NCBI GenBank assembly: GCA_963770875.1
Contig: CAVYRE010000001.1
Location: 148,064 to 212,063, forward strand
DNA length: 64,000 nt
Origin: an uncultured Chloroflexia bacterium
GTDB lineage: Bacteria > Chloroflexota > Limnocylindria > QHBO01
Reading direction: 5' to 3'
Shown: piece by piece, positions 1-64,000 of the stretch
How positions within the stretch are numbered: position 1 is the first letter of the stretch
How the letters are laid out: the number at the start of each line of letters is the position of its first letter
Notes under the pieces: generated by a model
Told to the model about the DNA's origin: nothing
The model's input: only the letters and a program-made list of their open reading frames with translations
Database searches by the model: none
Made by a program: the position numbers and the translations under genes

Positions 1-1770
<1,770 letters not shown>

Positions 1771-1813
1771 CGGCGCACATGGTACAGATCGATGCCGGGG
1801 TAGACTCAGGCCG

Positions 1814-2170
1814 ATGTCTCGCGAAGAGCGGCGCGCCTACCAGCGCCTCACCAAGAAGCAGGACCCGTACGCGCTCCCGTCGAGCGGACCCGCCCGGGCG
1901 CGGATCCAGCGCCAGGAGGCGATCCGGGCGCGACGCGCCGCCGCGGCCGCGAGCACGCCGCCGGGCAGCCTGTCGCGACGGTTCCTCTATTGGGCGCTCG
2001 GGGGCGCGGCCGGTGCCGCGCTGGTCGCCTTCTCTCTCGCCTGGCCGAGCGGGATGCCGTTCGCGGCGTACGTCGGGGCTGGCGTGGGCGTCGCCTGGGT
2101 CGCGCTGGCGTTCGGCGTCCGGGCGTTCGGCGGCCGCGCGTTCGGCGGCCGCGCCGCTCCCCGGCGCTAG
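1814..2170 (+). CDS. small hypothetical membrane protein (contains 15-bp tandem repeat RAFGG)
   Basis: ORF with hydrophobic stretch LGGAAGAALVAFSLAWPSG...GVGVAWVALAFGV; divergent from aceE. Confidence 0.4.
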   Translation: MSREERRAYQRLTKKQDPYALPSSGPARARIQRQEAIRARRAAAAASTPPGSLSRRFLYWALGGAAGAALVAFSLAWPSGMPFAAYVGAGVGVAWVALAFGVRAFGGRAFGGRAAPRR

Positions 2171-2197
2171 CCTGCCGCGACGCCTGGGGGCTCGACG

Positions 2198-2824
2198 GTG
2201 ACCGGCCTCCCGGGGGCTGCGATCGTCCTCGCCATTGGCTATCTGATCGGGGCGCTGCCATTCGGGCTGCTCATCGGCCGGCTGGCGGGTGGTGTCGACC
2301 TGCGGCAGCACGGCTCCGGTCGGACCGGCGCCACGAACGCGCTGCGCACCGTGGGCCTGGCCGGCGCGGTGGCCACCTTCCTGCTCGACCTCGGCAAGGG
2401 AGTCGCCGCGGTCCTGGTCGCGCGCTGGCTCTACGCCGCGGGCCCGGCCGGGTCGCCGGACTGGGTCGCCGCCGCAGCCGGCGTCGCGGCGATCGCGGGG
2501 CACATCCGCTCGATCTTCATCGGATTCCGGGGAGGGCGCGGCGTGGCCACCTTCGCCGGGGCGATGCTGGCCACCTCGCCGTGGACCGTGGTGGTCGTGG
2601 TGCCGCTCGTCGCGCTGGTGGTGCTGCGGACGCGGATCGTCTCGCTCGGCTCGCTCACCGGCTCGCTCGTCGCGCCCCTGATCACCGCCTTGCTGGTGCC
2701 GTTCGGCCAGGCGACGTGGGCCGGGGTGGCGCTTGGGGTGGGAGGGGCGGCGCTGGTCACGGCCGCGCACGCCGACAACATTGCCCGGCTGCGAGCCGGC
2801 ACCGAGCGGCGCATCGGCCGATGA
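2198..2824 (+). CDS. plsY: glycerol-3-phosphate acyltransferase PlsY
   Basis: GTG start; GSGRTGATNALR motif (PlsY GSGNxGATN signature), multi-pass membrane profile. Confidence 0.85.
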   Translation: MTGLPGAAIVLAIGYLIGALPFGLLIGRLAGGVDLRQHGSGRTGATNALRTVGLAGAVATFLLDLGKGVAAVLVARWLYAAGPAGSPDWVAAAAGVAAIAGHIRSIFIGFRGGRGVATFAGAMLATSPWTVVVVVPLVALVVLRTRIVSLGSLTGSLVAPLITALLVPFGQATWAGVALGVGGAALVTAAHADNIARLRAGTERRIGR

Positions 2825-3426
2825 GCGCGCAGCGGCCCCGCCTCACCACCCTGCCGAACCTGCTCGGCCTGGCGCGCATCCTCGCCACCCCGGTGGTGGT
2901 GGCGCTCCTCCTGGTGCCGTTCCCCGGCGCCGGCCTGATCGCATTCGTGGTCTTCGTGGCGGCCGCAATGACCGACTACTTCGACGGCCGCATCGCGCGG
3001 GCCCGGAACCAGGTCTCGCCGCTCGGGATCTTCCTCGACCTGACCGCCGACAAGGTCCTGGTCGCCGGCGTCCTCATCGCGATGGTCGAGGTGGGGCTCC
3101 TCCCGACCTGGATCGTGGCCACCCTGCTCGTCCGCGAGCTGGCGGTGCAGGGGGTGCGACAGCTCGCCGCCTCGGCCAGCGTGGTGATCTCGGCGCGCGG
3201 CCTCGGCAAGTGGAAGGCGTTCGGGACGAACCTGGCGATCGGGGTGCTCCTGCTCGCCTTCGACGCGCAGACCGGCGGCCCGGTGGGACGCGTCGTGACC
3301 GCGTCGACCGTGCAGGCGATCGGCTTCTGGCTGTCGGTCGTGGCGGTCGTGCTGGCGGTCGTCTCCGGGGTTGCCTACCTGCGCGGCGCGCTGCCGATCC
3401 TGCTGGGCGAGGAGCGTCCCGCCTAG
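2821..3426 (+). CDS. pgsA: CDP-alcohol phosphatidyltransferase (PgsA-like)
   Basis: ATGA overlap with plsY stop; motif DYFDGRIAR...GIFLDLTADK (D-x2-DG-x2-AR...G...D-x3-D); upstream part of track ORF 1990..3426 is compositionally junk, so start taken at 2821. Confidence 0.8.
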   Translation: MSAQRPRLTTLPNLLGLARILATPVVVALLLVPFPGAGLIAFVVFVAAAMTDYFDGRIARARNQVSPLGIFLDLTADKVLVAGVLIAMVEVGLLPTWIVATLLVRELAVQGVRQLAASASVVISARGLGKWKAFGTNLAIGVLLLAFDAQTGGPVGRVVTASTVQAIGFWLSVVAVVLAVVSGVAYLRGALPILLGEERPA

Positions 3427-3869
3427 AACGGCTGGAAGTCCTCGACGCGGCGCAGGTTGACGATGACCACCTCGGCCTCGTCCTGCGGCCCATCGCCGCG
3501 AGCGAAGGTGGCGCGGGTGAGCGGCAGGAAGCGGCGGACGGCGCGGAGGATCGGGTCGTCCAGCTCGCCCGGCCGGAGGTGCGCCGTCCCGGTGACGTGG
3601 TAGCTCCCGGCGCGGACCTGCACGCCATGCTGGTTGGTGGGCAGGCGCACCGCCGGCGGGCTGACGTGCGGGGGAGGCACCACCAGGGTCAGCTCATCGG
3701 GGAAGACCTCCGTCCAGCCCTGGTTGGCGCCCGCGGGGAGGAAGAGGAATGACTCGCTCCCCTGGAGGATGTCGGTCATCCGCTGCCCCTCGGTCCGGAC
3801 CCAGCCGCGGAGATCCAGGTCCTCGGTGATGAGGCGGATCGGCTCGAGCTCATCGATGGGGGTGTTCAT
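3423..3869 (-). CDS. hypothetical protein
   Basis: 148-aa ORF with non-repetitive composition; stop overlaps pgsA stop region. Confidence 0.5.
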   Translation of the reverse strand: MNTPIDELEPIRLITEDLDLRGWVRTEGQRMTDILQGSESFLFLPAGANQGWTEVFPDELTLVVPPPHVSPPAVRLPTNQHGVQVRAGSYHVTGTAHLRPGELDDPILRAVRRFLPLTRATFARGDGPQDEAEVVIVNLRRVEDFQPF

Positions 3870-3942
3870 CGCTCGACGTTCCTGGTGCTTGCGCCGACTC
3901 TACTCCCCCGACGGCGAACGGCGGCATCCGCCACTGGTACCC

Positions 3943-4779
3943 CTACTTGATGAGCCGCTCCTCGAGGCGATGGAGGGCGATCCACATCGCGATCGCGCCG
4001 AAGGCGACGATGTAGCCCAGGTCCCACAGCTCGTGCCAGCCCACCAGGCCGGTGGCCAGGCCGCGCAGCAGGCTCACCGCGTGGAAGAGCGGCGTCGCCT
4101 CGATCACGATCTTGAGGATCGGGAAGGGGTCGTAGACGCTGATCGGGAAGAAGGTGGCGCTGAAGAGGAACATCGGCATCACCACCAGCCCCATCGGCAG
4201 GTCGAAGTCCTGCACCGTGCGCAGGTAGGCGGTGGTCGCCAGGCAGGCCGCGCTGAAGGCGGCGCCGATCAGGATCGAGGCCGGAATGACGAGGAACAGC
4301 ATCGGCGAGACGACCAGCCCCATCCCGACCATCACCAGCACGAAGGCGAGCACGTAGAGGGTCCCGCGGAAGAGCGACCAGGCCATCTCGCCCAGCGCGA
4401 TCTCGCGGATCCCGAGCGGCGTGGCGAGGATCGCGTCGTAGGTCTTGCTGAAGTTCAGCTTGAAGAAGACGTTGAAGATCGACTCGGCGATCGCCCCGTT
4501 CATCGTCGCCTGGGCGAGCAGCGCCGGCGCCACGAAGGCCGCGTAGGGGATGGTCCGCCCGTCCGACAGGGGGATCCCCCCGATGAACGAGCCGAGCCCG
4601 TAGCCGATCCCGAGCAGGTAGAAGAGCGGCTCGAAGAAGCCGGAGAAGATCACCATCCAGCCGCGCTTGTAGACGAGCAGGTTGCGCTGGACCAGGCGCC
4701 GCGAGCGGAGCAGCGACGCGACCAGGCCGGAGCCGGATGCCGGGGCAGGGGCAGGGGCGCGCCGCGCGATGGCGGTCAC
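3943..4779 (-). CDS. ABC-2 type transporter permease
   Basis: 6-TM ABC-2/DrrB-NodJ-like profile; 4-nt overlap with upstream permease. Confidence 0.8.
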   Translation of the reverse strand: MTAIARRAPAPAPASGSGLVASLLRSRRLVQRNLLVYKRGWMVIFSGFFEPLFYLLGIGYGLGSFIGGIPLSDGRTIPYAAFVAPALLAQATMNGAIAESIFNVFFKLNFSKTYDAILATPLGIREIALGEMAWSLFRGTLYVLAFVLVMVGMGLVVSPMLFLVIPASILIGAAFSAACLATTAYLRTVQDFDLPMGLVVMPMFLFSATFFPISVYDPFPILKIVIEATPLFHAVSLLRGLATGLVGWHELWDLGYIVAFGAIAMWIALHRLEERLIK

Positions 4780-5612
4780 TTCACGAGCCTCCGCCGCAGC
4801 AGCCGGAAGGCGACGTAGCTCGTGATCGCCAGGAAGACGAGCAGGTACGCCACGTGGAGCGGCCAGTCGGCCGGGATCATGTCCAGGATGGCGCCGCGCA
4901 CCAGCGCCACGCCGTGGTAGAGCGGGGTGGCAGCGGCGATCCAGCGCACCGTCTCGGGCAGCTTGTCGATCGGGAAGAAGGTCCCGGAGAAGAGGAAGAG
5001 CGGGTTGATCACGAAGCGGAAGATCGCCGCGAAGCCGCTGTCGTTGGAGCGCGTCGCGGAGAAGGCGATGATCGGCGCCGCGAAGCAGAGCCCGGTCACC
5101 ACCGCCGCCGGCACGGCGAGCACCGCCAGGGGGCTGCGCGGGATGCCGAAGAGGGTCAGCACCACCAGGAAGACGGTCGACATGCTGGTCAGGCGGAAGC
5201 CGATCCAGGCCAGCTCGCCGATGAGCAGGTGATGGACCTGCATCGGGGTGGCGAGGATCGCCTCGTAGTTCCGGCGCCAGGTGATCTTGCCCATGATCGG
5301 GTAGGTCGACTCGAAGCTGGCCGTCTGCATGCAGGAGCTGGCCAGGATCCCGGGACCGAGGAAGTGGAGGTAGTCGACCCCGCCCGGCAGGATGTTTCCG
5401 CCGCGGCCCACCAGGCTGCCGAGGCCGATCCCCATGGCGGTGAGGTAGAGCATCGGCGTCAGGAAAGAGCCGAAGACGCTGCCGCGCCAGATGCGCCGGT
5501 ACACGAGCAGGTTGCGCTGGAGGATCCGGGCGCCGCCGAAGAGCGCGCCACGGATGCGCGACGCGATCGGCCGTGGGGCGAGGGGCTGGCTACCCGCGAC
5601 GACCGCCATCAC
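4776..5612 (-). CDS. ABC-2 type transporter permease (second copy)
   Basis: Paralogous permease; translationally coupled to ATPase (overlap 5609-5612). Confidence 0.8.
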   Translation of the reverse strand: MMAVVAGSQPLAPRPIASRIRGALFGGARILQRNLLVYRRIWRGSVFGSFLTPMLYLTAMGIGLGSLVGRGGNILPGGVDYLHFLGPGILASSCMQTASFESTYPIMGKITWRRNYEAILATPMQVHHLLIGELAWIGFRLTSMSTVFLVVLTLFGIPRSPLAVLAVPAAVVTGLCFAAPIIAFSATRSNDSGFAAIFRFVINPLFLFSGTFFPIDKLPETVRWIAAATPLYHGVALVRGAILDMIPADWPLHVAYLLVFLAITSYVAFRLLRRRLVK

Positions 5613-6544
5613 TCCACCAGCGAGCGGCCGGTCAGCCGCAGGAAGACGTCCTCGAGGGTGGCGCGACGGACGAGCGCCGATTCGACCGGGATCTCGCGGG
5701 CATGGACCTGCTCGAGCGCCTGCTCACCGTCCGCGGCGTAGAGCAGGAAGCGATCCGGCAGCTCCTCGATCCGCTCGGCGAGGCCGTCGAGGCGCCCGTC
5801 CAGCCCGGCCCGCCGCTCCTCGGGGATGCGCAGCTCGAGCACCTCGCGCGTGGCGTACTGCTCGATCAGCTCGCGCGGCGTCCCCGCGGCGACGATCTCG
5901 GCCTTGTCCATCACCACCAGGCGATCGCAGAGCTGCTCGGCCTCGTCCATGTAGTGGGTGGTGATGATCAGCGTCGCACCGCGCTGCTTGAGCCGGTAGA
6001 GGCGCTCCCAGAGGAGGTGGCGCGCCTGCGGATCGAGGCCGGTCGTCGGCTCGTCGAGGATCAGCAGCTCCGGGTCGTTGATGAGCGCCCGCGCGATCGT
6101 GAGGCGCCGCTTCATGCCGCCGGAGAGCGGCTCCACCTGGTCGCTGGCCCGCTCCGAGAGCTGCATGAACTCGAGCAGGTCGAGGGCGCGCGGACGCGCC
6201 ACCGACATCGGCATGTCGAAGTAGCGCGCGTACATGAGCAGGTTCTCGAGCACGCTCAGTTCAGCGTCGAGGTTGTCGATCTGCGGGACCACCCCGAGGC
6301 GCGCCTTGATCTGCGCCGCCTGGCTGCGCGGGTCCATGCCGATCACCGTCAGGTCACCCTCGGTGACCGGGCTGGCGCAGGCGATCATCCGCATCGTGCT
6401 CGTCTTGCCGGCGCCATTCGGGCCGAGGAACCCAAACGCCTCGCCGGTGCGCACGTCGAAGTCCACGGCGTTCACCGCGGTGAAGCCGCCGAAGCGCTTC
6501 GTCAGCGCGCGGGCATGGACGAGGACCTCGTCGGAGGGGGGCAT
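5609..6544 (-). CDS. ABC transporter ATP-binding protein (DrrA/NodI-like exporter ATPase)
   Basis: Walker A GPNGAGKTST, signature LSGGMKRRL, Walker B LLILDEPTTGLD, H-loop. Confidence 0.9.
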   Translation of the reverse strand: MPPSDEVLVHARALTKRFGGFTAVNAVDFDVRTGEAFGFLGPNGAGKTSTMRMIACASPVTEGDLTVIGMDPRSQAAQIKARLGVVPQIDNLDAELSVLENLLMYARYFDMPMSVARPRALDLLEFMQLSERASDQVEPLSGGMKRRLTIARALINDPELLILDEPTTGLDPQARHLLWERLYRLKQRGATLIITTHYMDEAEQLCDRLVVMDKAEIVAAGTPRELIEQYATREVLELRIPEERRAGLDGRLDGLAERIEELPDRFLLYAADGEQALEQVHAREIPVESALVRRATLEDVFLRLTGRSLVE

Positions 6545-6625
6545 GGGACGGACATTCTAGCGAGGGCGCGGCCACGGGCCATTTGGCCCTTTGCGGTCGC
6601 GGGCGAGGGTGGCTAGCCTGCCGCC

Positions 6626-7792
6626 ATGGCGGAGACGGCTGACGCGATCATCATCGGCGCCGGCGTCCAGGGAGCCTCGCTCGCCTTCCACCTGGCGGAG
6701 CGAGGCGTGCGCGCCCTGGTGGTCGAGAAGTCGGTCGTGGCGGCCGGTGCCACGGGGCGCTCGAGCGGCCTGGTGCGGATGCACTACGACGTCGAGGCGG
6801 AGGCCCGGCTGGCGAGGCGGTCGCACGCCTACTTCGCCGACTGGGGGCAGCGGGTCGGCGGCGAGTGCGGCTTCACCCAGGTCGGCTTCCTCCAGCTCGT
6901 CCCGCCAGACGAGGTCGAGGCGCTGCGTGCCAACACCGCCATGCAGCAGCGGATCGGGATCACGACCGAGATCGTGGAGGCCGATGCGGTGCGCCGCCTG
7001 CTGCCGGGGGTCGCCATCGGCGACGGCCAGGTGGCGGCGTTCGAGCCGCTCTCCGGCTACGCCGACCCGACCCAGACCGCCGGCTCGTTGATGGCCGCGG
7101 CCACGGCCCGCGGCGCCCGGCTGATCCAGGGCTGTGCCGTGACCGGCGTCCGCGTGGTGCGGGACCGGGTCGTCGGAATCGACACCTCCCGTGGCGCCTT
7201 CGACGCGCCGATCGTGGTCGACGCCGCCGGGGCGTGGGCCGGCCGGGTGGCGGCCATGACGGGGATCGAGCTCCCGTTGAAGGTCTGGCGCCACGACGTC
7301 GCCTACGTCCTGCGCCCGGCCGACATCCCCTCGCACCCGGTCTTCATCGACTTCGAGAACGCCTTCTATGCCCGCCCCGAGGGAGCGTCGCTGACCCTGG
7401 TGGCGCTGGAGGACGGCAACCCGATCTCCGACGACGCGGATGCGCCGGTCGACGCGGCCGCGCCGGGGTTCATCGAGAAGGCGGCGGAGCGGGTCATGCG
7501 ACGCCTGCCCGACTTCGCGCGGGCCGGGCTCCATTCGGCGCACTCCGGGCAGGACGGGATCACGCCAGACCAGCACCCGATCATCGGTCCGGCCGGGCCC
7601 GATGGCTTCTGGCTCGACTGCGGCTACTCGGGGACCGGCTTCAAGACCGCGCCAGCGGTGGGGGCCAGCCTCGCGCAGCTGATCACCGAGGGCGTCGCGT
7701 CGAACGACGACCTGGCGATCTACCGCCTGGAGCGCTTCGCCGAAGGGAAGCCGATCGTCGGCGAGCACCCCTACGGCGACATGTGGAGGTAG
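6626..7792 (+). CDS. FAD-dependent oxidoreductase, DAO family (SoxB/DadA-like)
   Basis: N-terminal dinucleotide fold AIIIGAGVQGASLAFHLAERG; DAO-type C-terminus GYSGTGF. Confidence 0.8.
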   Translation: MAETADAIIIGAGVQGASLAFHLAERGVRALVVEKSVVAAGATGRSSGLVRMHYDVEAEARLARRSHAYFADWGQRVGGECGFTQVGFLQLVPPDEVEALRANTAMQQRIGITTEIVEADAVRRLLPGVAIGDGQVAAFEPLSGYADPTQTAGSLMAAATARGARLIQGCAVTGVRVVRDRVVGIDTSRGAFDAPIVVDAAGAWAGRVAAMTGIELPLKVWRHDVAYVLRPADIPSHPVFIDFENAFYARPEGASLTLVALEDGNPISDDADAPVDAAAPGFIEKAAERVMRRLPDFARAGLHSAHSGQDGITPDQHPIIGPAGPDGFWLDCGYSGTGFKTAPAVGASLAQLITEGVASNDDLAIYRLERFAEGKPIVGEHPYGDMWR

Positions 7793-7894
7793 GGAGAGCT
7801 TCGTCGCGAGTCCCGTCGCGTCGGAGCCACTTCGTGCACTCGTGCTGCACGATGAGGCCCGGACATCGCCGCACCCGGTGCTAGCCTCTCGCCG

Positions 7895-10087
7895 ATGAGC
7901 GCCCAGGCGGCCCGGTTCGTGATCGACGGCGAGCGGCTGCCCTTCGAGCCCGGCGACAGCGTGGCGGTGGCCCTGGTCCGGGCGGGCGAGCACCCCCTCC
8001 ACGGCGGGACGCTCTGCCTCGCCGGCGACTGCGGCAACTGCGTCGCCGAGGTGGATGGGATCGCGTACGTCCGCACCTGCCTGACCCCGGCACGCGCCGA
8101 CCTCGAGGTGCGCCGCCATCCCGCCGTTGGAGCGCCCCCGTGGCGCCCGCCAGACGAGCGGGCGCGGCACATCGCGGTGCGCCACGAGGAGGCGGAGGTC
8201 GTGGTGATCGGCGGCGGGCGAAGCGGTCGCGCAGCAGCCGGCGAGACCGAGGGCCGAACGACGGTTCGGCTGAACTCCGGGGATGGGGCCGAGGTGGTCG
8301 CGGTCTACGCCGGTCCAACCGTCATCGCGCGGACGCCGGAGGGGATGCTGCACATCCGGGCGCGAGAGGTGGTGATCGCGACCGGCGCGGCGGAGATCCA
8401 GCCCGTCTGCGAGGGGAATCGGCTCGAGGGGCTCGTCACCGCCCGGGCGGCGCGCCAGCTGGATCGGGCGGGAGTCGATCTCGGCGTGGCCGTCGCGGTG
8501 GGGGAGGCACCCGAGGGGGTCCCGTGCACCTCGCTGTCTGGCGACCTGGTGCGGATCGAGGGGGAGGGGCGCGTGACCGGGGTCGTGACCCGGGACCACG
8601 GCCGCGAGATGACGACGCCCTGCGACACGCTGATCCTCGGCCTCGGGCGCGCCCCGCGCGACGTGCTGGCGCGGATGGCCGGCAACGTCCCGGTGCGCGT
8701 GGTCGGTTCGGCGGCCGAGACGTTCCCGCTCCCGCCGGCGCCGACGAGCGGGGTCGTCTGCCCGTGCGCCGGCGTCACGGTCGAGGACCTCGAGGGGGTC
8801 TGGACGCGCGGCTTCAACGAGCTCGAGCTGGTGAAGCGGGCGAGCCTGGCGGGGACCGGCACGTGCCAGGGTGCCGTCTGCCTGCCCCACGTGCGCGCCT
8901 GGATCGCGGCAAAGACCGGCATCGCCCCAGATCCCTTCACCGCGCGCCCGGCATCGCGCCAGATCACCCTGGGCGAGGCGTCGGCCGATTTCCACATCGA
9001 CGCGTTCCGCCGCACCGCGCTCCACGACGAGCACGTCGCGCTGGGTGCCCGCATGGACCGCTTCGGGGGCTGGTGGCGCCCCTGGCACTACGGCGACCAC
9101 CTCGCCGAGTATCGCGCCGTGCGGACCGCCGTCTCTCTCGGCGACGTCAGCACCCTTGGCAAGTTCGTCGTGGCCGGCCCCGATGCGGTCGAGTTCCTCC
9201 AGCGCCTCTACCCGACCGACGTCTCCACCATCCGGATCGGCCGCTCGCGCTACGCGCTCCTCCTCAACGAGCGCGGCCATGTCATCGACGACGGGATGAT
9301 CTGCCGCGAGGCGGAGGACCGCTTCGTGCTCACCTTCACCACGGGCGGGGCGGGCAACGCCGAGATGTGGATGCGCGACTGGATCGAGACGTGGGACCTG
9401 AACGTGCTCCTGCTCGACCGGACGATGTCGCTGGCAGCGATCAACGTCACCGGCCCGCGCGCCGCGGAGCTCCTCGCCCGGGTCGGCCTCGCGGAGCCGC
9501 CGCGCTTCCTCCAGCACCTCCGCGCCGATGTCGCCGGCGTCCCGTCCCACGTCATGCGCCTCAGCTTCACCGGCGAGGCCTCGTTCGAGCTGCACCACCC
9601 GGTCGACCGGTCGGTCGAGCTGTGGCGCGCCCTGATGGCCGCGGGGAAGGACCTCGGCATTGCGCCGCACGGCCTGCAGGCGCTCTTCGCGCTGCGGCTC
9701 GAGAAGGGGCACGTGATCATCGGCATGGACACCGAGCTCGACACGACGCCGCGCCGCCTTGGCATGGACTGGGCCGTGAACATGGAGAAGCCCTTCTTCG
9801 TCGGGCACGAGGCGCTGGCCCGCACCGCGCAGCTCGAGGATCGGCGCCGCCTGGTCGGCCTGACCATGGCCGATGCCGCGCCCACCGAGGGGAGCCCAAT
9901 CTGGTCCGACGGCGACGTCATCGGTCATGTCACCTCGTCGTTCACCTCGCCGAGCGTCGGCCGCGCGGTGATGCTGGGCTGGCTGAAGCGCGCCCCCTTC
10001 CCGGACCGCGTCGAGATCGACGGGCGCCCCGCCCACGTCGCCGCTCCGCCCTTCTACGACCCCGAGGGCCTCCGTGCGCGCGCCTGA
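7895..10087 (+). CDS. soxA: sarcosine oxidase alpha subunit family protein (short form, 730 aa)
   Basis: N-terminal 2Fe-2S-like CLAGDCGNC, NAD/FAD Rossmann VVVIGGGRSGRAAAGE, C-terminal GcvT/aminomethyltransferase fold (GDHLAEYRAVRTAVSLGDVSTLGKFVVAGPDAVEFLQRL). Confidence 0.75.
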   Translation: MSAQAARFVIDGERLPFEPGDSVAVALVRAGEHPLHGGTLCLAGDCGNCVAEVDGIAYVRTCLTPARADLEVRRHPAVGAPPWRPPDERARHIAVRHEEAEVVVIGGGRSGRAAAGETEGRTTVRLNSGDGAEVVAVYAGPTVIARTPEGMLHIRAREVVIATGAAEIQPVCEGNRLEGLVTARAARQLDRAGVDLGVAVAVGEAPEGVPCTSLSGDLVRIEGEGRVTGVVTRDHGREMTTPCDTLILGLGRAPRDVLARMAGNVPVRVVGSAAETFPLPPAPTSGVVCPCAGVTVEDLEGVWTRGFNELELVKRASLAGTGTCQGAVCLPHVRAWIAAKTGIAPDPFTARPASRQITLGEASADFHIDAFRRTALHDEHVALGARMDRFGGWWRPWHYGDHLAEYRAVRTAVSLGDVSTLGKFVVAGPDAVEFLQRLYPTDVSTIRIGRSRYALLLNERGHVIDDGMICREAEDRFVLTFTTGGAGNAEMWMRDWIETWDLNVLLLDRTMSLAAINVTGPRAAELLARVGLAEPPRFLQHLRADVAGVPSHVMRLSFTGEASFELHHPVDRSVELWRALMAAGKDLGIAPHGLQALFALRLEKGHVIIGMDTELDTTPRRLGMDWAVNMEKPFFVGHEALARTAQLEDRRRLVGLTMADAAPTEGSPIWSDGDVIGHVTSSFTSPSVGRAVMLGWLKRAPFPDRVEIDGRPAHVAAPPFYDPEGLRARA

Positions 10088-10448
10088 GCCGCTGACCGGC
10101 ATCCGCGTGGTTGCCGCGCCGGCCACGCTCGATGCCCTGACCTGGCCCGATGGCGTGGCCGCCCTCCGTTTCGCCGCGGACGACCTCTTCGCGCTGGGAG
10201 CCACGAAGGCCGAGCGGGCCGACGCGATCGTCGAGGACGAGCGCGGATTCGTCGGCTGGTGGCTCTCCCTCGAAGATCTGGACGACCTCGTCCTGGGGCA
10301 CGTCGACTGGCCACTCCCCGAAACGTGGCCGGCGCTGGCCCAGGGGCTGATCGCCGGGGTGCCCGCCAAGCTCTGGCTCACGAACGATCGCGTGCTGCTG
10401 CTCACCACGGCCGCGTACGCCCACGAGCTGATGGATCGGCTGCCATGA
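10074..10448 (+). CDS. putative sarcosine oxidase gamma-like small subunit
   Basis: Position between soxA-like and soxB with overlaps at both ends; 124 aa, shorter than canonical SoxG, assignment by context only. Confidence 0.35.
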   Translation: MRAPEPLTGIRVVAAPATLDALTWPDGVAALRFAADDLFALGATKAERADAIVEDERGFVGWWLSLEDLDDLVLGHVDWPLPETWPALAQGLIAGVPAKLWLTNDRVLLLTTAAYAHELMDRLP

Positions 10449-11653
10449 ACGAGTTCGTCGAGACCCTGCTCGACCTCGAGTGGCACGCGCCCAAGCGCTC
10501 GTACGACGTGGTCATCATCGGCGCCGGTGGCCATGGCCTGGCGACCGCCTACTACCTCGCCACGCGCCACGGGATCACGAGCGTCGCGGTGCTGGAGGCC
10601 GACTACATCGGCTCGGGCAACAGCGGCCGGAACACGACGATCATCCGGGCCAACTACGGGATCCCCGAATCGGTCCGCTTCTACCAGCACAGCGTCGACC
10701 TGTACGCGACCCTGGAGGAGGAGACCGGGGCGATGATCATGCACGCCACCAAGGGGCTGCTGTGGCTGGCGCACACCGAGATGGCGATGCGCGCCGAGCG
10801 CTCCCGCGCCCTCATGAACCAGGCCTGCGGCGCCGAGACGGTGACGATCACGCCGGAGGAGGCGAAACAGCTCTGCCCCGCGCTCGACCTGACCGGCGGC
10901 GGCCGCTACCCGGTGCTGGGCGGCTCGTACCACCCCGGCGGCGCGACGGCACGCCACGACCGCGTGGTGTGGGCGTATGCCCAGGGGGCGATGCGGCGCG
11001 GCGTCGACATCCTGCCCCACACCCCGGTCACTGGCCTGCTGCGGGACGGCGGTCGGGTGGTCGGGGTCGAGACCGATGCCGGACCGATCTCCGCCGGCGT
11101 GGTCCTCAGCGCGGTCGGCGGCAACGTCACGACCGTGGCGGCGATGGCCGACCTGCGCCTCCCGATCCGCACCCACCCACTCCAGGCCCTCGTCACGAAC
11201 GCCTACGCCCAGGGCTTCGGGCCGATCGTCGCCTCCTCCGAGCTCCTCTGCTACGTCTCGCAGACGGCCCGCGGCCAGATGCTGATGGGCGCCGAGTTCG
11301 ACTCGCAGCCCTCGTACTCGCGCCAGTCCTCGTACGAGTTCCTGCAGAGCGTCTCGGCCAAGGTGATCCACCTGCTGCCATTCCTGCGCGACCTGCGGGT
11401 GTTGCGCACCTGGGCCGGCATCTGCGACATCAGCCCCGACTACAGCCCGATCATGGGCTTCACCGGGATCGACGGCCTGCTGATCACCACCGGCTGGGGG
11501 ACGTGGGGCTTCAAGGCGATCCCCGCCGGGGGCGAGGCGATGGCCGAGCTGATCGCCACGGGCGCCACGCCAACGCTGATCGCCTCGTTCGGCCTGGAAC
11601 GATTCGCCGCCGACCACGCCATGGCCGACCAGGGATCGGCGGGGACCCGCTGA
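10445..11653 (+). CDS. soxB: sarcosine oxidase beta subunit
   Basis: MNEFVETLLDLEWHAPKRSYDVVIIGAGGHGLATAYYLA... classic SoxB N-terminus; start at ATG overlapping upstream stop (ATGA); upstream part of track ORF 10259.. is junk. Confidence 0.85.
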   Translation: MNEFVETLLDLEWHAPKRSYDVVIIGAGGHGLATAYYLATRHGITSVAVLEADYIGSGNSGRNTTIIRANYGIPESVRFYQHSVDLYATLEEETGAMIMHATKGLLWLAHTEMAMRAERSRALMNQACGAETVTITPEEAKQLCPALDLTGGGRYPVLGGSYHPGGATARHDRVVWAYAQGAMRRGVDILPHTPVTGLLRDGGRVVGVETDAGPISAGVVLSAVGGNVTTVAAMADLRLPIRTHPLQALVTNAYAQGFGPIVASSELLCYVSQTARGQMLMGAEFDSQPSYSRQSSYEFLQSVSAKVIHLLPFLRDLRVLRTWAGICDISPDYSPIMGFTGIDGLLITTGWGTWGFKAIPAGGEAMAELIATGATPTLIASFGLERFAADHAMADQGSAGTR

Positions 11654-11889
11654 TGCTGTGGATCACCTGCCCCATCTGCGGCGAGCGGCCCGCGAGCGAG
11701 TTCCGCTTCGGCGGCGAGCTGCCGTCAGTGCCCGATTGGATCGTGGGCGAGGAGGCGCGCAACGTCGACTACGTCTGGATGGTGAACAACGTCCGCGGCG
11801 TCACCACCGAGCGCTGGTTCCACGCCGCCGGCTGCCGCCGCTGGCTGACCCTCACCCGTGACACGGTGACCGATACGGTCGTGGCCTAG
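11653..11889 (+). CDS. soxD: sarcosine oxidase delta subunit
   Basis: 78 aa MLWITCPICGERPASEFRFGGE... with Cys/His zinc-type ligands; TGATG overlap with soxB. Confidence 0.7.
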   Translation: MLWITCPICGERPASEFRFGGELPSVPDWIVGEEARNVDYVWMVNNVRGVTTERWFHAAGCRRWLTLTRDTVTDTVVA

Positions 11890-12557
11890 CCGGAGCGGTC
11901 CTCGATCTCCCAGGCGTGGTCCAGCGCGTGCCACGCGGAGCGCCGCACGAAGTAGCGCGGCAACCACGGGTGCAGGGTGTTGCGCGGGTCACCGATCGGC
12001 TCGCCCCGCGCACGCGCCGCGAGGGCCACCAGGGCGGTGTCGCGCACCACCGCCATGCGGTCAGCCGGCGCGGCGCCCGGTAGGCGCGGCCCGCGGCTGC
12101 CCAGCTGCCCCAGGTACGCCTCCTCGGCCTCGAGGAGGTGGCCGAGCATCTTCGGCAGATCCCGGCCGCCGCCGCGCGGTCCCTTGCGCAGCTCGACGCC
12201 GGCCTCGTCCGCCTCGCGCCAGGCGACGTCGAACGCCTGCCAGCTCGCCGTCAGGAGGCGCGATTGGCGGTCAAGCTCCGCTGTCTCGAGCGGTCGCCCA
12301 TCAGCCGCGAGCGCGACGGATGGCACGCCGAAGTCGGTCCCAGAACCGCCCTTGAGCCGCTCGACCACGTCGATGTCCGCCACCTTCGGCGCCGTCATCC
12401 CCGCGGCTGCGACCACGCGTGCGTAGCGCGGGGCGTAGGCGAGCAGCGCTGCCAGCGCCTCCTCCTCGCCGCGACCGCGGCGGCACCAGCCTGGCCACTC
12501 GATCGCGCCGGCGAACGTTCGCTTGGCGCTGATCTCCAGGTAGACCGCCAGCGACAC
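11886..12557 (-). CDS. DinB/DUF664-like hypothetical protein
   Basis: GTG start just downstream of MBL gene stop; motifs GHLLEAEEAYL and SAWHALDHAWEIEDR resemble DinB_2 metal-binding helices; upstream part of track ORF overlaps the real MBL gene and is junk. Confidence 0.5.
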   Translation of the reverse strand: MSLAVYLEISAKRTFAGAIEWPGWCRRGRGEEEALAALLAYAPRYARVVAAAGMTAPKVADIDVVERLKGGSGTDFGVPSVALAADGRPLETAELDRQSRLLTASWQAFDVAWREADEAGVELRKGPRGGGRDLPKMLGHLLEAEEAYLGQLGSRGPRLPGAAPADRMAVVRDTALVALAARARGEPIGDPRNTLHPWLPRYFVRRSAWHALDHAWEIEDRSG

Positions 12558-12562
12558 CGGAC

Positions 12563-13261
12563 CTAGGCCTCCCAGGTCTCCCCGGGCTCCAGCGCCACGA
12601 CCGTGGCCTTCGTCGCGGCGGCGAGCTCGGCGGGGGTGCCGGTCAGGATCGGGAAGGTGGCGTAGTGGACCGGGATCGCCACCGTGGCGCCGATGAGTGC
12701 CAGCGCCCGCACGGCATCGGCCGGGCCCATCGTGTAGTGGCCGCCGATCGGCAGCACCGCGATGGAGGGCGCCCATCGGTCCTTCACCAGCGCCATGTCG
12801 CCGAACAGGGCCGTATCGCCGGTGTGGTAGACGCGGGTGCCGTCCTCGAACTCGATCACCCAGCCCCAGCAGCCGACCTCGCGGGTCGCCTCGGGGTCGC
12901 CGGCGATCGTCACGCCGCCGGTGTGGTCGGCGTGGACCATGTTCAAGCCGATCCCCGCCACCTCGACTCGCCCGCCCTTGTTCATCCCGATCGCCTCGAC
13001 CCCACGGCTGGCGAGATAGATGCTCATCTCGTGGCTGCCGACCACCGTGCCGCCGAGGGCCGCCAGGTCAACGATGTCGCTGGCCTCGATGCCGATGTGG
13101 TCGAAGTGCCCGTGGGTCGGGGCCACCACGTCGACCCCTGCGTCAGCCGGCTCGACGTAGGTGGGCGCGCCGCTCCATCGGTCCACCCAGAGCCACTTGT
13201 CACCCGGGGAGTGATAGAGGATCCCGCCGTGTCCCAGGCGGGTGATGCGCAGCTTCGCCAT
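12563..13261 (-). CDS. MBL-fold metal-dependent hydrolase (UPF0173 family)
   Basis: HGHFDH and later DHTGG/H motifs, 232 aa. Confidence 0.8.
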   Translation of the reverse strand: MAKLRITRLGHGGILYHSPGDKWLWVDRWSGAPTYVEPADAGVDVVAPTHGHFDHIGIEASDIVDLAALGGTVVGSHEMSIYLASRGVEAIGMNKGGRVEVAGIGLNMVHADHTGGVTIAGDPEATREVGCWGWVIEFEDGTRVYHTGDTALFGDMALVKDRWAPSIAVLPIGGHYTMGPADAVRALALIGATVAIPVHYATFPILTGTPAELAAATKATVVALEPGETWEA

Positions 13262-13319
13262 GGGATTCCTCCTGCGATGCTTGCCTCGCGTGCCTTGCCA
13301 TCCTAGGCGCGCTGCCCGT

Positions 13320-13482
13320 CACCCGCTTACGCCCAGCGTACGTACCTGCCAAGTTGGCGGGGTCGCCGCGCCACTGGACGCCGATCCGGATGGCGCCCGT
13401 GCTCACGGTGGCTCGCAGAACGGCCCGATCAACCCGCGCAGACTCCGTTCTTGGCCGTTCGTTACGCTGAGCGTAAGCGCGG
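13320..13482. repeat. REP/BIME-like composite palindromic element, locus 1
   Basis: TTACGCCCAGCGTACGTACCTGCCAAG ... ~95 bp ... CTTGGCCGTTCGTTACGCTGAGCGTAAGCG; same unit family as 7 other loci. Confidence 0.7.
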
Positions 13483-13501
13483 CGCCTGGGGGTTGCCGCC
13501 T

Positions 13502-14248
13502 TCAGCCGAGGAGGCGCTCCAGGTGGTAGGGGAGCATCTTCTGCCACCACGGCCAGTCGTGGTCCGCGTCGTGACCCCAGAAGTCGACGAACGCCGGAAT
13601 CCCCTTCGACGCCAGGAGCGCCTCCATGGCGTGCGCATCCACGATCATCTCCTCCTCCCAGCGTCCCTGCCCGACGCAGAGGGTGATCCGCGCTCGGCGA
13701 TACAGGGCGAGTCGCTCCGGATCCGACTCCCGGGCGAGGCGGTCGAGCGGTGAGAAGTCGATCGCCGGCCCGTCGCTGAACTCCCCGATGAAGCGGCGTG
13801 GCTGGTAGACGCCCGAGATCGCGATGAGGCCATCGACCTGCGCGGGGTAGCGGACGAAGAGGTTGCTGGCGTGGAAGGCGCCCATGGAGCAGCCCGCCGT
13901 CCAGGCCGTGACATGCCCCGTCTCTTCGCGCACCCGGGGGAGCAGCTCGGCGACGGCGTATCGGTCGAAGTCGGCGTGGCGCGCCACGCGCTCGTCCATC
14001 GCCTTTTCGGGCGCGGTCCATGACTGCCAGTCGATCCCGTCGCTGACGTAGAGGGTCACCCGCCCCGCCTCGATCAGGTGGCGAATCGACTCCACCATCC
14101 CGAAGTTCTCCCAGTCCCAGACCCGGCCGTTCATCGACGGGAAGGCAACGATCGGCTGTCCCGCCACGCCCCCGTCGGAGGTGTAGCGATACATCTCGAG
14201 GTCGTGCCCCAGGGCCGGGCTGAAGGTCAGGAACCGATCGGACCTCAT
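13502..14248 (-). CDS. esterase family protein (putative esterase / S-formylglutathione-hydrolase-like)
   Basis: Start MRSDRF... (ATGA overlap with ATP-grasp stop); GCSMGAF nucleophile elbow, HD..W C-terminus; upstream part of the 552-aa track ORF is junk. Confidence 0.75.
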   Translation of the reverse strand: MRSDRFLTFSPALGHDLEMYRYTSDGGVAGQPIVAFPSMNGRVWDWENFGMVESIRHLIEAGRVTLYVSDGIDWQSWTAPEKAMDERVARHADFDRYAVAELLPRVREETGHVTAWTAGCSMGAFHASNLFVRYPAQVDGLIAISGVYQPRRFIGEFSDGPAIDFSPLDRLARESDPERLALYRRARITLCVGQGRWEEEMIVDAHAMEALLASKGIPAFVDFWGHDADHDWPWWQKMLPYHLERLLG

Positions 14249-15411
14249 GCGTTGACCTTGATCTGGATGGCGCGCGCCGCGGCGGTCACCTTCGCCTCGT
14301 CGGGGTCCCGCAGGATGTAGCCGAAGTCCCCGATCGCCCGCGCGAAGATGCCCGCCATCGGGGTGTCCATCACGATCAGGTCGCCGAACTTGCCCATCAC
14401 CTGGCGGTGGCTGAGCTTGTAGGTGAACCGATCCTTCCGCCCGACGTAGGCGGTGGCGTAGGCCCGGCTGATCGGCTCGTCCCAGCGCCCGTGGACCACC
14501 ATCCGTGCCCAGCCCCGATAGAAGTTCAGGTCGTTGGCGTAGTTGAACATGTCGACGGTGAGGCCCCCCGGCGGTCGGACGTTGATTTCCAGCGGGACGA
14601 GGGAGCCATCGGGCAGGCGGAAGAACTCGAAGTGGAACGGCCGCTCCTTGAGGCGGAAGGTGCGCACGATCGCCCTGCCGGCCGCCTCGACGTCGGGGGG
14701 CACCTTGCGGGTGATGCAGTACCAGATGTCCCAGTCGTCGTTGACCGCCTCCATCACGCCAGACGAGTAGTAGAACGACGAGCCGAAGACGACCTCGCTG
14801 CGCCGATTGACCATCCCGTCGTAGGTGAGCAGCGTGCCGTGGAGGTACTCCTCCAGGATGTAGTCGACGCTCGGCTTGTCGGCCAGGAACCGTTCGAGGT
14901 CGTCGGGGTTCTCCAGCTTGTAGGTCGCTGCGGCGCCCACGCCCGCGTCCGGCTTGGCGACGATGGGGAAGCCGCACTCCTCGGCGAAGGCGCGGGTGGC
15001 GTGCGCGGAGCGGCAGACGCGGCCGCGTCCCGGGGTGAGCCCGGCCCGCACGAAGAGGCGCTTCATGAGCGACTTGCGCTTCATCCGCGCGATCTCGCCG
15101 ATGTTGATGCCAGGGATGTTGAAGTCGGTGCGGAGCCGCGCCTCCGTCTCGAGCCACCACTCGTTGAGGGAGTCGAGCCGGTCCAGCTTGCCGTGCCGAT
15201 GCGTGAACCAGGCCAGCGCCCGGAGGAGCTGGTCGTAGTCGCTCATGTCGTGGACCTGGTAGTAGTCGGTCAGCACGTCACGAAGCTCGGGGCGCAGCTC
15301 CTCGTAGGGCGCGTCGGCGATCCCCAGCACGGTGGCGCCCTGCTCCCGCAGGGCGGTCGCGAACAGGTACCAGTTCGGCGGGAAGTGCGGCGAGAGGAAG
15401 ACGACGTTCAT
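14245..15411 (-). CDS. ATP-grasp domain protein
   Basis: ATP-grasp core FPIVAKPDAGVGAAATYKL...YILEEYLHGT...; translationally coupled to esterase. Confidence 0.8.
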   Translation of the reverse strand: MNVVFLSPHFPPNWYLFATALREQGATVLGIADAPYEELRPELRDVLTDYYQVHDMSDYDQLLRALAWFTHRHGKLDRLDSLNEWWLETEARLRTDFNIPGINIGEIARMKRKSLMKRLFVRAGLTPGRGRVCRSAHATRAFAEECGFPIVAKPDAGVGAAATYKLENPDDLERFLADKPSVDYILEEYLHGTLLTYDGMVNRRSEVVFGSSFYYSSGVMEAVNDDWDIWYCITRKVPPDVEAAGRAIVRTFRLKERPFHFEFFRLPDGSLVPLEINVRPPGGLTVDMFNYANDLNFYRGWARMVVHGRWDEPISRAYATAYVGRKDRFTYKLSHRQVMGKFGDLIVMDTPMAGIFARAIGDFGYILRDPDEAKVTAAARAIQIKVNA

Positions 15412-15482
15412 GTGAGCGCGGAGTGTGCCGCGCCGGGGAGCGCCGCGGCAAGTGGCGAGCCCGTCGATGGGTGAGCGTGCAG

Positions 15483-15650
15483 CCGTTTACGCTCAGCGCA
15501 AGTAACGGACAAGAACGAGGCTTCTACCGGTGGTTGGAACCGCCATCCGGACCGTAGCCGTGCTCCCGCCAGGGTCGACCTGGCTCAGATCGACCCGGAT
15601 CCGGCCTGACGAGGGTCGAAGTTGGCCGTTATGTACGCTGGGCGCAAACG
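15483..15650. repeat. REP/BIME-like composite palindromic element, locus 2
   Basis: TTTACGCTCAGCGCAAGTAACGGACAAG ... ~100 bp ... TTGGCCGTTATGTACGCTGGGCGCAAACG. Confidence 0.7.
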
Positions 15651-15672
15651 ACGTGCAGCGGCGCTCCAGCTC

Positions 15673-16047
15673 CTAGCCGAAGAACGCCGCGATCGCCGCC
15701 GTGTCGTCGGAGAATGCCCAGCGCTCGACGATCTTGCCGTCGCGCATGTGGTAGATCTCGGCGACGCGATAGGTGAACGGCTTCCCGGCGCGCGTGGCGG
15801 TGGCGGTCAGCAGCGCCACGGTGTGGTCGTCGCCACCAACCACGTCGTGCGTATCGCCGGTGATGGTGAAGTCGGACGGGGTGCTGAAGCGGGCGGCGAG
15901 CGCCGCCTTGCCGCGGACCGGTTCGGGATTGCCGATCTCGTGCCAGACGACGTCATCGTCGAGGGCGGCGGCGAACCCACCCATGTCGTTCTTCCCGAGG
16001 GCCTCGAACATGTTGCGAACGACGGTGGCGTTGGGGTGGTCGGACAT
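15673..16047 (-). CDS. SnoaL-like/NTF2-fold protein
   Basis: 124 aa MSDHPNATVVRNMFEALGKND...VVWHEIGNPEP..; start by codon arithmetic, track ORF N-extension is junk. Confidence 0.7.
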   Translation of the reverse strand: MSDHPNATVVRNMFEALGKNDMGGFAAALDDDVVWHEIGNPEPVRGKAALAARFSTPSDFTITGDTHDVVGGDDHTVALLTATATRAGKPFTYRVAEIYHMRDGKIVERWAFSDDTAAIAAFFG

Positions 16048-16354
16048 CGGTCTATCTCCTATCCGGAAGCGGGGGGTTGAGGCCGCAAGTATCGATCCGC
16101 CAGCCCCCCAGCGAAAGGGCCGACCGCCATCGCTCGGGGAGGTCGCTAGCCCTCGTCCGGCTCGTGCGACCCCTCGCTGGGCGGGCGCCCCGCGTATGCG
16201 GCGCCAGCGATCACGACCCCGAGCCCGATCGCGGCGATCGGCCCGACCCACTCCATCGGCACCTGGCCCAGGTTGCCGGAGAGCAGCAGCAACCCAACGC
16301 TCAGCACCAGCAGCCCGCAGACGAAGGAGAGCAGATCGACCGGATGGCGTGCCA

Positions 16355-16620
16355 TCAGTTCGCCCCTCGCGTGACGACGCGCACGTCACCGATGCCCGCC
16401 TCGCAGGTCGAGGATGTAGGTCGTCGCGCCGAGCTGGCTGCGGACGATATCGGTCCTGGAGGCTGGTGCCAACCTGGCGCTCGCCGAAGATCGAGGGTGC
16501 CACCGGCACCGACGCGCGCGTCCAACCGGACCGCTGCGCCCGGCGGGATCAGGACCATCAGCTCGCCGACCGCCACGCTGGCGGTCACGTGGATCGGCTC
16601 GCGGCGACCGCCGAGGCCGG
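16355..16620 (-). pseudogene. disrupted C-terminal (LiaF/DUF2154-like) region downstream of pspC-domain gene
   Basis: Three reading frames each carry plausible fragments (…GEYRLMGGRLVLDLTGL…PIHVTASVAVGELMVLIPPGAAVRLDARVGAGGTLDL / …IFGERQVGTSLQDRY…) implying >=2 single-base frame changes. Confidence 0.3.
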
Positions 16621-17463
16621 TCAGATCCAGCACGAGCCGGCCGCCCATGAGCCGGTATTCGCCGCGCAGCTCGGCAAGGTTCGCCGGGGCGTAAGTGCTG
16701 ATCGCCCATCCCGCCCTCGAGCGGTGCGGTGATGAAGCTCGCGGTGACCGCCGACCGGCACGAGCAGGATCGCCAGCAGGATCAGGATCCGGGCGCGACC
16801 CCACCAGGCGCCAACGACCAGGCCGATCCCGATCACCGTCAACGCGGCCCCGAAGAACTGTCCCGGCGTCACCTCGACCCTGACCGCCTGGCTGACGATG
16901 GCGAGCAGGCCGACCGCGATCAGGGTGGCGGCGAGGACGTACCAGCCGAGCGGCGAGCGTGGCCGTCGCACGGCCGGGGCGCGCGAGGGGGCGACAACAG
17001 CTCTGGCCACGGCCACTGACGGAGCCGCGTCGACGCGTCGGAGCAGCCAGATGCCCACGCCGACGACCCCGAGCGCCAACCATACCGGGCCCTCGAGGCG
17101 AGGTCCATCGCCGATCCAGAGGTAGCCGCCGGGGCTCAGGATCGCCTGGATCACGATGAGCAACAGGATCGCAATGGCCGTCCAGGCCAGCCCGCGTGGC
17201 GTGATTCCGAGGCGCCGGAAGAAGGCTTCGACGACGGATGCGTCGTGCCCCTCGGCGGGGAGGAGCAGCCACGCGATGACGTACAGCACCAGGCCGGCGC
17301 CGCCGAAGATGATCAGGCCCACGAAGCCGATGCGGAACAGGAGCGGGTCGACGTTGAAGTAGTCACCGAGGCCGCCGGCGACTCCGCCGATCACCCGGTC
17401 AGTGGTGCGGCGGCGGAGGAGGCGACCGGGGACATCGGTCCGTGGCGTGTCCTGGCTTGTCAT
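16621..17463 (-). CDS. PspC domain-containing membrane protein
   Basis: TDRVIGGVAGGLGDYFNVDPLLFRIGFVGLIIFGG PspC motif followed by TM segments; divergent from PspC-kinase operon. Confidence 0.75.
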   Translation of the reverse strand: MTSQDTPRTDVPGRLLRRRTTDRVIGGVAGGLGDYFNVDPLLFRIGFVGLIIFGGAGLVLYVIAWLLLPAEGHDASVVEAFFRRLGITPRGLAWTAIAILLLIVIQAILSPGGYLWIGDGPRLEGPVWLALGVVGVGIWLLRRVDAAPSVAVARAVVAPSRAPAVRRPRSPLGWYVLAATLIAVGLLAIVSQAVRVEVTPGQFFGAALTVIGIGLVVGAWWGRARILILLAILLVPVGGHRELHHRTARGRDGRSALTPRRTLPSCAANTGSWAAGSCWI

Positions 17464-17504
17464 CGCCCTGATCTTGCGTCCGCGGCGCCAGGCTGCCTAT
17501 CGGG

Positions 17505-17545
17505 GAGCACCCTGAAAGGACCCTGACCCGCGCCGAGGCCGGCTC
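17505..17545. promoter_or_regulatory. inverted repeat ACCCTGA(C)-N18-(G)TCAGGGT in divergent pspC / kinase intergenic region, candidate operator
   Basis: Seen directly: GGACCCTGACCCGCGCCGAGGCCGGCTCAGGGTCATCC. Confidence 0.3.
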
Positions 17546-17586
17546 AGGGTCATCCCCGATCGTCGGCGACCTGGGCGTGTGCGAAC

Positions 17587-18825
17587 ATGCCGGGGATGGC
17601 ACAGGTGGGCGTTCGGCGCGCAGGCAGGACCGTGGACGGCGCACCCCGTCCGCGGCTGGAGCGGAGCCGGAGCGACCGGATCGTCGCCGGCGTGGCTTCG
17701 GGGATCGGCCATCACCTCGGGATCGAGCCGCTCACGGTGCGTATCGCATTCGTCGTGCTCTCGATCGCCGCCGGCTTCGGGATCGTCGTCTACCTGCTCG
17801 CCTGGCTGCTGGCCCCCGAGGAGGAGCTGGACCCGACCGCGCCGCCCCGGGCGCGGGTGCTCGTCCGGCCGACGCTGGGCCAGGCGCTCGGCGCGGCGCT
17901 GGTGCTGATGGGGGTTGTCCTGCTCCTCTACGTCTCCGGCTTCTGGTTCGGTGAGGGGCTGGCGTGGCCCGTGACGCTTGCCGCAATCGGGTTCGCCATC
18001 CTGTGGGCGCGCAGCGGCGAGGAGCGTGGCGCGCGGTGGCCGCTCGGCGGGGTGATGACCGGGCGCGTACCAACCTCACGCCTCGCCGTCGGCAGCCTCC
18101 TGATCCTGGGTGCCATGGTCGTCTTCCTCGCCACCAACACCTCGCTGGCCGCGGTCGGGAGCACGCTGCTCGCCGCCTTCGTCGCGATTGCCGGCCTGGG
18201 CCTGATCATCGGCCCGTGGGCATGGGGGATGGGCCGCGCCCTGATCGAGGAGCGCAACACGCGCGTCCGGACCGAGGCGCGCGCCGAGATGGCGGCGCAC
18301 CTCCACGACTCGGTGCTCCAGACGCTGGCCCTGATCCAGCGCGCGCCGGAGTCGCGCGAGATGGCGAGCCTGGCCCGCACGCAGGAGCGGGAGCTGCGCG
18401 CGTGGCTGTACGGACGCGCGCCGACCCTCGCCGGGGCACGGCTGCGCGACGCGGTCGACGCCATGGCCGGCCGGATCGAGCGCGAGCAGCAGGTCAAGGT
18501 CGAGGCGATCGTGGTCGGCGATGCGGACCTCGACGAACGGATGAGCGCCCTCGTCGCCGCGGTCGCCGAGGCGACGCTGAATGCCGCGCGGCACTCGGGA
18601 GCGACGGAGGTATCGGTCTACGTCGAGGTCGAGGAGGAGGCGGTGAGCGCCTTCGTGCGCGACCTCGGCACCGGATTCGACCCCGATGCGGTCGCCTCCG
18701 ACCGACGGGGGATCGCGGACTCGATCGTCGGGCGCCTGGAGCGTCACGGCGGGAGCGCGACGATCACCAGCCGGCCGGGCGGCGGCACGGAGGTCGCCAT
18801 GCGGCTCCCGAGGCGCACGCCATGA
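17587..18825 (+). CDS. PspC domain-containing sensor histidine kinase (LiaS-like)
   Basis: N-terminal PspC motif SDRIVAGVASGIGHHLGIEPLTVRIAF, TM region, HisKA_3 H-box AAHLHDSVLQTL, HATPase region. Confidence 0.85.
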   Translation: MPGMAQVGVRRAGRTVDGAPRPRLERSRSDRIVAGVASGIGHHLGIEPLTVRIAFVVLSIAAGFGIVVYLLAWLLAPEEELDPTAPPRARVLVRPTLGQALGAALVLMGVVLLLYVSGFWFGEGLAWPVTLAAIGFAILWARSGEERGARWPLGGVMTGRVPTSRLAVGSLLILGAMVVFLATNTSLAAVGSTLLAAFVAIAGLGLIIGPWAWGMGRALIEERNTRVRTEARAEMAAHLHDSVLQTLALIQRAPESREMASLARTQERELRAWLYGRAPTLAGARLRDAVDAMAGRIEREQQVKVEAIVVGDADLDERMSALVAAVAEATLNAARHSGATEVSVYVEVEEEAVSAFVRDLGTGFDPDAVASDRRGIADSIVGRLERHGGSATITSRPGGGTEVAMRLPRRTP

Positions 18826-19476
18826 AGGCCGCAGCTCCACCGGGGGTCCGTGTCTTCGTGGTCGACGACCACGAGCTGTTCCGTTCCGGCGTGCGCTCCG
18901 AGCTGAGCGCCAGCTGCGAGATCGTGGGGGATGCTGGGACGGTCGAGGAGGCGGTCGCTGGCATCGTGCAAGGCCACGCCGGACGTGGTGCTGCTCGACG
19001 TCCACATGCCCGGCGGCGGGGGGCGAGCCGTGATCGACGGGGTGCGGGCCGCCGGCGGCACGACGCAGTTCCTGGCGCTCTCCGTCTCGGACGCCGCCGA
19101 GGACGTGATCGGCCTGATTCGCGCTGGAGCGCGGGGCTACGTCACCAAGTCCATCTCCGCCGACGAGCTGGCAGCGGCGGTCCAGCGGGTCCACGGCGGC
19201 GACGTCGTCTTCTCGCCCCGCCTGGCGGGATTCGTGCTCGACGCCTTCGCCGGGGAGGCGCCCTTCCCGACCGACCCGGAGCTCGACCTGCTCACCGCCC
19301 GCGAGCGCGAGACGCTGCGCTACATCGCGCGCGGCTACACCTACAAGGAGGTCGCCGGCGAGCTGTCGATCTCGGTCAAGACGGTGGAGAGCCACGTCTC
19401 CGCGGTGCTGCGCAAGCTCCAGCTGTCGAACCGATACGAGCTGACCCGCTGGGCATCGGAGCGCCAGCTGATCTAG
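18822..19476 (+). CDS. LuxR/NarL-family response regulator (LiaR-like), apparent +1 frame disruption near 18965
   Basis: ATGA overlap with kinase; receiver N-term VRVFVVDDHELFRSGV... switches frame inside ...EAVAGIVQ|ARPDVVLLDVHMPGGGG (extra G in caaGGccacg); C-terminal LuxR HTH ERETLRYIARGYTYKEVAGELSISVKTVESHVSAVLRKL. Confidence 0.7.
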
Positions 19477-19504
19477 CGACCTGGGCTACAGCGGCGCAGG
19501 CGGA

Positions 19505-19668
19505 TTTGCGCCCAGCGCACGTAACCGCCAAGCAGGGGCCGATTGGCTGTCTCGCGCCGTCTCGCCGTGGCTCGAATCGCGCGGATTCGTGCTCAGACCT
19601 GCGGTCGCGACGCCGCGGAGGTCGTGCACGGCCGCTAACTTGGCCGTTACTTGCGCTGGGCGTAAATG
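19505..19668. repeat. REP/BIME-like composite palindromic element, locus 3
   Basis: TTTGCGCCCAGCGCACGTAACCGCCAAGCAG ... ~100 bp ... CTTGGCCGTTACTTGCGCTGGGCGTAAATGG, between convergent genes. Confidence 0.7.
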
Positions 19669-19783
19669 GAGGCCGCCGGCGCACGCCGACCTAGCGGAAG
19701 GAGATCCCGTCATGCGGGGAAGCGCGCCTGGATGCCCCAGCCGCCACGCGGCGGCGTCGAGGGGGACCGACTGCACTCGACGT

Positions 19784-20194
19784 CTATGCCCCTCCGCGCA
19801 GCGTCACCGGGGTGCCGTTCCGAATCGAGTTCGGGATCTCGGCGATCCGGTCCACGTGCGCCACCAGCTCGGCAAGGACCGCCGCGTCGGCGTCACCCTC
19901 CAGCTCCACGCTGTATTCGATCGGGGTCGAGACGGGCGGCTGGCCGGCATAGTCGCTCTCCGCGGTCACACGCACGCGAGTCAGGGTGATGCCGCGGCTC
20001 GCGGCTTCGCGGAAGAGGTCGCTGGAGACGCAGCCCGCGACCGCCAGGTTGAGGAGCTGGCCGCCATTGAAGCCAAGACCGCGGCCGCCGGCAGTCACCG
20101 GCCGGTCGATCACGACCGACACGGATCCTGCCCACCCGAGCGCCGTCGGGCCGCCGTCAACGGATCGGGTCTCCACGCGAAATGCATCGGACAT
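19784..20194 (-). CDS. OsmC/Ohr family protein
   Basis: 136 aa; GFNGGQLLNLAVAGCVSSDL Cys-containing OsmC core; start by arithmetic. Confidence 0.8.
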   Translation of the reverse strand: MSDAFRVETRSVDGGPTALGWAGSVSVVIDRPVTAGGRGLGFNGGQLLNLAVAGCVSSDLFREAASRGITLTRVRVTAESDYAGQPPVSTPIEYSVELEGDADAAVLAELVAHVDRIAEIPNSIRNGTPVTLRGGA

Positions 20195-20205
20195 CGGATG
20201 CCTCC

Positions 20206-21468
20206 TTAGCTGGGGTTCTGGCCGACCGTGTCGGACGACGCCTTCTCGCGGCGGGCGAGCAGCACGAACGGCAGCGCCAGCACCTGGATCCCGGCCGAGA
20301 CGAGGTACGAGGCCGCGTACCCGCTGGCGTCGGCGACGGCGCCGAGCCCCGGCTGGGCCACCACGCCGCCGGCGGAGCCCATCAGCGAGTCGAACGAGAG
20401 CACCGTGGCGCGCTGCTCGGACGGGATCACGCCGTTCAGGAAGGCCGATCGCATGGGACGCGTGGCGGCGGTGATGAACGACCACACGGTGAGCAGGATC
20501 AGCGCCACCACGAAGCCGGGGCTCAGCCCCAGCAGCGCCAGCAGCGCGATCCCGGCGACCGAGCCGACGAGCAGCGCATCGGTCCGGCGGCGGATCAGGC
20601 GCATGAACCACGGCACCATCAGCCCCGCCGCGATCTGGACCCCGGCGAAGATGGCCGCCGCCAGTCCGGCGATGCTGTACGCGTGCGGGTCGCCGAAGAG
20701 CTGGAGCAGGTACGGCTGCGAGGCGTAGAAGATGTAGATCCCGGTGCCGGCGGTGAACGGGATGGCCAGCATCAGCCAGCGCACCGGCGGGTTGCGGAAG
20801 CCACCGTCGATCGAGCCGCGGATCACGTTGCGCACGGCGGTCACCGCGCTCGAGTCACGGTCGGGCGTGAAGCCGATGTCGCGCATGTAGCGCATCGCCA
20901 CCAGCATCGTCACCCCCAGCAGCGCGGCCCGGATGATGTACGGCACCCCCAGGTTGGTCACCTGCGCCACGATCCCGCCGGCCACCGAGCCGATCAGCAT
21001 CGCCAGCCCGCCGACGCTCTGCGCGCGACCGAAGACGTGCTCCAGGTGCCCGGTGAAGCCGGTCGCCGCCAGCGCGTCGACCAGCCATGCATCGTTGGCG
21101 CCGGAGAAGAAGGTGAAGCCGAGGCCCAGCAGGATCGAGGCGATCGCCCAGCCCCACAGCGGCGCGTGGACCTGCCACATCAGCAGGTAGAGGAGCGTGG
21201 AGAAGAGCAGGGTCGCCGCGCCGAGCACGTAGGAGAGCTGCCGGCCGCGGGTATCGGCCACGATGCCGGTGGGGATCTCGAAGATGACCATCCCCGCCGT
21301 GAAGAACGCGTTGGCCGCGAACGCCTCGGCGTTGTTGAGCCCCGCGTCGAGCAGGAAGATGGTGTTGATCCCCCAGATGAAGCTCGAGGCGAGCGTCGAG
21401 AGCAGGGTGAGGGTCAGGTACGTGCGCTCGACCGCGCGGGCGGGGTGGTTGCGCTCGGAGCTGGTCAT
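20206..21468 (-). CDS. MFS transporter
   Basis: 12-TM profile, 420 aa, MFS-type loops (ADTRGRQ). Confidence 0.85.
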   Translation of the reverse strand: MTSSERNHPARAVERTYLTLTLLSTLASSFIWGINTIFLLDAGLNNAEAFAANAFFTAGMVIFEIPTGIVADTRGRQLSYVLGAATLLFSTLLYLLMWQVHAPLWGWAIASILLGLGFTFFSGANDAWLVDALAATGFTGHLEHVFGRAQSVGGLAMLIGSVAGGIVAQVTNLGVPYIIRAALLGVTMLVAMRYMRDIGFTPDRDSSAVTAVRNVIRGSIDGGFRNPPVRWLMLAIPFTAGTGIYIFYASQPYLLQLFGDPHAYSIAGLAAAIFAGVQIAAGLMVPWFMRLIRRRTDALLVGSVAGIALLALLGLSPGFVVALILLTVWSFITAATRPMRSAFLNGVIPSEQRATVLSFDSLMGSAGGVVAQPGLGAVADASGYAASYLVSAGIQVLALPFVLLARREKASSDTVGQNPS

Positions 21469-21534
21469 TACGCGGGGACTCTAGCGGGCCGCCTCCGTTC
21501 GCGCCGCAGGCCCAACGCCAGTACGCCAGCGTAG

Positions 21535-22729
21535 CTACGCGAGGTGCGCGAAGTGCAGGTGCATGGCCCCTGCGACGCCCTTGAGCTCTACCGGCCCGAT
21601 CTCCCTGAAGGCTGCGGCGCTCCCCGCCGCGTCGACCACGGCCTGGCTGACGAGCACCTCGCCGGGGCGCGCGTACTCGGCGATCCGCGAGGCGACGTTG
21701 ACCACCTGCCCGTAGTAGTCGCCCTCCTGGAAGATCACCGGCCCTGCGTGCAGGCCCACGTGCGCGGGCGGCAGCCCGGCCCCGGCGAGCCCCGTCGACC
21801 ATCTCGAGTGCGGCGACCACGCCGGGTCCCGGGTCGGGGAAGTAGAACATCACCCCGTCGCCGAGCCACTTCACCGCGCGGCCGCCGTGCTGCACCGACG
21901 TGCGCTGCACGAGCCGTCCAAGCGTCGCCGCCAGGTCGGCCGCCGCCTCGTCGCCCCGCTCCTGCGTGAGGCGCGTGTAGCCGGTGATGTCGAGGAAGCA
22001 CATCGCCGGCGGGCGGTCGAGCCGGGAGTGCAGGCCGGCGCGCGCCAGGAGCGACTCGAAGGTGCCGATGATGTTGCCGGTCCAGGCGTGGGCCTGCTGG
22101 GCGTGATAGACCGCCATCAGGGACCGCTCCGACAGGGCGGTGATCTCGCTGGCGAAGTCGGTGGCCGAGATCTCCTGCGCATCCTTGCCGGCGGCCATCG
22201 CCGGCGCGATCACCTCGGACTGCCACCAATCGGCCTCCGTCTCGGCGATCCGGCGCAGGCTGTCGCCCTGGGCGCGCAGGAGGCGCTCGATGGCGATCGG
22301 CCGGAATCCTGCCCGGATCTGGGCCGCCACGAAGTCGGCGACTGCGACCTCTTCCTCGCGAACCAGGTCGTCGGCTGAAGGCATCGCGGCGCCGCCGACC
22401 TCGCGGATCAGGGTGAGGAGGTTGATCGGCACCCCGAGGCGTTCGGCCAGCTGATGGAACGTCACGTCGCCCAGCAGCGAGAAGCGTTCGTAGACCGACG
22501 CATCCAGGAAGTCCAGCGAGAGCGTGCCCTGCTGCATGGCCGACGCGAGTCCGTCGATCGGGATCCCGGCCGCCTCCAGGCTGCGGACCATCTCGGCCCG
22601 TCGCACGTCGCCGGCGCTGAACCGATCCCCATCGCCCGGCGTGACGATGCGCAGCTCGACCAGTCGGCCCAGCTGCTCGTCGGTCAATCCTGCGCGCGTG
22701 GCGGTCTCGGCGCGGGAGTAGTCAGGCAC
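21535..22729 (-). CDS. MerR-like HTH + class III adenylate/guanylate cyclase, frame disrupted near 21790 (paralog of 35148..36353)
   Basis: Near-colinear with 35148..36353 protein up to ...VVAALEMV then shifts (extra G in gacGGGGctc); remaining cyclase C-term in 21535..21759 ORF (MGLHAGPVIFQEGDYYGQVVNVASRIAEYARPGEV). Confidence 0.7.
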
Positions 22730-22765
22730 GCCCGTACTCTACCGCCCGGGCTACCATCAGGTCGG

Positions 22766-23566
22766 ATGGCCAAGCTGGACGCCGGCAAGCGCGGCAAGCT
22801 GCGGGACAGCGACTTCGCCCACGTTGACGCGAGTGGACGCCGGCGCCTGCCGATCAACGACGAGAGCCACGTCCGCAACGCGCTGTCGCGCTTCAACCAG
22901 GTGATCTTCGAGGACGAGGCGGCGCGCGACCGGGCGCGGACCCGCCTGCTGAACGCGGCGAAGCGCTACGCGATCGTGCCGGTCGGCTTCGTCACCGGGC
23001 AGCTGCGCTCCCGCGCCCCGCAGCTCCCCAGCGGTGCCGTCACCTTCCTGATGACCGATATCGAGGCGTCGACCGCGCTGCTCCTCCAGCTCGAGGACCG
23101 ATACGGCCCGCTCCTCGCCGACGCCCGGCGGATCCATCGCACGGCCGTGAAACGGGTCGGCGGCTGGGAGGTCGACGCCCGCGCGGACGAGTTCCTCGGC
23201 GTCTTCCACGAGGCGTCGGCCGCGGTCGCCGCGGCGATCGCGATCCAGCGCCGCCTCCGCGACCACGCCTGGCCCGACAAGGTGAGCGTCCGCGTCCGGA
23301 TGGGGATCCACGCCGGCCGCCCCACGCTCACCGATGGCGGCTACGTCGGCGTCGCGGTGCACACCGTGGCGCGTGTCTCCGGCCTCGCGCGAGGCGGCCA
23401 GATCCTCATCTCGCGCCAGGCGCTGGCCTCGATCGGGGAGGATCGGCCCAGCGAGGTGACCTTCCTGGACCTGGGGGAGCACCACCTGCGGGGGCTGGGG
23501 GCGCACGGCCTCGTCCAGGTATCGGCGCCGGACCTCCCGCGGGACTTTGCGCCGATCACTTACTGA
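22766..23566 (+). CDS. class III adenylate/guanylate cyclase with N-terminal KGK-rich domain
   Basis: MAKLDAGKRGKLRDSDFAHVDASGRRRLPINDESHVRNALSRFNQ then cyclase core VTFLMTDIEASTALL...DEFLGVFHEA...; divergent from previous cyclase with only ~36 bp between starts. Confidence 0.75.
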   Translation: MAKLDAGKRGKLRDSDFAHVDASGRRRLPINDESHVRNALSRFNQVIFEDEAARDRARTRLLNAAKRYAIVPVGFVTGQLRSRAPQLPSGAVTFLMTDIEASTALLLQLEDRYGPLLADARRIHRTAVKRVGGWEVDARADEFLGVFHEASAAVAAAIAIQRRLRDHAWPDKVSVRVRMGIHAGRPTLTDGGYVGVAVHTVARVSGLARGGQILISRQALASIGEDRPSEVTFLDLGEHHLRGLGAHGLVQVSAPDLPRDFAPITY

Positions 23567-23592
23567 TCCGTTACCAGCCCGTTACCGCTCGC

Positions 23593-23793
23593 TTGTCATT
23601 GGGGTCCGATGCTCGGGGCATGATCGATCCATACGACCCCCACCACCCCGATGGACCCGACGACGAGGACGACCTCCCCGGAGGGCACGTGGCCACGCTT
23701 CCGTGGCTGGACGACGAGGAGCCGCTCGACGAGGACTGGAGCACCAGCCTCCTGCCCGAGCCTCCGGCTCGGGTGGAGCCGGCGCTCGACTGA
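23593..23793 (+). CDS. small acidic hypothetical protein (paralog of 26904..27182)
   Basis: Shares N-terminal peptide (S.DA.GMI..Y) and a ~70-bp conserved leader with 26904 locus; could alternatively be non-coding. Confidence 0.35.
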   Translation: MSLGSDARGMIDPYDPHHPDGPDDEDDLPGGHVATLPWLDDEEPLDEDWSTSLLPEPPARVEPALD

Positions 23794-23800
23794 GCGGGAG

Positions 23801-23995
23801 CTACCGCGGGTGGCCGAGGTGCCAGCCGTCGCAGTAGCGGCAGTGGTAGGGACGCAGCGTGCCGTCCTGCGAGCGGCCATGCCGCGCCGAGCTGCGCGCC
23901 TCGCGGCGGCTGACGAAGACGCTCTTCGAGGTGCAGCCGCGGTCAGGCAGCGGCAGGTCGCGGTTGATCAGGTCGTGGTAGGCATCCAGGCTCAT
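23801..23995 (-). CDS. small Cys-rich protein, C-terminus HCRYCDGWHLGH (paralog 1)
   Basis: 64 aa; about 70% identical to 39280..39468; four Cys in zinc-ribbon-like spacing. Confidence 0.55.
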   Translation of the reverse strand: MSLDAYHDLINRDLPLPDRGCTSKSVFVSRREARSSARHGRSQDGTLRPYHCRYCDGWHLGHPR

Positions 23996-24091
23996 GCCGC
24001 AATTCTCGCGGCGCCGTGTGACAGCAGCGTGTCGCGGACGTTAAGGAGCCGATAACTGCGGCCCGGAGAGCGCAACGCCCCAGATCGCAGC

Positions 24092-24257
24092 CATTTGCGC
24101 TGAGCGTAAATAGCGGACAAGGAGCGGCTCCCAGGACGCCGGATTGGCCCAGTTCGAGGCCTTCGTTGGCTGCGGGCGTGCGCTGGGCGCAAATCTCAGC
24201 CAACGAGCGCCCACTTCGCGACCTTGCTTGGCCGTTACTTGCGCCCAGCGTAAGCGG
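24092..24257. repeat. REP/BIME-like composite palindromic element, locus 4 (three units)
   Basis: TTTGCGCTGAGCGTAAATAGCGGACAAG / TTGGCTGCGGGCGTGCGCTGGGCGCAAATCTCAGCCAACGAG / CTTGGCCGTTACTTGCGCCCAGCGTAAGCGG with unique linkers. Confidence 0.75.
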
Positions 24258-24340
24258 CGGTGGCCTGCGACCAGGTCGCGAATACGGCGACGCCGTGCCG
24301 GGCAGGCGGCACGGCGCCACGTGGGGTGGGGTCGGCTCGG

Positions 24341-24775
24341 CTAGGAGGCGACCCCGATGCCCGCGTGCATCGGCTCGGGGACCATCCACTCGATCAGGTG
24401 ATCGGAGAGGACACGGCGCGCCTCCTCGATCTTGTCGACGCCGATGGCGATGGTTGCCTTGCCATCGGCGTACTGGACCGGTGCGAACAGCTCGATGTTC
24501 ACTCCGGCGTCGGCCAGCTTCTTGGCTACCTTGGCCGCCGTGCCGGGCCGATCCTCGAGGGCGATGGTCAGGACAGGCACCTCCTGGTATGGGAGGCGGG
24601 TCTCCTTCAGCGCGCGCCGGATGGCCGGCTCGTTGCGCGTCAGGACGGCCGTGGCGCCCCAGCCGCCGAGGCCAAGGCTGATGGCGGCGACTTGGACGTC
24701 CTCGGACGCGATGGCCGCCGCCTGCCGGGCAAACTCGCCCGGACGGTTGGTGCTCTCGATGATGAAAGCCTGCAT
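24341..24775 (-). CDS. ACT domain-containing protein
   Basis: Tandem ACT-like halves; AGGAGG 8 nt upstream of ATG at 24775. Confidence 0.7.
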   Translation of the reverse strand: MQAFIIESTNRPGEFARQAAAIASEDVQVAAISLGLGGWGATAVLTRNEPAIRRALKETRLPYQEVPVLTIALEDRPGTAAKVAKKLADAGVNIELFAPVQYADGKATIAIGVDKIEEARRVLSDHLIEWMVPEPMHAGIGVAS

Positions 24776-25098
24776 GGGAAACGTACCTCCTGCAGCGCCC
24801 CGGAACACTGGCCCCCTGCCTGGTCAAAGGGGAGGCTGCGACGGACGGGTCCGCTGTTGGCAGTGAGGGCGGACACTGTCGCGGGGGCCCTTCTTGGACC
24901 ACGCCTCAACACCCGTCCGAAGGGCGTATTTTCCCCCCATCGGCCCGGCCTGTCCAACCACGCTCGGGCTGAGCATGGGCCCCGGCGCGTCGTTTGCCGC
25001 CGCTTGACGAAGAGCTACTACACTGCCCGAGCGACTCGCCGATCGGTGGCTCGCGCCCAATACCAACCGACCCACACGACCACGGGAGTCCTCCGAGC

Positions 25099-26725
25099 AT
25101 GACCGTCGCCGCGCCGCACGAACCTGCCTTCGACCGAGCCCCCATCGAGCTGCCCCACCGCGTCCGGATGGAGATCCTGGGCGCGGTGCTGCTGGGCATC
25201 CTGCTCGCCGCCCTGGACCAGACGATCGTGGGGACAGCTCTCCCCCGGATCGTCACCGACCTCAAGGGCAACGATGTCTACACCTGGGCCTTCACCGGGT
25301 ACCTGCTGACCGCCACAGCCTCTGGCCCGATCTACGGCAAGCTCTCCGACCTGTTCGGCCGACGCCCGATGTTCCTGACCGGGGTCGTCATCTTCCTGGT
25401 CGGCTCGGCGCTGTCGGGGCTCTCCCAGCAGATGTGGCAGCTGATCGCGTTCCGGGCGCTCCAGGGCCTCGGCGCAGGCGCCCTCTTCCCGATCTCGATC
25501 GCCATCATCGGCGACATCTTCAGCCCCTCGGAGCGAGGCAAGTACCTGGGCTTCTTCGGGGCCGTGTTCGGGCTCTCATCGCTCATCGGCCCGGCCATCG
25601 GCGGCATCCTGACCGATACCGTCGGCTGGCAGTGGATCTTCTACGTGAACATCCCGCTGGGCCTCGTCGTGCTCTACATCATCTGGCGCACGCTGCCGAC
25701 CGTCGTCGAGCCGGGGCTCAAGCGCAAGGTCGACTACCTCGGCGCCGCGACCCTGGTGGGCGCCCTCTTCCCGATCCTGATCGGCCTCACCAACAAGCAG
25801 TTCGGCGACTGGACCGATCCGCAGGTGGGCGGGCTGATCGCCCTGGGCCTGGCCTTCGCCGCGGTCTTCATCTGGGCCGAGTCGCGCGCGGATGAGCCGA
25901 TCCTGCCGCTCAAGCTGTTCCGCATCCGCGCCTTCACCGCGAGCGTCTTCGCCATCTTCCTGGCGGCGATGGGCTTCTTCACCGCCGTCGTCTTCCTGCC
26001 GCGCTGGTTCCAGGTCGTGGCGGGCGCCTCCGCCACCGAGTCCGGCTACCAGATCCTGCCGATGCTCGCGGGGCTGATCCTGTCGGCCACCATCTCCGGG
26101 CAGCTGGTCGCGCGGACCGGGCGCTACAAGGCGCTGATCGGGGCGTCGCTGCTGGTGCTGGCGGTCGGGCCTCTTCCTGCTCACCAACCTGCGCAGCGAG
26201 ACCGATCGGCCGCTGCTGTGGCTCTGGATGGCGGTCACCGGCCTCGGGATCGGGCCGTCGTTCGCCGTCTTCACGCTGGTGGTGCAGAACGCCGTGCCGG
26301 TCAACGAGCTGGGGGTCGGGACGAGCAGCATCACGCTCTTCCAGCAGGTGGGCGGGACCGTGGGCCTGGCGATCACCGGCTCGATCTTCGGCTCGAACCT
26401 GCTGGCCGAGATGCCCAGGCAGATCGCCGCCAAGGGGGTCCCGGCGGAGCTGGCCGACCAGTTCGCCCAGGGCGGGGGAGCGGCGCTCAACAACCTGTCC
26501 GGGGTGGGGGACCTCGGCACGGCGATCCTCGCCCAGGTGCCCGCCGCGCAGCACGACCAGGTGGCGCCGCTCATTCCGGCGATCGTGTCGGGCATCCACG
26601 AGGCCTTCTCGCTGGCCATCGCCTCGACCTTCAGCGTGGGGATCGTGACGGCGCTGCTCGCCGCGGCGATCGTGTTCACGCTGATGCCGCGCGGGAAGAT
26701 CGGGGAGGGACCAGCCAGCTCCTGA
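25099..26725 (+). CDS. MFS transporter, DHA2 (EmrB/QacA) family, frame disrupted near 26172
   Basis: 14-TM-type MFS; two track ORFs (..26170 and 26228..26725) are colinear parts of one protein; junction LLVLAVG|LFLLTNLRSE needs removal of one base from gtcGGGCctc. Confidence 0.75.
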
Positions 26726-26745
26726 GGCGCCTCGTCGGGCGCCTG

Positions 26746-26903
26746 GGATTTGCGCTGAGCGTACATAACGGCCAAGCAGCCGCTCTTCACCGCCCGTTCC
26801 GAGGCCCTTGTTGGCTGCCGTATGCGCTGGGCGCAAATCTCAGCCAAGCAGAGCCAGTCCGGCGACCGTTCTTGGCCGTTATTTGCGCTGGGCGTAAGCG
26901 GGA
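26746..26903. repeat. REP/BIME-like composite palindromic element, locus 5 (three units)
   Basis: GGATTTGCGCTGAGCGTACATAACGGCCAAGCAG / TTGGCTGCCGTATGCGCTGGGCGCAAATCTCAGCCAAGCAG / CTTGGCCGTTATTTGCGCTGGGCGTAAGCGG. Confidence 0.75.
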
Positions 26904-27182
26904 ATGATCGGGGCGTTGTCGAATCCTTACCGACCCGTTGAGGTTGGCTTGTCCTTCCGGGCCGATGCTGGCGCCATGATCGAACGATACGAGCGAATCA
27001 GCGACTCGGACGACCTGCCCAGCGTGCCCCTGCACACCATGCCCCTGCGCGGCGCATCGCTGCCGTGCGCCGCGTGTGGCCGGCCGGCGGCGTCGTGGGC
27101 CTACGCGGTCAGCATTGCCGACGATGGCAGCCTGGTCGTCGACGGCCGGTCCGTGTGCGAGGCGCATCGGGCCGCTGCCTGA
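26904..27182 (+). CDS. small hypothetical protein (paralog of 23593..23793)
   Basis: Conserved leader plus N-terminal peptide; D.DDLP...T.P.L shared with paralog. Confidence 0.35.
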   Translation: MIGALSNPYRPVEVGLSFRADAGAMIERYERISDSDDLPSVPLHTMPLRGASLPCAACGRPAASWAYAVSIADDGSLVVDGRSVCEAHRAAA

Positions 27183-27278
27183 TCCGGGCAGGTCGGGGCG
27201 GGTCGAGGCCCGCAGCGTGCCTGCGTGCACTCGCGTGCACTCAGCGTGGACGGCAAGGGGCGCCGCTAGACTGAGCCG

Positions 27279-27734
27279 ATGGTTGCCTGGGACGACTTCG
27301 CGACGGCCGCCCCGGAGCTGGCCGCCAAGGGTCGGCGCCTCTTCGAGCGGCGCGGCGACGGCGAGGCGCTCCTCGCGAGCGTGCGGGGCGACAACCCGCC
27401 GCGGATCCACCCCATCAACGTTGCGATCGTGGGAGGACGGCTGCTCGCCTTCGTGATCGTCGGGTCGGCCAAGGTGGCGGACCTGGCCGGCGACGGCCGA
27501 TACGCCCTCCACGCCCACCAGGACCCCGCCGAGCCGCACGAGTTCCAGGTCCGCGGCCACGCCCGCGAAGTGACGGATGCAGCTACGCGCGCCGCCGTCG
27601 CAGCGGCCTGGGCGTTCGAGGTGGACGACGGGTATCGGCTCTTCGAGTTCGGGATCGAGCACGCCATCTTCGGGGAGCGCGCCAGCGCCGACGACTGGCC
27701 GCCGGTCTACACGTCATGGAGGGCGAAGCCGTGA
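27279..27734 (+). CDS. pyridoxamine 5'-phosphate oxidase-family (PPOX/F420-type) FMN-binding protein
   Basis: Split-barrel PNPOx-like pattern IHPINVAIVGGRLLAFV. Confidence 0.65.
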   Translation: MVAWDDFATAAPELAAKGRRLFERRGDGEALLASVRGDNPPRIHPINVAIVGGRLLAFVIVGSAKVADLAGDGRYALHAHQDPAEPHEFQVRGHAREVTDAATRAAVAAAWAFEVDDGYRLFEFGIEHAIFGERASADDWPPVYTSWRAKP

Positions 27735-28129
27735 GCGACGAGAACAAGGCGCTCGTGCGGCGCTTCATCACCGAGATCTTCGAGCAGGGGCGCGTCGAGG
27801 CGATCGACGAGCTGTGCGCCCCCGACTTCATCGGCCATACCTGGGGCAACGCCGACCGCGCCGGCCTCAAGCAAGCCATGGCCCGCGTCGCAACGGCCTT
27901 GGCCGATGCCCATTTCGAGATCGACGACATGATCGCGGAGGAGGACCGCGTGGCGGTTCGCCTCACCGCCACTGCGCGACAGGTGGGGGAGTTCATGGGC
28001 GTGCCGCCCAGCGGGCGCAGCTACACGATCGGCGAGATCCACATCTTCCGGTTGCGAGACGGCAAGGTCAGCGAGCACTGGCACGAGTTCGACCGCACCG
28101 GACTGATCAAGCAGCTCAGCGAGAAGTAA
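27716..28129 (+). CDS. SnoaL-like/ester cyclase family protein
   Basis: LVRRFITEIFEQGRVEAIDELCAPDFIGH...HWHEFDRTGLIKQL. Confidence 0.65.
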   Translation: MEGEAVSDENKALVRRFITEIFEQGRVEAIDELCAPDFIGHTWGNADRAGLKQAMARVATALADAHFEIDDMIAEEDRVAVRLTATARQVGEFMGVPPSGRSYTIGEIHIFRLRDGKVSEHWHEFDRTGLIKQLSEK

Positions 28130-28278
28130 CCCTCGCGGGACGGGACCTTGGTCATTGACCAATGGCTCTGGACCCCCTGGCCACTCCACCCGATCATGCC
28201 TGAGCGCGCCTGCGCGCTGACAGATACAGGTGGCGGCCGGGGCCGCTCGGCCTGGGGGGCAGACCAGCGGTATCCCGC

Positions 28279-28737
28279 TTGCATGCCACCGGAAAGGCGG
28301 CAGCCGGAATGACTGCCGTTCTCGAAGTCCTCACCACGGACGACCTGACGATCGCCCGGTTGATGGAGGTCTACAAGGGGGCGTACATGGGCGCGGAGAT
28401 CGGCGCCGATGGGGACATCAAGCTCGACATGGAAGGGCTGAAGGTCTTCGTCAAGGTCGAGCCGATCAAGAAGATCCTGCGCCTGTACTCGCTCTTCGGC
28501 GCAAAGCCCGGGACGACGCGTTCGCAGATGCTCGAGCTGTGCAACCGCATCAACGACGGGCTGGTCATGCTGCGGGCGTCCTGCCCGGCGGCCCTGCCGC
28601 AACCGGCGCTGTGGCTCGATCACGACCTCGACACCGAGGCGGGCCTCTCCGCCGTCGAGATCGTCGAGGAGACCCGACGCTTCCGGACGATCTTCGCGAA
28701 CATCCCGCCGCTCGACACCGACCACATCCTGGCCTGA
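28279..28737 (+). CDS. YbjN-like domain protein
   Basis: 152 aa, alpha/beta small protein; start may be the internal ATG at ~28309. Confidence 0.55.
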   Translation: MHATGKAAAGMTAVLEVLTTDDLTIARLMEVYKGAYMGAEIGADGDIKLDMEGLKVFVKVEPIKKILRLYSLFGAKPGTTRSQMLELCNRINDGLVMLRASCPAALPQPALWLDHDLDTEAGLSAVEIVEETRRFRTIFANIPPLDTDHILA

Positions 28738-28825
28738 GACCCTGCCAGGGCGCCGGGCGGTCTGCGAAGGCCGCTCGGCCCACCCTCAACGTCTTCTCGC
28801 CTTGCGCGGGGTAAGGTTCGCGCCG

Positions 28826-29992
28826 ATGCGCGTCCTCTTCACCTCCTTGCCCCTGGTCGGCCACTTCAACTCGCTGCTGCCCGTGGCGCGGGCAACCGCG
28901 GCGGCGGGGCACGAGGTCGCGGTCTGCTGCGCCCGGCTCTTCGCGGATCAGCTCGCGCGCGCCGGCCTCCAGCACCTCCCCGGCGGAGCGGACGAGTGGG
29001 CCGCTCTGGACGGCCGATGCGCCACCGCAGGGCGACCCGCGGCGCAACCGGTTCATGCAGCGCCGGGTCTTCGGCGAGCGCGCGCCGCTGCGGATGATCC
29101 CCGACCTGCTCGCGCACGCCGAGGCGTGGCGCCCCGACGTCATCGTCCGGGAGAACGGGGAGTGGGCGGGCTGCCTCGTGGCGGAGAAGCTCGGCCTGCC
29201 GCACGCCTCGATCGGGTCAGGCTCGATGAGCGGCCGGGACGAGCGGCGATCGCTCTTCGCCGAGCCCATGTCGGTGCGACGCGCGGAGCTGGGCCTGCCG
29301 GACGATCCTGAGGGGCAGATGATCTTCCGCTACCTCCACCTCGCCTTCACCCCGCCCGGCTGGGAGGGCGACGACGCCCGTCCCGCCACCGCGCACTACA
29401 TCCGCTACGACAACCCCGCAGCGGCCGGGCGAGACACGTCCGTCCTGGCTCGACGAGCCGCGCGACCGTCCCGCTCGTGCTGGCCAGCCTGGGGACGCTC
29501 ATGCACGACCTGCCGGGGCTCTTCGAGGCGATCGTCGAGGCGGTCGCGGATGAGCCGATCGAGGTCGTGGCAGCCATCGGCCGGGACCAGGACCCGGCCC
29601 GCTTCGGCACCGCGCCGGCGAACGTGCGGATCGAGCAGTTCGTGCCGCAGATCCAGGTACTGGCCGAATGCGCGCTCTTCGTGACGCACGGTGGCTTCAA
29701 CTCCACCAAGGAGGCGCTGCGGCTGGGGATCCCACTGGTGGTGACGCCGATCGGCGGGGACCAGCCGTACACCGCGCAGCGGGTGGAGGCGATGGCCTGG
29801 GCCGTGCGGTGGGGCCGACGAGCGCGACCCGGTGACGATCCGCGCGCGGGTGCGCGAGGTGCTCGCCGAGCCGCGCTATCGGGCCACGCGCAGGCGTTCT
29901 CCGCGGAGATGCAGGCGCTGCCGCCGATGGCGCACGCGGTGGAGTTGTTGGAGCAGCTTGCCCGCGACCGGCAGCCAATTGTTCGTCCCTGA
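28826..29992 (+). pseudogene. UDP-glycosyltransferase (MGT/macrolide-GT-like) with about four frame disruptions
   Basis: MRVLFTSLPLVGHFNSLLPVARA..., ...PDVIVRENGEWAGCLVAEKLGLPHASIG..., ...LVLASLGTLMHD..., ...HGGFNSTKEAL...GIPLVVTPIGGDQPY..., C-term AEPRYRA...AFSAEMQALPPMAHAVELLEQL distributed over 3 frames. Confidence 0.65.
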
Positions 29993-29996
29993 ACGG

Positions 29997-30155
29997 ATTT
30001 GCGCTCAGCGTCAATAACCGCCAAGCAGTGATGCGGGATGGGCTATTTCGGGTCCGTCGTTGGCCGTGACTTGCGCTGAGCGCACGTATCAGCCAAGCAG
30101 AGCCCGATTTGCCGCGCTTCTTGGCCGTTATTGACGCTGAGCGCAAACGAGCGGA
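29997..30155. repeat. REP/BIME-like composite palindromic element, locus 6 (three units)
   Basis: GGATTTGCGCTCAGCGTCAATAACCGCCAAGCAG / TTGGCCGTGACTTGCGCTGAGCGCACGTATCAGCCAAGCAG / CTTGGCCGTTATTGACGCTGAGCGCAAACG. Confidence 0.75.
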
Positions 30156-30182
30156 GGACCGGCCACGCGGTAGGCTTGGGCC

Positions 30183-31559
30183 ATGACGATGACGAACAGC
30201 ACCGACCCCCTCGCCACCTTCACCGCCGACATCGCCCCGCGACCCATCCCCGCGGCGCTCCTCGCCGCCCGGCGCGACGTCATGGCGGCGGTGCGAGACC
30301 TCGCCACCCTCACCGATGCGGACCTCGCCACGGAGTGGGCCTGGACGGGCGGCAGCGAGGACGAGATCCGCTACGGCTTCTATCGGATCTACGAGGACTT
30401 CGAGCGCGCCGGCATCGATGCCGCGGCGGCGGTCCGCGCGGCGGGCAGCGACCGAGGCAGAGCGGCAGACCTGATCGCCCCGGCCACCGCCGCCCGATGG
30501 GACCTCCAGGGGATCCTGCTCCAGCTGCCGGACGCGGCCTGGGACGCGGATCCGGGCGGCGAGGAGTGGACCATGCGCCAGACGCTCGGCCACGTCATCG
30601 GCGGCCAGCGCGGCTATGGCGCGGCACACCGCCTGGTGGCAGGCGCAGGGGCTCCCGGCCAATGACGACCTGCCCAAAGGTGCGCCCTCCGTTCTGGGCG
30701 GAGCTGCCGGAGGACGAGGAAGAGGGGGCGGGCACGCCGGCCGAGGTTCGTGCCCGTCTCGACGAGCTCCTCGACCAATCCACCGAACGGCTGGCCGGCC
30801 TGCCGCCCGAGCGCCTCGCGCATCGGCACGCGCTGGGCTGGCTTCGCGGTGGACATCGGCTTCCGGATCGGCCGATGGTCGTCGCACCTCCGGGAGCACG
30901 CCATCCAGGTCGAGAAGACGATGGTGATGATCGGGCATACGCCCACGGAGGTGGACCGATTGATCCGCCTGATCCTCGCCGCGTGGGGCCAGGCGGAGGC
31001 CGTCGTCTACGGCTCGACCGGCGCCGACGAGGCGATCGCTGTCCTGGCGAGGGCCGCTGCCGAAGCAGGCGACACAGCTTCGGAGCTGATCCGGGTGGCA
31101 ACTCCTTCGCCCGCTCCGGCTCCGCCTCCTGCTGCCGCCCCTCCGCCCGTGACGCACGATGTCGAGCGGCTGCGTGCCTTCGCGGAGCGATACACGGCGG
31201 CCTGGTGCAGCATGGACCCGACCCGCGTGGCCCAGCACTTCGCTCCGGGCGGGTCGCTGACGATCAACGACGGCCCGCCGGCGATCGGTCGCGCGGCCAT
31301 CACCCAGGCGGCCAACGGCTTCTACGTCGCGCTGCCGGACATGCAGGTCTACTTCGACGACCTGGTGCTCGACGGCGACCGCATCGAGTACCACTGGACC
31401 TTCACCGGCACGAACACCGGGCCGGGCGGCACCGGCAAGCGGGTGCGGGTCAGCGGGTTCGAGGAGTGGACGGTCGACGACCACGGGCTGATCTCCACCT
31501 CGCAGGGCCACTACGACGCCGCCGAGTACGCGAGGCAGCTGGAGCACGGGATCGACTGA
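30183..31559 (+). pseudogene. DinB_2-like N-terminal domain fused to SnoaL-like C-terminal domain, >=2 frame disruptions (30640-30860)
   Basis: TLGHVIGGQRGYGAAH (frame 1), WWQAQGLPANDDLPKG / PFWAELPEDEEEGAGTPAEVRARLDELL (other frames), then SnoaL-like VTHDVERLRAFAERYTAAW...YHWTFTGTN. Confidence 0.5.
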
Positions 31560-31623
31560 CCCGACGTCGGCGAGAGTGTGCTAGCCTGTGCGCACATATC
31601 TGCACACTTCAGGAGACGGCCCG

Positions 31624-31866
31624 ATGGCCCTGGCCCGCACGAACCTGACCCTCCCCCAGGACCTCATGGCGGAGGTCGACGCCCTGGCCGGACCGCGCGG
31701 CCGAAGCCGATACGTGGCGGAGGCGGTCGCAGCCCGCGTGAAGCGCGACAAGCTCGGCAAGGCGATCCGCGAGACCGCCGGAATCCTCGTCGGGACGCCG
31801 TACCAGATGACGCGCGACGAGGTCACCGCCTGGGTCGACTTCCTGCGCTCCGAGGAGACCGATTGA
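31624..31866 (+). CDS. vapB: ribbon-helix-helix antitoxin (VapB-like)
   Basis: MALARTNLTLPQDLMAEVDALAG; AGGAGA 8 nt upstream; precedes PIN gene by 1 nt. Confidence 0.7.
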   Translation: MALARTNLTLPQDLMAEVDALAGPRGRSRYVAEAVAARVKRDKLGKAIRETAGILVGTPYQMTRDEVTAWVDFLRSEETD

Positions 31867-31867
31867 G

Positions 31868-32248
31868 ATGCGGTACCTCCTCGATTCCACGCTGCTGATC
31901 GACCACGCGAACCGCGACGAGCCCGCCGCCGAGTTGCTCGAGCGGCTCCACTCCGGGCCGCACGAGCTCTACACCTGCGACGTTGTCACCTGCGAGACGC
32001 TGTCTCAGGGCGACCCGGACCATCTGCGTCACCTACGGGTGCTGCTCGACGCCCTCGAATACGTCGCCACATCCCCAACGGCTGCCCGCTGGGCGGCGGC
32101 ATCGCGCCTGAAGCGACGCCGGGCTGGGGGCAAGTTCGGCCTGGGGGACTCGCTGATCGCCGGCGTGGCCGCCGAGCTCGGCGCCACGGTGGTTACCCGC
32201 AACCGCCCCGACTTCGAGCGGCAGGGGATCGAGGTCCTCAGCTACTAG
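31868..32248 (+). CDS. vapC: PIN-domain toxin VapC
   Basis: MRYLLDSTLLIDHANRDEP...GDSLIAGVAAELGATVVTRNRPDF. Confidence 0.8.
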   Translation: MRYLLDSTLLIDHANRDEPAAELLERLHSGPHELYTCDVVTCETLSQGDPDHLRHLRVLLDALEYVATSPTAARWAAASRLKRRRAGGKFGLGDSLIAGVAAELGATVVTRNRPDFERQGIEVLSY

Positions 32249-32283
32249 GCGGGTGTGCGGCTGGTGCCGAGGATCGCCCGCGG

Positions 32284-33213
32284 CTAGCGAAAGACCCGAA
32301 GGCTCCCCGGCTGGATCTCGAAGGTCACCGGCGTGATGCCGATCGACCGGCCATCGGCGTGGGCCGGCAGCACCCGCCTCGCACCGCGCACCGTCACCCG
32401 CTTCGCGCGCAGCACCTCCATCCGCGGCTCCTTCCGCTCGCGACCGCGTGCCACGCGCAGGAAATGGTGCACGACCTGGAGCTCGCTCATGCCGCTGAAG
32501 ATCGCGATGTCGAACAGTCCATCGGCCGGGTCCGCGTCGGGCACCAGGGCGAAGCCGAGCCCATGGTATGGACCGATGCACACGGTGATCGCCGGTGCCC
32601 GACGGTACAGCTCGCGACCGTCCAGCTCGATCACCATTCCGGTCCGGCGCCGCCGCAGCGCACGCCACATGGCGCGGATCGCGAACCGCCAGCCGGCCCG
32701 GCCACCGAGCTCCACCGCCCCGAAGCCGGCAGCGTCGAGGCCGACGCCGGCCGCCTCGAAAAACGAGGTCGCCCCCTGTGGCGAGCTTTCGTCCTGCGAG
32801 CCTGTGTGCCAGGCCAGGCCAGCATCGACCTGCACGACCTGCCCGCGGCCGATCACGTCGAGCGCCGGCTCGAGCTCGACGGGAATGCCGAGGGCGTGCG
32901 CGATGTTGTTCCACGAGCCCGTGGGGAGGATCCCCAAGGTCTTGTCGCTGCCGGTGAGCACCTCGGCCACCTGGCCCACCGTGCCATCCCCTCCGGCAAC
33001 CACCACGTCCTCGTCGGGCGCCGCGCCGCGGGCGACCACAGCTGGGTCGTCGGCGGCGAGGGCATGCAGCCGCACTCGAAGCCCGCGCTGCTCCAGCGCC
33101 GCGGCCAAGGCCGCAGGCTCGAGTGCCGCGGCGTCGCCTGAGAGCGGCGCTGTCGACCCGGGCTTCCCTCCGGAAACCGGGTTGACGATGAGGAGGATCG
33201 CGCGGCCGGTCAC
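32284..33213 (-). CDS. diacylglycerol kinase catalytic-domain lipid kinase (YegS/BmrU-like)
   Basis: LLIVNPVSGG...VVAGGDGTV...GILPTGSWNNIA. Confidence 0.8.
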   Translation of the reverse strand: MTGRAILLIVNPVSGGKPGSTAPLSGDAAALEPAALAAALEQRGLRVRLHALAADDPAVVARGAAPDEDVVVAGGDGTVGQVAEVLTGSDKTLGILPTGSWNNIAHALGIPVELEPALDVIGRGQVVQVDAGLAWHTGSQDESSPQGATSFFEAAGVGLDAAGFGAVELGGRAGWRFAIRAMWRALRRRRTGMVIELDGRELYRRAPAITVCIGPYHGLGFALVPDADPADGLFDIAIFSGMSELQVVHHFLRVARGRERKEPRMEVLRAKRVTVRGARRVLPAHADGRSIGITPVTFEIQPGSLRVFR

Positions 33214-33243
33214 GAACCGGCGTCGACCACGCCCCGCGTCTGC

Positions 33244-34392
33244 CTAAGCAGCGGTCGCCGGCGGTACCGCCGACCTGCCCCGCGACCGCCAGGCGTGCCA
33301 CCAGGCGACCGCGAAGGCGCCGATGCCGAACAGGATCACGGCCAGCTTCAGCCAACCCCCGAGGATGGGGATGCTGGTCACGATGACCACGCCCGCTGCC
33401 CCGGCCGCGAGCAGGCCCAGGTCCTGCCATCGGTTGTCGGCCTGGACGCCGGCGGCGGTGCGCGACATCGCCCAGCGGGCGACCGTGAGGCCGACCAGCG
33501 CATCGGCCACGAAGGCGCAGGCGAGCACGAACAGGAAGGTGACGACGCTGATCGCCAGCAGGCCGCCGAGCAGGTCGATCGCCACCAGCGCCCCGACCTG
33601 GAGCAGCCCGAACAGGATGGCCAGCAGGACCATGGCGAGGGTCGCCGCGATCACGAAGGCGATGTAGCCCACGAACGCCAGCGCCCCGCCGCCGAGCGAC
33701 AGCCAGGGTCGGTCGCGGAGCGTCTGGCCCGCGGCCGCCATGCGGCGCGGCAGCAGCCACAGCAGCAGGGCGCCGAACAGGAAGACGACCACGAACTGCC
33801 GCAGCGCGTCCAGCACGGGCTCGGACGCGGCGACCGGCAATGACCGGCTGGGGGCCACGACCACGTGCTCCGTGCCGCCCACCGCGCCGCCGGCCGAATA
33901 GGTGCCGGCGCTGCCCTCGACGCTGCCCCGAACCGACCCGGACATCGTCACCTGGCCGCCGGAGACGATCAGGTCGCCACCGATCTCGCCACTCCCGGGA
34001 ATCGTCACCTGGCCGCCGGCAGCGGCCACGTCATCGCGCACCGTCCCGCCCATGGTGATCTGCCCGCCGGCCAGCCGCGCGTCGCCGCGGACGACCCCGC
34101 CGATCGAAACGGTACCGCCCGCCGCGAGGAGGTCGCCGGTGACAGTGCCCGTCACGTCAACCTGGCCGCCCAGGACGGTCAGGTCGCCATCGACGAAGCC
34201 GGCCACCGTGACGCGTCCGCCCAGCAGGTACAGGTCCCCACGCCATTTCTCGTCCGCGGGCACGGTGATGTTGTCGCCGGTGCGCAGCTTCCCGCCCAGC
34301 AGCTGCCCCTTGCCCAGGACCAGGCTGGCCGCCAGCACCAGGAGCAGCACTGCGGCCGCCAACGCCGCACCTCGGCGCAGCCATCGGCTCAT
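33244..34392 (-). CDS. bactofilin-like repeat protein with C-terminal membrane domain
   Basis: Start MSRWLRR by arithmetic; repetitive G-rich beta-solenoid-like segments (GDLTVLGGQVDVTGTVTGDLLAAGGTVSIGG...) followed by multiple TM helices. Confidence 0.6.
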   Translation of the reverse strand: MSRWLRRGAALAAAVLLLVLAASLVLGKGQLLGGKLRTGDNITVPADEKWRGDLYLLGGRVTVAGFVDGDLTVLGGQVDVTGTVTGDLLAAGGTVSIGGVVRGDARLAGGQITMGGTVRDDVAAAGGQVTIPGSGEIGGDLIVSGGQVTMSGSVRGSVEGSAGTYSAGGAVGGTEHVVVAPSRSLPVAASEPVLDALRQFVVVFLFGALLLWLLPRRMAAAGQTLRDRPWLSLGGGALAFVGYIAFVIAATLAMVLLAILFGLLQVGALVAIDLLGGLLAISVVTFLFVLACAFVADALVGLTVARWAMSRTAAGVQADNRWQDLGLLAAGAAGVVIVTSIPILGGWLKLAVILFGIGAFAVAWWHAWRSRGRSAVPPATAA

Positions 34393-34446
34393 GGAATCCC
34401 TCCTTCGGATCTGATTGGACCGATGGTCGGCTCGTCCGGGCGACGA

Positions 34447-35141
34447 GTCAAGGGCCACTCGGACGGAGCGCCAGCCAGGCGGCGGACATCCCGATCCCCA
34501 TGCCGGCCACGAAGATCGGCCAGGCAAAGGCGGTCGGCATCCCGCCGTCGAGCACCAGGGCCGGCGTTGGTCAGGAAGCTGACGATCACGATCGCACCGC
34601 CGAGCAGCAGGGCGCCCAGGTGACGCCGGTCGAATCGGACTGACAGGCCAGCGCGCAGGCGTCCCGCGCAGGCCAGGCCGAAGCCGATGAGGGCCGCGCT
34701 GACCGCGATCGGCGCCCAGACCGGGCCGGCCCAGGGAGCCGGCAGCAGGAAGAGGAGGTCCCAGGTGCCCAGGCTCGGGGGCCAGCCACTGAAGACCCAC
34801 AGCCAGGCGTAGTAGCCGATGTCCCAGGTCCCGAACACCACGGCCGCCCAGGCCAGGCGCTCGAGCGGGCTCCGTCCCGCGATCCAGGCGACGGCGCCGA
34901 TCATGACCAGCGTCGCCCCCTCGCGCCCCACCTCGATCCAGCCGAACGGGGTGACGGCGGGGGAGAGGTCGATGGGGAAGATCGAGCCGGTCGGCACGCC
35001 CAGCGCCGCCCGCAGGTAGACGACCACGGCCGATTCGACGTAGGCCATCGCCACGGCGTAGAGCACGGTCCCCGCGGTCAATCCGAGGGGCGGAAGCCAC
35101 CGGGGCGTCCGAGGCTCAGCTGTGGGCTGTGGATCGAGCAT
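34447..35141 (-). CDS. hypothetical integral membrane protein, frame disrupted near 34557
   Basis: After ...LLGGAIVIVSFLTNA the protein continues in the -1 frame as ...LVLDGGMPTAFAWPIFVAGMGIGMSAAWLALRPSGP; the 37443-37530 fragment is homologous to this tail. Confidence 0.5.
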
Positions 35142-35147
35142 TGACTT

Positions 35148-36353
35148 CTAGGACGCGGCCCGATGCGCGGCGGACAGGCGCATGGCGCCCGGAACGCCTT
35201 TGAGCTCCACCGGCCCGATCTCCGTGAACGTCACCCCTGCTCCGTCCGAGGCGTCCACCACGGCCTGGCTGACGACGACCTCACCGGGCCGCGCGTATTC
35301 GGCGATGCGCGACGCGACATTCACCGTCTGCCCGTAGTAGTCGCCCTCCTGGAAGATCACCGGACCCGCGTGCAGGCCGACATGTGCGGGCGGTAGTCCG
35401 GCCTCGGCCAGATCGGTGACCATCTCCAGGGCGGCCACCACGCCTGGACCCGGGTCGCGGAAGAAGAACATCACGCCGTCACCGAGCCATTTCACCGGCC
35501 GGCCACCGTGCTTTACCGAGGCCCGATGCACCAGTCGACCCAGCTCCTCGGCCAGGTCCGCCGCCGCCGCATCCCCCCGTTCCTGGGTGAGCCGCGTGTA
35601 GCCGGTGATGTCCAGGAAGCACATGGCAGGCGGTCGCTCGAGGCGGCTGGTGAGTCCCGCCGCGGCCAGCTCCCGCTCCCAGGCATCGATCAGGTTGGCG
35701 GTCACGGCATGCGCCTCGTGAGCGTGGTACATGGCGCGCCGCGCCTGGTCATTCAGCGGTGCGAATCGGGCGCGGAATTCGACCGCGATGGCCGCGATCT
35801 CGGCGCCGGCCTTGCCGGCGGCCCTGGGCGCGATGATCTCGCTCCGAAACCAGTCCGCCTCGACCTGGGCAACGCGCCGCATGCTGTCGCCGATGGCCCG
35901 CAGCGCGCGCTCGATGGTCGCCTGTTTGAACCCCGCCTCCACCTGGGCCTTGATGAGCGGCACGATGGCCATCTCGTCCTCGCGGACCCGGTCATCGGGG
36001 GTTGGCAGGGCGGCACCGATGGCCTCCCGGATGACCATCAGCAGGTCCACCGGGACCCCGCTCTTCGCACTCAGATCCGCAAAGGTCATCGGCGTGAACG
36101 AGGCGAAGCTATCGAAGGCCGGGCTGTCGAAGAAGGCGAGAGACATTTCACCCGTGCGCATCTGGCTCGCGATGCCCTCAAGCGGGATGCCCGCCACGAC
36201 GAAACTTTGGAGCAGGGCTACCCGCCGCACGTCGCCGGCCGAGAAGCGATCGCCCTCGCTCGGCTGGAGGATGCCGAGCTCCACCAGGCGGGTGACGGCG
36301 TCGACGCCGACCCCGGCGCGCTCCGCCGCCTCCTGCCTCGAGTAGTCGCTCAC
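35148..36353 (-). CDS. MerR-like HTH + class III adenylate/guanylate cyclase
   Basis: N-term MSDYSRQEAAERAGVGVDAVTRLVELGIL (HTH), C-term cyclase FLDITGYTRL...WLGDGVMFFF...GLHAGPVIFQEGDYYGQTVNVASRIAE. Confidence 0.8.
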   Translation of the reverse strand: MSDYSRQEAAERAGVGVDAVTRLVELGILQPSEGDRFSAGDVRRVALLQSFVVAGIPLEGIASQMRTGEMSLAFFDSPAFDSFASFTPMTFADLSAKSGVPVDLLMVIREAIGAALPTPDDRVREDEMAIVPLIKAQVEAGFKQATIERALRAIGDSMRRVAQVEADWFRSEIIAPRAAGKAGAEIAAIAVEFRARFAPLNDQARRAMYHAHEAHAVTANLIDAWERELAAAGLTSRLERPPAMCFLDITGYTRLTQERGDAAAADLAEELGRLVHRASVKHGGRPVKWLGDGVMFFFRDPGPGVVAALEMVTDLAEAGLPPAHVGLHAGPVIFQEGDYYGQTVNVASRIAEYARPGEVVVSQAVVDASDGAGVTFTEIGPVELKGVPGAMRLSAAHRAAS

Positions 36354-36391
36354 GCCGCCACTCTACGCGGCGGCGTTGCGCCCCGTCAGCG

Positions 36392-36742
36392 TCAGGAAGG
36401 GGCTCTGACGCGGATGCCAACGACCGCCGCGAAGTCGCCAGCGTTTCGTGTCACGAGGGTCAGCCGATGCTGAAGCGCCGTGGCGGCAATCAGCGCATCG
36501 GCCATCCCGATCTTCGACGAGCGACGCAGGCGACCCGCGCGTTCGGCCACGGGACGATCCACGGGAAGCTCCGTGAACGGGTCGAGCAGGCGCCGGACCC
36601 GGGTCTCCTCCGCGGGTCGTCCGGCAAAGAGCTCGGCGCGCGTGATGGACGACACGTGCACGTCGTCCTTGCCAGGTGCGAAACGGTGGTGACCGCGGAG
36701 ATGGTCGATGAGCACGTCGGTATCGACCAGGACGCGGGTCAC
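36392..36742 (-). CDS. vapC: PIN-domain toxin VapC
   Basis: VTRVLVDTDVLIDHLRG...IGMADALIAATALQHRLTLVTRNAGDF. Confidence 0.75.
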   Translation of the reverse strand: MTRVLVDTDVLIDHLRGHHRFAPGKDDVHVSSITRAELFAGRPAEETRVRRLLDPFTELPVDRPVAERAGRLRRSSKIGMADALIAATALQHRLTLVTRNAGDFAAVVGIRVRAPS

Positions 36743-36957
36743 CGATCCCACTCGCTGCGCGCCGGCACGAGGAGGTCGGGAATGGTCCCGAAGGTCTCGT
36801 CGAGCGCCGTCTCGACATCGGGCCGGTCATCGGCCAGATAGGTGTCCACGGCTTCGCGGATCATGCGCGCCATGGGCGCACCGGTTCGACGGCCGCGGAG
36901 ATCGAGCCGCTTGCGCTGATCATCGGTCAGATAGATCTGGGTTCTCACGCTCGCCAT
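36739..36957 (-). CDS. vapB: ribbon-helix-helix antitoxin VapB
   Basis: MASVRTQIYLTDDQRKRLDLRGRRTGAPMARMIREAVDTYL; 4-nt overlap with vapC. Confidence 0.7.
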   Translation of the reverse strand: MASVRTQIYLTDDQRKRLDLRGRRTGAPMARMIREAVDTYLADDRPDVETALDETFGTIPDLLVPARSEWDR

Positions 36958-36982
36958 ATACAGCGGAGTATACAGCGGCCTC

Positions 36983-37423
36983 TCAGTTGAGCTGCTCCGC
37001 CAGCGCGATGACGATGCCCTCGGGGCCGCGGACGTAGCAGAGCCGATACTGGTCCTCGTACTGCACCACCTCGCCAACGAGCTCGGCGCCGTGGGTCTCC
37101 AGGCGGGCAAGGACCTCCTCGATGTCCGTGACGGCGAACATGATGCGACCGATGCCGAGGGTATTCACCGGTGCGTCTTCCGGACCGATCCTGACCGCCG
37201 GTGGTGTGTGGAACTTGTCCAGCTCAATCCGCCCGTGGCCATCGGGGGTCCGCATCATGGCGAGGTCGCTGCGGACGCCGTCGAGCCCAACGACGCGGTC
37301 CACCGACTCCCCCTCGACGGTCGCCTTGCCCTCGAGCTCCATGCCAAGTTCGGTGAAGAACGCGATGGCAGCCTGGAGGTCGTCGACCACGATGAGGATG
37401 TTGTCCATTCGCAGCAGGGTCAT
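36983..37423 (-). CDS. VOC family protein (glyoxalase/bleomycin-resistance fold)
   Basis: MDNILIVVDDLQAAIAFFTELGMELEG... Confidence 0.75.
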   Translation of the reverse strand: MTLLRMDNILIVVDDLQAAIAFFTELGMELEGKATVEGESVDRVVGLDGVRSDLAMMRTPDGHGRIELDKFHTPPAVRIGPEDAPVNTLGIGRIMFAVTDIEEVLARLETHGAELVGEVVQYEDQYRLCYVRGPEGIVIALAEQLN

Positions 37424-37442
37424 CTCCTCAAGGGTAACGGAG

Positions 37443-37530
37443 CACCGTCCAGGCGGCGATCACCCCGACGCCACGCCGGCCGCGAAGATCGGCCAGGCGA
37501 GGTCAGCCGGCGTGCCACGGAGGCACAGGG
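37443..37530 (-). pseudogene. gene fragment homologous to 3' end of membrane-protein gene 34447..35141
   Basis: Nucleotide similarity of 37445-37510 to 34470-34545 (ccaggcggcg.atc.ccc..gcc.cgccggcc.cgaagatcggccaggc); encodes ...PADLAWPIFAAGVASG vs ...PTAFAWPIFVAGMGIG. Confidence 0.4.
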
Positions 37531-38016
37531 TCAGTGGCCGACTGGCCAGGTGCCCATCACCTGGCGCAGGATCGCGAACTCGCCGACGTGGTAGGCGTTG
37601 TGGTCGGCGACGATGCGGACCTCGCGCAGGATCGAGTGGCCGGGGGTGTGGGGGATCGGCGCCAGGAGGTCCGAGGCGGGATCGGCGACCAGCTCGGCGA
37701 GGGCGGCGCGGTCGGCCAGGAACTGCTCGACGCTGGCGGCGAACTGGGCCGGGGTGGCCTCCGCGGACGGATCCGGCCAGTAGCCGATCGGCCAATCCGG
37801 CGAGACCCACTCCGGGTCGCGGATGTACTCGAGGATGTCCACCTGCGTGAGGCGCAGGTGCTCGACCAGGTGCCACGGCGTGTAGCCGACGTTGGGCGGG
37901 CGGCGGTTGATGGCGTCAGCGGGGAAGTCGGCGACGGCGTCCTCGAAGGTCATGTGGGCGTCGTCGGCCTGGAGCAGGCGGAGCAGGTCGGCGCGGAGTC
38001 GGTCGTCGGTGGTCAT
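37531..38016 (-). CDS. DinB family protein
   Basis: DinB_2-like helices YTPWHLVEHLRLTQ ... HNAYHVGEFAIL. Confidence 0.7.
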   Translation of the reverse strand: MTTDDRLRADLLRLLQADDAHMTFEDAVADFPADAINRRPPNVGYTPWHLVEHLRLTQVDILEYIRDPEWVSPDWPIGYWPDPSAEATPAQFAASVEQFLADRAALAELVADPASDLLAPIPHTPGHSILREVRIVADHNAYHVGEFAILRQVMGTWPVGH

Positions 38017-38177
38017 GGGTCGCAGCCTACGCCGGTTCGTGGGTGGCGGCACCTGCTGCTGTCAGGGTCACTCGTGCAGTCGTGCTGCACGAAGCGTCAT
38101 GACGGCGGAACCGAGCCAGGCGGTGCCAGCTGAGCGATAAGGCGGGAGTAACTCGCCGTAAGTCCACTGCATTAGCC

Positions 38178-38206
38178 TTGACCAGGCTATGTCACTAGAC
38201 TATGCT
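38178..38206 (+). promoter_or_regulatory. candidate housekeeping-sigma promoter TTGACC-N17-TATGCT upstream of hicA-like ORF
   Basis: Seen in AT-richer stretch ...ccTTGACCaggctatgtcactagacTATGCTcgATGaag. Confidence 0.4.
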
Positions 38207-38208
38207 CG

Positions 38209-38424
38209 ATGAAGCGCGCGCGCGCTCATCCACCGGATCCGTACGGCGGCAGCCGCTCGAGACGTGCCGTGTCTCCTGGTCCGCGAAGGAAGCCGGCACG
38301 AGTTTTGGCAGGTCGGCCCGTTCTCGTCTCCATCCCGCGACACCGAGATATCAACGAATGGACGGCTGAAGGCATCATGCGCGACCTGGAACCGATGCTC
38401 GGCAAGGACTGGTGGCGACTGTGA
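38209..38424 (+). pseudogene. hicA: HicA-like toxin, frame disrupted near 38305
   Basis: N-part LLVREGSRHEFWQVG in one frame, C-part PVLVSIPRHRDINEWTAEGIMRDLEPMLGKDWWRL in +1 frame; single base missing in ggCCCgtt run. Confidence 0.5.
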
Positions 38425-38885
38425 GGCGCTTCACGGTCCGTGCTCGCCGCATCGGAGGCTGGTGGGCGCTTGACGTCGATGGCGAGCCTGGCGTCCACAG
38501 CCAGGTGCGCCGCATCGATCAGGCGGAGGAGATGGCCCGCGACGCCATTGCTGGCGTGCTCGACATCGCACCGGATTCCTTCGAGATCGTGGTAACGCCC
38601 GAGGTACCCGCCGCCGTTCGCCCGATGGTCGAAGAGGCAAAGAAGGCCCGCTCCAACGCTGCGAAGGCGCAGGACGCGGCCGCACAGCTCACTCGCGACG
38701 CAGCCCAGCGGCTCGTCGAAGGTGGCCTCACGGTACGCGATGCAGGCGTCCTCCTCGGGGTGTCCCACCAGCGCATCGCCCAGCTTGCGCGGCCTGCGCG
38801 GCCGTTGCGATCCGCGCGCATGGGGGCGCGCGTCGACCTGGAGGACAAGGAAGCGGTCCGCCGAGCCACCGACCGCGCATGGTGA
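38412..38885 (+). CDS. hicB: HicB-like antitoxin with C-terminal HTH
   Basis: RFTVRARRIGGWWALDVDGEPGVHSQVRRIDQAEEMARDAIAGVL (HicB fold) plus LTVRDAGVLLGVSHQRIAQLA. Confidence 0.7.
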   Translation: MATVRRFTVRARRIGGWWALDVDGEPGVHSQVRRIDQAEEMARDAIAGVLDIAPDSFEIVVTPEVPAAVRPMVEEAKKARSNAAKAQDAAAQLTRDAAQRLVEGGLTVRDAGVLLGVSHQRIAQLARPARPLRSARMGARVDLEDKEAVRRATDRAW

Positions 38886-38906
38886 GTCTGCGCGTAGGAT
38901 GAGCCG

Positions 38907-39263
38907 ATGGATGAGCAGCCGGTCCGCGACCACGCCCAGGCGACCTGCGATGCGCTGCTGGCCGGCGACATCGGCAAGGCTTCCGAGGAGATGAGCAGGG
39001 AGCTGCGCGCGAACCTCGGCTCGATCGTGGGCATGCTGCCGTTGCCGCTCACCGAGGCCACGGTCGAGTCGGTCGAGATGACCCCGCACGGCTACCGGGC
39101 GGTCCTGCACCTCGTCGGCGACGGTGGCAGCCTCAGTCTCGAGACGCGCTGGAAGGACCGCGACGGCCGGCCGACCATCGTCGAGGCGAGCCGGGTGCAC
39201 GAGGAGCCCGCTGTGACGGCCGGCGACGGGGATGCGGCTGGGGAACAGGATCCGTCAGGCTAG
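38907..39263 (+). CDS. hypothetical protein
   Basis: 118-aa ORF, non-junk composition. Confidence 0.4.
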   Translation: MDEQPVRDHAQATCDALLAGDIGKASEEMSRELRANLGSIVGMLPLPLTEATVESVEMTPHGYRAVLHLVGDGGSLSLETRWKDRDGRPTIVEASRVHEEPAVTAGDGDAAGEQDPSG

Positions 39264-39279
39264 TCTCGACCTCAGCGCG

Positions 39280-39468
39280 TCAGTGGCCGAGGTGCCACCA
39301 GTCGCAGTAGCGACAGCGATACGGATGGAGCGAGCCGTCCTGGTGCCGGCCGTGGCGGGCCTCGCTCTTCGCCTCGCGGCGGGTGATGTAGAGCGCCTTC
39401 GAGGTGCAGCCGCGGTCGACCAGTGGCAGGTTCCGGTTGATGAGCTGTCGGTAGGGGATGACGGTCAT
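39280..39468 (-). CDS. small Cys-rich protein, C-terminus YRCRYCDWWHLGH (paralog 2)
   Basis: 62 aa; ~70% identical to 23801..23995; upstream region shares TTATCGG-YCCTTA and GACAG-N4-CTGTCG motifs with paralog 1. Confidence 0.55.
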   Translation of the reverse strand: MTVIPYRQLINRNLPLVDRGCTSKALYITRREAKSEARHGRHQDGSLHPYRCRYCDWWHLGH

Positions 39469-39558
39469 GCAGGGATCGTGGATGGCGACCGCGACAGCTC
39501 TCTGTCGCAGTCGTCGCTAGGTAAGGGACCGATAAGCGCCGATCCCCACCCTGTGCCG

Positions 39559-39780
39559 ATGCCATTCCGAGACCTGGTCGGCCCACACGCCCTGCGCGAG
39601 GCGGCCGACGAAGGCATCACCTTGGAGGAGATGGAGGAGACCTACGTCGACCCTGACCTCACGCGGCCATCTGTGCACGACGAGGTGCGTGAGATCCGAA
39701 CCCGATGGTTCGGGGAATCGGCGATCGAGGTCGTGGTTGATACAATCGACGGCAGAGTGGTGACGACGTGGCGGAAGTAG
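39559..39780 (+). CDS. DUF4258-like small protein (putative toxin of DUF4258/DUF2283 pair)
   Basis: 73 aa MPFRDLVGPHALREAADEGITLEEMEETYVDPDL...; 13-nt overlap with next gene. Confidence 0.5.
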   Translation: MPFRDLVGPHALREAADEGITLEEMEETYVDPDLTRPSVHDEVREIRTRWFGESAIEVVVDTIDGRVVTTWRK

Positions 39781-40043
39781 CTCGCAAGACTGACCTCCTC
39801 CTTGAGTACGACGAATCCGTCGATGCGGCCTATCTCCGCGTGAATGACCGCCCCTGGCACCACCAGGTCCGGCTCGATGACGGCCGCGGGATCAACTACG
39901 CAGCCGACGGGTCCGTGATCGGCATCGAGATCCTCTCGCCGCGCCGCATGGGCGTCCTGCTCGACGGGTTGCCGTACCCTGACGACGTTGCCCGTGTGAT
40001 GCGCTCCTGCGGCTTCCGCATCCTCGAGGGTGCCCGGGGCTAG
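39768..40043 (+). CDS. DUF2283-like small protein
   Basis: LLEYDESVDAAYLRV...GSVIGIEIL motif typical of DUF2283. Confidence 0.6.
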   Translation: MAEVARKTDLLLEYDESVDAAYLRVNDRPWHHQVRLDDGRGINYAADGSVIGIEILSPRRMGVLLDGLPYPDDVARVMRSCGFRILEGARG

Positions 40044-40057
40044 TCAACCGGCGGGCA

Positions 40058-40219
40058 TTTACGCCCAGCGTCAGTAACAGCCAAGAAGGCATCGGCGTCG
40101 TCGCGTTTTGGGCCGCAACTTGGCCGCCAGTTACGCCCAGCGTAAGCGGGCGACAAGAAGGGCACCTTCGCGGCGCGAACTTGGCCGTTAGTGACGCTGG
40201 GCGCAAATCTGCGCTCGAA
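40058..40219. repeat. REP/BIME-like composite palindromic element, locus 7 (three units)
   Basis: CATTTACGCCCAGCGTCAGTAACAGCCAAGAAG / CTTGGCCGCCAGTTACGCCCAGCGTAAGCGGGCGACAAGAAG / CTTGGCCGTTAGTGACGCTGGGCGCAAATCTGCGCTCG. Confidence 0.75.
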
Positions 40220-40273
40220 GTTCAGCGGCGCTGCGACACCTGAGCTGTCACCGGCAGCGCCCAGGATCAGGGC

Positions 40274-40573
40274 ATGCCCACTCCCACTACTCCCCCCAGG
40301 TCCCGCAGCTCATCGAGCTCGAAGGCGGCAGCCGACGCGGTCGGCAAGGCCATCGGGTCCATCCATCCCATCGTCAGCATGTGGCGCGACGGGCTGACCG
40401 TCATCGCGCTCGAGTCGAGCCTCGCCAATCGGGCTCCCGACTACCTCACCCTCGACCAGGCACAGGCCGATGCCGGCGTGCAGGTCCAGGAGGCCGCCAC
40501 GCAGACGGTGCCCTCGGTCGACGCCATCACCGGACCGATGCCGGTGCTCATCCTGGGCGGCCTCGAGAAGTAG
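40274..40573 (+). pseudogene. 5' fragment of a gene truncated at the left border of the low-GC islet
   Basis: Ends ...TLDQAQADAGVQVQEAATQTVPSVDAITGPMPVLILGGLEK* exactly where GC drops; reads like an N-terminal domain lacking its continuation. Confidence 0.4.
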
Positions 40574-40732
40574 ACTGGGTGGCGTTTCCAACCCGGCCCA
40601 CACCCCTACTCTTGAGCCTGCCCCGACTTCGAGGGAATGGCGTCTCCACCAAGCAGTGATCGCAGGCGTATGTGAACCGATGCCTCAAGCCAGCTGCGGA
40701 GGTCTCGTAGCTGGCCCAGGAAGCCGAATAGT

Positions 40733-42685
40733 TCAAGAATCCCCACGAGAATGAGCCCAACTGCCCCGACAACGCCCAACCAGCTCCGTCCCAGCGGAAG
40801 TTCGTAGGACGACCGTGATACTCGCGACGAGGATCAGCGGAGTAATTGCCCAATAGACTGCGGCGCCAATCCAACCAGCCCAACGGCGGGCGCGGCCGTC
40901 AATCTCGAGGTCATGGCGCCTAAGCGCTTCAATCGCGTTCGTAGCGGCAGCCTCGGCACTTGCGGTCTTCAGGTCGGCCTCTGCGCGAAGCGCATTGATG
41001 CGCACTTCATAGCTTGCGCCTAGCTCGTCGAGCTCAAAGTCCGCGCGTGCCTTGTAATCGGCGATGACTCGGTCGACGACCTCATCAAGCGTGCCCGCGT
41101 CCACGTCTTCCGGGTCGTCGTCGGGTTCTGCGGTGCGAAGGATCCTGTCCGAGACACTGGAGACGATAATTGCTGTCACCTGGTCGGGTGACAATCGATC
41201 TGCCTTGCGTAATTCATCAAGGTGCGCGAGGAATCGCCTCCACATCCTCGCCGAGGGTCGCATGGCCGCGGAGCAGAGAGCCACCAGCTGGCGGATTTGG
41301 TACTCGGAGCTCGCCACTGGCCTCTTCAGCCATGCAAGGTTGGCGAGTGCTCGAATGTGGACAATTGGGGGGACGCCCCCCTCCTTCTCGTCCTCCTCCC
41401 ACCAAACCGTTGTGTTCGTAATGACAAGGGGCGACGCGGTGGCAAAGACTACCCTCGCATCTTCAATTCGATAGGAACGGTGGCCCGCACGGAGGGTGAG
41501 CACTCCTGCAACAGAATCGACATCGTGTTCGACCCGAGGCTCCGCGATGTCATGTGTTCGTGGATCAGCTAATCGGCTTGCGAGCTTGGCTTCATCTTGT
41601 GTGTATCGAGCGACGTGTTGTGGCGCACGCCTGATGGTTAACCCCGCGGATTGAATCTCGCCTTCAAGCAACGCAGACATTTCCTGAACGTCGCTTGGCG
41701 CGTACCGTTGCGTCAGGAAATGTCGAGCCATTGACGAAGGACGAAGACTTTGTCGGCCGACCGAGGTGGCCAACTTGTCCTGGTACATCCGCAGAATCCG
41801 TTGGATCTCCTGCACGGTCTTATCGAACACCATGCAACGGATGCCGCTCGCCGCAAGGAGATCAATCGTGTCGCGCATCATCAGCCGCGGCGCAGTTCCT
41901 TCATACCCAAGCGCCTGACGCACTAGAACGGAGTCAAATACGACCGTCAGATCGACAAATCGGCGTGAGACCTCGTTGATGTCTGGCAGGAATGCGGCGT
42001 GGTAGAGGACGAGACCTTCGAGTAATCCCTGCAAGACTCCCTTGAGGCCGCGGTCCTGCTCAACCGTCTCCTCGAGGAACTGCGCAACCAGTAACGACTC
42101 GGATTTGCTGAGACCGGGCACCTCATGCTCCTCGGTCACGCCAAGAATGAGCGAAACCTGATGCTCCTCGAGGAAACGGAAAATAAGGTCGAGGGCACTC
42201 TTGGCTGTGTGCTCTAGCGTCGCGTGCTTGCGAACGTGCTCCGCAAGGGCGGCTCCTAGGCGAAGCTGCCCTGCCTCGACTGCCGCCTTGGTTTCCGAGA
42301 CATCCGGGGCCGAGAGGTCCTTGCCCGGACTGACCCTGAACCTCCCCGCATCTCTCTCTAGAATCCCGCGCCGAGCGGCGCGTTTCAGAAGGGTGCTGAC
42401 AGTCTCTTGTGGCATCGCAATGCCGTGACGGGCGGCGACCCCCTCCTGGATATCCGCGACCGTGAAATATCGACTTGGTTCGACCGACACCGCATCGAGG
42501 ACCAACGGCGAGAACATGCCAAGCTGGTCCTCCCCCTCGTCCAATCGCGCCTTAAGGAATGCCACAGTTACGAGTCCGCCGGCGCCCACGCTTGGTTTCC
42601 TCTCGGTCATCGGCCGAGCCTCACCGGTGAGGTCATTCCGTTGCTCCCGGTGAGCTTCGCTCGTTATCCGGTCATCCTCATTCAT
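40733..42685 (-). CDS. large (650 aa) uncharacterized protein with C-terminal hydrophobic helix; partner of Mrr-like nuclease
   Basis: Start MNEDDR overlaps upstream stop (GATGAATGA); lower GC/codon bias; wH-like stretch FTVADIQEGVAARHGIAMPQETVSTLLKRAARRGIL; no P-loop; C-term WAGWIGAAVYWAITPLILVASITVVL. Confidence 0.7.
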   Translation of the reverse strand: MNEDDRITSEAHREQRNDLTGEARPMTERKPSVGAGGLVTVAFLKARLDEGEDQLGMFSPLVLDAVSVEPSRYFTVADIQEGVAARHGIAMPQETVSTLLKRAARRGILERDAGRFRVSPGKDLSAPDVSETKAAVEAGQLRLGAALAEHVRKHATLEHTAKSALDLIFRFLEEHQVSLILGVTEEHEVPGLSKSESLLVAQFLEETVEQDRGLKGVLQGLLEGLVLYHAAFLPDINEVSRRFVDLTVVFDSVLVRQALGYEGTAPRLMMRDTIDLLAASGIRCMVFDKTVQEIQRILRMYQDKLATSVGRQSLRPSSMARHFLTQRYAPSDVQEMSALLEGEIQSAGLTIRRAPQHVARYTQDEAKLASRLADPRTHDIAEPRVEHDVDSVAGVLTLRAGHRSYRIEDARVVFATASPLVITNTTVWWEEDEKEGGVPPIVHIRALANLAWLKRPVASSEYQIRQLVALCSAAMRPSARMWRRFLAHLDELRKADRLSPDQVTAIIVSSVSDRILRTAEPDDDPEDVDAGTLDEVVDRVIADYKARADFELDELGASYEVRINALRAEADLKTASAEAAATNAIEALRRHDLEIDGRARRWAGWIGAAVYWAITPLILVASITVVLRTSAGTELVGRCRGSWAHSRGDS

Positions 42686-43547
42686 CGACAAGGATGTCCG
42701 CTGGTTCACGAGCACTCACGCGCCGCTCGTACGTTGCATCAATCGCATTGAGAAGGTCGAGGACACTGACCCCAGCCTCGATGGCCAGGCGAGCCATGAT
42801 TTCTCCAACTTGTCGCCCGGCTACCAGAAGGATGGGGTACCCATCGTCCTGAAGCTCTCGTTGGGCTTGAAGGGAGAAGTGACCAGTCGTAACGAAAACG
42901 CCCACCCAGCCTCGATCCAGCTTCGCCGCGAGCCTCGATAATTCGGCGACACCGCTCGCCCCCGCCTGGCATTTCGCCTGCCCGGCTACGACGATTCGCA
43001 GCGGAACTGAGCTACTCCCCAGGTCAAGTCTTCCTACAAAATCGATGCCGCGGTCGCCTGAACCTCGGCTTACCCAGCCCAACCGATACAGACCGGCATG
43101 CTCGAATGAGGCCTGCGCGACCCGCTCTGCGACCGCCTCAAACCGGCTCTTTGGCCGGTTGGCATAGAAGGCGATTGTCGTTCGGAGCGCTCCCTCGGCC
43201 GTCGACCCGGCAAGCGGCCGCTGATCGCTCTCAGACAAAATCCTGTAGCTGAGGAGGCGTTGGCGAACCTGGGCCAGCGACGCTGTGCCGCGGTCAATCC
43301 ACTGCCTCCAGGATTTGGGCGCTAGCACTAGGGTCTCGGTCAGCGTTCTTGTGGAGTCTCGGCGAGCTGCGACCCACGTCCAATCGAGCAGATTGTTCTC
43401 AGAGGCGAGGCTGAGAAGTGCGCAGTCGTATCGGTAGTTGACAAACGGTCGGCCGTGCCGGTCCACTTGCACCACGCGCTCGACGCGGTCCACTAAGCCA
43501 ACTCCTCGGAAGCGGCGGTAGCCCTTAGCGCGATTCTCTTGAATCAC
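42678..43547 (-). CDS. Mrr-type PD-(D/E)xK restriction endonuclease-domain protein with unassigned N-terminal region
   Basis: C-terminal half ...GDRGIDFVGRL...RIVVAGQAKCQ...GVFVTTGHFSLQAQRE matches Mrr_cat D/(D/E)xK layout; GTG start; upstream frames open. Confidence 0.7.
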   Translation of the reverse strand: MIQENRAKGYRRFRGVGLVDRVERVVQVDRHGRPFVNYRYDCALLSLASENNLLDWTWVAARRDSTRTLTETLVLAPKSWRQWIDRGTASLAQVRQRLLSYRILSESDQRPLAGSTAEGALRTTIAFYANRPKSRFEAVAERVAQASFEHAGLYRLGWVSRGSGDRGIDFVGRLDLGSSSVPLRIVVAGQAKCQAGASGVAELSRLAAKLDRGWVGVFVTTGHFSLQAQRELQDDGYPILLVAGRQVGEIMARLAIEAGVSVLDLLNAIDATYERRVSAREPADILVDE

Positions 43548-43999
43548 GCTCTCGAAGAAGATAAGTGGGCACGCCCGTCGCCTGTCTCGGTGTCTCCTGA
43601 GGCCGAGAGGTCAAACTGATCCAGGATCGCGCGGTTTCCTGGCGTTCGATCGGGGTTCTCACTTAGGCCGGGCTTGTTGTCACCGTAGTAGCGGACGAAA
43701 CCGTTTCGCGGGTCGATCTCATCGTGCCACGGGGTCCAGTCCTATCCAGCCTTGTGCGGATTGATACCAATCAAGATTGCCGGGCGGCGCGGCCCATCCG
43801 CCGCCGAGACCACGGTAATCGCGTCGATGCCCTTCTCGAGTTGCGCCCTCCCGCATTCTTGAGCCCCGGCCACTGTGGCCACCGCGTCGCCGCGAAGAAG
43901 CTCTCCAGCTCACCCTCAGATCGCTCAGCGATCTGCTCAGGGGCGGGCTTCGGGTACCGGTAGGTGTCATGCAGTCGCAGCACCGTGGCACTCTTCGAC
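43548..43999 (-). pseudogene. degraded coding remnants at right edge of islet
   Basis: Fragmentary frames (…WTPWHDEIDPRNGFVRYYGDNKPGLSENPDRTPGNRAILDQFDL…) interrupted by stops; may be the lost 5' part of the Mrr-like gene. Confidence 0.3.
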
Positions 44000-44915
44000 C
44001 TAACGAAGGAATCGCTCCGACGCATGCCACTCGAGAAATGCGGGATTAGGTCGAGCCTGCGGATCAACCGGCAGGCCTAGCGGTCGACCGGCGAGCGCGT
44101 AGTAGTCGCGACCGTTCTCATAGTCCTCACGGATGCGGCGACTTACTACGACCTGCATGTTTGAGCTTACGCCAAGTATCCAGCGTCGAACAGAGCATGG
44201 ACGTCCTTCCGCAAGAAGCAGGCCATTGTCAAGGCGATGCTCACCGTGCTGGGCGTAGGGCATGATGTGAGCGGCATCGAGGGCGGGTAGGGTCCGCTCG
44301 GCCGTCATGGCGCATCGGCGCTCGTAGGCATCTGTGACGGCGATGCGGAATCCGCCTTGGCCTAGCCGTGGGGCGATCAGTACCGGCGTGCCGTATCGAT
44401 CCTCGGCGATCCTGATGGCGCGAGGCTAGCAGCCGCACCCGACACCTCACGCCACACCCTGGCGCCGATCTGCATCGGCATCGCTGTACGTCTTGCCCTG
44501 GACGATGTTCGGCGCCCAGTCCTCTGGCGGCCGGACCCATCGCTCACGCGGCAGGAAGAATGGCCGGTTGAGGATCATGCAGCCGATCTCGTCGTGGGTG
44601 GCAATGATCGGCTCCTGCCTGTAGCGCTGGACGCGCGTGAGCATCTCCTCTGCGTCGCCGCCCCGTTCTTCTCCTCGAATGCTTCCCACGCGAGGTAGAT
44701 CGGGACCTTCGGTGAAGGGCCGAGCGACAAGCCACCGCCGACGAGGAACCCTCCGTCGCGAGGCGTGGAGCTTGAATAGGAAGGGGGCACCGGCAGGTAA
44801 GGGTCACCGGCGCGCGCCGAGCGCTTGGCTGCCAGAAGTTGACCTCGTCAAGATCCGGGCGCGCCGCTAGAAATCGATACCAGTCGCAGTCGGTGATTCC
44901 GATCCAGAACCGCAT
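44000..44915 (-). pseudogene. HNH endonuclease family gene with >=2 frame disruptions
   Basis: N-part MRFWIGITDCDWYRFLAARPDLDEVNFWQPS, middle YRQEPIIATHDEIGCMILNRPFFLPRERWVRPPEDWAPNIVQGKTYS, C-part LPALDAAHIMPYAQHGEHRLDNGLLL (HNH motif) in three different frames. Confidence 0.55.
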
Positions 44916-45026
44916 GGTGGCTCCATCGTAGGTCGCGTTTGTGGGCACGGGAAGACGGGATAGGTCCCATCGGGTCTGGGGCGCTAGTGCAGCTATGGCA
45001 AGTGGCCAATGGCAGAGTAGCCGCCC

Positions 45027-46014
45027 ATGAAAGCCGCCGTCCGATACCGATATGGGACGCCCGACGTCGTTCGGGTCGAGGAGCTGCGACACGCCGGTCC
45101 CGGCCGAGGGCGAGGTGCTCGTTCGGACTCCGGGCCGCATCGGTCAACCGGGCTGACCTCGACGACATCCAGCCGCGCCCCCAGTTCGTGCGCCTCTTCA
45201 TGGGGCTGCGGGCACCGCGCCAGCCCCAGATCGGCGTCGACGTCGCCGGGGTGGTCGAGGCGGTGGGCGCCGGCGTGACCCGCTTCCGCCCCGGTGACGA
45301 GGTCTTCGCCGACCTGTTCGCCGCCGGCCACGTGGGCGCCTTCGCCGAGTACGTGTCCGCGCCGGAGAAGGCCTTCCAGCCGATGCCGCCGGGCATGAGC
45401 TTCACCGACGCCGCCACCCTGCCGCACTCGGCGATCCTGGCGCTCCAGGGGCTGCGGACCCGCAAGGGCCGGACCGTGCAGGCGGGGGAGAAGGTGCTGG
45501 TGGTGGGCGCATCGGGCAATGTCGGGCCGTTCGCGGTCCAGATCGCGAAGGCGCTGGGCGCGGAGGTGACCGGCGTCTGCAGCCGCGCCAAGGTCGACTT
45601 CGTGCGCTCGCTCGGGGCCGATGAGGTCCTCAGCTACACCGACGTCAACTTCACGCGCATGGGCCGGCAGTGGGACTGGATCCTCGACACCGATTCGCAC
45701 CACTCGATCTTCGCCGTGCGCCGCGCGCTGCGGCCCGGCGGGCAGGTACGTGACGCTGGGCGGGGAGGCCGGGCCGCTGTTCGGGGCGCTGCTGGGCGGG
45801 CCGCTCATCGGCCTGTTCAGCGACAAGCACCTGGGCCTGATGATCTGGTGGAAGCCGATGCACCCGCCCGACGTGGATCGGCTCAAGGAGCTGATCGCGG
45901 CGGGGAAGGTGCGGCCGGTGATCGACCGGACGCTACCCGCTGAGCGAGATCGTGGATGCGCTGAAGTGGGTCAACGACGGCCACGCCCGCGGCAAGGTGG
46001 TCATCACGTTCTAG
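45027..46014 (+). pseudogene. zinc-type alcohol dehydrogenase/quinone oxidoreductase (MDR family) with three frame disruptions
   Basis: MKAAVRYRYGTPDVVRVEEL... / ...ASVNRADLDD...GAFAEYVSAPE...VLVVGASGNVGPFAVQIAKALGAEV... / ...GGRYVTLGGEAGP... / ...PLSEIVDALKWVNDGHARGKVVITF* across three frames. Confidence 0.6.
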
Positions 46015-46169
46015 GGCGTGGACGGCCGACCCAGCCGTGGCTGCTGTCGGAGCCTGGTCGTGCAGGTGTGCTGCACGAACGCACGAGTGCACGATGAGCC
46101 TTGACGGCGCGAGCCTCCCCTGAATTCGGCTAAGCCGCCGATAAGCGGTCGTCGCTACGGTGCGGCGGC

Positions 46170-46442
46170 ATGGAGTTCGAGTGGGATCCACGGAAGGCGG
46201 AGCAGAACGTCCGGAAGCACGGGGTCGCCTTTGAGGATGCCATCACCATCTTCGCGGACCCCGACGAACTCATGATCTATGACCCGGACCATTCCTTGAC
46301 CGAAGATCGGTTCGTGAGCGTCGGCAGGTCCAGGTCTGGCCGGCTGTTGGTGGTGGGCTACACCGAGCGCGGGAGTAAGATCCGAATCATCTTCGCGAGG
46401 CGGGCAACAGCACCCGAGATGCTTGACTATGAAGAAGTCTGA
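46170..46442 (+). CDS. brnT: BrnT-family ribonuclease toxin
   Basis: MEFEWDPRKAEQNVRKHGVAFEDAITIFADPDELMIYDPDHS...RIIFARRA. Confidence 0.8.
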   Translation: MEFEWDPRKAEQNVRKHGVAFEDAITIFADPDELMIYDPDHSLTEDRFVSVGRSRSGRLLVVGYTERGSKIRIIFARRATAPEMLDYEEV

Positions 46443-46620
46443 TAGCGAGACGCGGGAGGAGTACGACTTCCGCACCGGAACCCGAGGCCACCATCATCGC
46501 AAGGTGGCTGGGGAGGGCCGGTTGGTCCGCCTCGACCCTGATGTGGCGGTGCGGTTTCCGACGTCTGAAGCAGTGAACGAGGCCCTGCGGTCCCTGCCTC
46601 GTCGCCGACCCCAGGACTGA
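46423..46620 (+). CDS. brnA: BrnA-family antitoxin
   Basis: Small protein overlapping brnT 3' end, EEYDFRTG... typical BrnA context. Confidence 0.65.
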   Translation: MTMKKSDSETREEYDFRTGTRGHHHRKVAGEGRLVRLDPDVAVRFPTSEAVNEALRSLPRRRPQD

Positions 46621-46698
46621 ACGCCGACCTCGGCGGTCAATGGGACGGCCAGCCCCCTCTCCCTGACAGGATTACGGCAAATCGGGAATACTGCGCCA

Positions 46699-46974
46699 AT
46701 GGCCAATCCCCGAACGGTTCAGATCCGGGGTCGCGGCACCGTGACCCTGCCGGCCAGGATCCGCGAGCGATACGACCTCGCCGACGGTGACCCGCTGACG
46801 CTGGTCGACCTCGATGGCGCCATTCTGCTCTCGCCCAAGACGAGCGTCGTCGACAAGCTGTCGGCGGAGATCGAGTACCTGATGAAGGGATCGGGCCTGA
46901 GCCTCGACGAGCTGCTCGGTGGGCTGCGCGAAGAGCGCGCGCGGTACCACGCCGACCGCCTTGAGCGCCGATAG
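46699..46974 (+). CDS. AbrB/MazE/SpoVT-family antitoxin
   Basis: VQIRGRGTVTLPARIRERYDLADGDPLTL swapped-hairpin motif. Confidence 0.7.
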   Translation: MANPRTVQIRGRGTVTLPARIRERYDLADGDPLTLVDLDGAILLSPKTSVVDKLSAEIEYLMKGSGLSLDELLGGLREERARYHADRLERR

Positions 46975-47338
46975 GCCTCGGGCCCGCCTTCGAATCTGCC
47001 TGGACGCCGATACCCTATTCGCGCGGGCCGCGTCGAACACGGGGGCGAGCCACCTGATCCTCCAATTGGGCGAGCTTGGGATCATCGAGATCGGCGTGCC
47101 GGAAGCAGGCCAGAGGGGAGGCTGAGCGCAACCTCGCCACCAAGCTGCCCGCCTCCCTGCCGGCGTTTCGGGCCTTGCTGGACGCCTGCTGCATCGGCCT
47201 GCCGATGGCGCCGGAGGCGGTATCGGTCGCCATCGCAGGGTCCGGCGAAGCCGACGCGAAGAACGCCCCAATCCTCGCGGCAGCTGAGTGACTTCGTCGA
47301 GGCACTGCGGGGCGAGCTGCTGCAGCTGGGACGCTAGG
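46961..47338 (+). pseudogene. PIN-domain (VapC-like) toxin remnant with frame disruptions
   Basis: RICLDADTLFARAAS...HLILQLGELGIIEIGVPEA in one frame, ...AFRALLDACCIGLPMAPEAVSVAIAGSGEADAKNAPILAAAE in another. Confidence 0.4.
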
Positions 47339-48782
47339 TCGCCAGGTGCTCCGACAGGTGCTCGGCCATCATGATCGTGATGATGTGCGGGAAGCCCGAT
47401 GGCGGCTCCGGCATGATCGAGGCGTCGACGACGGCCAGGCCCGCCACGCCGTGGACCTTCCCGCGTGCGTCGACCACCGCGCCCTGATCGGGCGATGGCC
47501 CCATGGCACACGTCCCGACCACGTGGGGGATCGAGTAGGCGTTCTCGATGATGGCCCGATGGAGCCCCTCGGCGCTTCCCGGATCCGGTGGCGCTGGTTC
47601 CCTGGCGAGCCGCCGGATCTCGGGACGGTTGGCAAGCTCCAGCCCGCGCCGATAGCCCTCGGCCAGCCGCTCCATGTCGGCCGGCTCGTCGGCGGGGTTC
47701 GGCAGCGTGATGCGTGGCGGGTCGCCTGGGTCGGCTGAGCGGAGGCGCACGGAACCGCGCGCCCGTGGCCGCATGAGGATCGGGTCGAGGTAGAAGTCGC
47801 CCTCCTCGTCAGCCGGATCCTGCAACCAGAAGAGCATGTCAGGGCCGCCTGCGGGCGCCGTCGAGCTGCGCCAGGTCGCGAGCGAGTGCAGGATCGGCCC
47901 GTCCGTGCCGCGGCCGCGCCAGCCTGAGTCGAGGTCGACGCCGATGTGGTCCGCGAGGTTCGCGCCCACGCCCGGTAGGTCGACCCGGATCTCGATGCCG
48001 ACCTCGAGCAGGTGCTCCGCCGGCCCGATCCCCGAGCGCATCAAGATCGCCGGGCTGCCGTAAGTGCCGGCCGAGAGGATCACCGTGTCCGCCCGGATCT
48101 CGGTGCCATCGAGGAGCTGCACGCCGGTCGCCCGGTCGCCGTCGAGGAGCACCCGCGCCACCGTGGAGTCGGACCGCACCGCCAGGGCAGGCAGCGCGAG
48201 GTCGAGCGGCAGATAGCCGTCGAGCGAGGTCACGCGCTGGCCGTGGCGCGAGCTCATCGGCATCGGGCCGACGCCCACTGACGACCCGTCATTGTGATCC
48301 TCGACCGCGGGGTAGCCAAGGGCAGCGAAGGCCTCGAGGGCGGAGGCATGGATCTCGGAGGGCTGCTGGTCGGGGTAGCGGGTGATCGGGATCGGGCCAT
48401 CCTGGCCGTGCAGGGGACTGGTTCCGAACTCCAGGTCCGCCTCGAGGCGCCGGAAGGCGGGCAGGACGTCGGCGAAGCTCCAGCCCGGGTTTCCCGCCGC
48501 GGCCCAGGCGTCGAAGTCGGTTGCGGCGCCGCGCACGGCGAAGCGGGTCAGCCAGGAGGTTCCGCCCATCATCCGAATGCGGCGCAGCGGCTTGGTCGCG
48601 CCGGTGGCGTCGGGCTCGGACTCGTAGCCCCAGGTCGGCGGCGTGGCCAGGCGCCAGCCGTCGCGGTAGTCGTCGGGCGTGGCGGCGCGGAGGTCCTGGC
48701 CGGCCTCCAGGAGGAGGACGCGTCGGTCCCCCTGCTCGGCGAGGCGGCGTGCAAGCACGCAGCCGGCCGCGCCGGCGCCCAC
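47334..48782 (-). CDS. GMC family oxidoreductase (choline dehydrogenase-like)
   Basis: [15 protein letters not shown]...; C-terminal GMC signature GTCAMGP...; in-frame upstream codons encode FDVIVV without a canonical start, so true start uncertain. Confidence 0.75.
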
Positions 48783-48862
48783 GACGATGACATCGAACCC
48801 CTCGCGCGGGCCGCGCCGAAGCGGATGGCGAATGGCGTCTCGTCCAGGATCGGCGGTTGAGC

Positions 48863-49348
48863 TCAGCTGAATGGCTTGAACACCATCATGAAGAGGATGA
48901 TGGCGAGGTCCAGCATGATGAGCTGGGTGCCGCGCGCGGCTCGCCCAGCCAACACAACGAACTCGGGAGGCGGTCCGCTGGGCCGACCGTCAGAGGGGCG
49001 GGAGGCGGCGGAGGTCAGCTCGATCATGCGCTTCACGGTCGGTAGCTGGACGAACAGCGTGAAGCTGAGCGTGAGCAGGAACAGGACGATGGCAATCGCC
49101 AGCCATGGCGTGGTGAATGGATTCCAGCCTCGCGTCCAGATCAGACCCAGGCCCATGAGGAACACGAAAACCGCGCCGGGCTCGACGACGCGGACCACGA
49201 TCCGCTCGCTGACGCGCAACGCGAAGTTGCCGTGCATCGGGTCCCTGGAGGCCGCGCTCCGGATCATGGGGATGATCGCCACAGGCCCGAACGCCACGAT
49301 GGCGCCGCCGATGTGCAGGTAGAGGAAGATCGTCCCCAGGAGCTCCAC
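48863..49348 (-). CDS. DUF2269-like integral membrane protein
   Basis: 4-TM 161-aa protein. Confidence 0.55.
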   Translation of the reverse strand: MELLGTIFLYLHIGGAIVAFGPVAIIPMIRSAASRDPMHGNFALRVSERIVVRVVEPGAVFVFLMGLGLIWTRGWNPFTTPWLAIAIVLFLLTLSFTLFVQLPTVKRMIELTSAASRPSDGRPSGPPPEFVVLAGRAARGTQLIMLDLAIILFMMVFKPFS

Positions 49349-49454
49349 CCAACCCTCCGCTCGCGAACCGGGCTCATACCCTACGACGGGTCGTCAAGAG
49401 CCCTCGACCGACACGAGGTGGATGCAAGGCGCTCAGGAAGGGTCGAGGATCAAG

Positions 49455-50445
49455 TCAAGCATCGGCCTCGAGCATCGCGGCGATCTCGCGGGCGTTGGTG
49501 GTGCCGTAGTTGGCGTAGCAGTTGTTCATCAGCAGGTGCACGTTCTGGGCCGATGCCGCCGCCTGCCGGATGCGGGGGACCCATTCGCCCAGCTCATCGG
49601 CGTCGTAGAGGTAGCGGAAGCGCTCGACCACCGGGATCCCCTTGGCCTCCCAGGTCTCGGTGCGCCGGCCATGGAAGCGGACCACCGCGAGGTTTGGCGA
49701 GGTGACGGCGACGATCGGCGGCAGGGCGGTCTTCGTCTGCGGCTCGTCGACCATCACGAACGGGATCTCGTACTTCTCCAGGAAGCTGATCGTCCGCTCG
49801 GCGTTCTTCTCGTTGAACCAGGTGTTGTTGCGGAATTCGACCGCCAGGCCGATGTCGCCCGAGCCGCTCCTTCGCCTCCACGATCGCGTCGCGGCTCTCG
49901 TTGGAGGGGAAGAACCAGCGCGGGTACTGGAGGAAGACGGCGCCCAGCTTGCCCGCCGAGTGGAGCGGCGCGATCCCGTCCTTGAACGCCTCCCAGATGG
50001 CGGTGCGAAGCTCCTCCGGCAGGTCCTTGCCGTAGATGCGGGTCTTGCCCTGCAGCTCGATGGGCAGCTCCTCGCGGATCTCCTTCGGCAGCCGCTTGAC
50101 CTCCGACGGCTGGGCGGTCATCAGGGCGTGGGCCTTGATGTCGAAGGTGAAGTCGGGCGGGGTGCGCTCGAGCCACAGCTCGCCCAGCCGCCGGGTCGGC
50201 AGGGCGTAGTAGGTGGCGTCGACCTCGACGATCGGGAACTGGTCGGCGTAGTAGCGCAGCCTCTCTTCCGCCGTCGTGGCGTCCGGCGGGTAGAAGACGC
50301 CCGGCTCGACCATGGTCGGATCGGTCCAGCTCGCGGTGCCGATGCGGACCGTCGCCGTGTCCACGCTGAGCGGGTGCCGCGCGGCCTCGACCTGCGCCTC
50401 GCCGCGCTCGGCGGAGGCGATCGGTCCGGGGTCGTGGTCCGTCAT
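49455..50445 (-). CDS. DUF72 (UPF0759) family protein, two frame disruptions
   Basis: MTDHDPGPIASAERGE... N-part, middle ...DIGLAVEFRNNTWFNEKNAERTISFLEKYEIPFV, C-part MVDEPQTKTALPPIVAVTSPNLAVVRFHGRR in three frames; one lesion is an extra G in ctcGGGcgac. Confidence 0.6.
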
Positions 50446-53400
50446 CACGTTTCGACGGCGCCGCGGACCTCGTCGACCTCGAACAGGAAGAGCTGCGCGT
50501 CGCACTCGATGAGGATCTCGCGGGCGCGGTCCAGGACCTCCGCGGGGTCCTCGCCGATCCGGGTCATCGCGCGGCCGAGGTCGACCATGGCCAGCGCGGC
50601 GCAGACGCGCATCTCGAGGCGCTCGAACTCAGCCACCGCCTCCCGAAGGATCGCCACGGCTCGTTGGGGATCGGGCACGAGCAGGCCCGCGATGTTGCGG
50701 GCGTGGGCTGCGCTCTGAACCGAATCGGTCGACGCGTCCACGTCGCGGAAGGTGGCGGCAAGGGCGGTGTCGCCTGCCAGCAGGAGCGCCCGGACGCACT
50801 CAGTGAAGGCCTCGGGGTTCGTCTCGACGCTGTGCGCGCGGACCAGCAGGGCGGATTCGACGAACTTCTTCGCCGCCAGGGCCCGGTCATGCCGGCCCTG
50901 CGCGATGTACGCGTCGAGCGCCGCGATGAAGTAGGCGGCCTGCGGCTCCGGGTTGGCCAGCAGGAGCCGCTCGGACTCGTTGCGAATTTCCAGCCCCTCG
51001 TCGATGCGTCCGCGCATCAGCACGGCCGCGGCCAGTGCTCCCAAACGCTGACCCGTCAGTGGCTCATCCGTGGCCCGCCTGGCAAGGTCAACGGCCTGCC
51101 GCTGATAGCGCTCCGCTTCCTCCAGGCGGCCGAGAAGGAGCATCGTGTCGCCCAGGCTTCCCGCGATCCACCCGCTCATCTGGATGATCCCGGCGCGCAA
51201 TGCGAGCTCGAGTCCCTCCATCAGGACCTCGGCGGCAGCCGTCGGACCAGGTGAGGCGCCCCGAACGGTGGAGAGGTTGTTGTAGGCTCGGAAGAGGTTG
51301 CTGGTGTCGCCGGCCTCTTTGGCCAGGATGAATGCCTCCTCCATGAGCCGACGGAATTCGGCGAACCTCCCGAACGACAGCTGGCAGACCGCCAGCGTCT
51401 GGGTGGCCTCCGCGCGAACGAGCTTCGCGTCCACCCGCGCCGCCATCTCGATGGCCCTGCGCAGGAGCGGATCGGCTTCAGGCAATCGCCCTCGTCGCCA
51501 GAAGAACCAGCCGAGCCGATGGAGCGCGTCGGCGAGATCGGCACTCTCTCCGAGCGGCTCGAGCGTCTCGATCGCGATGCGGCCAGCCTCCTCAGCTTCG
51601 TCGTGCCTCGACTGCTGCATGAGCGCGATGACGAGTCGGGCATTGACCCATCCGACGCCGCCGAGGTCGCCTGCCGCCGTGAAGATCTCGATGGCTCGAC
51701 GGGCCACGCGCTCGTTCTCGGCGCTGCTGTCCGGCCCGCCCGTTGTCGCCACGTGCTCTCGCGCGAGCGGCGCTCGCTCGGCCGCTGGGATGTCGAGGCG
51801 GTCGGCCAGCCGTTCTGCCTCCCGGAACCAACGGGTGCTTTCGGCAACCAGACTCAGCCCGCGGGTACGGCGAGCAGCCGCCCATGTGTCCCCGAACGCC
51901 TTCCGCTCGACGTCGGGACGCCGCTCCCCCAGCTCCTCGAGGTAGCGGAGCGCCTCGACCTCGTGGGTGGCGATCAGCTCGGCGATCTCCTCGGCACGGT
52001 CGCCGGCCCGCTGCTCCGCCCAGCGGGCAACGCCCAGGTGCATGTCGGCGCGGAGCGATTTCGGCAGCGAGTCGTACGCACCGTCCCGGATCAGGGCGTG
52101 ACGGAATGCGAACTCGTGCTCGTCGCGGAAGGAGGAGGGTTCGTGTTGGGCGATGAGCTCCTTGACCCGGAGCCGGCCGAGCGCGTCGCGCACCTCGCCG
52201 ATCGCCTTGCCGGTCAGCTCGACGACCGCGCCGACCCAGAAGACGCGGCCCACCACGGCCGCGTCCTGGAGGACCTGCTTCTCGTCGTCGGGCAGGCCGT
52301 CGAGGCGCGCCGCGATGAGGCCCTGCACGGAGCGGGGGAGCTCCAAGCCGGCGAACGGTTTGGCGACCTCCCAGCTGGACGCATCCGTGGCCCGCAGCAC
52401 CCCGTCGTCGATCAGCTTGCGGACGATCTCCTCGACGTAGAGGGGGTTGCCCTCGCTCCGCTCGACGATCGTCCGCTTGAGCTCCGCCTGAATCGGCCCC
52501 GGCAGCAGGTCGTCGAGCATCGCCGCGCCCTCGGTGGCCGAGAGGGGATCGAGATAGATCGAGGTCGCGTTCCGCTTTCCGCCGCCCCAGGTGGGGCGCT
52601 TCTCGAACAGCTCGGCGCGGGCAGTCGCAATGACCATGATCGGGCCCTGCGCCCAGTCCGAGACATGCTCGATGAAGTCGAGCAGGCCGTCATCGGCCCA
52701 TTGGATGTCCTCCAGCACCAGGACCAGCGGGTAGCGCGCTGCCAGCCGCTCCAGGAATCGTCGCCACGCTTCGAACAGCTCCTCGCGGCTCAGGTCGCGC
52801 GACTCGCCGGCGCCGACCAGCGCGCGCAGCTGCGGCGCGATGCTGTCGTCACCGAACAGCTCCCGGGCGGCGGCCTCCGCCTTCCCCGCCGCGACTTCGG
52901 CGGTGTCGTCGTCGAAGATCTCGCATTGCGCCTTGATGGCGTCGGCGAGCGCGGAGTAGGAGGTGTTGCCATAGGCCAGGCATCGGCCCCGCCGCCAGTA
53001 CGCGATCTCCGGCAGGGGCTCGACGTAGCGCTCCAGCTCAGCGATCAGGCGTGACTTGCCCACGCCCGCCGGCCCGATGACGGTCACCAGGGCGGGCTGT
53101 CGATCGGTCTGGACCCGATGGAAGGTCTGGGTGAGGACCGCCAGCTCCTCGTCGCGCCCGACCATGGTCGCCTCCAGGCCGAGGCGCGGGCGCTCGCCGC
53201 GGGTCCGGGCCTTGATGCGCAGGGTGCGCCACGCCGGCACCGGCTCGGCCTTGCCCTTGAGGTCGAGCGGGGAGAGCTCCTGATACTCGATGACGTCCTT
53301 CGTGCTGGCGTGGACGCTTGGGCCCACCACCACGTGGCCGGGTTCTGCCGCCGTCTGGAGCCGGGCGGCCGTGTTCACCGCATCGCCGGTCAGCATCCGG

Positions 53401-53866
53401 TCCCGCGGCCCGGACGCGCGTTCGACGTCGACCAGCACCTCGCCGGACTCGATCCCGATCCGCATCCCGAGCGTCGGCTTACCCTCGGCGGCGAAGCCGC
53501 GGTTCAGCTCGGAGAGGATCGCCTGCATCTCGAGGGCTGCGCGTACGGCGCGCTCGGCGTCGTCCTCGTGCGCACGAGGGACGCCGAAGACGGCCAGGAT
53601 GCGTCGCCCATGAACTTCTCGAGCAGTCCCTCGTGGCGCCCGATCTCCTCTGCCATCCGGTCGAAGGTGCGGCCGATGACCGACTGCACGACCTCCGGAT
53701 CCTCGCGCTCAGCGAGGGCCGTGGAGCCAACGAGATCGGCGAACAGCGCCGTGGCGAACTTGCGCTCCTTGCGCGTGGTGTGCGCCGCGGTGAGCGTCGT
53801 GCCGCAGGCGTTGCAGAAGCGGGCGCCTTCCGGATTCTCCTGGCCGCACGAGGGGCACGTGAGCAT
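50445..53866 (-). CDS. zinc-ribbon + class III nucleotidyl cyclase + STAND/AAA ATPase + TPR regulator (about 1140 aa), one frame disruption near 53587
   Basis: MLTCPSCGQENPEGARFCNACG; cyclase FADLVGSTAL...KFMGDA|ILAVFGVPRAHEDDAERAVRAALEMQAI (one base missing); P-loop VIGPAGVGKSRL; long TPR-like C-terminus. Confidence 0.75.
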
Positions 53867-53997
53867 GTGCGAACCCTACGCCACGCGGCCTCGCCGCAAC
53901 AGGGCGCTCGAGTCGGTGGCGCCCGGCCTCGACCTGCGCCTCGCAGCGCTTGGCGGAGCCGATTGGACTCCCGGCCGATGTGCTACCGTTGTGCGTC

Positions 53998-54303
53998 ATG
54001 AGCCCTCAGAAGCGCAGGCCGGATCGAGTTGGGGTTCGCGAGCTGCGCCAGAACCTGTCCGTCTACCTCAAGCATGTGCGCGAGGAGGGGCGCGCCTACG
54101 AGGTGACGGAACGGGGCGAGCCGGTGGCCCACCTGACGCCCCTGCCGGATCGGCCCACCTCGACCTACGAGCGGATGCTCGCGGAGGGCAGGATCACGCT
54201 CGCCACGCGGCGCTGGGAGGAGATGCCCGAGCCGTTGCCGCCCGTGCACGGCAAGCAGGTCTCCGAGGTGCTGCGCGAGATGCGCGACGAGGAGGAGTGG
54301 TGA
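53998..54303 (+). CDS. Phd/YefM-family antitoxin
   Basis: RVGVRELRQNLSVYLKHVREEGRAYEVTERGEPVAHLTPL. Confidence 0.75.
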   Translation: MSPQKRRPDRVGVRELRQNLSVYLKHVREEGRAYEVTERGEPVAHLTPLPDRPTSTYERMLAEGRITLATRRWEEMPEPLPPVHGKQVSEVLREMRDEEEW

Positions 54304-54695
54304 AGGGTCGCGTCTACCTGGACGCGTCGGCGGCGGTCAAGCTCGTCGTCAGCGAGCCGGAGTCGAAGTCCCTGAGGGGTTTCGTGGATGACCGCGTGGC
54401 GCGGGTGAGCAGTCGCGTGCTGGCGGTGGAGCTGCTGCGCGCTGTGCAACGTGCCAACCCGGCCTCGCTGGGCCAGGCGCAGTCCCTCCTCAGTGTCTTG
54501 GAGTTCGTGGAGCTGGACGTGTCGATCGCCGCCCGGGCGGCCGCCCTGGAGCCCCCCGGCCTGCGATCGCTGGATGCGATCCACCTGGCCTCCGCCCTCG
54601 AGCTGGGCGACGAGCTCGATGCGTTCGTCACCTACGACGCTCGGCAGGCGGATGCGGCCCGGGCGCTGGGCCTCACGGTATCGTCGCCCGCATGA
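54300..54695 (+). CDS. vapC: PIN-domain toxin VapC
   Basis: GTG start overlapping antitoxin stop; VKGRVYLDASAAVKLVVSEPESK...SLDAIHLASAL. Confidence 0.8.
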   Translation: MKGRVYLDASAAVKLVVSEPESKSLRGFVDDRVARVSSRVLAVELLRAVQRANPASLGQAQSLLSVLEFVELDVSIAARAAALEPPGLRSLDAIHLASALELGDELDAFVTYDARQADAARALGLTVSSPA

Positions 54696-55844
54696 CGGAG
54701 CGACGGTCGCGCATCCAGCTTCGCCTCCCGGGCCTTCGGCGCGGCGCCGAGCCCGATCCGCATGCCACGGCCCCCGAACACACCATGGAGCCCGGCCCGG
54801 AGCCCGAGCCGGTGCCGGTCGAGCAGAGCGTGGTGGATGCCGCCATCTATCGCGACGGCGCGCGGACCAGGTCTCCGGCCACCGTGGCCGATACGGCCGC
54901 CCAGCTGCGGGCGACGCCGGGCGCCATGGCCTGGATCGGGCTCTTCCGCCCGGACCCGCGCCAGCTGCACGCCGTGGCCGAGGAGTTCGGGCTGCACGAG
55001 GTGGCCGTCGAGGACGCCATCGTCGCCCATCAGCGCCCAAAGCTCGAGCGCTACGACGAGATCCTCTTCGTCGTCCTGCGCGCCGCCACCTACCTCGACG
55101 ATGTCGAGGAGGTCGAGTTCGGGGAGATCCACGTCTTCATCGGTCCTGACTTCATCATCACCGTTCGCCACAGCGCGACCCCGGACCTGCACGCGGTGCG
55201 CAGTCGCATGGAGGCCGATCCCGGATCTCCTCCGCCTGGGCCCCGAGGCGGTCCTGTACGCGATCCTGGACGGCGTGGTGGACGGCTACGCCCCGGTGGT
55301 GGCGGGGCTCCAGAAGGACATCGACGAGATCGAGACCGAGGTCTTCGGCGGCGACCCGAAGGTGAGCCGTCGCATCTACGAGCTGTCGCGCGAGGTGATC
55401 GACTTCCAGCGCTCGGTCCGGCCGCTGCTCGGCATGCTGAGCGGCCTCGAGCAGGGGTTCGAGAAGTACGGGACCGATGAAGAGCTACGCCGCCGCCTGC
55501 GCGACGTGGCCGACCACACCACCATCGTCGCGGAGCGCGTCGACGGCTTCCGCCAGATGCTGTCCGACATCCTGACGGTCAACGCCACGCTCGTGAACCA
55601 GGCCCAGAACGAGGAGATCAAGGCGCTCACGGTCAGCACCTTCAACCAGAACGAGCAGGTCAAGCGGATCAGCGCCTGGGCCGCGATCCTGTTCGCCCCG
55701 ACCCTCATCGGCACCGTCTACGGCATGAACTTCCTGGACATGCCCGGCCTGCGCGAGCCGTGGGGATTCGCGTTCTCGGTGGCCCTGATGCTCGGCGTCA
55801 GCCTGGGGCTGTACCTCGTCTTCCGGCGGCGCGGCTGGATCTAG
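54692..55844 (+). CDS. corA: magnesium/cobalt transporter CorA, frame disrupted near 55215
   Basis: YGMNF motif and two C-terminal TM helices; junction ...RSRMEADP|DLLRLGPEAVLYAILDG requires removal of one G (cccGgatc). Confidence 0.8.
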
Positions 55845-55852
55845 CCGTCGAC

Positions 55853-56164
55853 CTACCGGTCCCTGCGCGACCCCGAGCGGCCCATGCCCAGGAAGCCGCC
55901 GCCGAACAGGATTCCGGCGCCCAGCACGAAGCCGAAGTTGTACCAGTTGCCGTCGTTGTGCACCTCGTAGAGGTTCACGGTCTTGTTGAACAGCGAGATG
56001 ATGAAGGTGATGGGGGAGATGATCCCGTGCCACAGGCCGAGCCAGAATCCGGCCACCTGGCCGCCGTCGGGCGGGACGCCCACCTGCGGATTCGCGCCCG
56101 CGGCGCACGCCGTCAGCACCAGCACCACGATGATCAGCCCGGTGAGCAGCTGCCCGTTTCGCAT
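55853..56164 (-). CDS. small secreted/membrane protein (possible lipoprotein)
   Basis: MRNGQLLTGLIIVVLVLTACAAGANPQ... signal-like N-term then hydrophobic segments. Confidence 0.45.
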   Translation of the reverse strand: MRNGQLLTGLIIVVLVLTACAAGANPQVGVPPDGGQVAGFWLGLWHGIISPITFIISLFNKTVNLYEVHNDGNWYNFGFVLGAGILFGGGFLGMGRSGSRRDR

Positions 56165-56205
56165 GTCGCCTCCTCTTGCCCTAGTTCGGGAGATATAGCT
56201 CGCGA

Positions 56206-57471
56206 TCACCAGTTCGAGCTGGTGGCCGGCCAGGCACTGTAGGCCCAGTCGATGATGCTTGGCGCTTCCGTGCCGCTCATCACGTTGTAGACCATCGGCT
56301 TCAGCTGGCTCCCGTCCGCGCACCCGGTGTTGAGGCTCTCGGCCATGAGCCACAGCTGACTGTTGTTCAGGAAGACCGGGTAGTTGTGAGCGCCGGAGCC
56401 GATCCGTTTCGGGCTCCCGCCGTGCGCGAGGTCAACGAGGTAGACGTCGTGGAGGTAGTTCGGGATGTCGACCGCGTAGGCGAGGAAGCGTCCATCGGGT
56501 GAGATGGTGGGGTAGTACCAGGTGACGCCGGTGAGGAACCGCTGCGCGGTTGCGCCGCTCGTCCATTTCCAGATGTCCGTGCCCTGGCGGTAGTAGAGCG
56601 CATCGCCGGTTGGAGACCAGACCGCCATCGCCGGCCAGTTCGGCTCCGTCCAGTCACCTGCCGGCGGGAGCACCGAGAAGACCACGGTGCCGCCGTCCAC
56701 CACGAGGAGGCTGGCCTGGGTCTGAAGCGGCTGGTTCAGGACGTAGAGCCGGTTGCCCGATGGGGTGAACTCGCCATATCTCGAGTCGTCGGGCGAGCTG
56801 CATCGGCCCTCGTTCGTGTCGAGCAGGGTGGCGACGACACGGTCGCCGGCTGCGGTGGTGATGTGGATCATGTCGCTGCGGCTGCCCTGCGGGTCCACCG
56901 ACCGCCACACGATCTGGTCGAGCGCCGGAGAGACGGTGATCAGCTCCGAACCCCAGCCCGGAGTGAGCGGCAGCTGGAACCAGTGGAAGCGCACCTCCGG
57001 CAGGTCGACCACCGCGCCGGCCCTGCCGGCGTTGATCAGGGCGTGCCGGCTATCGATGAGCTGCATCGGCGAGGCGCCCAGGTTGCAGACCGTCGTGGGA
57101 TGCGCCACGTCTGCGTAGTCGCGCAGCACGAAGTCGCCTGGCTTCTCCGGCGTCCCATGCAGCTGGACGACCGCGACCGGGTCCTGCGCACCGATCGGCC
57201 CCGTACAGGTCACGGCGTTGAGACCCGTACCCGGCGGCTCGCTGCCTGGCAGGACCGGGAACGAGTCGCTTCTCGGGCCAGGGATGCCGGTGGGGAGCGC
57301 GGTTGGCGAGGGGACCTGCGGGGAAGTGCTCGCCGCGACGCTGCTCGACGCAGGGATCGAGGGGGAAGTGGTCTGTTGCAGCGCGGCGCGGCACCCGCCG
57401 ACCGCCAACACCAGCGTCATGCCTGCAACCACCCCGGCGAATCGCTGGGTTGTCCCTCCCCGGTCAACCAC
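56206..57471 (-). CDS. lipoprotein with beta-propeller (TolB/WD40-like) region
   Basis: Lipobox LAVGGC; Pro/Ser-rich linker; repeated propeller-like blades (YYRQG, WSPTGD, ISPDGRFLAYAV). Confidence 0.6.
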   Translation of the reverse strand: MVDRGGTTQRFAGVVAGMTLVLAVGGCRAALQQTTSPSIPASSSVAASTSPQVPSPTALPTGIPGPRSDSFPVLPGSEPPGTGLNAVTCTGPIGAQDPVAVVQLHGTPEKPGDFVLRDYADVAHPTTVCNLGASPMQLIDSRHALINAGRAGAVVDLPEVRFHWFQLPLTPGWGSELITVSPALDQIVWRSVDPQGSRSDMIHITTAAGDRVVATLLDTNEGRCSSPDDSRYGEFTPSGNRLYVLNQPLQTQASLLVVDGGTVVFSVLPPAGDWTEPNWPAMAVWSPTGDALYYRQGTDIWKWTSGATAQRFLTGVTWYYPTISPDGRFLAYAVDIPNYLHDVYLVDLAHGGSPKRIGSGAHNYPVFLNNSQLWLMAESLNTGCADGSQLKPMVYNVMSGTEAPSIIDWAYSAWPATSSNW

Positions 57472-57544
57472 GCCGGCAGCCTACTCCTGGGTTTCAGCGA
57501 TGAACAGAGGCACGCGAGCGCTGGCGCCCACCTGCGCGCTCGCG

Positions 57545-57672
57545 TGGTCATGGGATGGTTACAACGGGGAAGATGAGTCGCCCTGATCGTCGGGGGAGTC
57601 ACGGGGTGACTATTCGGCGGTCAAGGGCCGTCGATCCGGCCCTTCTTCGCCGTTGTGGTCACCAGGTGGCTG
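57545..57672. repeat. MITE-like element with ~20-bp terminal inverted repeats (family B, copy 1)
   Basis: GTGGTCATGGGATGGTTACAACGGGGAAG ... CTTCGCCGTTGTGGTCACCAGGTGG; homologous in inverse orientation to 61885-62018. Confidence 0.6.
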
Positions 57673-57815
57673 CGGCGCAGCCCCGAACCCATTGGCTCGG
57701 TCCCTCTGGCCCGCTTCAACCGGGCGTGGACCATGAGCGCCGCCAGAAGCTCGTGGAACGGGCCTCTACGCGGACGCGGATTGACACCCGGATCCGGACC
57801 CATCATGCTGTGCGC

Positions 57816-58076
57816 ATGACGACCAAGGAGAAGCGGACCTACAACCTGACCGCGGCGACGGTGCGTGCCGTCCGCGAGCTGGCGGACGAGTACCACGCCG
57901 CTCCCACCCAGGACGCGGTGGTGGAGCTGGCCGTCTCGGAGCTGGCTCGCCGGCTGCGGGACGAGGCGGAGTCGGCGGCCTGGGAGAAGGCGGCTGCGGA
58001 CGCAGCGTTCCGCGCTGAGGCGCAGGAGATCGAGGACGCCTACCACGGCGCCGATCGCGAGACGTGGCCGGCCTGA
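57816..58076 (+). CDS. ribbon-helix-helix antitoxin
   Basis: MTTKEKRTYNLTAATVRAVRELADEYH...; track ORF N-extension lies inside the MITE-like repeat and is not coding. Confidence 0.6.
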   Translation: MTTKEKRTYNLTAATVRAVRELADEYHAAPTQDAVVELAVSELARRLRDEAESAAWEKAAADAAFRAEAQEIEDAYHGADRETWPA

Positions 58077-58453
58077 GCATCGGGCCCTTGCGCTGGGGGG
58101 TCGTGGTGGTGGCGCTCGACCCGGTCAAGGGCCACGAGCAGGCGGGGACCCGCCGCGCGCTGGTGGTCTCGTACGAGCCGTTCCATCGGTCCGGGCTGAT
58201 GACGGTCTGCCCGATCACCGCTGCCCGATCCGAGGCGCGCTATCCCGGCGACGTGCCGCTGCCTGCCGGCCTGGCCGGCCAGACGAAGGCGGGGGTGATC
58301 GTCTGCAGCCAGGTCCGCACCATCTCCGCGCATCGGCTGCGCGGCGCGCCGGTGGGATTCCTGACCGATGCCTCCCTGCGTCGTCGCGTGCGCCAGGCGC
58401 TTGCTCATCACCTGGGCCTGGACGTCCCCGCGGTCGTGGACGCCACGGCGTAG
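58064..58453 (+). CDS. MazF/PemK-family toxin
   Basis: VVALDPVKGHEQAGTRRALVVSYEPFHRSGLMTVCPITAA...SQVRTISAHRL. Confidence 0.7.
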   Translation: MAGLSIGPLRWGVVVVALDPVKGHEQAGTRRALVVSYEPFHRSGLMTVCPITAARSEARYPGDVPLPAGLAGQTKAGVIVCSQVRTISAHRLRGAPVGFLTDASLRRRVRQALAHHLGLDVPAVVDATA

Positions 58454-58645
58454 GAGCTGCCTGAAGCGCCGCTGCCGGGCGTCGCTCGCCGTTGCCCGTG
58501 AGGTCACGTTCATTTAGGGATGCTAGGGGGTAGTTTTGTGCGGTTAGGTGTGGTAGAAGAACTGCCTCACGTCGGCGTCAGAAAGCGGGGCAGCGTTCGC
58601 GCGAACCCGAGGTTCGGGTTCGCAGCATTGCGAGGGACGTATCGA

Positions 58646-59128
58646 ATGACACCGAGATCACTTCACAGCGCCGTGCTGGAGGTGGGCCTCTACTACGAGA
58701 AGCGCTGGACGGTCGACGAGATCGCCCGATTCACCTTTCGACTGAAGCGTCGCCGGCTCCGCGCCGAGAAGCGGGAAGCTCGAGCGCGCCGGGCTGCGAG
58801 GCCGATCCCGCTCCGCGTCGCCTACCAGATCGGGCCAGGTGGAAGCCGACCCGAGGCCCAGGTTCCGGTCATGACACAGGCCGATGCGCGGAAGGCCAAC
58901 CAGCGGCTGCTCGAGCGCGTCCGGGCCCAGCTCAGCCGGCGACTGATGCGCGCCGCGGAGAAGGAGCGCATCGACCTGCCATGCCTCGTGTGCGGGAGGC
59001 CCGCCACCGGCTGGACCTACCTGAGCCGTCATCACAACAACGTGCTCGCCACCGACGCATACGCCACCTGCGGCGCACACCGCTCGGAGGAGTCCGTGAA
59101 GCAGCTCGCGGGGACCGGCGCGCGATAG
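58646..59128 (+). CDS. hypothetical protein with C-terminal Cys/His cluster
   Basis: ORF preceded by AT-richer stretch; ...LPCLVCGRPATGW...ATCGAH. Confidence 0.35.
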   Translation: MTPRSLHSAVLEVGLYYEKRWTVDEIARFTFRLKRRRLRAEKREARARRAARPIPLRVAYQIGPGGSRPEAQVPVMTQADARKANQRLLERVRAQLSRRLMRAAEKERIDLPCLVCGRPATGWTYLSRHHNNVLATDAYATCGAHRSEESVKQLAGTGAR

Positions 59129-59161
59129 GACCTGCCGAGAGGCGTGCCCAGCTGCACCACC

Positions 59162-60082
59162 TCAGCGGGCAGAGCTGCCCTCGGCCCAGCGCAGCACGCG
59201 CATGGCGCGCAGCGTGTTCCATCGGCTCGGCCCGTCCTCGGCCTCCATCTCGAAGTGCACAGCTCCGGGGTAGGTGAGCTCGAGCAGCCAGCGCCCGTCC
59301 GCTTCACGCTTTCCCCGCAGCAGCTCGATCGCCTCCGTCACCCGCTCGTCCGGGGTGACGTCCGCGGCGCGGAGGTAGTCGAGCCCGCGGAGCACGTCGT
59401 AGTGCCAGCGGCCCGGGAACGCGAATCGTAGCCAGACGCCGGTGTTCGGCTCGATCACCTCGCCGGTGGAGAGCCGGCGGAAGAGGCGGCGGTCGAGGAT
59501 GTACTCCTGTCCGCGGAGGCGCGCGGCGGTCACGGCCGGGTCGGGTCCAACGGCCCGCTCGTACTCCAACAGCCCTTCCAGCACGTTGATGCTCGAGTCG
59601 AAGGAGCCGCGCACGGAGCCGCGCTCCTGCTCGCAGTTCCACCCGCCGTCGGCCATCTGGTCGTTGAGGAGGCGGTCGACGATGCCCTTCACGTCCTGTC
59701 CGAAGTAGGCGCCGATGGCCACGGCCTGGCCATTGATGCATGGCTCCACCTCGCCGTCGAAGAAGCGGAGGTTGTCGTACTCCCAGCGGGCGTTCTCGGC
59801 GACGAGCGCGACCGCGCGGCGGGCCTGGTCGCTCGCCGGGTCGAGGCCCATGCAGCGCAGGAGCGCCAGGGTGTTCGTGGTGGAGGTCCACTCCGGGAAG
59901 TAGGTGCCGCCGCCCCACTGGCCGTCCGCCGCCTGGAGCGCGAGGAGCTGCGCGCCCCACCCTTCCGTGGCGACCTTGGCGCGCTCCGCCGCGACGACCT
60001 CGGCCGGCTCGTCGGTCAGGTCGCGCATCACCTGCCAGCGGATCGAGGGGTCGGCGTCGAGCAGCCACTCGAGAACGGTCAT
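59162..60082 (-). CDS. hypothetical protein (alpha-helical repeat, possibly alpha/alpha-toroid fold)
   Basis: 306-aa ORF with W/D/G-rich repeats reminiscent of terpenoid-cyclase/prenyltransferase-like toroids. Confidence 0.5.
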   Translation of the reverse strand: MTVLEWLLDADPSIRWQVMRDLTDEPAEVVAAERAKVATEGWGAQLLALQAADGQWGGGTYFPEWTSTTNTLALLRCMGLDPASDQARRAVALVAENARWEYDNLRFFDGEVEPCINGQAVAIGAYFGQDVKGIVDRLLNDQMADGGWNCEQERGSVRGSFDSSINVLEGLLEYERAVGPDPAVTAARLRGQEYILDRRLFRRLSTGEVIEPNTGVWLRFAFPGRWHYDVLRGLDYLRAADVTPDERVTEAIELLRGKREADGRWLLELTYPGAVHFEMEAEDGPSRWNTLRAMRVLRWAEGSSAR

Positions 60083-60165
60083 CGGCTCACTCCGGTGGGG
60101 GTTGGGGAGTGTCTCATCGTAGGGGCGCCCGTTTGGAGGTCCTCGGGGCCTGGCGCCGGATGTTA

Positions 60166-60203
60166 CTTGGCCGTTACGCGCGCTGAGCGCAAATCTGCGG
60201 CCG
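60166..60203. repeat. solo REP-like palindromic unit (family A)
   Basis: CTTGGCCGTTACGCGCGCTGAGCGCAAATCTGCGGCC. Confidence 0.6.
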
Positions 60204-60206
60204 CCT

Positions 60207-60647
60207 CTAGCCGCCGGGTCCGAAGGTGGCGATCAGGCCGCGGATGAAGGCGTCCTTATCGGCCTGGGAGAGGTTGGCGTTGGGGTGCATGATCAGGTAG
60301 ACGAAGGGCGGCATGCTGCCCTGGCGGACCGCCTCGGCCCCCTCGCTCTCTCCGTGGCCGCGGGAGCCCCAGGTCGACCAGTTGAGGGTGGCGCGGCCCT
60401 CGTCGACGTCGTGCTGGATCAGCCACGAGAAGGGGGCGATGTTCGAGTACCACGGCCAGACGGTCTGGTTGCTGTGGCAGTCGAAGCAGGCGGTCACGGC
60501 GTACGCGCGGGTCGCGGGCGAGTCCCACTTCGGCTCCCCGGTGACCGCCGGGTTGGTGTGGTCGCGCCCGTACGGAACGAGCTGGATAACGCCGAAGCCA
60601 ATGATGCCGGTGAGGCCGATGAGGAGGATGAGCCGCCGGAGGCTCAA
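60207..60647 (-). CDS. heme-binding domain (CxxCH) membrane-anchored protein
   Basis: TTG start after GAGGT; N-terminal TM LILLIGLTGIIGFGV; CFDCHSN motif. Confidence 0.55.
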   Translation of the reverse strand: MSLRRLILLIGLTGIIGFGVIQLVPYGRDHTNPAVTGEPKWDSPATRAYAVTACFDCHSNQTVWPWYSNIAPFSWLIQHDVDEGRATLNWSTWGSRGHGESEGAEAVRQGSMPPFVYLIMHPNANLSQADKDAFIRGLIATFGPGG

Positions 60648-61108
60648 CGTGGTACCTCGGTCAGGAAGACCGGCACCACGCCCTCGACGGAGCGCCGCAG
60701 GTCCGCCTCGGACCGGATGCGCTTGCCGAGCCCCAGGTAGACGGCCCTGACGTAGAGCGGCCGATCGCGGAAGACCTCCACCGACAGGTCGCCGGCATCC
60801 ACGCCGCCGACCTTCGCGCGCGCCACGTACCGCCTCCCGCGGTTCCAGGCCCGGCAGGTGGGATGCGCCAGCAGGTTCATCAGCCACCGCGCCTGGTAGC
60901 CGTCGCCGGCCAGCACCCACAGCCCGTCGGCATCGCGCCGCGCGACGTCGAGCACCACGCGGCGCGGCTTGCCGGTGCGACGCCCGGTCGTCTCGATCAT
61001 CACCAGCCATGGCACCAGCCGGCTCAGGTGCAGGGCGAAGGCAAGCTCCGGGGCGCGCATGAACCAGCGCGGCAGGCGCTGGGTCGGCCGGAGGGCGGCG
61101 GTTGTCAT
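60644..61108 (-). CDS. deazaflavin-dependent nitroreductase family protein (DUF385/PNPOx-like)
   Basis: MTTAALRPTQRLPRWFMRAPELAFALHLSRLVPW...TTGRRTGKPRRVVLDVA; upstream 300 codons of track ORF are junk. Confidence 0.7.
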   Translation of the reverse strand: MTTAALRPTQRLPRWFMRAPELAFALHLSRLVPWLVMIETTGRRTGKPRRVVLDVARRDADGLWVLAGDGYQARWLMNLLAHPTCRAWNRGRRYVARAKVGGVDAGDLSVEVFRDRPLYVRAVYLGLGKRIRSEADLRRSVEGVVPVFLTEVPR

Positions 61109-61758
61109 GGGCCGATTGGCTCGACCGGCTGGCGGATCAGCGTCTTGAGCCGATCCGGCGCGGTGCGGTTCGGGTCGCCGATGTAGATCTCGTGGTGGCA
61201 GCCGCGCGCTTGCAGCCCGGCCAGGCCGATGGCGGCGTGGAGCCGCGCGATCGTCGGCGACTCCGCGTCGTACGGGCCGACATGGAGGATCTGCGCCACC
61301 TCGCCCTCGATCCATTCCTCGGCGCGCAGCTGGTCGAGGAGCGGGGGACGCTTCTTGTGGAATACCTCGTCGATGGCCGAGGCGATGTCGGCTTCGGTCG
61401 CCTCCTCGGGGAGCGGCAGCATGAGGCGCCAGCTCCACGAGCCGCGCTGCTGGTCGCTGACGGCGAACTGGGCCGGGGTGATGGGCGTCGCCTCGTCGAT
61501 CCAGTAGAGGCCCTCGAGCGCCCCCACCGGCGCCTGGATGCCGCGCCGCTTCAACGCGAAGTGGAGGGTGTAGGCGACCGGGTAGAGGGTCCCGATCGCG
61601 TCGCGGAAGCCCGGCGCGCCGGGCTCGTCGGTCCCGTCGATCATCAGGTAGCGGCGGAGGGGGATCTCCAGCCAGCGGACACGGTCCGCATGCGCCGTGA
61701 TCTCGTCGCGGTAGTCGGAAACGCGCTCGAATTCGACACGGTGGGCAGTGAGGACCAT
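61105..61758 (-). CDS. GyrI-like small-molecule-binding domain protein
   Basis: 217 aa; duplicated GyrI-like halves. Confidence 0.65.
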   Translation of the reverse strand: MVLTAHRVEFERVSDYRDEITAHADRVRWLEIPLRRYLMIDGTDEPGAPGFRDAIGTLYPVAYTLHFALKRRGIQAPVGALEGLYWIDEATPITPAQFAVSDQQRGSWSWRLMLPLPEEATEADIASAIDEVFHKKRPPLLDQLRAEEWIEGEVAQILHVGPYDAESPTIARLHAAIGLAGLQARGCHHEIYIGDPNRTAPDRLKTLIRQPVEPIGP

Positions 61759-61884
61759 GGCCGACCTCCTCGGGAAGCTGTTCGCGTGAGCGTCGCGCCG
61801 CGAGGGTGGGCGGTCCAGTGCCGGTTGGCCCTTGGGTAGAGGGGGCCATTGGTCGCGTAGTGCGCGCAGGCCCGTTCCATGGCG

Positions 61885-62018
61885 CGACAGTCACGGGGTG
61901 GCTACAACGGGGAAGGAGCGGCGTCTTGTTCCCCTCCGGCGCCACGTGGTGACGATTCAGCCACCGAGCGGGGGGTATCGGGGCATTCTTCCCCGTTGTG
62001 GTCATCTGGTGACCACGA
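61885..62018. repeat. MITE-like element with terminal inverted repeats (family B, copy 2)
   Basis: CACGGGGTGGCTACAACGGGGAAGG ... CATTCTTCCCCGTTGTGGTCATCTGGTGACC. Confidence 0.6.
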
Positions 62019-62066
62019 GCTAGGCGGGGTCGACGCCGCGCGCGGATTGGCGTTGGGGCAGGCGCG

Positions 62067-62741
62067 CTACCCAGGGATCAGGAGCCGTCCTGCCTCCGCG
62101 ATGCGGCGCATCCAGGGAAGCTCGCGATCCAGGGTCGTCTCGGGGCCGTGGCCCGGGAGCACGCGCACGGCCGCAGGCAGCTCGGACGCGAGGCGGGTGA
62201 GCGACGCGACCATCTCCGCGTCCGACCCACCGGGAAGGTCGGTGCGGCCGTACGAGCCGGCGAAGAGCACGTCCCCGGAGAGGAGCAGCGCCTCGCGCTC
62301 CTCGTAGAGGCAGACGGACCCCTCGGTGTGGCCGGGGAGGTGCAGCACGTCCCACACCAGGTCGCCGATGCGCAGCTGCTCCCCCTCGTGCAGGTCGACC
62401 GTCGCCACCGCCCGCTCGACCTCGAAGCCGTAGTTGTTCGGTGCACTGAGCCGATACGCATCGTCGGGGTGGATGGCGAGCGGCGCGCCGGAAGCTCGCA
62501 TCAACGGCCCGTTGTCGAAGATGTGGTCGATGTGGCCGTGCGAGTCGGCGATCAGGTGCAGCCGCAGCCCGTTGGCCGCGATCCGCTCCATCAGCGACGG
62601 GGCGGCGCCCATCCCCGGGTCGAGCACCAGGGCATCGGGCGAGCGGCCGTCCCAGACGAGGTACGCGTTGGTCTGCCACGGGCCGAAGGCGCCGACCTCG
62701 AGGTGCGGATGCGAGGCGTCGGTCCGCGCGACCTCGGTCAC
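62067..62741 (-). CDS. MBL-fold metallo-hydrolase (hydroxyacylglutathione hydrolase-like)
   Basis: HLIADSHGHIDH motif. Confidence 0.8.
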   Translation of the reverse strand: MTEVARTDASHPHLEVGAFGPWQTNAYLVWDGRSPDALVLDPGMGAAPSLMERIAANGLRLHLIADSHGHIDHIFDNGPLMRASGAPLAIHPDDAYRLSAPNNYGFEVERAVATVDLHEGEQLRIGDLVWDVLHLPGHTEGSVCLYEEREALLLSGDVLFAGSYGRTDLPGGSDAEMVASLTRLASELPAAVRVLPGHGPETTLDRELPWMRRIAEAGRLLIPG

Positions 62742-63553
62742 TGCTCGGAGGAGTCGGCCGGACCGATCGGGCCGGATCGGCCCTGCTCGAGGGTGAGGCC
62801 CAGGAAGCGAGCCAGCTCATCGGTCAGGCGGTCCTCGACGGCGGCCGCGTCGACCGGGTGGCCGAGCTCGCGGGCGAGGGAGGTGACCTCGCGGTCCGCG
62901 ATCCCGCACGGGATCATCTCGTCGAACCAGCGCAGGTCCGTGTTCACGTTGAGCGCCAGCCCGTGGGTCGTGACGCCGCGCCGCACGCGCACCCCGATGG
63001 CGGCCAGCTTGCGCCGGCCCTCGACCCAGACGCCGACCAGCCCCGGCTCGAGGCCCGCCTCGACCCCGAAGGCGGCGGCGGTGGCGATGATCGCCTCCTC
63101 CAGGGAGCGGACGTAGCGGCGCAGGTCGAGCGGGTCGCGCAGCTCGACGATGGGATAGGCCACGATCTGCCCCGGCCCGTGGAAGGTGATGTCACCGCCG
63201 CGGTCGACGCGGATGAACTCCGCACCGAGTTCCCGCAGGCGGGCCGGGGTCGCCAGCAGGTTCGCCTCGTCCCCGCCGCGGCCGATCGTGTAGACCGGGA
63301 AGTGTTCGACGAGCAGCAGCCGATCCCCGATGCGCCGACCGCGTCGCTGCTCGGCCAGCTCGTCCTGGAGCTCCCAGGTGGGCTGGTAGGCGACCGTGCC
63401 GAGGCGCTGCACGGTGAGCCGCCCGCCGTGGGCGAGGAGGAGCGGGCGCTCGTCGCTCGCCGGCTCGAAGGGAGCGTCGCGGCGAGGCCGCGCCACGCGG
63501 GGCTGGTCGAGGGCCTCGGTGGGTCCGCGGCTGATGTCGCGCATCTGGACCAT
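62738..63553 (-). CDS. lipB: lipoyl(octanoyl) transferase LipB
   Basis: ...LLLVEHFPVYTIGRGG...RGGDITFHGPGQIVAYPI...KLAAIGVRVRRGVTTHGLALNV; start choice 63553 vs 63544 uncertain. Confidence 0.8.
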   Translation of the reverse strand: MVQMRDISRGPTEALDQPRVARPRRDAPFEPASDERPLLLAHGGRLTVQRLGTVAYQPTWELQDELAEQRRGRRIGDRLLLVEHFPVYTIGRGGDEANLLATPARLRELGAEFIRVDRGGDITFHGPGQIVAYPIVELRDPLDLRRYVRSLEEAIIATAAAFGVEAGLEPGLVGVWVEGRRKLAAIGVRVRRGVTTHGLALNVNTDLRWFDEMIPCGIADREVTSLARELGHPVDAAAVEDRLTDELARFLGLTLEQGRSGPIGPADSSEQ

Positions 63554-63564
63554 CGGCTCGGACG

Positions 63565-64000
63565 TCAGGTGGTGGCGGTGCCGGGACCGCCGCGCAGGCC
63601 GCGCAGCGCCTCGATCATGCCGAGGTGACGGCTGACGTGGGACAGGTGGCGGATCAGCGAGTCGTCGAGCGGGGCGGTTCCGCCGAGCAGGTTGTCGGCG
63701 TCGCGCAGGATCGTCTCGTCGTCGAGCGCGCCCAGGCACTGCTCCAGGTCCGAGAAGGCGCCGCGCAGGTAGGTGGTCAGCTGGTCGCGGCCGGGGAAGG
63801 GGAGCTGAGCCGCTTCCTCGTCGGGCAGCTCCATGCCGGTGTCGCCCTTGCCCTGCTCGGCGGGGAAGCGCCACTTGGTGGGGAGCCCCTCGCGGGTCCA
63901 GCGCTGCGGGTTGCCGCTGATCACCTCCGCCCAGCGGTCCGCCCAGCGGCCGGCGTGCCAGAGGTGGAAGGCGATCGACGGGGAGGTGGGGCCGGGCTGC
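63565..64000 (-). CDS. DinB_2/DUF664-like protein, 5' end beyond window
   Basis: Frame remains open upstream to 64000 reading ...IAFHLWHAGRWADRWAEVISGNPQRW (DinB_2 HxxxH helix). Confidence 0.55.
   Translation of the reverse strand, partial: QPGPTSPSIAFHLWHAGRWADRWAEVISGNPQRWTREGLPTKWRFPAEQGKGDTGMELPDEEAAQLPFPGRDQLTTYLRGAFSDLEQCLGALDDETILRDADNLLGGTAPLDDSLIRHLSHVSRHLGMIEALRGLRGGPGTATT

Follow-up and report, generated by a model that had tools for sequence, protein, structure and literature searches.

The EVE-HNH enzyme VcaM4I (PDB 6YEX) is a modification-dependent endonuclease in which a PUA-superfamily reader is joined to an HNH domain (Lutz et al. 2019, PMC6765204; Pastor et al. 2021, PMC7897488), and enzymes of the MspJI/AspBHI family (Type IIM / Type IV; PDB 4F0P, 4OC8) combine an RE_AspBHI_N domain with an Mrr_cat domain. 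In a stretch of 64,000 nucleotides from an uncultured Chloroflexia bacterium (the window), a gene resembling each of these enzymes lies beside an MDR oxidoreductase gene, and all three reading frames are broken (Table 1). The family of the window's HNH gene shares with VcaM4I-type enzymes a C-terminal HNH and a PUA-like N-terminal barrel, but has no sequence-level match to EVE, and its closest named fold is ASCH. The MspJI-like gene has the two-domain architecture of its family, but its frame is broken three times and it is coupled by an overlap to an upstream HNH gene. To our knowledge, such an overlapping HNH gene is no part of the characterised MspJI/AspBHI enzymes.

A further comparison concerns the assembly. 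Two studies describe a need for indel correction in Nanopore-type metagenome assemblies (PMC9262707; PMC12313526). With the indel errors of Nanopore-only assemblies the window shares conserved ORFs that are split by single-base indels, patchily and across several MAGs of one collection, but most of its lesions lie outside the long homopolymers stressed in PMC9262707. We consider it likely that the three genes are ordinary and probably functional, and that the 13 indels and the stop codon are long-read consensus errors, not mutations of the organism. The genes otherwise look like working genes, and therefore what an earlier note on this DNA had called a nuclease graveyard is most likely a poor long-read assembly. 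Its source would be a long-read consensus left unpolished over this stretch, where read support would have been low or mixed; we infer both this low-coverage cause and the platform that produced the 863,408-bp source contig.

Table 1 Features of the locus in window coordinates
Feature	Position	Strand	Remarks
MspJI/AspBHI-family modification-dependent restriction endonuclease (predicted)	42678..44025	-	~448 codons, broken frame
PUA-like (ASCH/EVE-type fold) + HNH_2 nuclease (predicted)	44000..44915	-	303 codons, 7 single-base frameshifts
Intergenic, between divergently transcribed HNH and MDR genes	44916..45026		poor alignment with relatives L019 and L023
MDR oxidoreductase (quinone-oxidoreductase-like, zinc-type ADH superfamily)	45027..46014	+	327 codons, four 1-base insertions
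Lesion patch	43597..45930		13 single-base indels (8 insertions, 5 deletions) + 1 nonsense codon, 2334 nt

Two overlapping nuclease genes

Alignment of frame-corrected proteins to databases, which the earlier note had proposed, recovered full-length homologues at 82–94% identity for the HNH (303 aa), MspJI-like (448 aa) and MDR (327 aa) proteins. The note had described an HNH nuclease whose parts lie in different frames, and frameshift-aware alignment to the closest homologues bore this out, locating seven frameshifts and no in-frame stop: +1 near 44795, 44757, 44472 and 44215, and −1 near 44650, 44413 and 44175. Homologues of this protein number 7961 at E ≤ 1e-10, the best with 79–86% identity over 100% of the length, and 250 of 300 positions are identical to the homologue P0001. 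Pfam places an HNH_2 domain on the corrected protein (E 2.1e-08), the HNH half matches PDB 6yex_A (E 3.4e-06), and the invariant residues H215, H225, N229 and H238 (numbering of alignment A1) are retained in the window copy.

Residues 1–165 of P0001 form a PUA-like barrel in an AlphaFold model (pLDDT ~90). Searched against the PDB with Foldseek, this N-terminal model matched ASCH (E 5e-4, probability 1.0), EVE (2eve, 1.2e-2) and McrB-N (6n0s, 1.8e-2). On fold resemblance alone, the protein is predicted to be a PUA-superfamily sensor domain fused to an HNH nuclease; its resemblance in fold to EVE-HNH enzymes is moderate (Foldseek E ~5e-4, TM ~0.6 to target) and the HNH part of the model is of low confidence. 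The HNH half also aligns with the last 120 positions of the model for phosphorothioate-dependent SBD-HNH enzymes (NCBIfam NF045808 PT-DNA_restrict; ScoMcrA-type; E 4e-18), but with a score of 65.5 it falls far short of the 180 cut-off, and the N-terminal sulfur-binding domain is unmatched.

The first ~150 codons of the gene containing the 'Mrr-like' ORF 42678..43547 lie in the region 43548..44025. The proposal that the fragments at 43548–43999 are the lost N-terminus of that gene was therefore right, as frameshift-aware alignment placed them in the same MspJI-like gene, whereas the supposed live nuclease module next door is no separate gene but the C-terminal 289 codons of this broken one. On the stitched protein, Pfam finds the SRA-like reader RE_AspBHI_N (PF18062, E 1.3e-21), which spans the 43597 frameshift and the TAG codon, and the C-terminal PD-(D/E)XK domain Mrr_cat (PF04471, E 1.3e-08). 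The catalytic region reads IDFVG...VVAGQAKC, which we take to fit the D...QxK type of PD-(D/E)XK motif. Frameshift-aware alignment gives 366 identities over 444 positions with P0252, an intact homologue that matches MspJI itself (PDB 4f0p_A, E 1e-80, residues 21–417) and mREase_II of PADLOC (7.6e-123). The lesions fall within the first 150 codons: −1 near 43854, a TAG at 43744–43742 where homologues have Ser, and −1 near 43597. We considered whether 43812–43999 might be intergenic (the gene call in relative L018 is 378 aa) and rejected this, as most homologues are ~445 aa and no stop interrupts the full frame in L018, L020 and L021.

The likely start of the MspJI-like gene, an ATG at 44025, gives a 26-nt overlap with the HNH stop. 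The two genes probably constitute an operon with overlapping reading frames and encode modification-dependent (Type IV-like) nucleases, the biochemical specificity of both being predicted. In the MspJI-like protein, the SRA-like reader would flip out a modified cytosine and the fused Mrr-type PD-(D/E)XK domain would cleave. The biology underlying the locus is modest but real, an overlapping PUA-like-HNH and MspJI-like pair that appears to comprise two different modified-DNA-sensing nucleases.

A lesion patch across three constrained genes

On the other side of the HNH gene, nucleotide alignment to the intact relatives L019, L020 and L025 placed insertions in the MDR gene at 45088 (G), 45129 (T), 45739 (C) and 45930 (A). 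The earlier note had recognized the MDR gene and its broken frame, but had counted three disruptions where there are four. Deleting the four bases yields a 327-codon ORF, including the stop, with a GC3 of 0.951, equal to that of intact native genes; the protein carries ADH_N and ADH_zinc_N_2 domains (Pfam) and is 92.7–94.5% identical in amino acids to the homologues P0132 and P0375. The short-read-style contigs L019, L023 and L025 are otherwise identical to the window in the sequence flanking the insertions, which are of a non-slippage type because no neighbouring base is duplicated. An association of insertions with CCGG (three of four in the MDR gene) was rejected as post hoc, and it fails for the HNH and MspJI-like lesions. 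Exact copies of nine possible corrected MDR proteins and of three window ORF fragments were absent from the protein collection, which is uninformative.

The patch holds 13 frameshifts in 2.33 kb where ~0.8 would be expected from the window-wide rate (Poisson P ~4e-12), a density of 5.6 per kb, or ~30 times that of the rest of the window; a local cause is therefore needed, and can only be postulated. The patch ignores gene borders, beginning inside the MspJI-like gene and running through the HNH gene (63% GC) into the native MDR gene (72% GC). To its left, no frameshift was found over 2.86 kb, and the MspJI C-terminus and the p625 protein align in one stretch to full-length relatives. To its right, none was found over ~2.9 kb except for a short split PIN-like remnant (46971–47291); the GMC gene there has 0 gaps against L018 across 1476 nt, and another assembly encodes BrnT and AbrB proteins identical to those of the window. 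The one hint of low or mixed read support is the end of a Logan contig (run ERR12037362) at ~45974, which is 44 nt to the right of the final lesion.

We looked for relaxed constraint in the three corrected genes by dN/dS, conserved residues and codon bias, and found no sign of it. Every invariant family column is kept (HNH 59/59, MspJI-like 75/75, MDR 62/62), and at columns conserved in ≥90% of members the counts (121/122, 147/158 and 167/174, respectively) are in the range of intact family members. Between the window copy and intact relatives, dN/dS is 0.10–0.11 for HNH, 0.05–0.07 for MspJI-like and 0.15–0.24 for MDR, compared with 0.08, 0.06 and 0.19 among the intact relatives themselves. 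Within the MspJI-like gene, pN is 0.102 in the lesioned N-terminal part and 0.107 in the clean C-terminal part.

These values weigh against the earlier interpretation of the locus as an old series of restriction-type pseudogenes that repeated turnover of cargo had left behind at an integration hotspot, beside a live nuclease. Such a history would account for broken frames and for corrected translations that recover homologues, and cargo near the pair does vary among relatives (see below); but old pseudogenes would not be expected to keep all invariant residues, the dN/dS of intact genes and their codon bias, nor to share one physical patch that ends inside a gene, and the nuclease taken to be live is the tail of one of the broken genes. 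We regard this history as very improbable. It is hardly credible that the frame changes regulate nuclease expression, by programmed frameshifting or by phase variation. Phase-variable restriction genes exist, but nothing at the locus points specifically to recoding, and the 13 sites are of both signs, lie outside the long homopolymers and repeats on which phase variation relies and, 45739 excepted (see below), have no counterpart in the frames of relatives.

The lesion spectrum bears on a further reading, in which both nucleases and the MDR gene were genuinely and very recently knocked out by real single-base indels, for example after the host acquired cytosine methylation that made the nucleases self-toxic, with lesions too young for substitutions to have followed. 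Its attraction is that lesion density is highest in the two nuclease genes and that one of the lesions, the TAG, is a nonsense substitution. The other 13 are all indels, however, and with almost no substitutions alongside them an indel:substitution ratio near 1:3 or higher would be needed (on the MDR terminal branch we count ~9–11 private substitutions, 6 of them synonymous, and 3–4 private indels). Spontaneous mutation in bacteria is usually substitution-dominated. Neither the non-slippage character of the insertions nor the 3' end of the MspJI-like gene suits this reading: the last ~919 nt (42678–43596) are free of lesions where 5.5 would be expected (P = 0.004), which is surprising in a gene that was already dead. 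Together with the evidence from sister MAGs and from other genes below, we judge such a recent inactivation unlikely, though not negligible. That a localized burst of indels killed both nucleases and their neighbour at once, before any substitutions accumulated, seems to us improbable; it might have followed error-prone repair at sites of repeated breakage, or an altered methylation of the host DNA that rendered the nucleases toxic.

The locus in relatives

Short-read-style contigs of relatives carry the HNH and MspJI-like pair intact; it is so in L018, L020, L021, L022 and L023, and both genes co-reside on many contigs. The pair is a conserved, usually intact module and not a series of successive arrivals, which again speaks against decay and turnover, and it is widespread in Limnocylindria-type Chloroflexota. 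In every relative examined, all HNH and MspJI-like lesion sites are intact, as are all MDR sites except 45739.

At that site the inserted base coincides exactly with a +1 in the independent JGI contig L023 (G6 versus G5), on a locally shared haplotype; the MDR gene of L023 is frameshifted there, and therefore MDR may truly be broken in some strains. The insertion at 45739 may be genuine and inherited; alternatively, mutation and error may both have a hotspot in the G-run. The coincidence favours recent inactivation, and if an indel burst had occurred, the +1 shared with L023 would point to a frameshifted allele in circulation within the population.

Comparison of the locus across relatives, a check that the earlier note had also suggested, showed that the neighbouring genes differ. 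In L018, a GMC gene adjoins the pair and the p660 gene is absent; in L020 and L021, a TIR_2 gene and a DUF72 fragment lie between MDR and HNH, with Fic/ARPP-1 downstream. Real remnants occur at the locus in the short-read-style L020 (an 85-aa DUF72 fragment and a 31-aa MDR fragment), and both these and the structural variability of the locus are points in favour of genuine inactivation. The source locus is most likely a variable toxin-antitoxin/defence neighbourhood, in which toxin-antitoxin and TIR/Fic-type genes around the pair are gained and lost. No tRNA was found, and neither the ORF list nor a Pfam scan of selected ORFs around 38–50 kb revealed an integrase or a repeat boundary; the integration hotspot invoked earlier therefore has no direct support.

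A search for an independent assembly of the same strain found none, and exact-protein searches with the 102-aa HNH fragment, the 660/625-aa protein, the 289-aa Mrr ORF and the 1027-aa protein gave no match. Differences in start codon may explain some of these failures; the 625-aa form, which is present in the cluster table, also failed.

Frameshifts elsewhere in the window and in sister MAGs

Ordinary genes of the window are frameshifted as well. Pfam domains run continuously across the stitched junctions in MFS (~26168), DUF72 (~49858), cyclase-AAA16 (~53604) and CorA (~55216) genes, and through those of a GT1 glycosyltransferase with at least three frameshifts (28.8–30.0 kb); a gene at 34560 is frameshifted in comparison with L018. 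Such continuity was not confirmed for a candidate multi-frameshift gene (15.7–17.5 kb) and a cyclase (21.8 kb). Housekeeping-type genes of the window and of sister MAGs carry the same kind of lesion as the nuclease genes, and if these were real mutations they would amount to a genome-wide collapse, which counts against recent inactivation; the frameshifts outside defence genes also speak against decay.

Consensus error, the reading we prefer, carries a caution, in that dense local patches of single-base indels in long-read MAGs can mimic clusters of pseudogenes and invite stories of defence-island turnover. Three checks separate artefact from decay: whether invariant residues are kept, how dN/dS compares with that of intact relatives, and whether the patch respects gene boundaries.

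Through the GMC gene we found 17 genome loci, at 47–75% identity, which is too low for a useful comparison of synteny. The frameshift signature is absent from short-read-style assemblies (L005, L018, L019, L020 and L025 are intact), and the GMC homologue has no frameshifts in L003, L016 and L005. In the 'MFD' Limnocylindria MAG loci L012, L013 and L015, whose names suggest that they belong to a Nanopore MAG set, the GMC homologue has 2, 1 and 5 frameshifts, respectively, all of them +1, and the five in L015 fall inside ~0.8 kb.

Broken frames and corrected products

The frames of the HNH, MspJI-like and MDR genes are broken as an earlier note had claimed, and their lesions were mapped by frameshift-aware protein-to-DNA alignment to the closest homologs, with nucleotide alignment to related contigs as a check. 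Frame-corrected translations found full-length homologs for all three genes (HNH, 83-86% identity; MspJI-like, 82-83%; MDR, 93-94.5%), which confirms the broken-gene observation and is the opposite of the outcome that the note said would refute it; the interpretation built on it is only partly supported. Its 'live' Mrr-like nuclease (ORF 42678..43547) is just the last 289 codons of the MspJI-like gene.

Features and lesions in the window
Feature	Position	Strand	Detail
MspJI/AspBHI-family gene	44025->42678	-	Pfam RE_AspBHI_N + Mrr_cat
MspJI-like lesions	-1 near 43854; TAG 43744-43742; -1 near 43597
HNH_2 protein, 303 codons	44915->44000	-	N-terminal domain + HNH half
HNH lesions	+1 near 44795, 44757, 44472, 44215; -1 near 44650, 44413, 44175
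MDR oxidoreductase, 327 codons	45027->46014	+	native GC (72%)
MDR lesions	45088, 45129, 45739, 45930		single-base insertions
Cyclase gene frameshift, candidate	about 21795		single-base
MFS transporter frameshift	about 26168		Pfam continuity
GT1 glycosyltransferase frameshifts, at least 3	28.8-30.0 kb		Pfam continuity
Membrane protein gene frameshift	34560		comparison with contig L018
DUF72 frameshift	about 49858		Pfam continuity
Cyclase-AAA16 (-TPR) frameshift	about 53604		Pfam continuity
CorA frameshift	about 55216		Pfam continuity
625/660-aa protein	40733-42715	-	intact
BrnT toxin gene	46170-46620	+	Pfam 4.7e-26
AbrB-type antitoxin gene	46699-46974	+
PIN-like remnant	46971-47291	+	too short, split over two frames

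P0252, an intact MspJI-like homolog of 448 aa, matches MspJI structure 4f0p (E 1e-80) and the PADLOC 'Type II methyl-directed restriction enzyme' (7.6e-123). The MspJI-like start overlaps the stop of the HNH gene. In the HNH homolog P0001, AlphaFold models the N-terminal domain confidently (residues 1-165, pLDDT about 90), its top PDB matches being ASCH, EVE and McrB N-terminal modified-base readers; the HNH half of the HNH_2 protein matches 6yex, an EVE-HNH enzyme entry. The predicted architecture would thus be that of the PUA-reader-plus-nuclease modification-dependent endonucleases described previously (PMC6765204, PMC7897488).

Constraint and the shape of the patch

In alignments of >100 family members, the corrected proteins kept every invariant column (HNH 59/59, MspJI-like 75/75, MDR 62/62) and missed no more of the columns conserved at >=90% than intact members did. 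For window copies against intact relatives, dN/dS was 0.15-0.24 in MDR, 0.10-0.11 in HNH and 0.05-0.07 in MspJI-like, compared with 0.19, 0.08 and 0.06 for a pair of intact relatives; by these measures, selection on the window copies of all three genes looks normal. GC3 of the corrected MDR gene is 0.951. Real decay by 13 indels should have left many substitutions and many losses of conserved residues, but private substitutions are few: the MDR terminal branch carries about 9-11 (6 synonymous), with 3-4 private indels. These tests all but exclude an old graveyard.

The lesions fall within a single physical patch (43597-45930), which runs from inside the MspJI-like gene across HNH, where GC is low, and the intergenic stretch into the high-GC MDR gene; GC is ~70% across the window, dropping to 58-65% between roughly 40 and 45 kb. 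The rest of the MspJI-like gene, 919 nt, contains no lesion, where patch density would predict 5.5 (P=0.004), and the adjoining 625-aa gene is clean. All four MDR insertions are single bases, none copying a neighbour; they are non-slippage products, and their flanks are otherwise identical to short-read-style contigs. We think it probable that a locally unpolished long-read consensus overlies an intact PUA-like-HNH and MspJI-like pair and an MDR gene.

Genuine, very recent inactivation of the genes is the main rival but, in our estimate, unlikely. Two observations speak against an artefact. The first is the insertion at 45739, the only lesion with outside corroboration: it coincides with a +1 (around 1555-1570) in the JGI contig L023, which has the local haplotype in common with the window and whose own MDR is frameshifted at the equivalent position. 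The G-run there is G6 in L023, G5 in L019, L020 and L025, and GGCGGG in the window; this may be either a real inherited lesion or a hotspot for mutation and error alike. The second is patch density, ~30 times the window background, for which a local cause has to be postulated. For the unpolished consensus, that cause would be low coverage or a mixture of strains over this stretch; sequencing platform and local depth are inferred. The one hint of it comes from run ERR12037362, whose Logan contig collinear with 45974-48062 stops 44 nt right of the last lesion.

Frameshifts beyond the patch

Codon-position GC revealed frame switches inside ordinary genes elsewhere in the window, and Pfam domains run unbroken across the stitched junctions (MFS, DUF72, cyclase-AAA16, CorA and GT1 glycosyltransferase). 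A search with the flanking GMC oxidoreductase gave relatives that were all MAGs of Chloroflexota/'Candidatus Limnocylindria'. Three 'MFD' Limnocylindria loci, L012, L013 and L015, carry 2, 1 and 5 frameshifts in their GMC homologs, all +1 (positions 10000-11400), the five in L015 falling within about 0.8 kb, which suggests a problem general to that kind of assembly; three other loci carry none. The 'MFD' names suggest that these loci belong to the published MFD set. Nanopore-only MFD assemblies received a single Medaka polishing round to cut indel errors (PMC12313526), and indels are the known weakness of Nanopore-only assemblies (PMC9262707). With constraint opposing decay, one patch crossing genes, and frameshifts in other window genes and sister MAGs, the graveyard claim fails; the same checks can be used to tell assembly frameshifts from pseudogenes.

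Frameshifts in the ordinary window genes are mostly +1. Three of the four MDR insertions (45129, 45739, 45930) and the frameshifts at 34560 and 55216 abut CCGG, a post hoc observation; the background share of MDR positions within 1 nt of such a site is about 10%. The association could reflect motif-linked (methylation-related) basecalling errors, or chance. The GTG start of GMC in L018 is GAG in the window (48801-48803, minus strand), where the next candidate is only a GTG seven codons downstream, within the Rossmann beta1-Gly motif; the GAG could reflect either a substitution error or a switch of start codon.

The neighbourhood in relatives

In contig L018 (GMC 89% nucleotide identity), GMC is directly followed by intact HNH and MspJI-like genes, beyond which the sequence resumes at the window's 40.2-40.6 kb flank; the locus lacks MDR, BrnT/BrnA, AbrB and the 625-aa gene. 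As in the window, MDR adjoins HNH in L019, L020 and L023. In L020 and L021, a TIR_2 gene and a fragment of DUF72 lie between MDR and HNH, with Fic/ARPP-1 downstream, and L025 has a PIN/MazE pair after MDR. Gene content in the neighbourhood thus varies, and this much of the note's idea survives, but the nucleases are not successive wrecks. Read from the HNH stop, the MspJI-like frame stays open in L018, L020 and L021, and cluster tables repeatedly place both genes on one contig; the pair is a conserved module in the Limnocylindria lineage, and is worth noting as such. Between strains, dS is 0.65 to about 2 for the two nuclease genes and 0.16-0.21 for MDR; high synonymous divergence is common for defence genes.

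Short-read-style relatives hold true-looking remnants, a 31-aa MDR fragment (L020 1034-1129) and an 85-aa DUF72 fragment beside the TIR_2 gene (L020 9579-9836, L021 1806-2063), so real rearrangement and decay do occur in this neighbourhood. The 625/660-aa protein, encoded directly downstream of MspJI-like where GC is lowest in the window (58-61%), has >2400 relatives in a representative library and no named match in Pfam, PADLOC or NCBIfam; in L018 its gene is missing at precisely the point where the conserved flank follows the MspJI-like stop, and so looks like a separate insertion. BrnT has MDR on one side and the AbrB/PIN pair on the other, its exact protein also occurs in independent assemblies, and the small ORF overlapping it downstream is presumably BrnA. 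The PIN-like remnant has the same ORF coordinates in the ERR12037362 contig and may therefore be a real degraded toxin.

Follow-up and report, generated by a model that had tools for sequence, protein, structure and literature searches.

What are the two similar non-coding segments that lie 4.2 kb apart in the window (the whole 64-kb stretch of DNA analyzed here), and which protein, if any, serves them? An earlier note read them as copies, in opposite orientation, of a MITE-like element unrelated to the other such repeat of the window. Both segments were recovered as homologous, non-coding, and intergenic, and a covariance model (E of about 5e-29) set their limits (Table 1). They are, however, in the same orientation. 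Direct alignment gave 70% ungapped identity over 122 nt (local score, 66) versus a local score of 32, restricted to a 31-nt end, after reverse complementation, and the covariance model scored the copies at about 119 bits each on + versus 43 to 50 bits on −. The flipped match covers only the ends, of about 30 nt, because these are palindromic. Terminal inverted repeats are indeed present, as arms of 26 to 31 nt per copy with 81% complementarity and about 72 nt between them.

The element, designated family 1, consists of three 15-nt modules of the form GGTCAY-NNN-RTGRCY, at the 5' end, the center, and the 3' end, and a pair of complementary arms. The order is 5' module (GGTCAY-NNN-RTGGYT), arm ACAACGGGGAAG, central module, arm CTTCNCCGTTGT, and 3' module (GGTCAY-NNN-GTGRCY). 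The sequence ACAACGGGGAAG or its complement occurs four times in the window versus 0.13 times expected from shuffles. The ends can pair as a stem of about 30 bp, better on the + strand because five to seven positions there form G.T/G.U wobble pairs: the outer stem on that strand has seven G-U pairs in copy 1, five in copy 2, and no A-C pairs in either. RNA folding gave −71.3 kcal/mol for copy 1 (z of −4.6 on + and −2.9 on −) and −73.6 kcal/mol for copy 2 (z of −5.1 on + and −1.7 on −); with DNA parameters, copy 1 gave −30.1 on + versus −24.8 on −.

Copy 1 runs in the direction of an RHH/MazF toxin-antitoxin (TA) pair, and copy 2 is antisense to both of its neighbors, 127 nt upstream of the start of the GyrI-like gene and 49 nt downstream of the stop of the MBL-fold hydrolase gene. 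About seven genes on both strands lie between the copies. The 5' part of open reading frame 57555..58076 is non-coding, as had been proposed: the RHH homologue in L012 starts at the equivalent of Met88 (57816), upstream of which there is no protein-level conservation. Whether copy 1 belongs to the RHH/MazF leader is doubtful. It ends 141 nt before the RHH start, and a separate conserved block intervenes; copy 1 may therefore precede the promoter and not be transcribed with the pair. This block is probably the TA promoter/operator; a consensus promoter scan found nothing.

Table 1. Coordinates in the window of the family 1 copies, their parts and neighboring genes, and the family 2 copies
Feature	Position	Strand	Support or remark
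Copy 1, family 1 palindromic element, 132 nt	57543..57674	+	Covariance model R1, 119.4 bits on + (E 5e-29), 42.6 bits on −
Copy 1 5' module GGTCATGGGATGGTT	57546..57560	+	Regex and sequence
Copy 1 5' arm ACAACGGGGAAG	57561..57572	+	
Copy 1 central module AGTCACGGGGTGACT	57597..57611	+	
Copy 1 3' arm CTTCGCCGTTGT	57645..57656	+	Complements 5' arm except one G.G mismatch
Copy 1 3' module GGTCACCAGGTGGCT	57657..57671	+	
Conserved block GGATTGACAC..GATCCGGAC, between copy 1 and RHH start, outside the element	57771..57801	+	93.5% identical to L005 6779-6809; kept in L012
RHH-type antitoxin gene (long reading frame, real start at its Met88)	57816..58076	+	L012 homologue; no Pfam match
MazF/PemK toxin gene	58064..58453	+	PF02452, E 1.9e-21
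GyrI-like gene	61105..61758	−	PF06445; 77% amino acid identity to L029 orthologue
Copy 2, family 1 element, 132 nt	61886..62017	+	Covariance model R1, 119.5 bits on +, 49.7 bits on −
Copy 2 5' module AGTCACGGGGTGGCT	61889..61903	+	
Copy 2 5' arm ACAACGGGGAAG	61904..61915	+	
Copy 2 central module GCCACGTGGTGAC	61941..61953	+	
Copy 2 3' arm CTTCCCCGTTGT	61988..61999	+	
Copy 2 3' module GGTCATCTGGTGACC	62000..62014	+	
MBL-fold hydrolase gene	62067..62741	−	PF00753, E 2.9e-27
Family 2 copy	15486..15648		
Family 2 copy	19505..19666		
Family 2 copy	24094..24254	+	
Family 2, best copy: TTTGCGCTGAGCGTAC-ATAACGGCCAAG ... central TGCGCTGGGCGCAAA ... CTTGGCCGTTAT-TTGCGCTGGGCGTAAG	26749..26900	+	R1 cross-match, 29.2 bits, E 2.7e-6, aligned
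Family 2 copy, near-perfect palindrome	29998..30147		
Family 2 copy	40058..40207		
Family 2 solo 3' half, CTTGGCCGTTAC-GCGCGCTGAGCGCAAA, between copies 1 and 2	60166..60193	+	

A search beyond the window brought family 1 to 22 distinct copies in the covariance model, all intergenic, each scoring far higher on one strand, and always pointing the same way where they share a contig. The Limnocylindria are a little-studied bacterial lineage of freshwater and soil. Pattern scans matched loci only from one Limnocylindria metagenome-assembled genome (MAG; L003 to L005) and from 10 metagenome contigs with 67 to 72% G+C, and the best matches of the window proteins are in Limnocylindria/Chloroflexota; among the copies found, family 1 is confined to "Candidatus Limnocylindria" (Chloroflexota). 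Its copy number seems low, with two per 64 kb in the window and six found in the MAG.

To either side of copy 2, the window and locus L029 are collinear (LipB, MBL with 87% amino acid identity, GyrI-like, and F420H2 reductase), yet the MBL-GyrI spacer of L029 is 133 nt long and free of the element, versus 308 nt including copy 2 in the window. In other relatives, the spacer after the MBL gene holds a family 2 element (L027) or a further variant (L030). An empty site and different families in one spacer indicate that the element is, or was, mobile. Homology of the window to L012 and L016 begins at the 5' end of copy 1. The flanks of family 1 copies are not conserved, and exact insertion boundaries are beyond reach because the spacers are too diverged.

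The other repeat of the window, family 2, is not unrelated: it too is built of three modules plus arms, and the changes in its arms are compensated. It is defined by TTTGCGC-NNN-GCGCAAA and ATAACGGCCAAG, and its approximately seven copies in the window adjoin unrelated genes, with no fixed relation to any. The layout [quoted passage not shown] is common to family 2 and to the families of L018, L019, L022, L026, L030, and L031. Across families the arms change in complementary fashion (ACAAC/GTTGT versus ATAAC/GTTAT; GGGG/CCCC versus GGCC/GGCC, GACGA/TCGTC, and GTGAC/GTCAC).

In relatives, these elements were found beside one particular, uncharacterized gene. It is single copy and encodes a protein of about 218 amino acids with an N-terminal XRE helix-turn-helix (HTH) and a C-terminal PD-(D/E)xK nuclease fold (AF2 model; pLDDT, 89.7). 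At the syntenic loci L004, L007, L008, L015 (cut), and L017, it has family 1 copies on both sides; at the same locus in L031, where the protein is 67% identical, both flanks carry the module AGCCRC-NNN-GYGGCT instead. More distant homologues are flanked by families of their own (L018, 42%; L022, 46%; L019, 39%). Module and protein sequences thus diverge together, including at a single orthologous locus, and in L017, L018, L019, L022, and L031 the cognate module was found only beside this gene (6 to 20 kb examined per locus). The two bracketing copies are direct repeats, antisense to the gene, which sits between two complete copies and not within one. Clear flanking elements are absent from the paralogue at L017 15600-16295 and from L023, and L026 has the upstream element only.

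The nuclease-fold domain has no Pfam or NCBIfam entry. About 590 clusters at 50% identity match at an E value of ≤1e-30. E115, D128, E141, R145, D148, and K159 are conserved. The canonical Lys of the (D/E)xK motif is not (E141-x-V/I, with R145 and K159 nearby), so that the domain could be catalytically dead. The L022 module is non-palindromic and a poor fit to simple binding by an HTH dimer, and a separate conserved motif, ..TAAGCCGG..CCGGTAAG.., directly upstream of several of the HTH genes could be the protein's real operator. The link between element and protein is circumstantial.

We consider the chances about even that copies 1 and 2 are co-oriented members of a REPIN-like or REP-triplet non-autonomous element, possibly served by the HTH-nuclease protein and not by a RAYT. 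Such DNA would enter intergenic spacers, leave no visible target duplication, and persist. The HTH domain would recognize and bind the 15-bp modules, and the nuclease-fold domain would act in trans on the palindrome or hairpin, cleaving and mobilizing it as RAYT does for REPINs; the relevant form could be dsDNA, ssDNA, or RNA. Copies 1 and 2 would be passengers, because the window does not encode the HTH-nuclease protein.

It is possible but unlikely that family 1 is instead a GTAG-type REP dimer or REPIN moved by a RAYT (IS200-like Y1 HUH transposase) encoded elsewhere, with the HTH-nuclease gene as a favored neighbor or regulator. Taken on their own strands, the ends open with C-GT[AG]G and continue as a short palindrome (GTGG at the 5' end of 9 of 20 copies and GTAG or GTGG at the 3' end of 13 of 20; in the window, GTGG/GCAG in copy 1 and ACAG/GTGG in copy 2), and GT[AG]G is the tag of RAYT-mobilized REPs. 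Consistent with this, GTAG-tagged REPs have been reported in Chloroflexi, often as inverted pairs that fold as larger hairpins (PMC3733652), and REPINs are hairpin-forming, vertically inherited pairs of inverted REPs (PMC3337134). However, the tag is variable and is not unpaired but overlaps the stem, and it is absent from family 2 and the L018 and L022 elements, which nevertheless share the architecture and the association with the HTH gene. The bracketed gene is moreover the HTH-nuclease gene, with which the modules co-diverge. No HUH/Y1 motif or IS200-like protein was found in the window and about 300 kb of related loci, which is weak evidence because a RAYT occurs once per genome.

Palindromes of 15 bp with the form 6-N3-6 are typical operators of XRE dimers. 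The modules have this form, the regulator's own gene is bracketed by them, and the copies at the HTH loci keep orthologous positions across 75 to 93% nucleotide divergence, as would be expected of non-mobile clusters of three operators kept by binding, whether as a regulon or as nucleoid-organizing sites. Conservation of all 132 nt, arms that stay complementary across families, and a spacer that is empty in one relative and filled by different families in others make this improbable, as do family 2, present about seven times in 64 kb beside unrelated genes, and the presence of copies in a window that lacks such a regulator.

The stronger fold and the wobble pairs of the + strand would also suit a structured RNA, either an sRNA or a cis-acting hairpin, but ssDNA hairpins tolerate G.T wobbles too. 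The window has no match to Rfam families, scans for promoter and terminator consensus sequences were negative, the flanks are unconserved, orientation to neighboring genes is inconsistent, and within-family covariation does not exceed that of shuffled controls. We therefore regard an RNA as quite improbable.

The earlier note's view, a classical MITE derived by internal deletion from a DDE-type IS and moved by its parent, fits the small size, non-coding nature, multiple copies, inverted repeats of some 30 nt at the ends, and presence/absence polymorphism. It fails in that target-site duplications are visible at 0 of 20 aligned copies and that neither the window nor about 300 kb of related loci yielded an IS or transposase with family 1 ends. 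An internal third module and arms conserved across families are not MITE features, and the one gene with a specific link to the element lies between two complete copies, which is the layout of REPINs and RAYT and not that of an IS and its MITE; this origin is very improbable. Least credible of all are integron attC sites (in a cassette array or CALIN) or other recombinase targets, since, for all the hairpin form, conserved inner AAC...GTT, constant co-orientation at spacings of 0.85 to 4.3 kb, intervening TA and small accessory genes, and strand-asymmetric fold like that of bottom-strand attC, the putative R boxes (CTACAAC/GTTGTGG) differ from RYYYAAC/GTTRRRY, conserved pairing runs 18 nt past them with no unpaired central spacer, part of the interval between the copies is found collinear in a relative without copy 2, housekeeping genes (lipB and aceE) are interspersed, and no integrase was found in the window.

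Among known systems, the HTH protein belongs by sequence to none of the families in which PD-(D/E)xK nucleases are fused to DNA-binding domains (NucS, Hjc, XisH, and type II restriction enzymes such as BstEII), from which its N-terminal XRE HTH, nonconserved canonical Lys, and lack of a methyltransferase neighbor also set it apart. Integron attC sites and Vibrio cholerae repeats are likewise co-oriented imperfect palindromes of about 60 to 140 nt with an inner AAC/GTT, one better-folding strand, and frequent TA cassettes nearby, but family 1 lacks their box consensus, unpaired spacer, integrase, and cassette array. Correia, ERIC, and Nezha MITEs resemble family 1 as small, non-coding, intergenic, insertion-polymorphic repeats with terminal inverted repeats that fold into long hairpins; unlike these, family 1 has no target-site duplication or parent IS and conserves its internal modules. 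GTAG-tagged REPs and BIME-like clusters (Di Nocera et al. 2013, PMC3733652) are short palindromes, often with GT[AG]G at one end and in opposite-orientation pairs, that lie mostly downstream of genes and have been reported in Chloroflexi; family 1 shares these features. In contrast to the free REP of 20 to 40 nt, the family 1 unit is a fixed 132-nt composite whose tag is variable and partly in the stem, and its sister families have no tag. Closest are REPINs with their RAYT (Bertels & Rainey 2011; PMC3116915, PMC3337134). The flanked gene here encodes an XRE-HTH with a PD-(D/E)xK fold and not an IS200-like HUH/Y1 transposase, each element has three modules and a 12-nt arm, the latter conserved across families, copy number in family 1 looks low, and the gene-flanking copies are direct repeats. 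As with REPINs, the elements are extragenic, about 100 to 130 nt long, and built of inverted short palindromes that form a long hairpin, family 1 leaves no target-site duplication, and there are several families, each with its own single-copy, vertically inherited, co-diverging flanked gene.

The family-1 element is a REPIN-like, non-autonomous repeat of the Limnocylindria whose two copies in the window lie in direct orientation and which is sister to family 2, the other palindromic repeat of the window. Two homologous segments, as claimed in the earlier note, were placed by R1, a covariance model built from six family-1 copies, and the inverted repeats described at their termini were recovered in each copy as inverted arms of 26 to 31 nt with 81% complementarity. 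The window contains four matches to the 12-mer ACAACGGGGAAG, counting both it and its complement, versus 0.13 expected from shuffles. The opposite orientation reported for the two segments was not upheld: copies 1 and 2 are direct repeats, with 70% identity over 122 nt, ungapped. Local alignment scored 66 in direct orientation versus 32 after flipping, the latter over a 31-nt end only, and R1 scored both copies far higher on the plus strand than on the minus strand (43 to 50 bits). The flipped copies match solely because the ends are palindromic.

Features of the family-1 element, its surroundings, and related sequences. Coordinates are those of the window or of the locus named.
Feature	Sequence	Position	Strand	Description
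Copy 1, family-1 element	Window	57543-57674	+	132 nt; R1 ~119 bits, E ~5e-29
Copy 2, family-1 element	Window	61886-62017	+	132 nt; R1 ~119 bits, E ~5e-29
5' module, family 1				GGTCAY-NNN-RTGGYT
5' arm, family 1				ACAACGGGGAAG
Central module, family 1	Copy 1			AGTCACGGGGTGACT
3' arm, family 1				CTTCNCCGTTGT; complementary to 5' arm
3' module, family 1				GGTCAY-NNN-GTGRCY
PD40-repeat gene	Window	56206-57471	-	Flanks copy 1
RHH gene of RHH/MazF pair	Window	57816-58076	+	Flanks copy 1
MazF gene of RHH/MazF pair	Window	58064-58453	+
GyrI-like gene	Window	61105-61758	-	Start faces copy 2
MBL hydrolase gene	Window	62067-62741	-	Stop faces copy 2
Family-2 full copy	Window	15486-15648
Family-2 full copy	Window	19505-19666
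Family-2 full copy	Window	24094-24254
Family-2 full copy	Window	26749-26900
Family-2 full copy	Window	29998-30147
Family-2 full copy	Window	40058-40207
Family-2 solo 3' half	Window	60166-60193		Between copies 1 and 2
Toxin-antitoxin (TA) genes	Window	31585-32245; 46134-46971; 53863-54300; 57816-58453
TAAG/CCGG upstream motif	L018	~9960-9985
TAAG/CCGG upstream motif	L026	~2950-2985
TAAG/CCGG upstream motif	L024	~2950-2985
TAAG/CCGG upstream motif	L031	~4430-4460
TAAG/CCGG upstream motif	L017	~15625-15650 and 19190-19230

The ends of the element, each a module plus an arm, pair over approximately 26 to 31 nt and are separated by about 72 nt, as in a REPIN. In "type B" copies, the center (CGCCGTTT-GGTCACNNNGTGACCACG) is paralogous to the 3' end. 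Predicted RNA folding of the plus strand gave -71 kcal/mol for copy 1 and -74 kcal/mol for copy 2 (z scores of -4.6 and -5.1), with z scores of -2.9 and -1.7 on the minus strand, and folding with DNA parameters gave the same asymmetry. The strands differ because the outer stem contains G.U/G.T wobbles, seven in copy 1 and five in copy 2, and no A.C pairs. Over 20 copies, 92.7% of cells were paired under a long-range stem model versus 95.7% with each module folded on itself. Neither model exceeded shuffled controls in within-family covariation among these copies, which therefore proves nothing. The relevant form may be double-stranded DNA, single-stranded DNA, or RNA.

Both copies are intergenic, as had been stated, and the 5' part of ORF 57555..58076, previously called noncoding, is an artifact upstream of Met88, the residue at which the homologue in related contig L012 begins. 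Copy 1 had also been assigned to the leader of the RHH/MazF pair; it does flank the RHH gene, and its place in the leader is doubtful. Homology between the window and contigs L012 and L016 starts at the 5' end of copy 1, fades past its 3' end, and resumes at 57771-57801, a conserved block that intervenes between the element and the RHH start. Copy 1 may thus precede the TA promoter instead of occupying the leader. Neither promoter nor terminator consensus sequences were detected in scans of the surroundings of both copies. In L005 (6779-7203, compared with window 57771-58428), a MazF homologue with 84.5% nucleotide identity directly follows the conserved upstream block, and the ~258-nt stretch coding for the RHH antitoxin of the window is absent there, pointing to either a mazF that lacks its antitoxin or a fused ORF. 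The window holds many TA genes within its 64 kb: besides RHH/MazF, an RHH+PIN (VapBC-like) pair, BrnT, a MazE/AbrB-type antitoxin, and a Phd/YefM antitoxin.

The element had been described as unrelated to the other repeat of the window, a view contradicted by the cross-match of R1 to family 2, which has the same layout with different module letters (TTTGCGCTGAGCGTAC-ATAACGGCCAAG ... TGCGCTGGGCGCAAA ... CTTGGCCGTTAT-TTGCGCTGGGCGTAAG). The arm changes from family 1 to family 2 are complementary (ACAAC/GTTGT to ATAAC/GTTAT and GGGG/CCCC to GGCC/GGCC); arm complementarity has therefore been maintained across the families. Further families of the element were found in L018, L019, L022, L026, L030, and L031. 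Family 2, with TTTGCGC-NNN-GCGCAAA modules and ATAACGGCCAAG/CTTGGCCGTTAT arms, is the more abundant repeat in the window, where its six complete copies and single isolated 3' half amount to roughly one per 9 kb, and is probably what the earlier note termed the first MITE-like element. Three of its copies are clearly co-oriented, the remainder being ambiguous.

Several features lie beside or near family-2 elements. A lower-GC island on the minus strand (40733-43547; 57 to 63% versus 70% for the window) encodes a 660-amino-acid protein without a Pfam match and a 289-amino-acid Mrr-type restriction endonuclease (PF04471, RE_AspBHI_N), directly adjoins a family-2 element, and appears to have been acquired horizontally. 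Two paralogous Cys-rich proteins of ~78 amino acids (23804-24040 and 39283-39516, minus strand; ..RGCTSK..Y.CRYCD.WHLGH) are each encoded ~55 to 540 nt from a family-2 element. In L027, a palindromic repeat, GTTTGTGCAACTGTGCGGTCGTGCGGCTGTGCTGCACAAAC, is present on both sides of the family-2 element in the spacer following MBL (6744-6787 and 7073-7127) and represents one more repeat family or else a nested insertion.

Pattern scans of genomes and metagenome contigs, with R1 then run on the returned sequences, raised the number of distinct family-1 copies to 22, all of them intergenic, so that the element is multicopy and extragenic. In the genome scan, true copies came only from a single "Candidatus Limnocylindria" MAG (L003 to L005); three of the six loci returned (L001, L002, and L006, from Nitrospirae, Pirellulaceae, and Bacteroidia, with 45 to 56% G+C) contained no other part of the element and were set aside as chance matches. 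The metagenome scan yielded 10 contigs with family-1 copies, of 67 to 72% G+C, and scans of viral contigs with the family-1 and family-2 patterns gave 0 matches. The best matches of the window MBL protein (up to 91% identity) are in Limnocylindria/Chloroflexota. Copies sharing a contig are always co-oriented (window, ++; L004, --; L005, +++; L007, L008, L012, and L014, ++ each), for which the chance is about 1 in 32 when independent cases are counted. Orientation relative to neighboring genes is inconsistent among copies, which argues against a cis-acting RNA.

Contig L029 matches the window in gene order on either side of copy 2, the two sharing LipB, MBL (87% amino acid identity), a GyrI-like protein (77%), and an F420H2-dependent reductase. 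Its post-MBL spacer measures 133 nt without an element versus 308 nt with copy 2 in the window, although the spacers are too diverged to place junctions; the same spacer contains a family-2 element in L027 and a variant, TTGCAC-NNN-GTGCAA, in L030. The occupation of one spacer by different families, together with an empty site, indicates insertion and not a conserved regulatory site. A composite mobile unit delimited by copies 1 and 2 was rejected, as GyrI and the F420 reductase adjoin MBL in L029 without copy 2.

A new candidate partner protein for the family-1 element is encoded outside the window. At syntenic loci L004, L007, L008, L015, and L017, two family-1 copies bracket a gene for a 218-amino-acid HTH-nuclease protein, in an order (AAA_16/cyclase - HTH - PIG-L) shared with L031. 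The protein has an N-terminal HTH_31 domain, an AlphaFold2 model with a pLDDT of 89.7, and ~590 matching clusters at 50% identity (E ≤ 1e-30). Sequence searches (PDB by HMM, Pfam at E ≤ 10, and NCBIfam) matched the HTH only; the C-terminal domain, absent from Pfam and NCBIfam, was tentatively assigned to the nuclease fold by fold comparison alone. Members of the PD-(D/E)xK superfamily are defined by an alpha-beta-beta-beta-alpha-beta core in which strand 2 carries Asp and strand 3 carries (D/E)xK. In the HTH-nuclease protein, residues E115, D128, E141, R145, D148, and K159 are conserved and the canonical Lys is absent; the nuclease domain may be inactive.

The module varies with the protein. 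At L031, where the protein is 67% identical, elements with the module AGCCRC-NNN-GYGGCT flank both sides, a module type differing from that of L017. More distant homologues are likewise bracketed, with TTTGCG-N5-CGCAA in L018 (42%), a nonpalindromic module in L022 (46%), and GGTCCAC-N3-GTGGACC in L019 (39%), and in these three and L031 the cognate module occurs solely beside the gene within the 6 to 20 kb examined. Exceptions are L026, with an element upstream only, L023, with ambiguous flanks, and one L017 paralogue without elements. Additional HTH-nuclease paralogues or fragments in L017 (15600-16295 and 18594-19030), no more than 9 kb from the main copy, are uncalled or called on the opposite strand in the source annotation, with no flanking elements evident. 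Just upstream of several HTH-nuclease genes lies a conserved motif in which two spaced repeats containing TAAG surround a CCGG core (e.g., ATAAGCCGCCGGTAATGG and GCTAAGCGCCCGGTAAGG), distinct from the element modules, which could be the real operator or promoter of the gene.

The link between element and protein is circumstantial. We tentatively suggest, as a possible but on balance doubtful reading, that Limnocylindria harbor a RAYT-independent REPIN-like system in which families of three-module palindromic elements of ~130 to 160 bp would be recognized by a domesticated XRE-HTH/PD-(D/E)xK nuclease, which would also copy or maintain them; its single-copy gene lies between two copies, and its DNA specificity would co-evolve with the modules. 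If true, the pairing of an enslaved nuclease with a nonautonomous palindromic repeat would have a second origin in bacteria, distinct in mechanism. Two copies of a palindromic repeat alone are ordinary; what is added is an undescribed REP/REPIN-like superfamily in an uncultured, abundant class of Chloroflexota, tied to an unannotated protein family (XRE HTH plus nuclease fold) and not to a RAYT or IS transposase. If the link is functional, the protein and its 15-bp site would form a pair that can be tested, with specificity variants supplied by nature (GGTCAC-N3-GTGACC, AGCCGC-N3-GCGGCT, TTTGCG-N5-CGCAA, and GGTCCAC-N3-GTGGACC); palindromic repeats would have a second means of persisting in bacterial genomes; and annotation would gain a practical rule, namely that such elements create spurious ORF starts like that of 57555..58076.

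No earlier description of such elements was found in the literature searched (attC/Chloroflexi, Limnocylindria repeats, and PDDEXK with miniature inverted elements), and Rfam gave no match at the gathering threshold across the window. With MITEs, the element shares terminal inverted repeats. Two of the checks proposed earlier for this reading were negative: no target-site duplication was seen at 20 copies (25-nt flanks inspected by eye, with no direct repeat in common), and no parent IS or cognate transposase with matching termini was present in the window or the related loci examined. The window contained no transposase- or integrase-like gene, and neither an HUH/Y1 motif nor an IS200-like match was found in it or in the related loci searched.

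Integron attC sites resemble the family-1 copies in co-orientation, the inner AAC/GTT, and the presence of TA genes nearby; an attC identity was rejected on the box consensus, the lack of an unpaired spacer and of an integrase, and the collinearity with L029. Of the attC boxes RYYYAAC/GTTRRRY, AAC/GTT alone fits the family-1 CTACAAC/GTTGTGG, and conserved pairing runs 18 nt outward. In place of an unpaired central spacer with extrahelical bases, the arm ACAACGG-GAAG is paired without interruption apart from one mismatch/wobble column. An attC array would lie next to intI/attI and consist of one-ORF cassettes; no tyrosine recombinase was found in the window, and the 4.2-kb interval between copies 1 and 2 holds ~7 genes on both strands.

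The closest likeness is to REPINs. The GTAG-tagged REP superfamily carries an unpaired GTAG (GT[AG]G) tetranucleotide at one palindrome end, GT[AG]G being the tag of RAYT-type REPs. Family-1 ends have GTGG at the 5' end in 9 of 20 copies and GTAG or GTGG at the 3' end, on the other strand, in 13 of 20, with the last two bases inside the stem (GTGG/GCAG in copy 1 and ACAG/GTGG in copy 2). Reports of GTAG-tagged, RAYT-type REPs include some from Chloroflexi (PMC3733652). In the REPIN/RAYT layout (PMC3337134), a gene stands between palindromic elements of its own that diverge along with it, as is seen here, and the HTH-nuclease gene is, like a cognate RAYT gene, single copy, vertically inherited, and co-diverging with its elements. 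The difference lies in the protein, which is not a RAYT (IS200-like HUH plus Tyr, PF01797) but an HTH_31 domain joined to an unclassified domain of PD-(D/E)xK fold.
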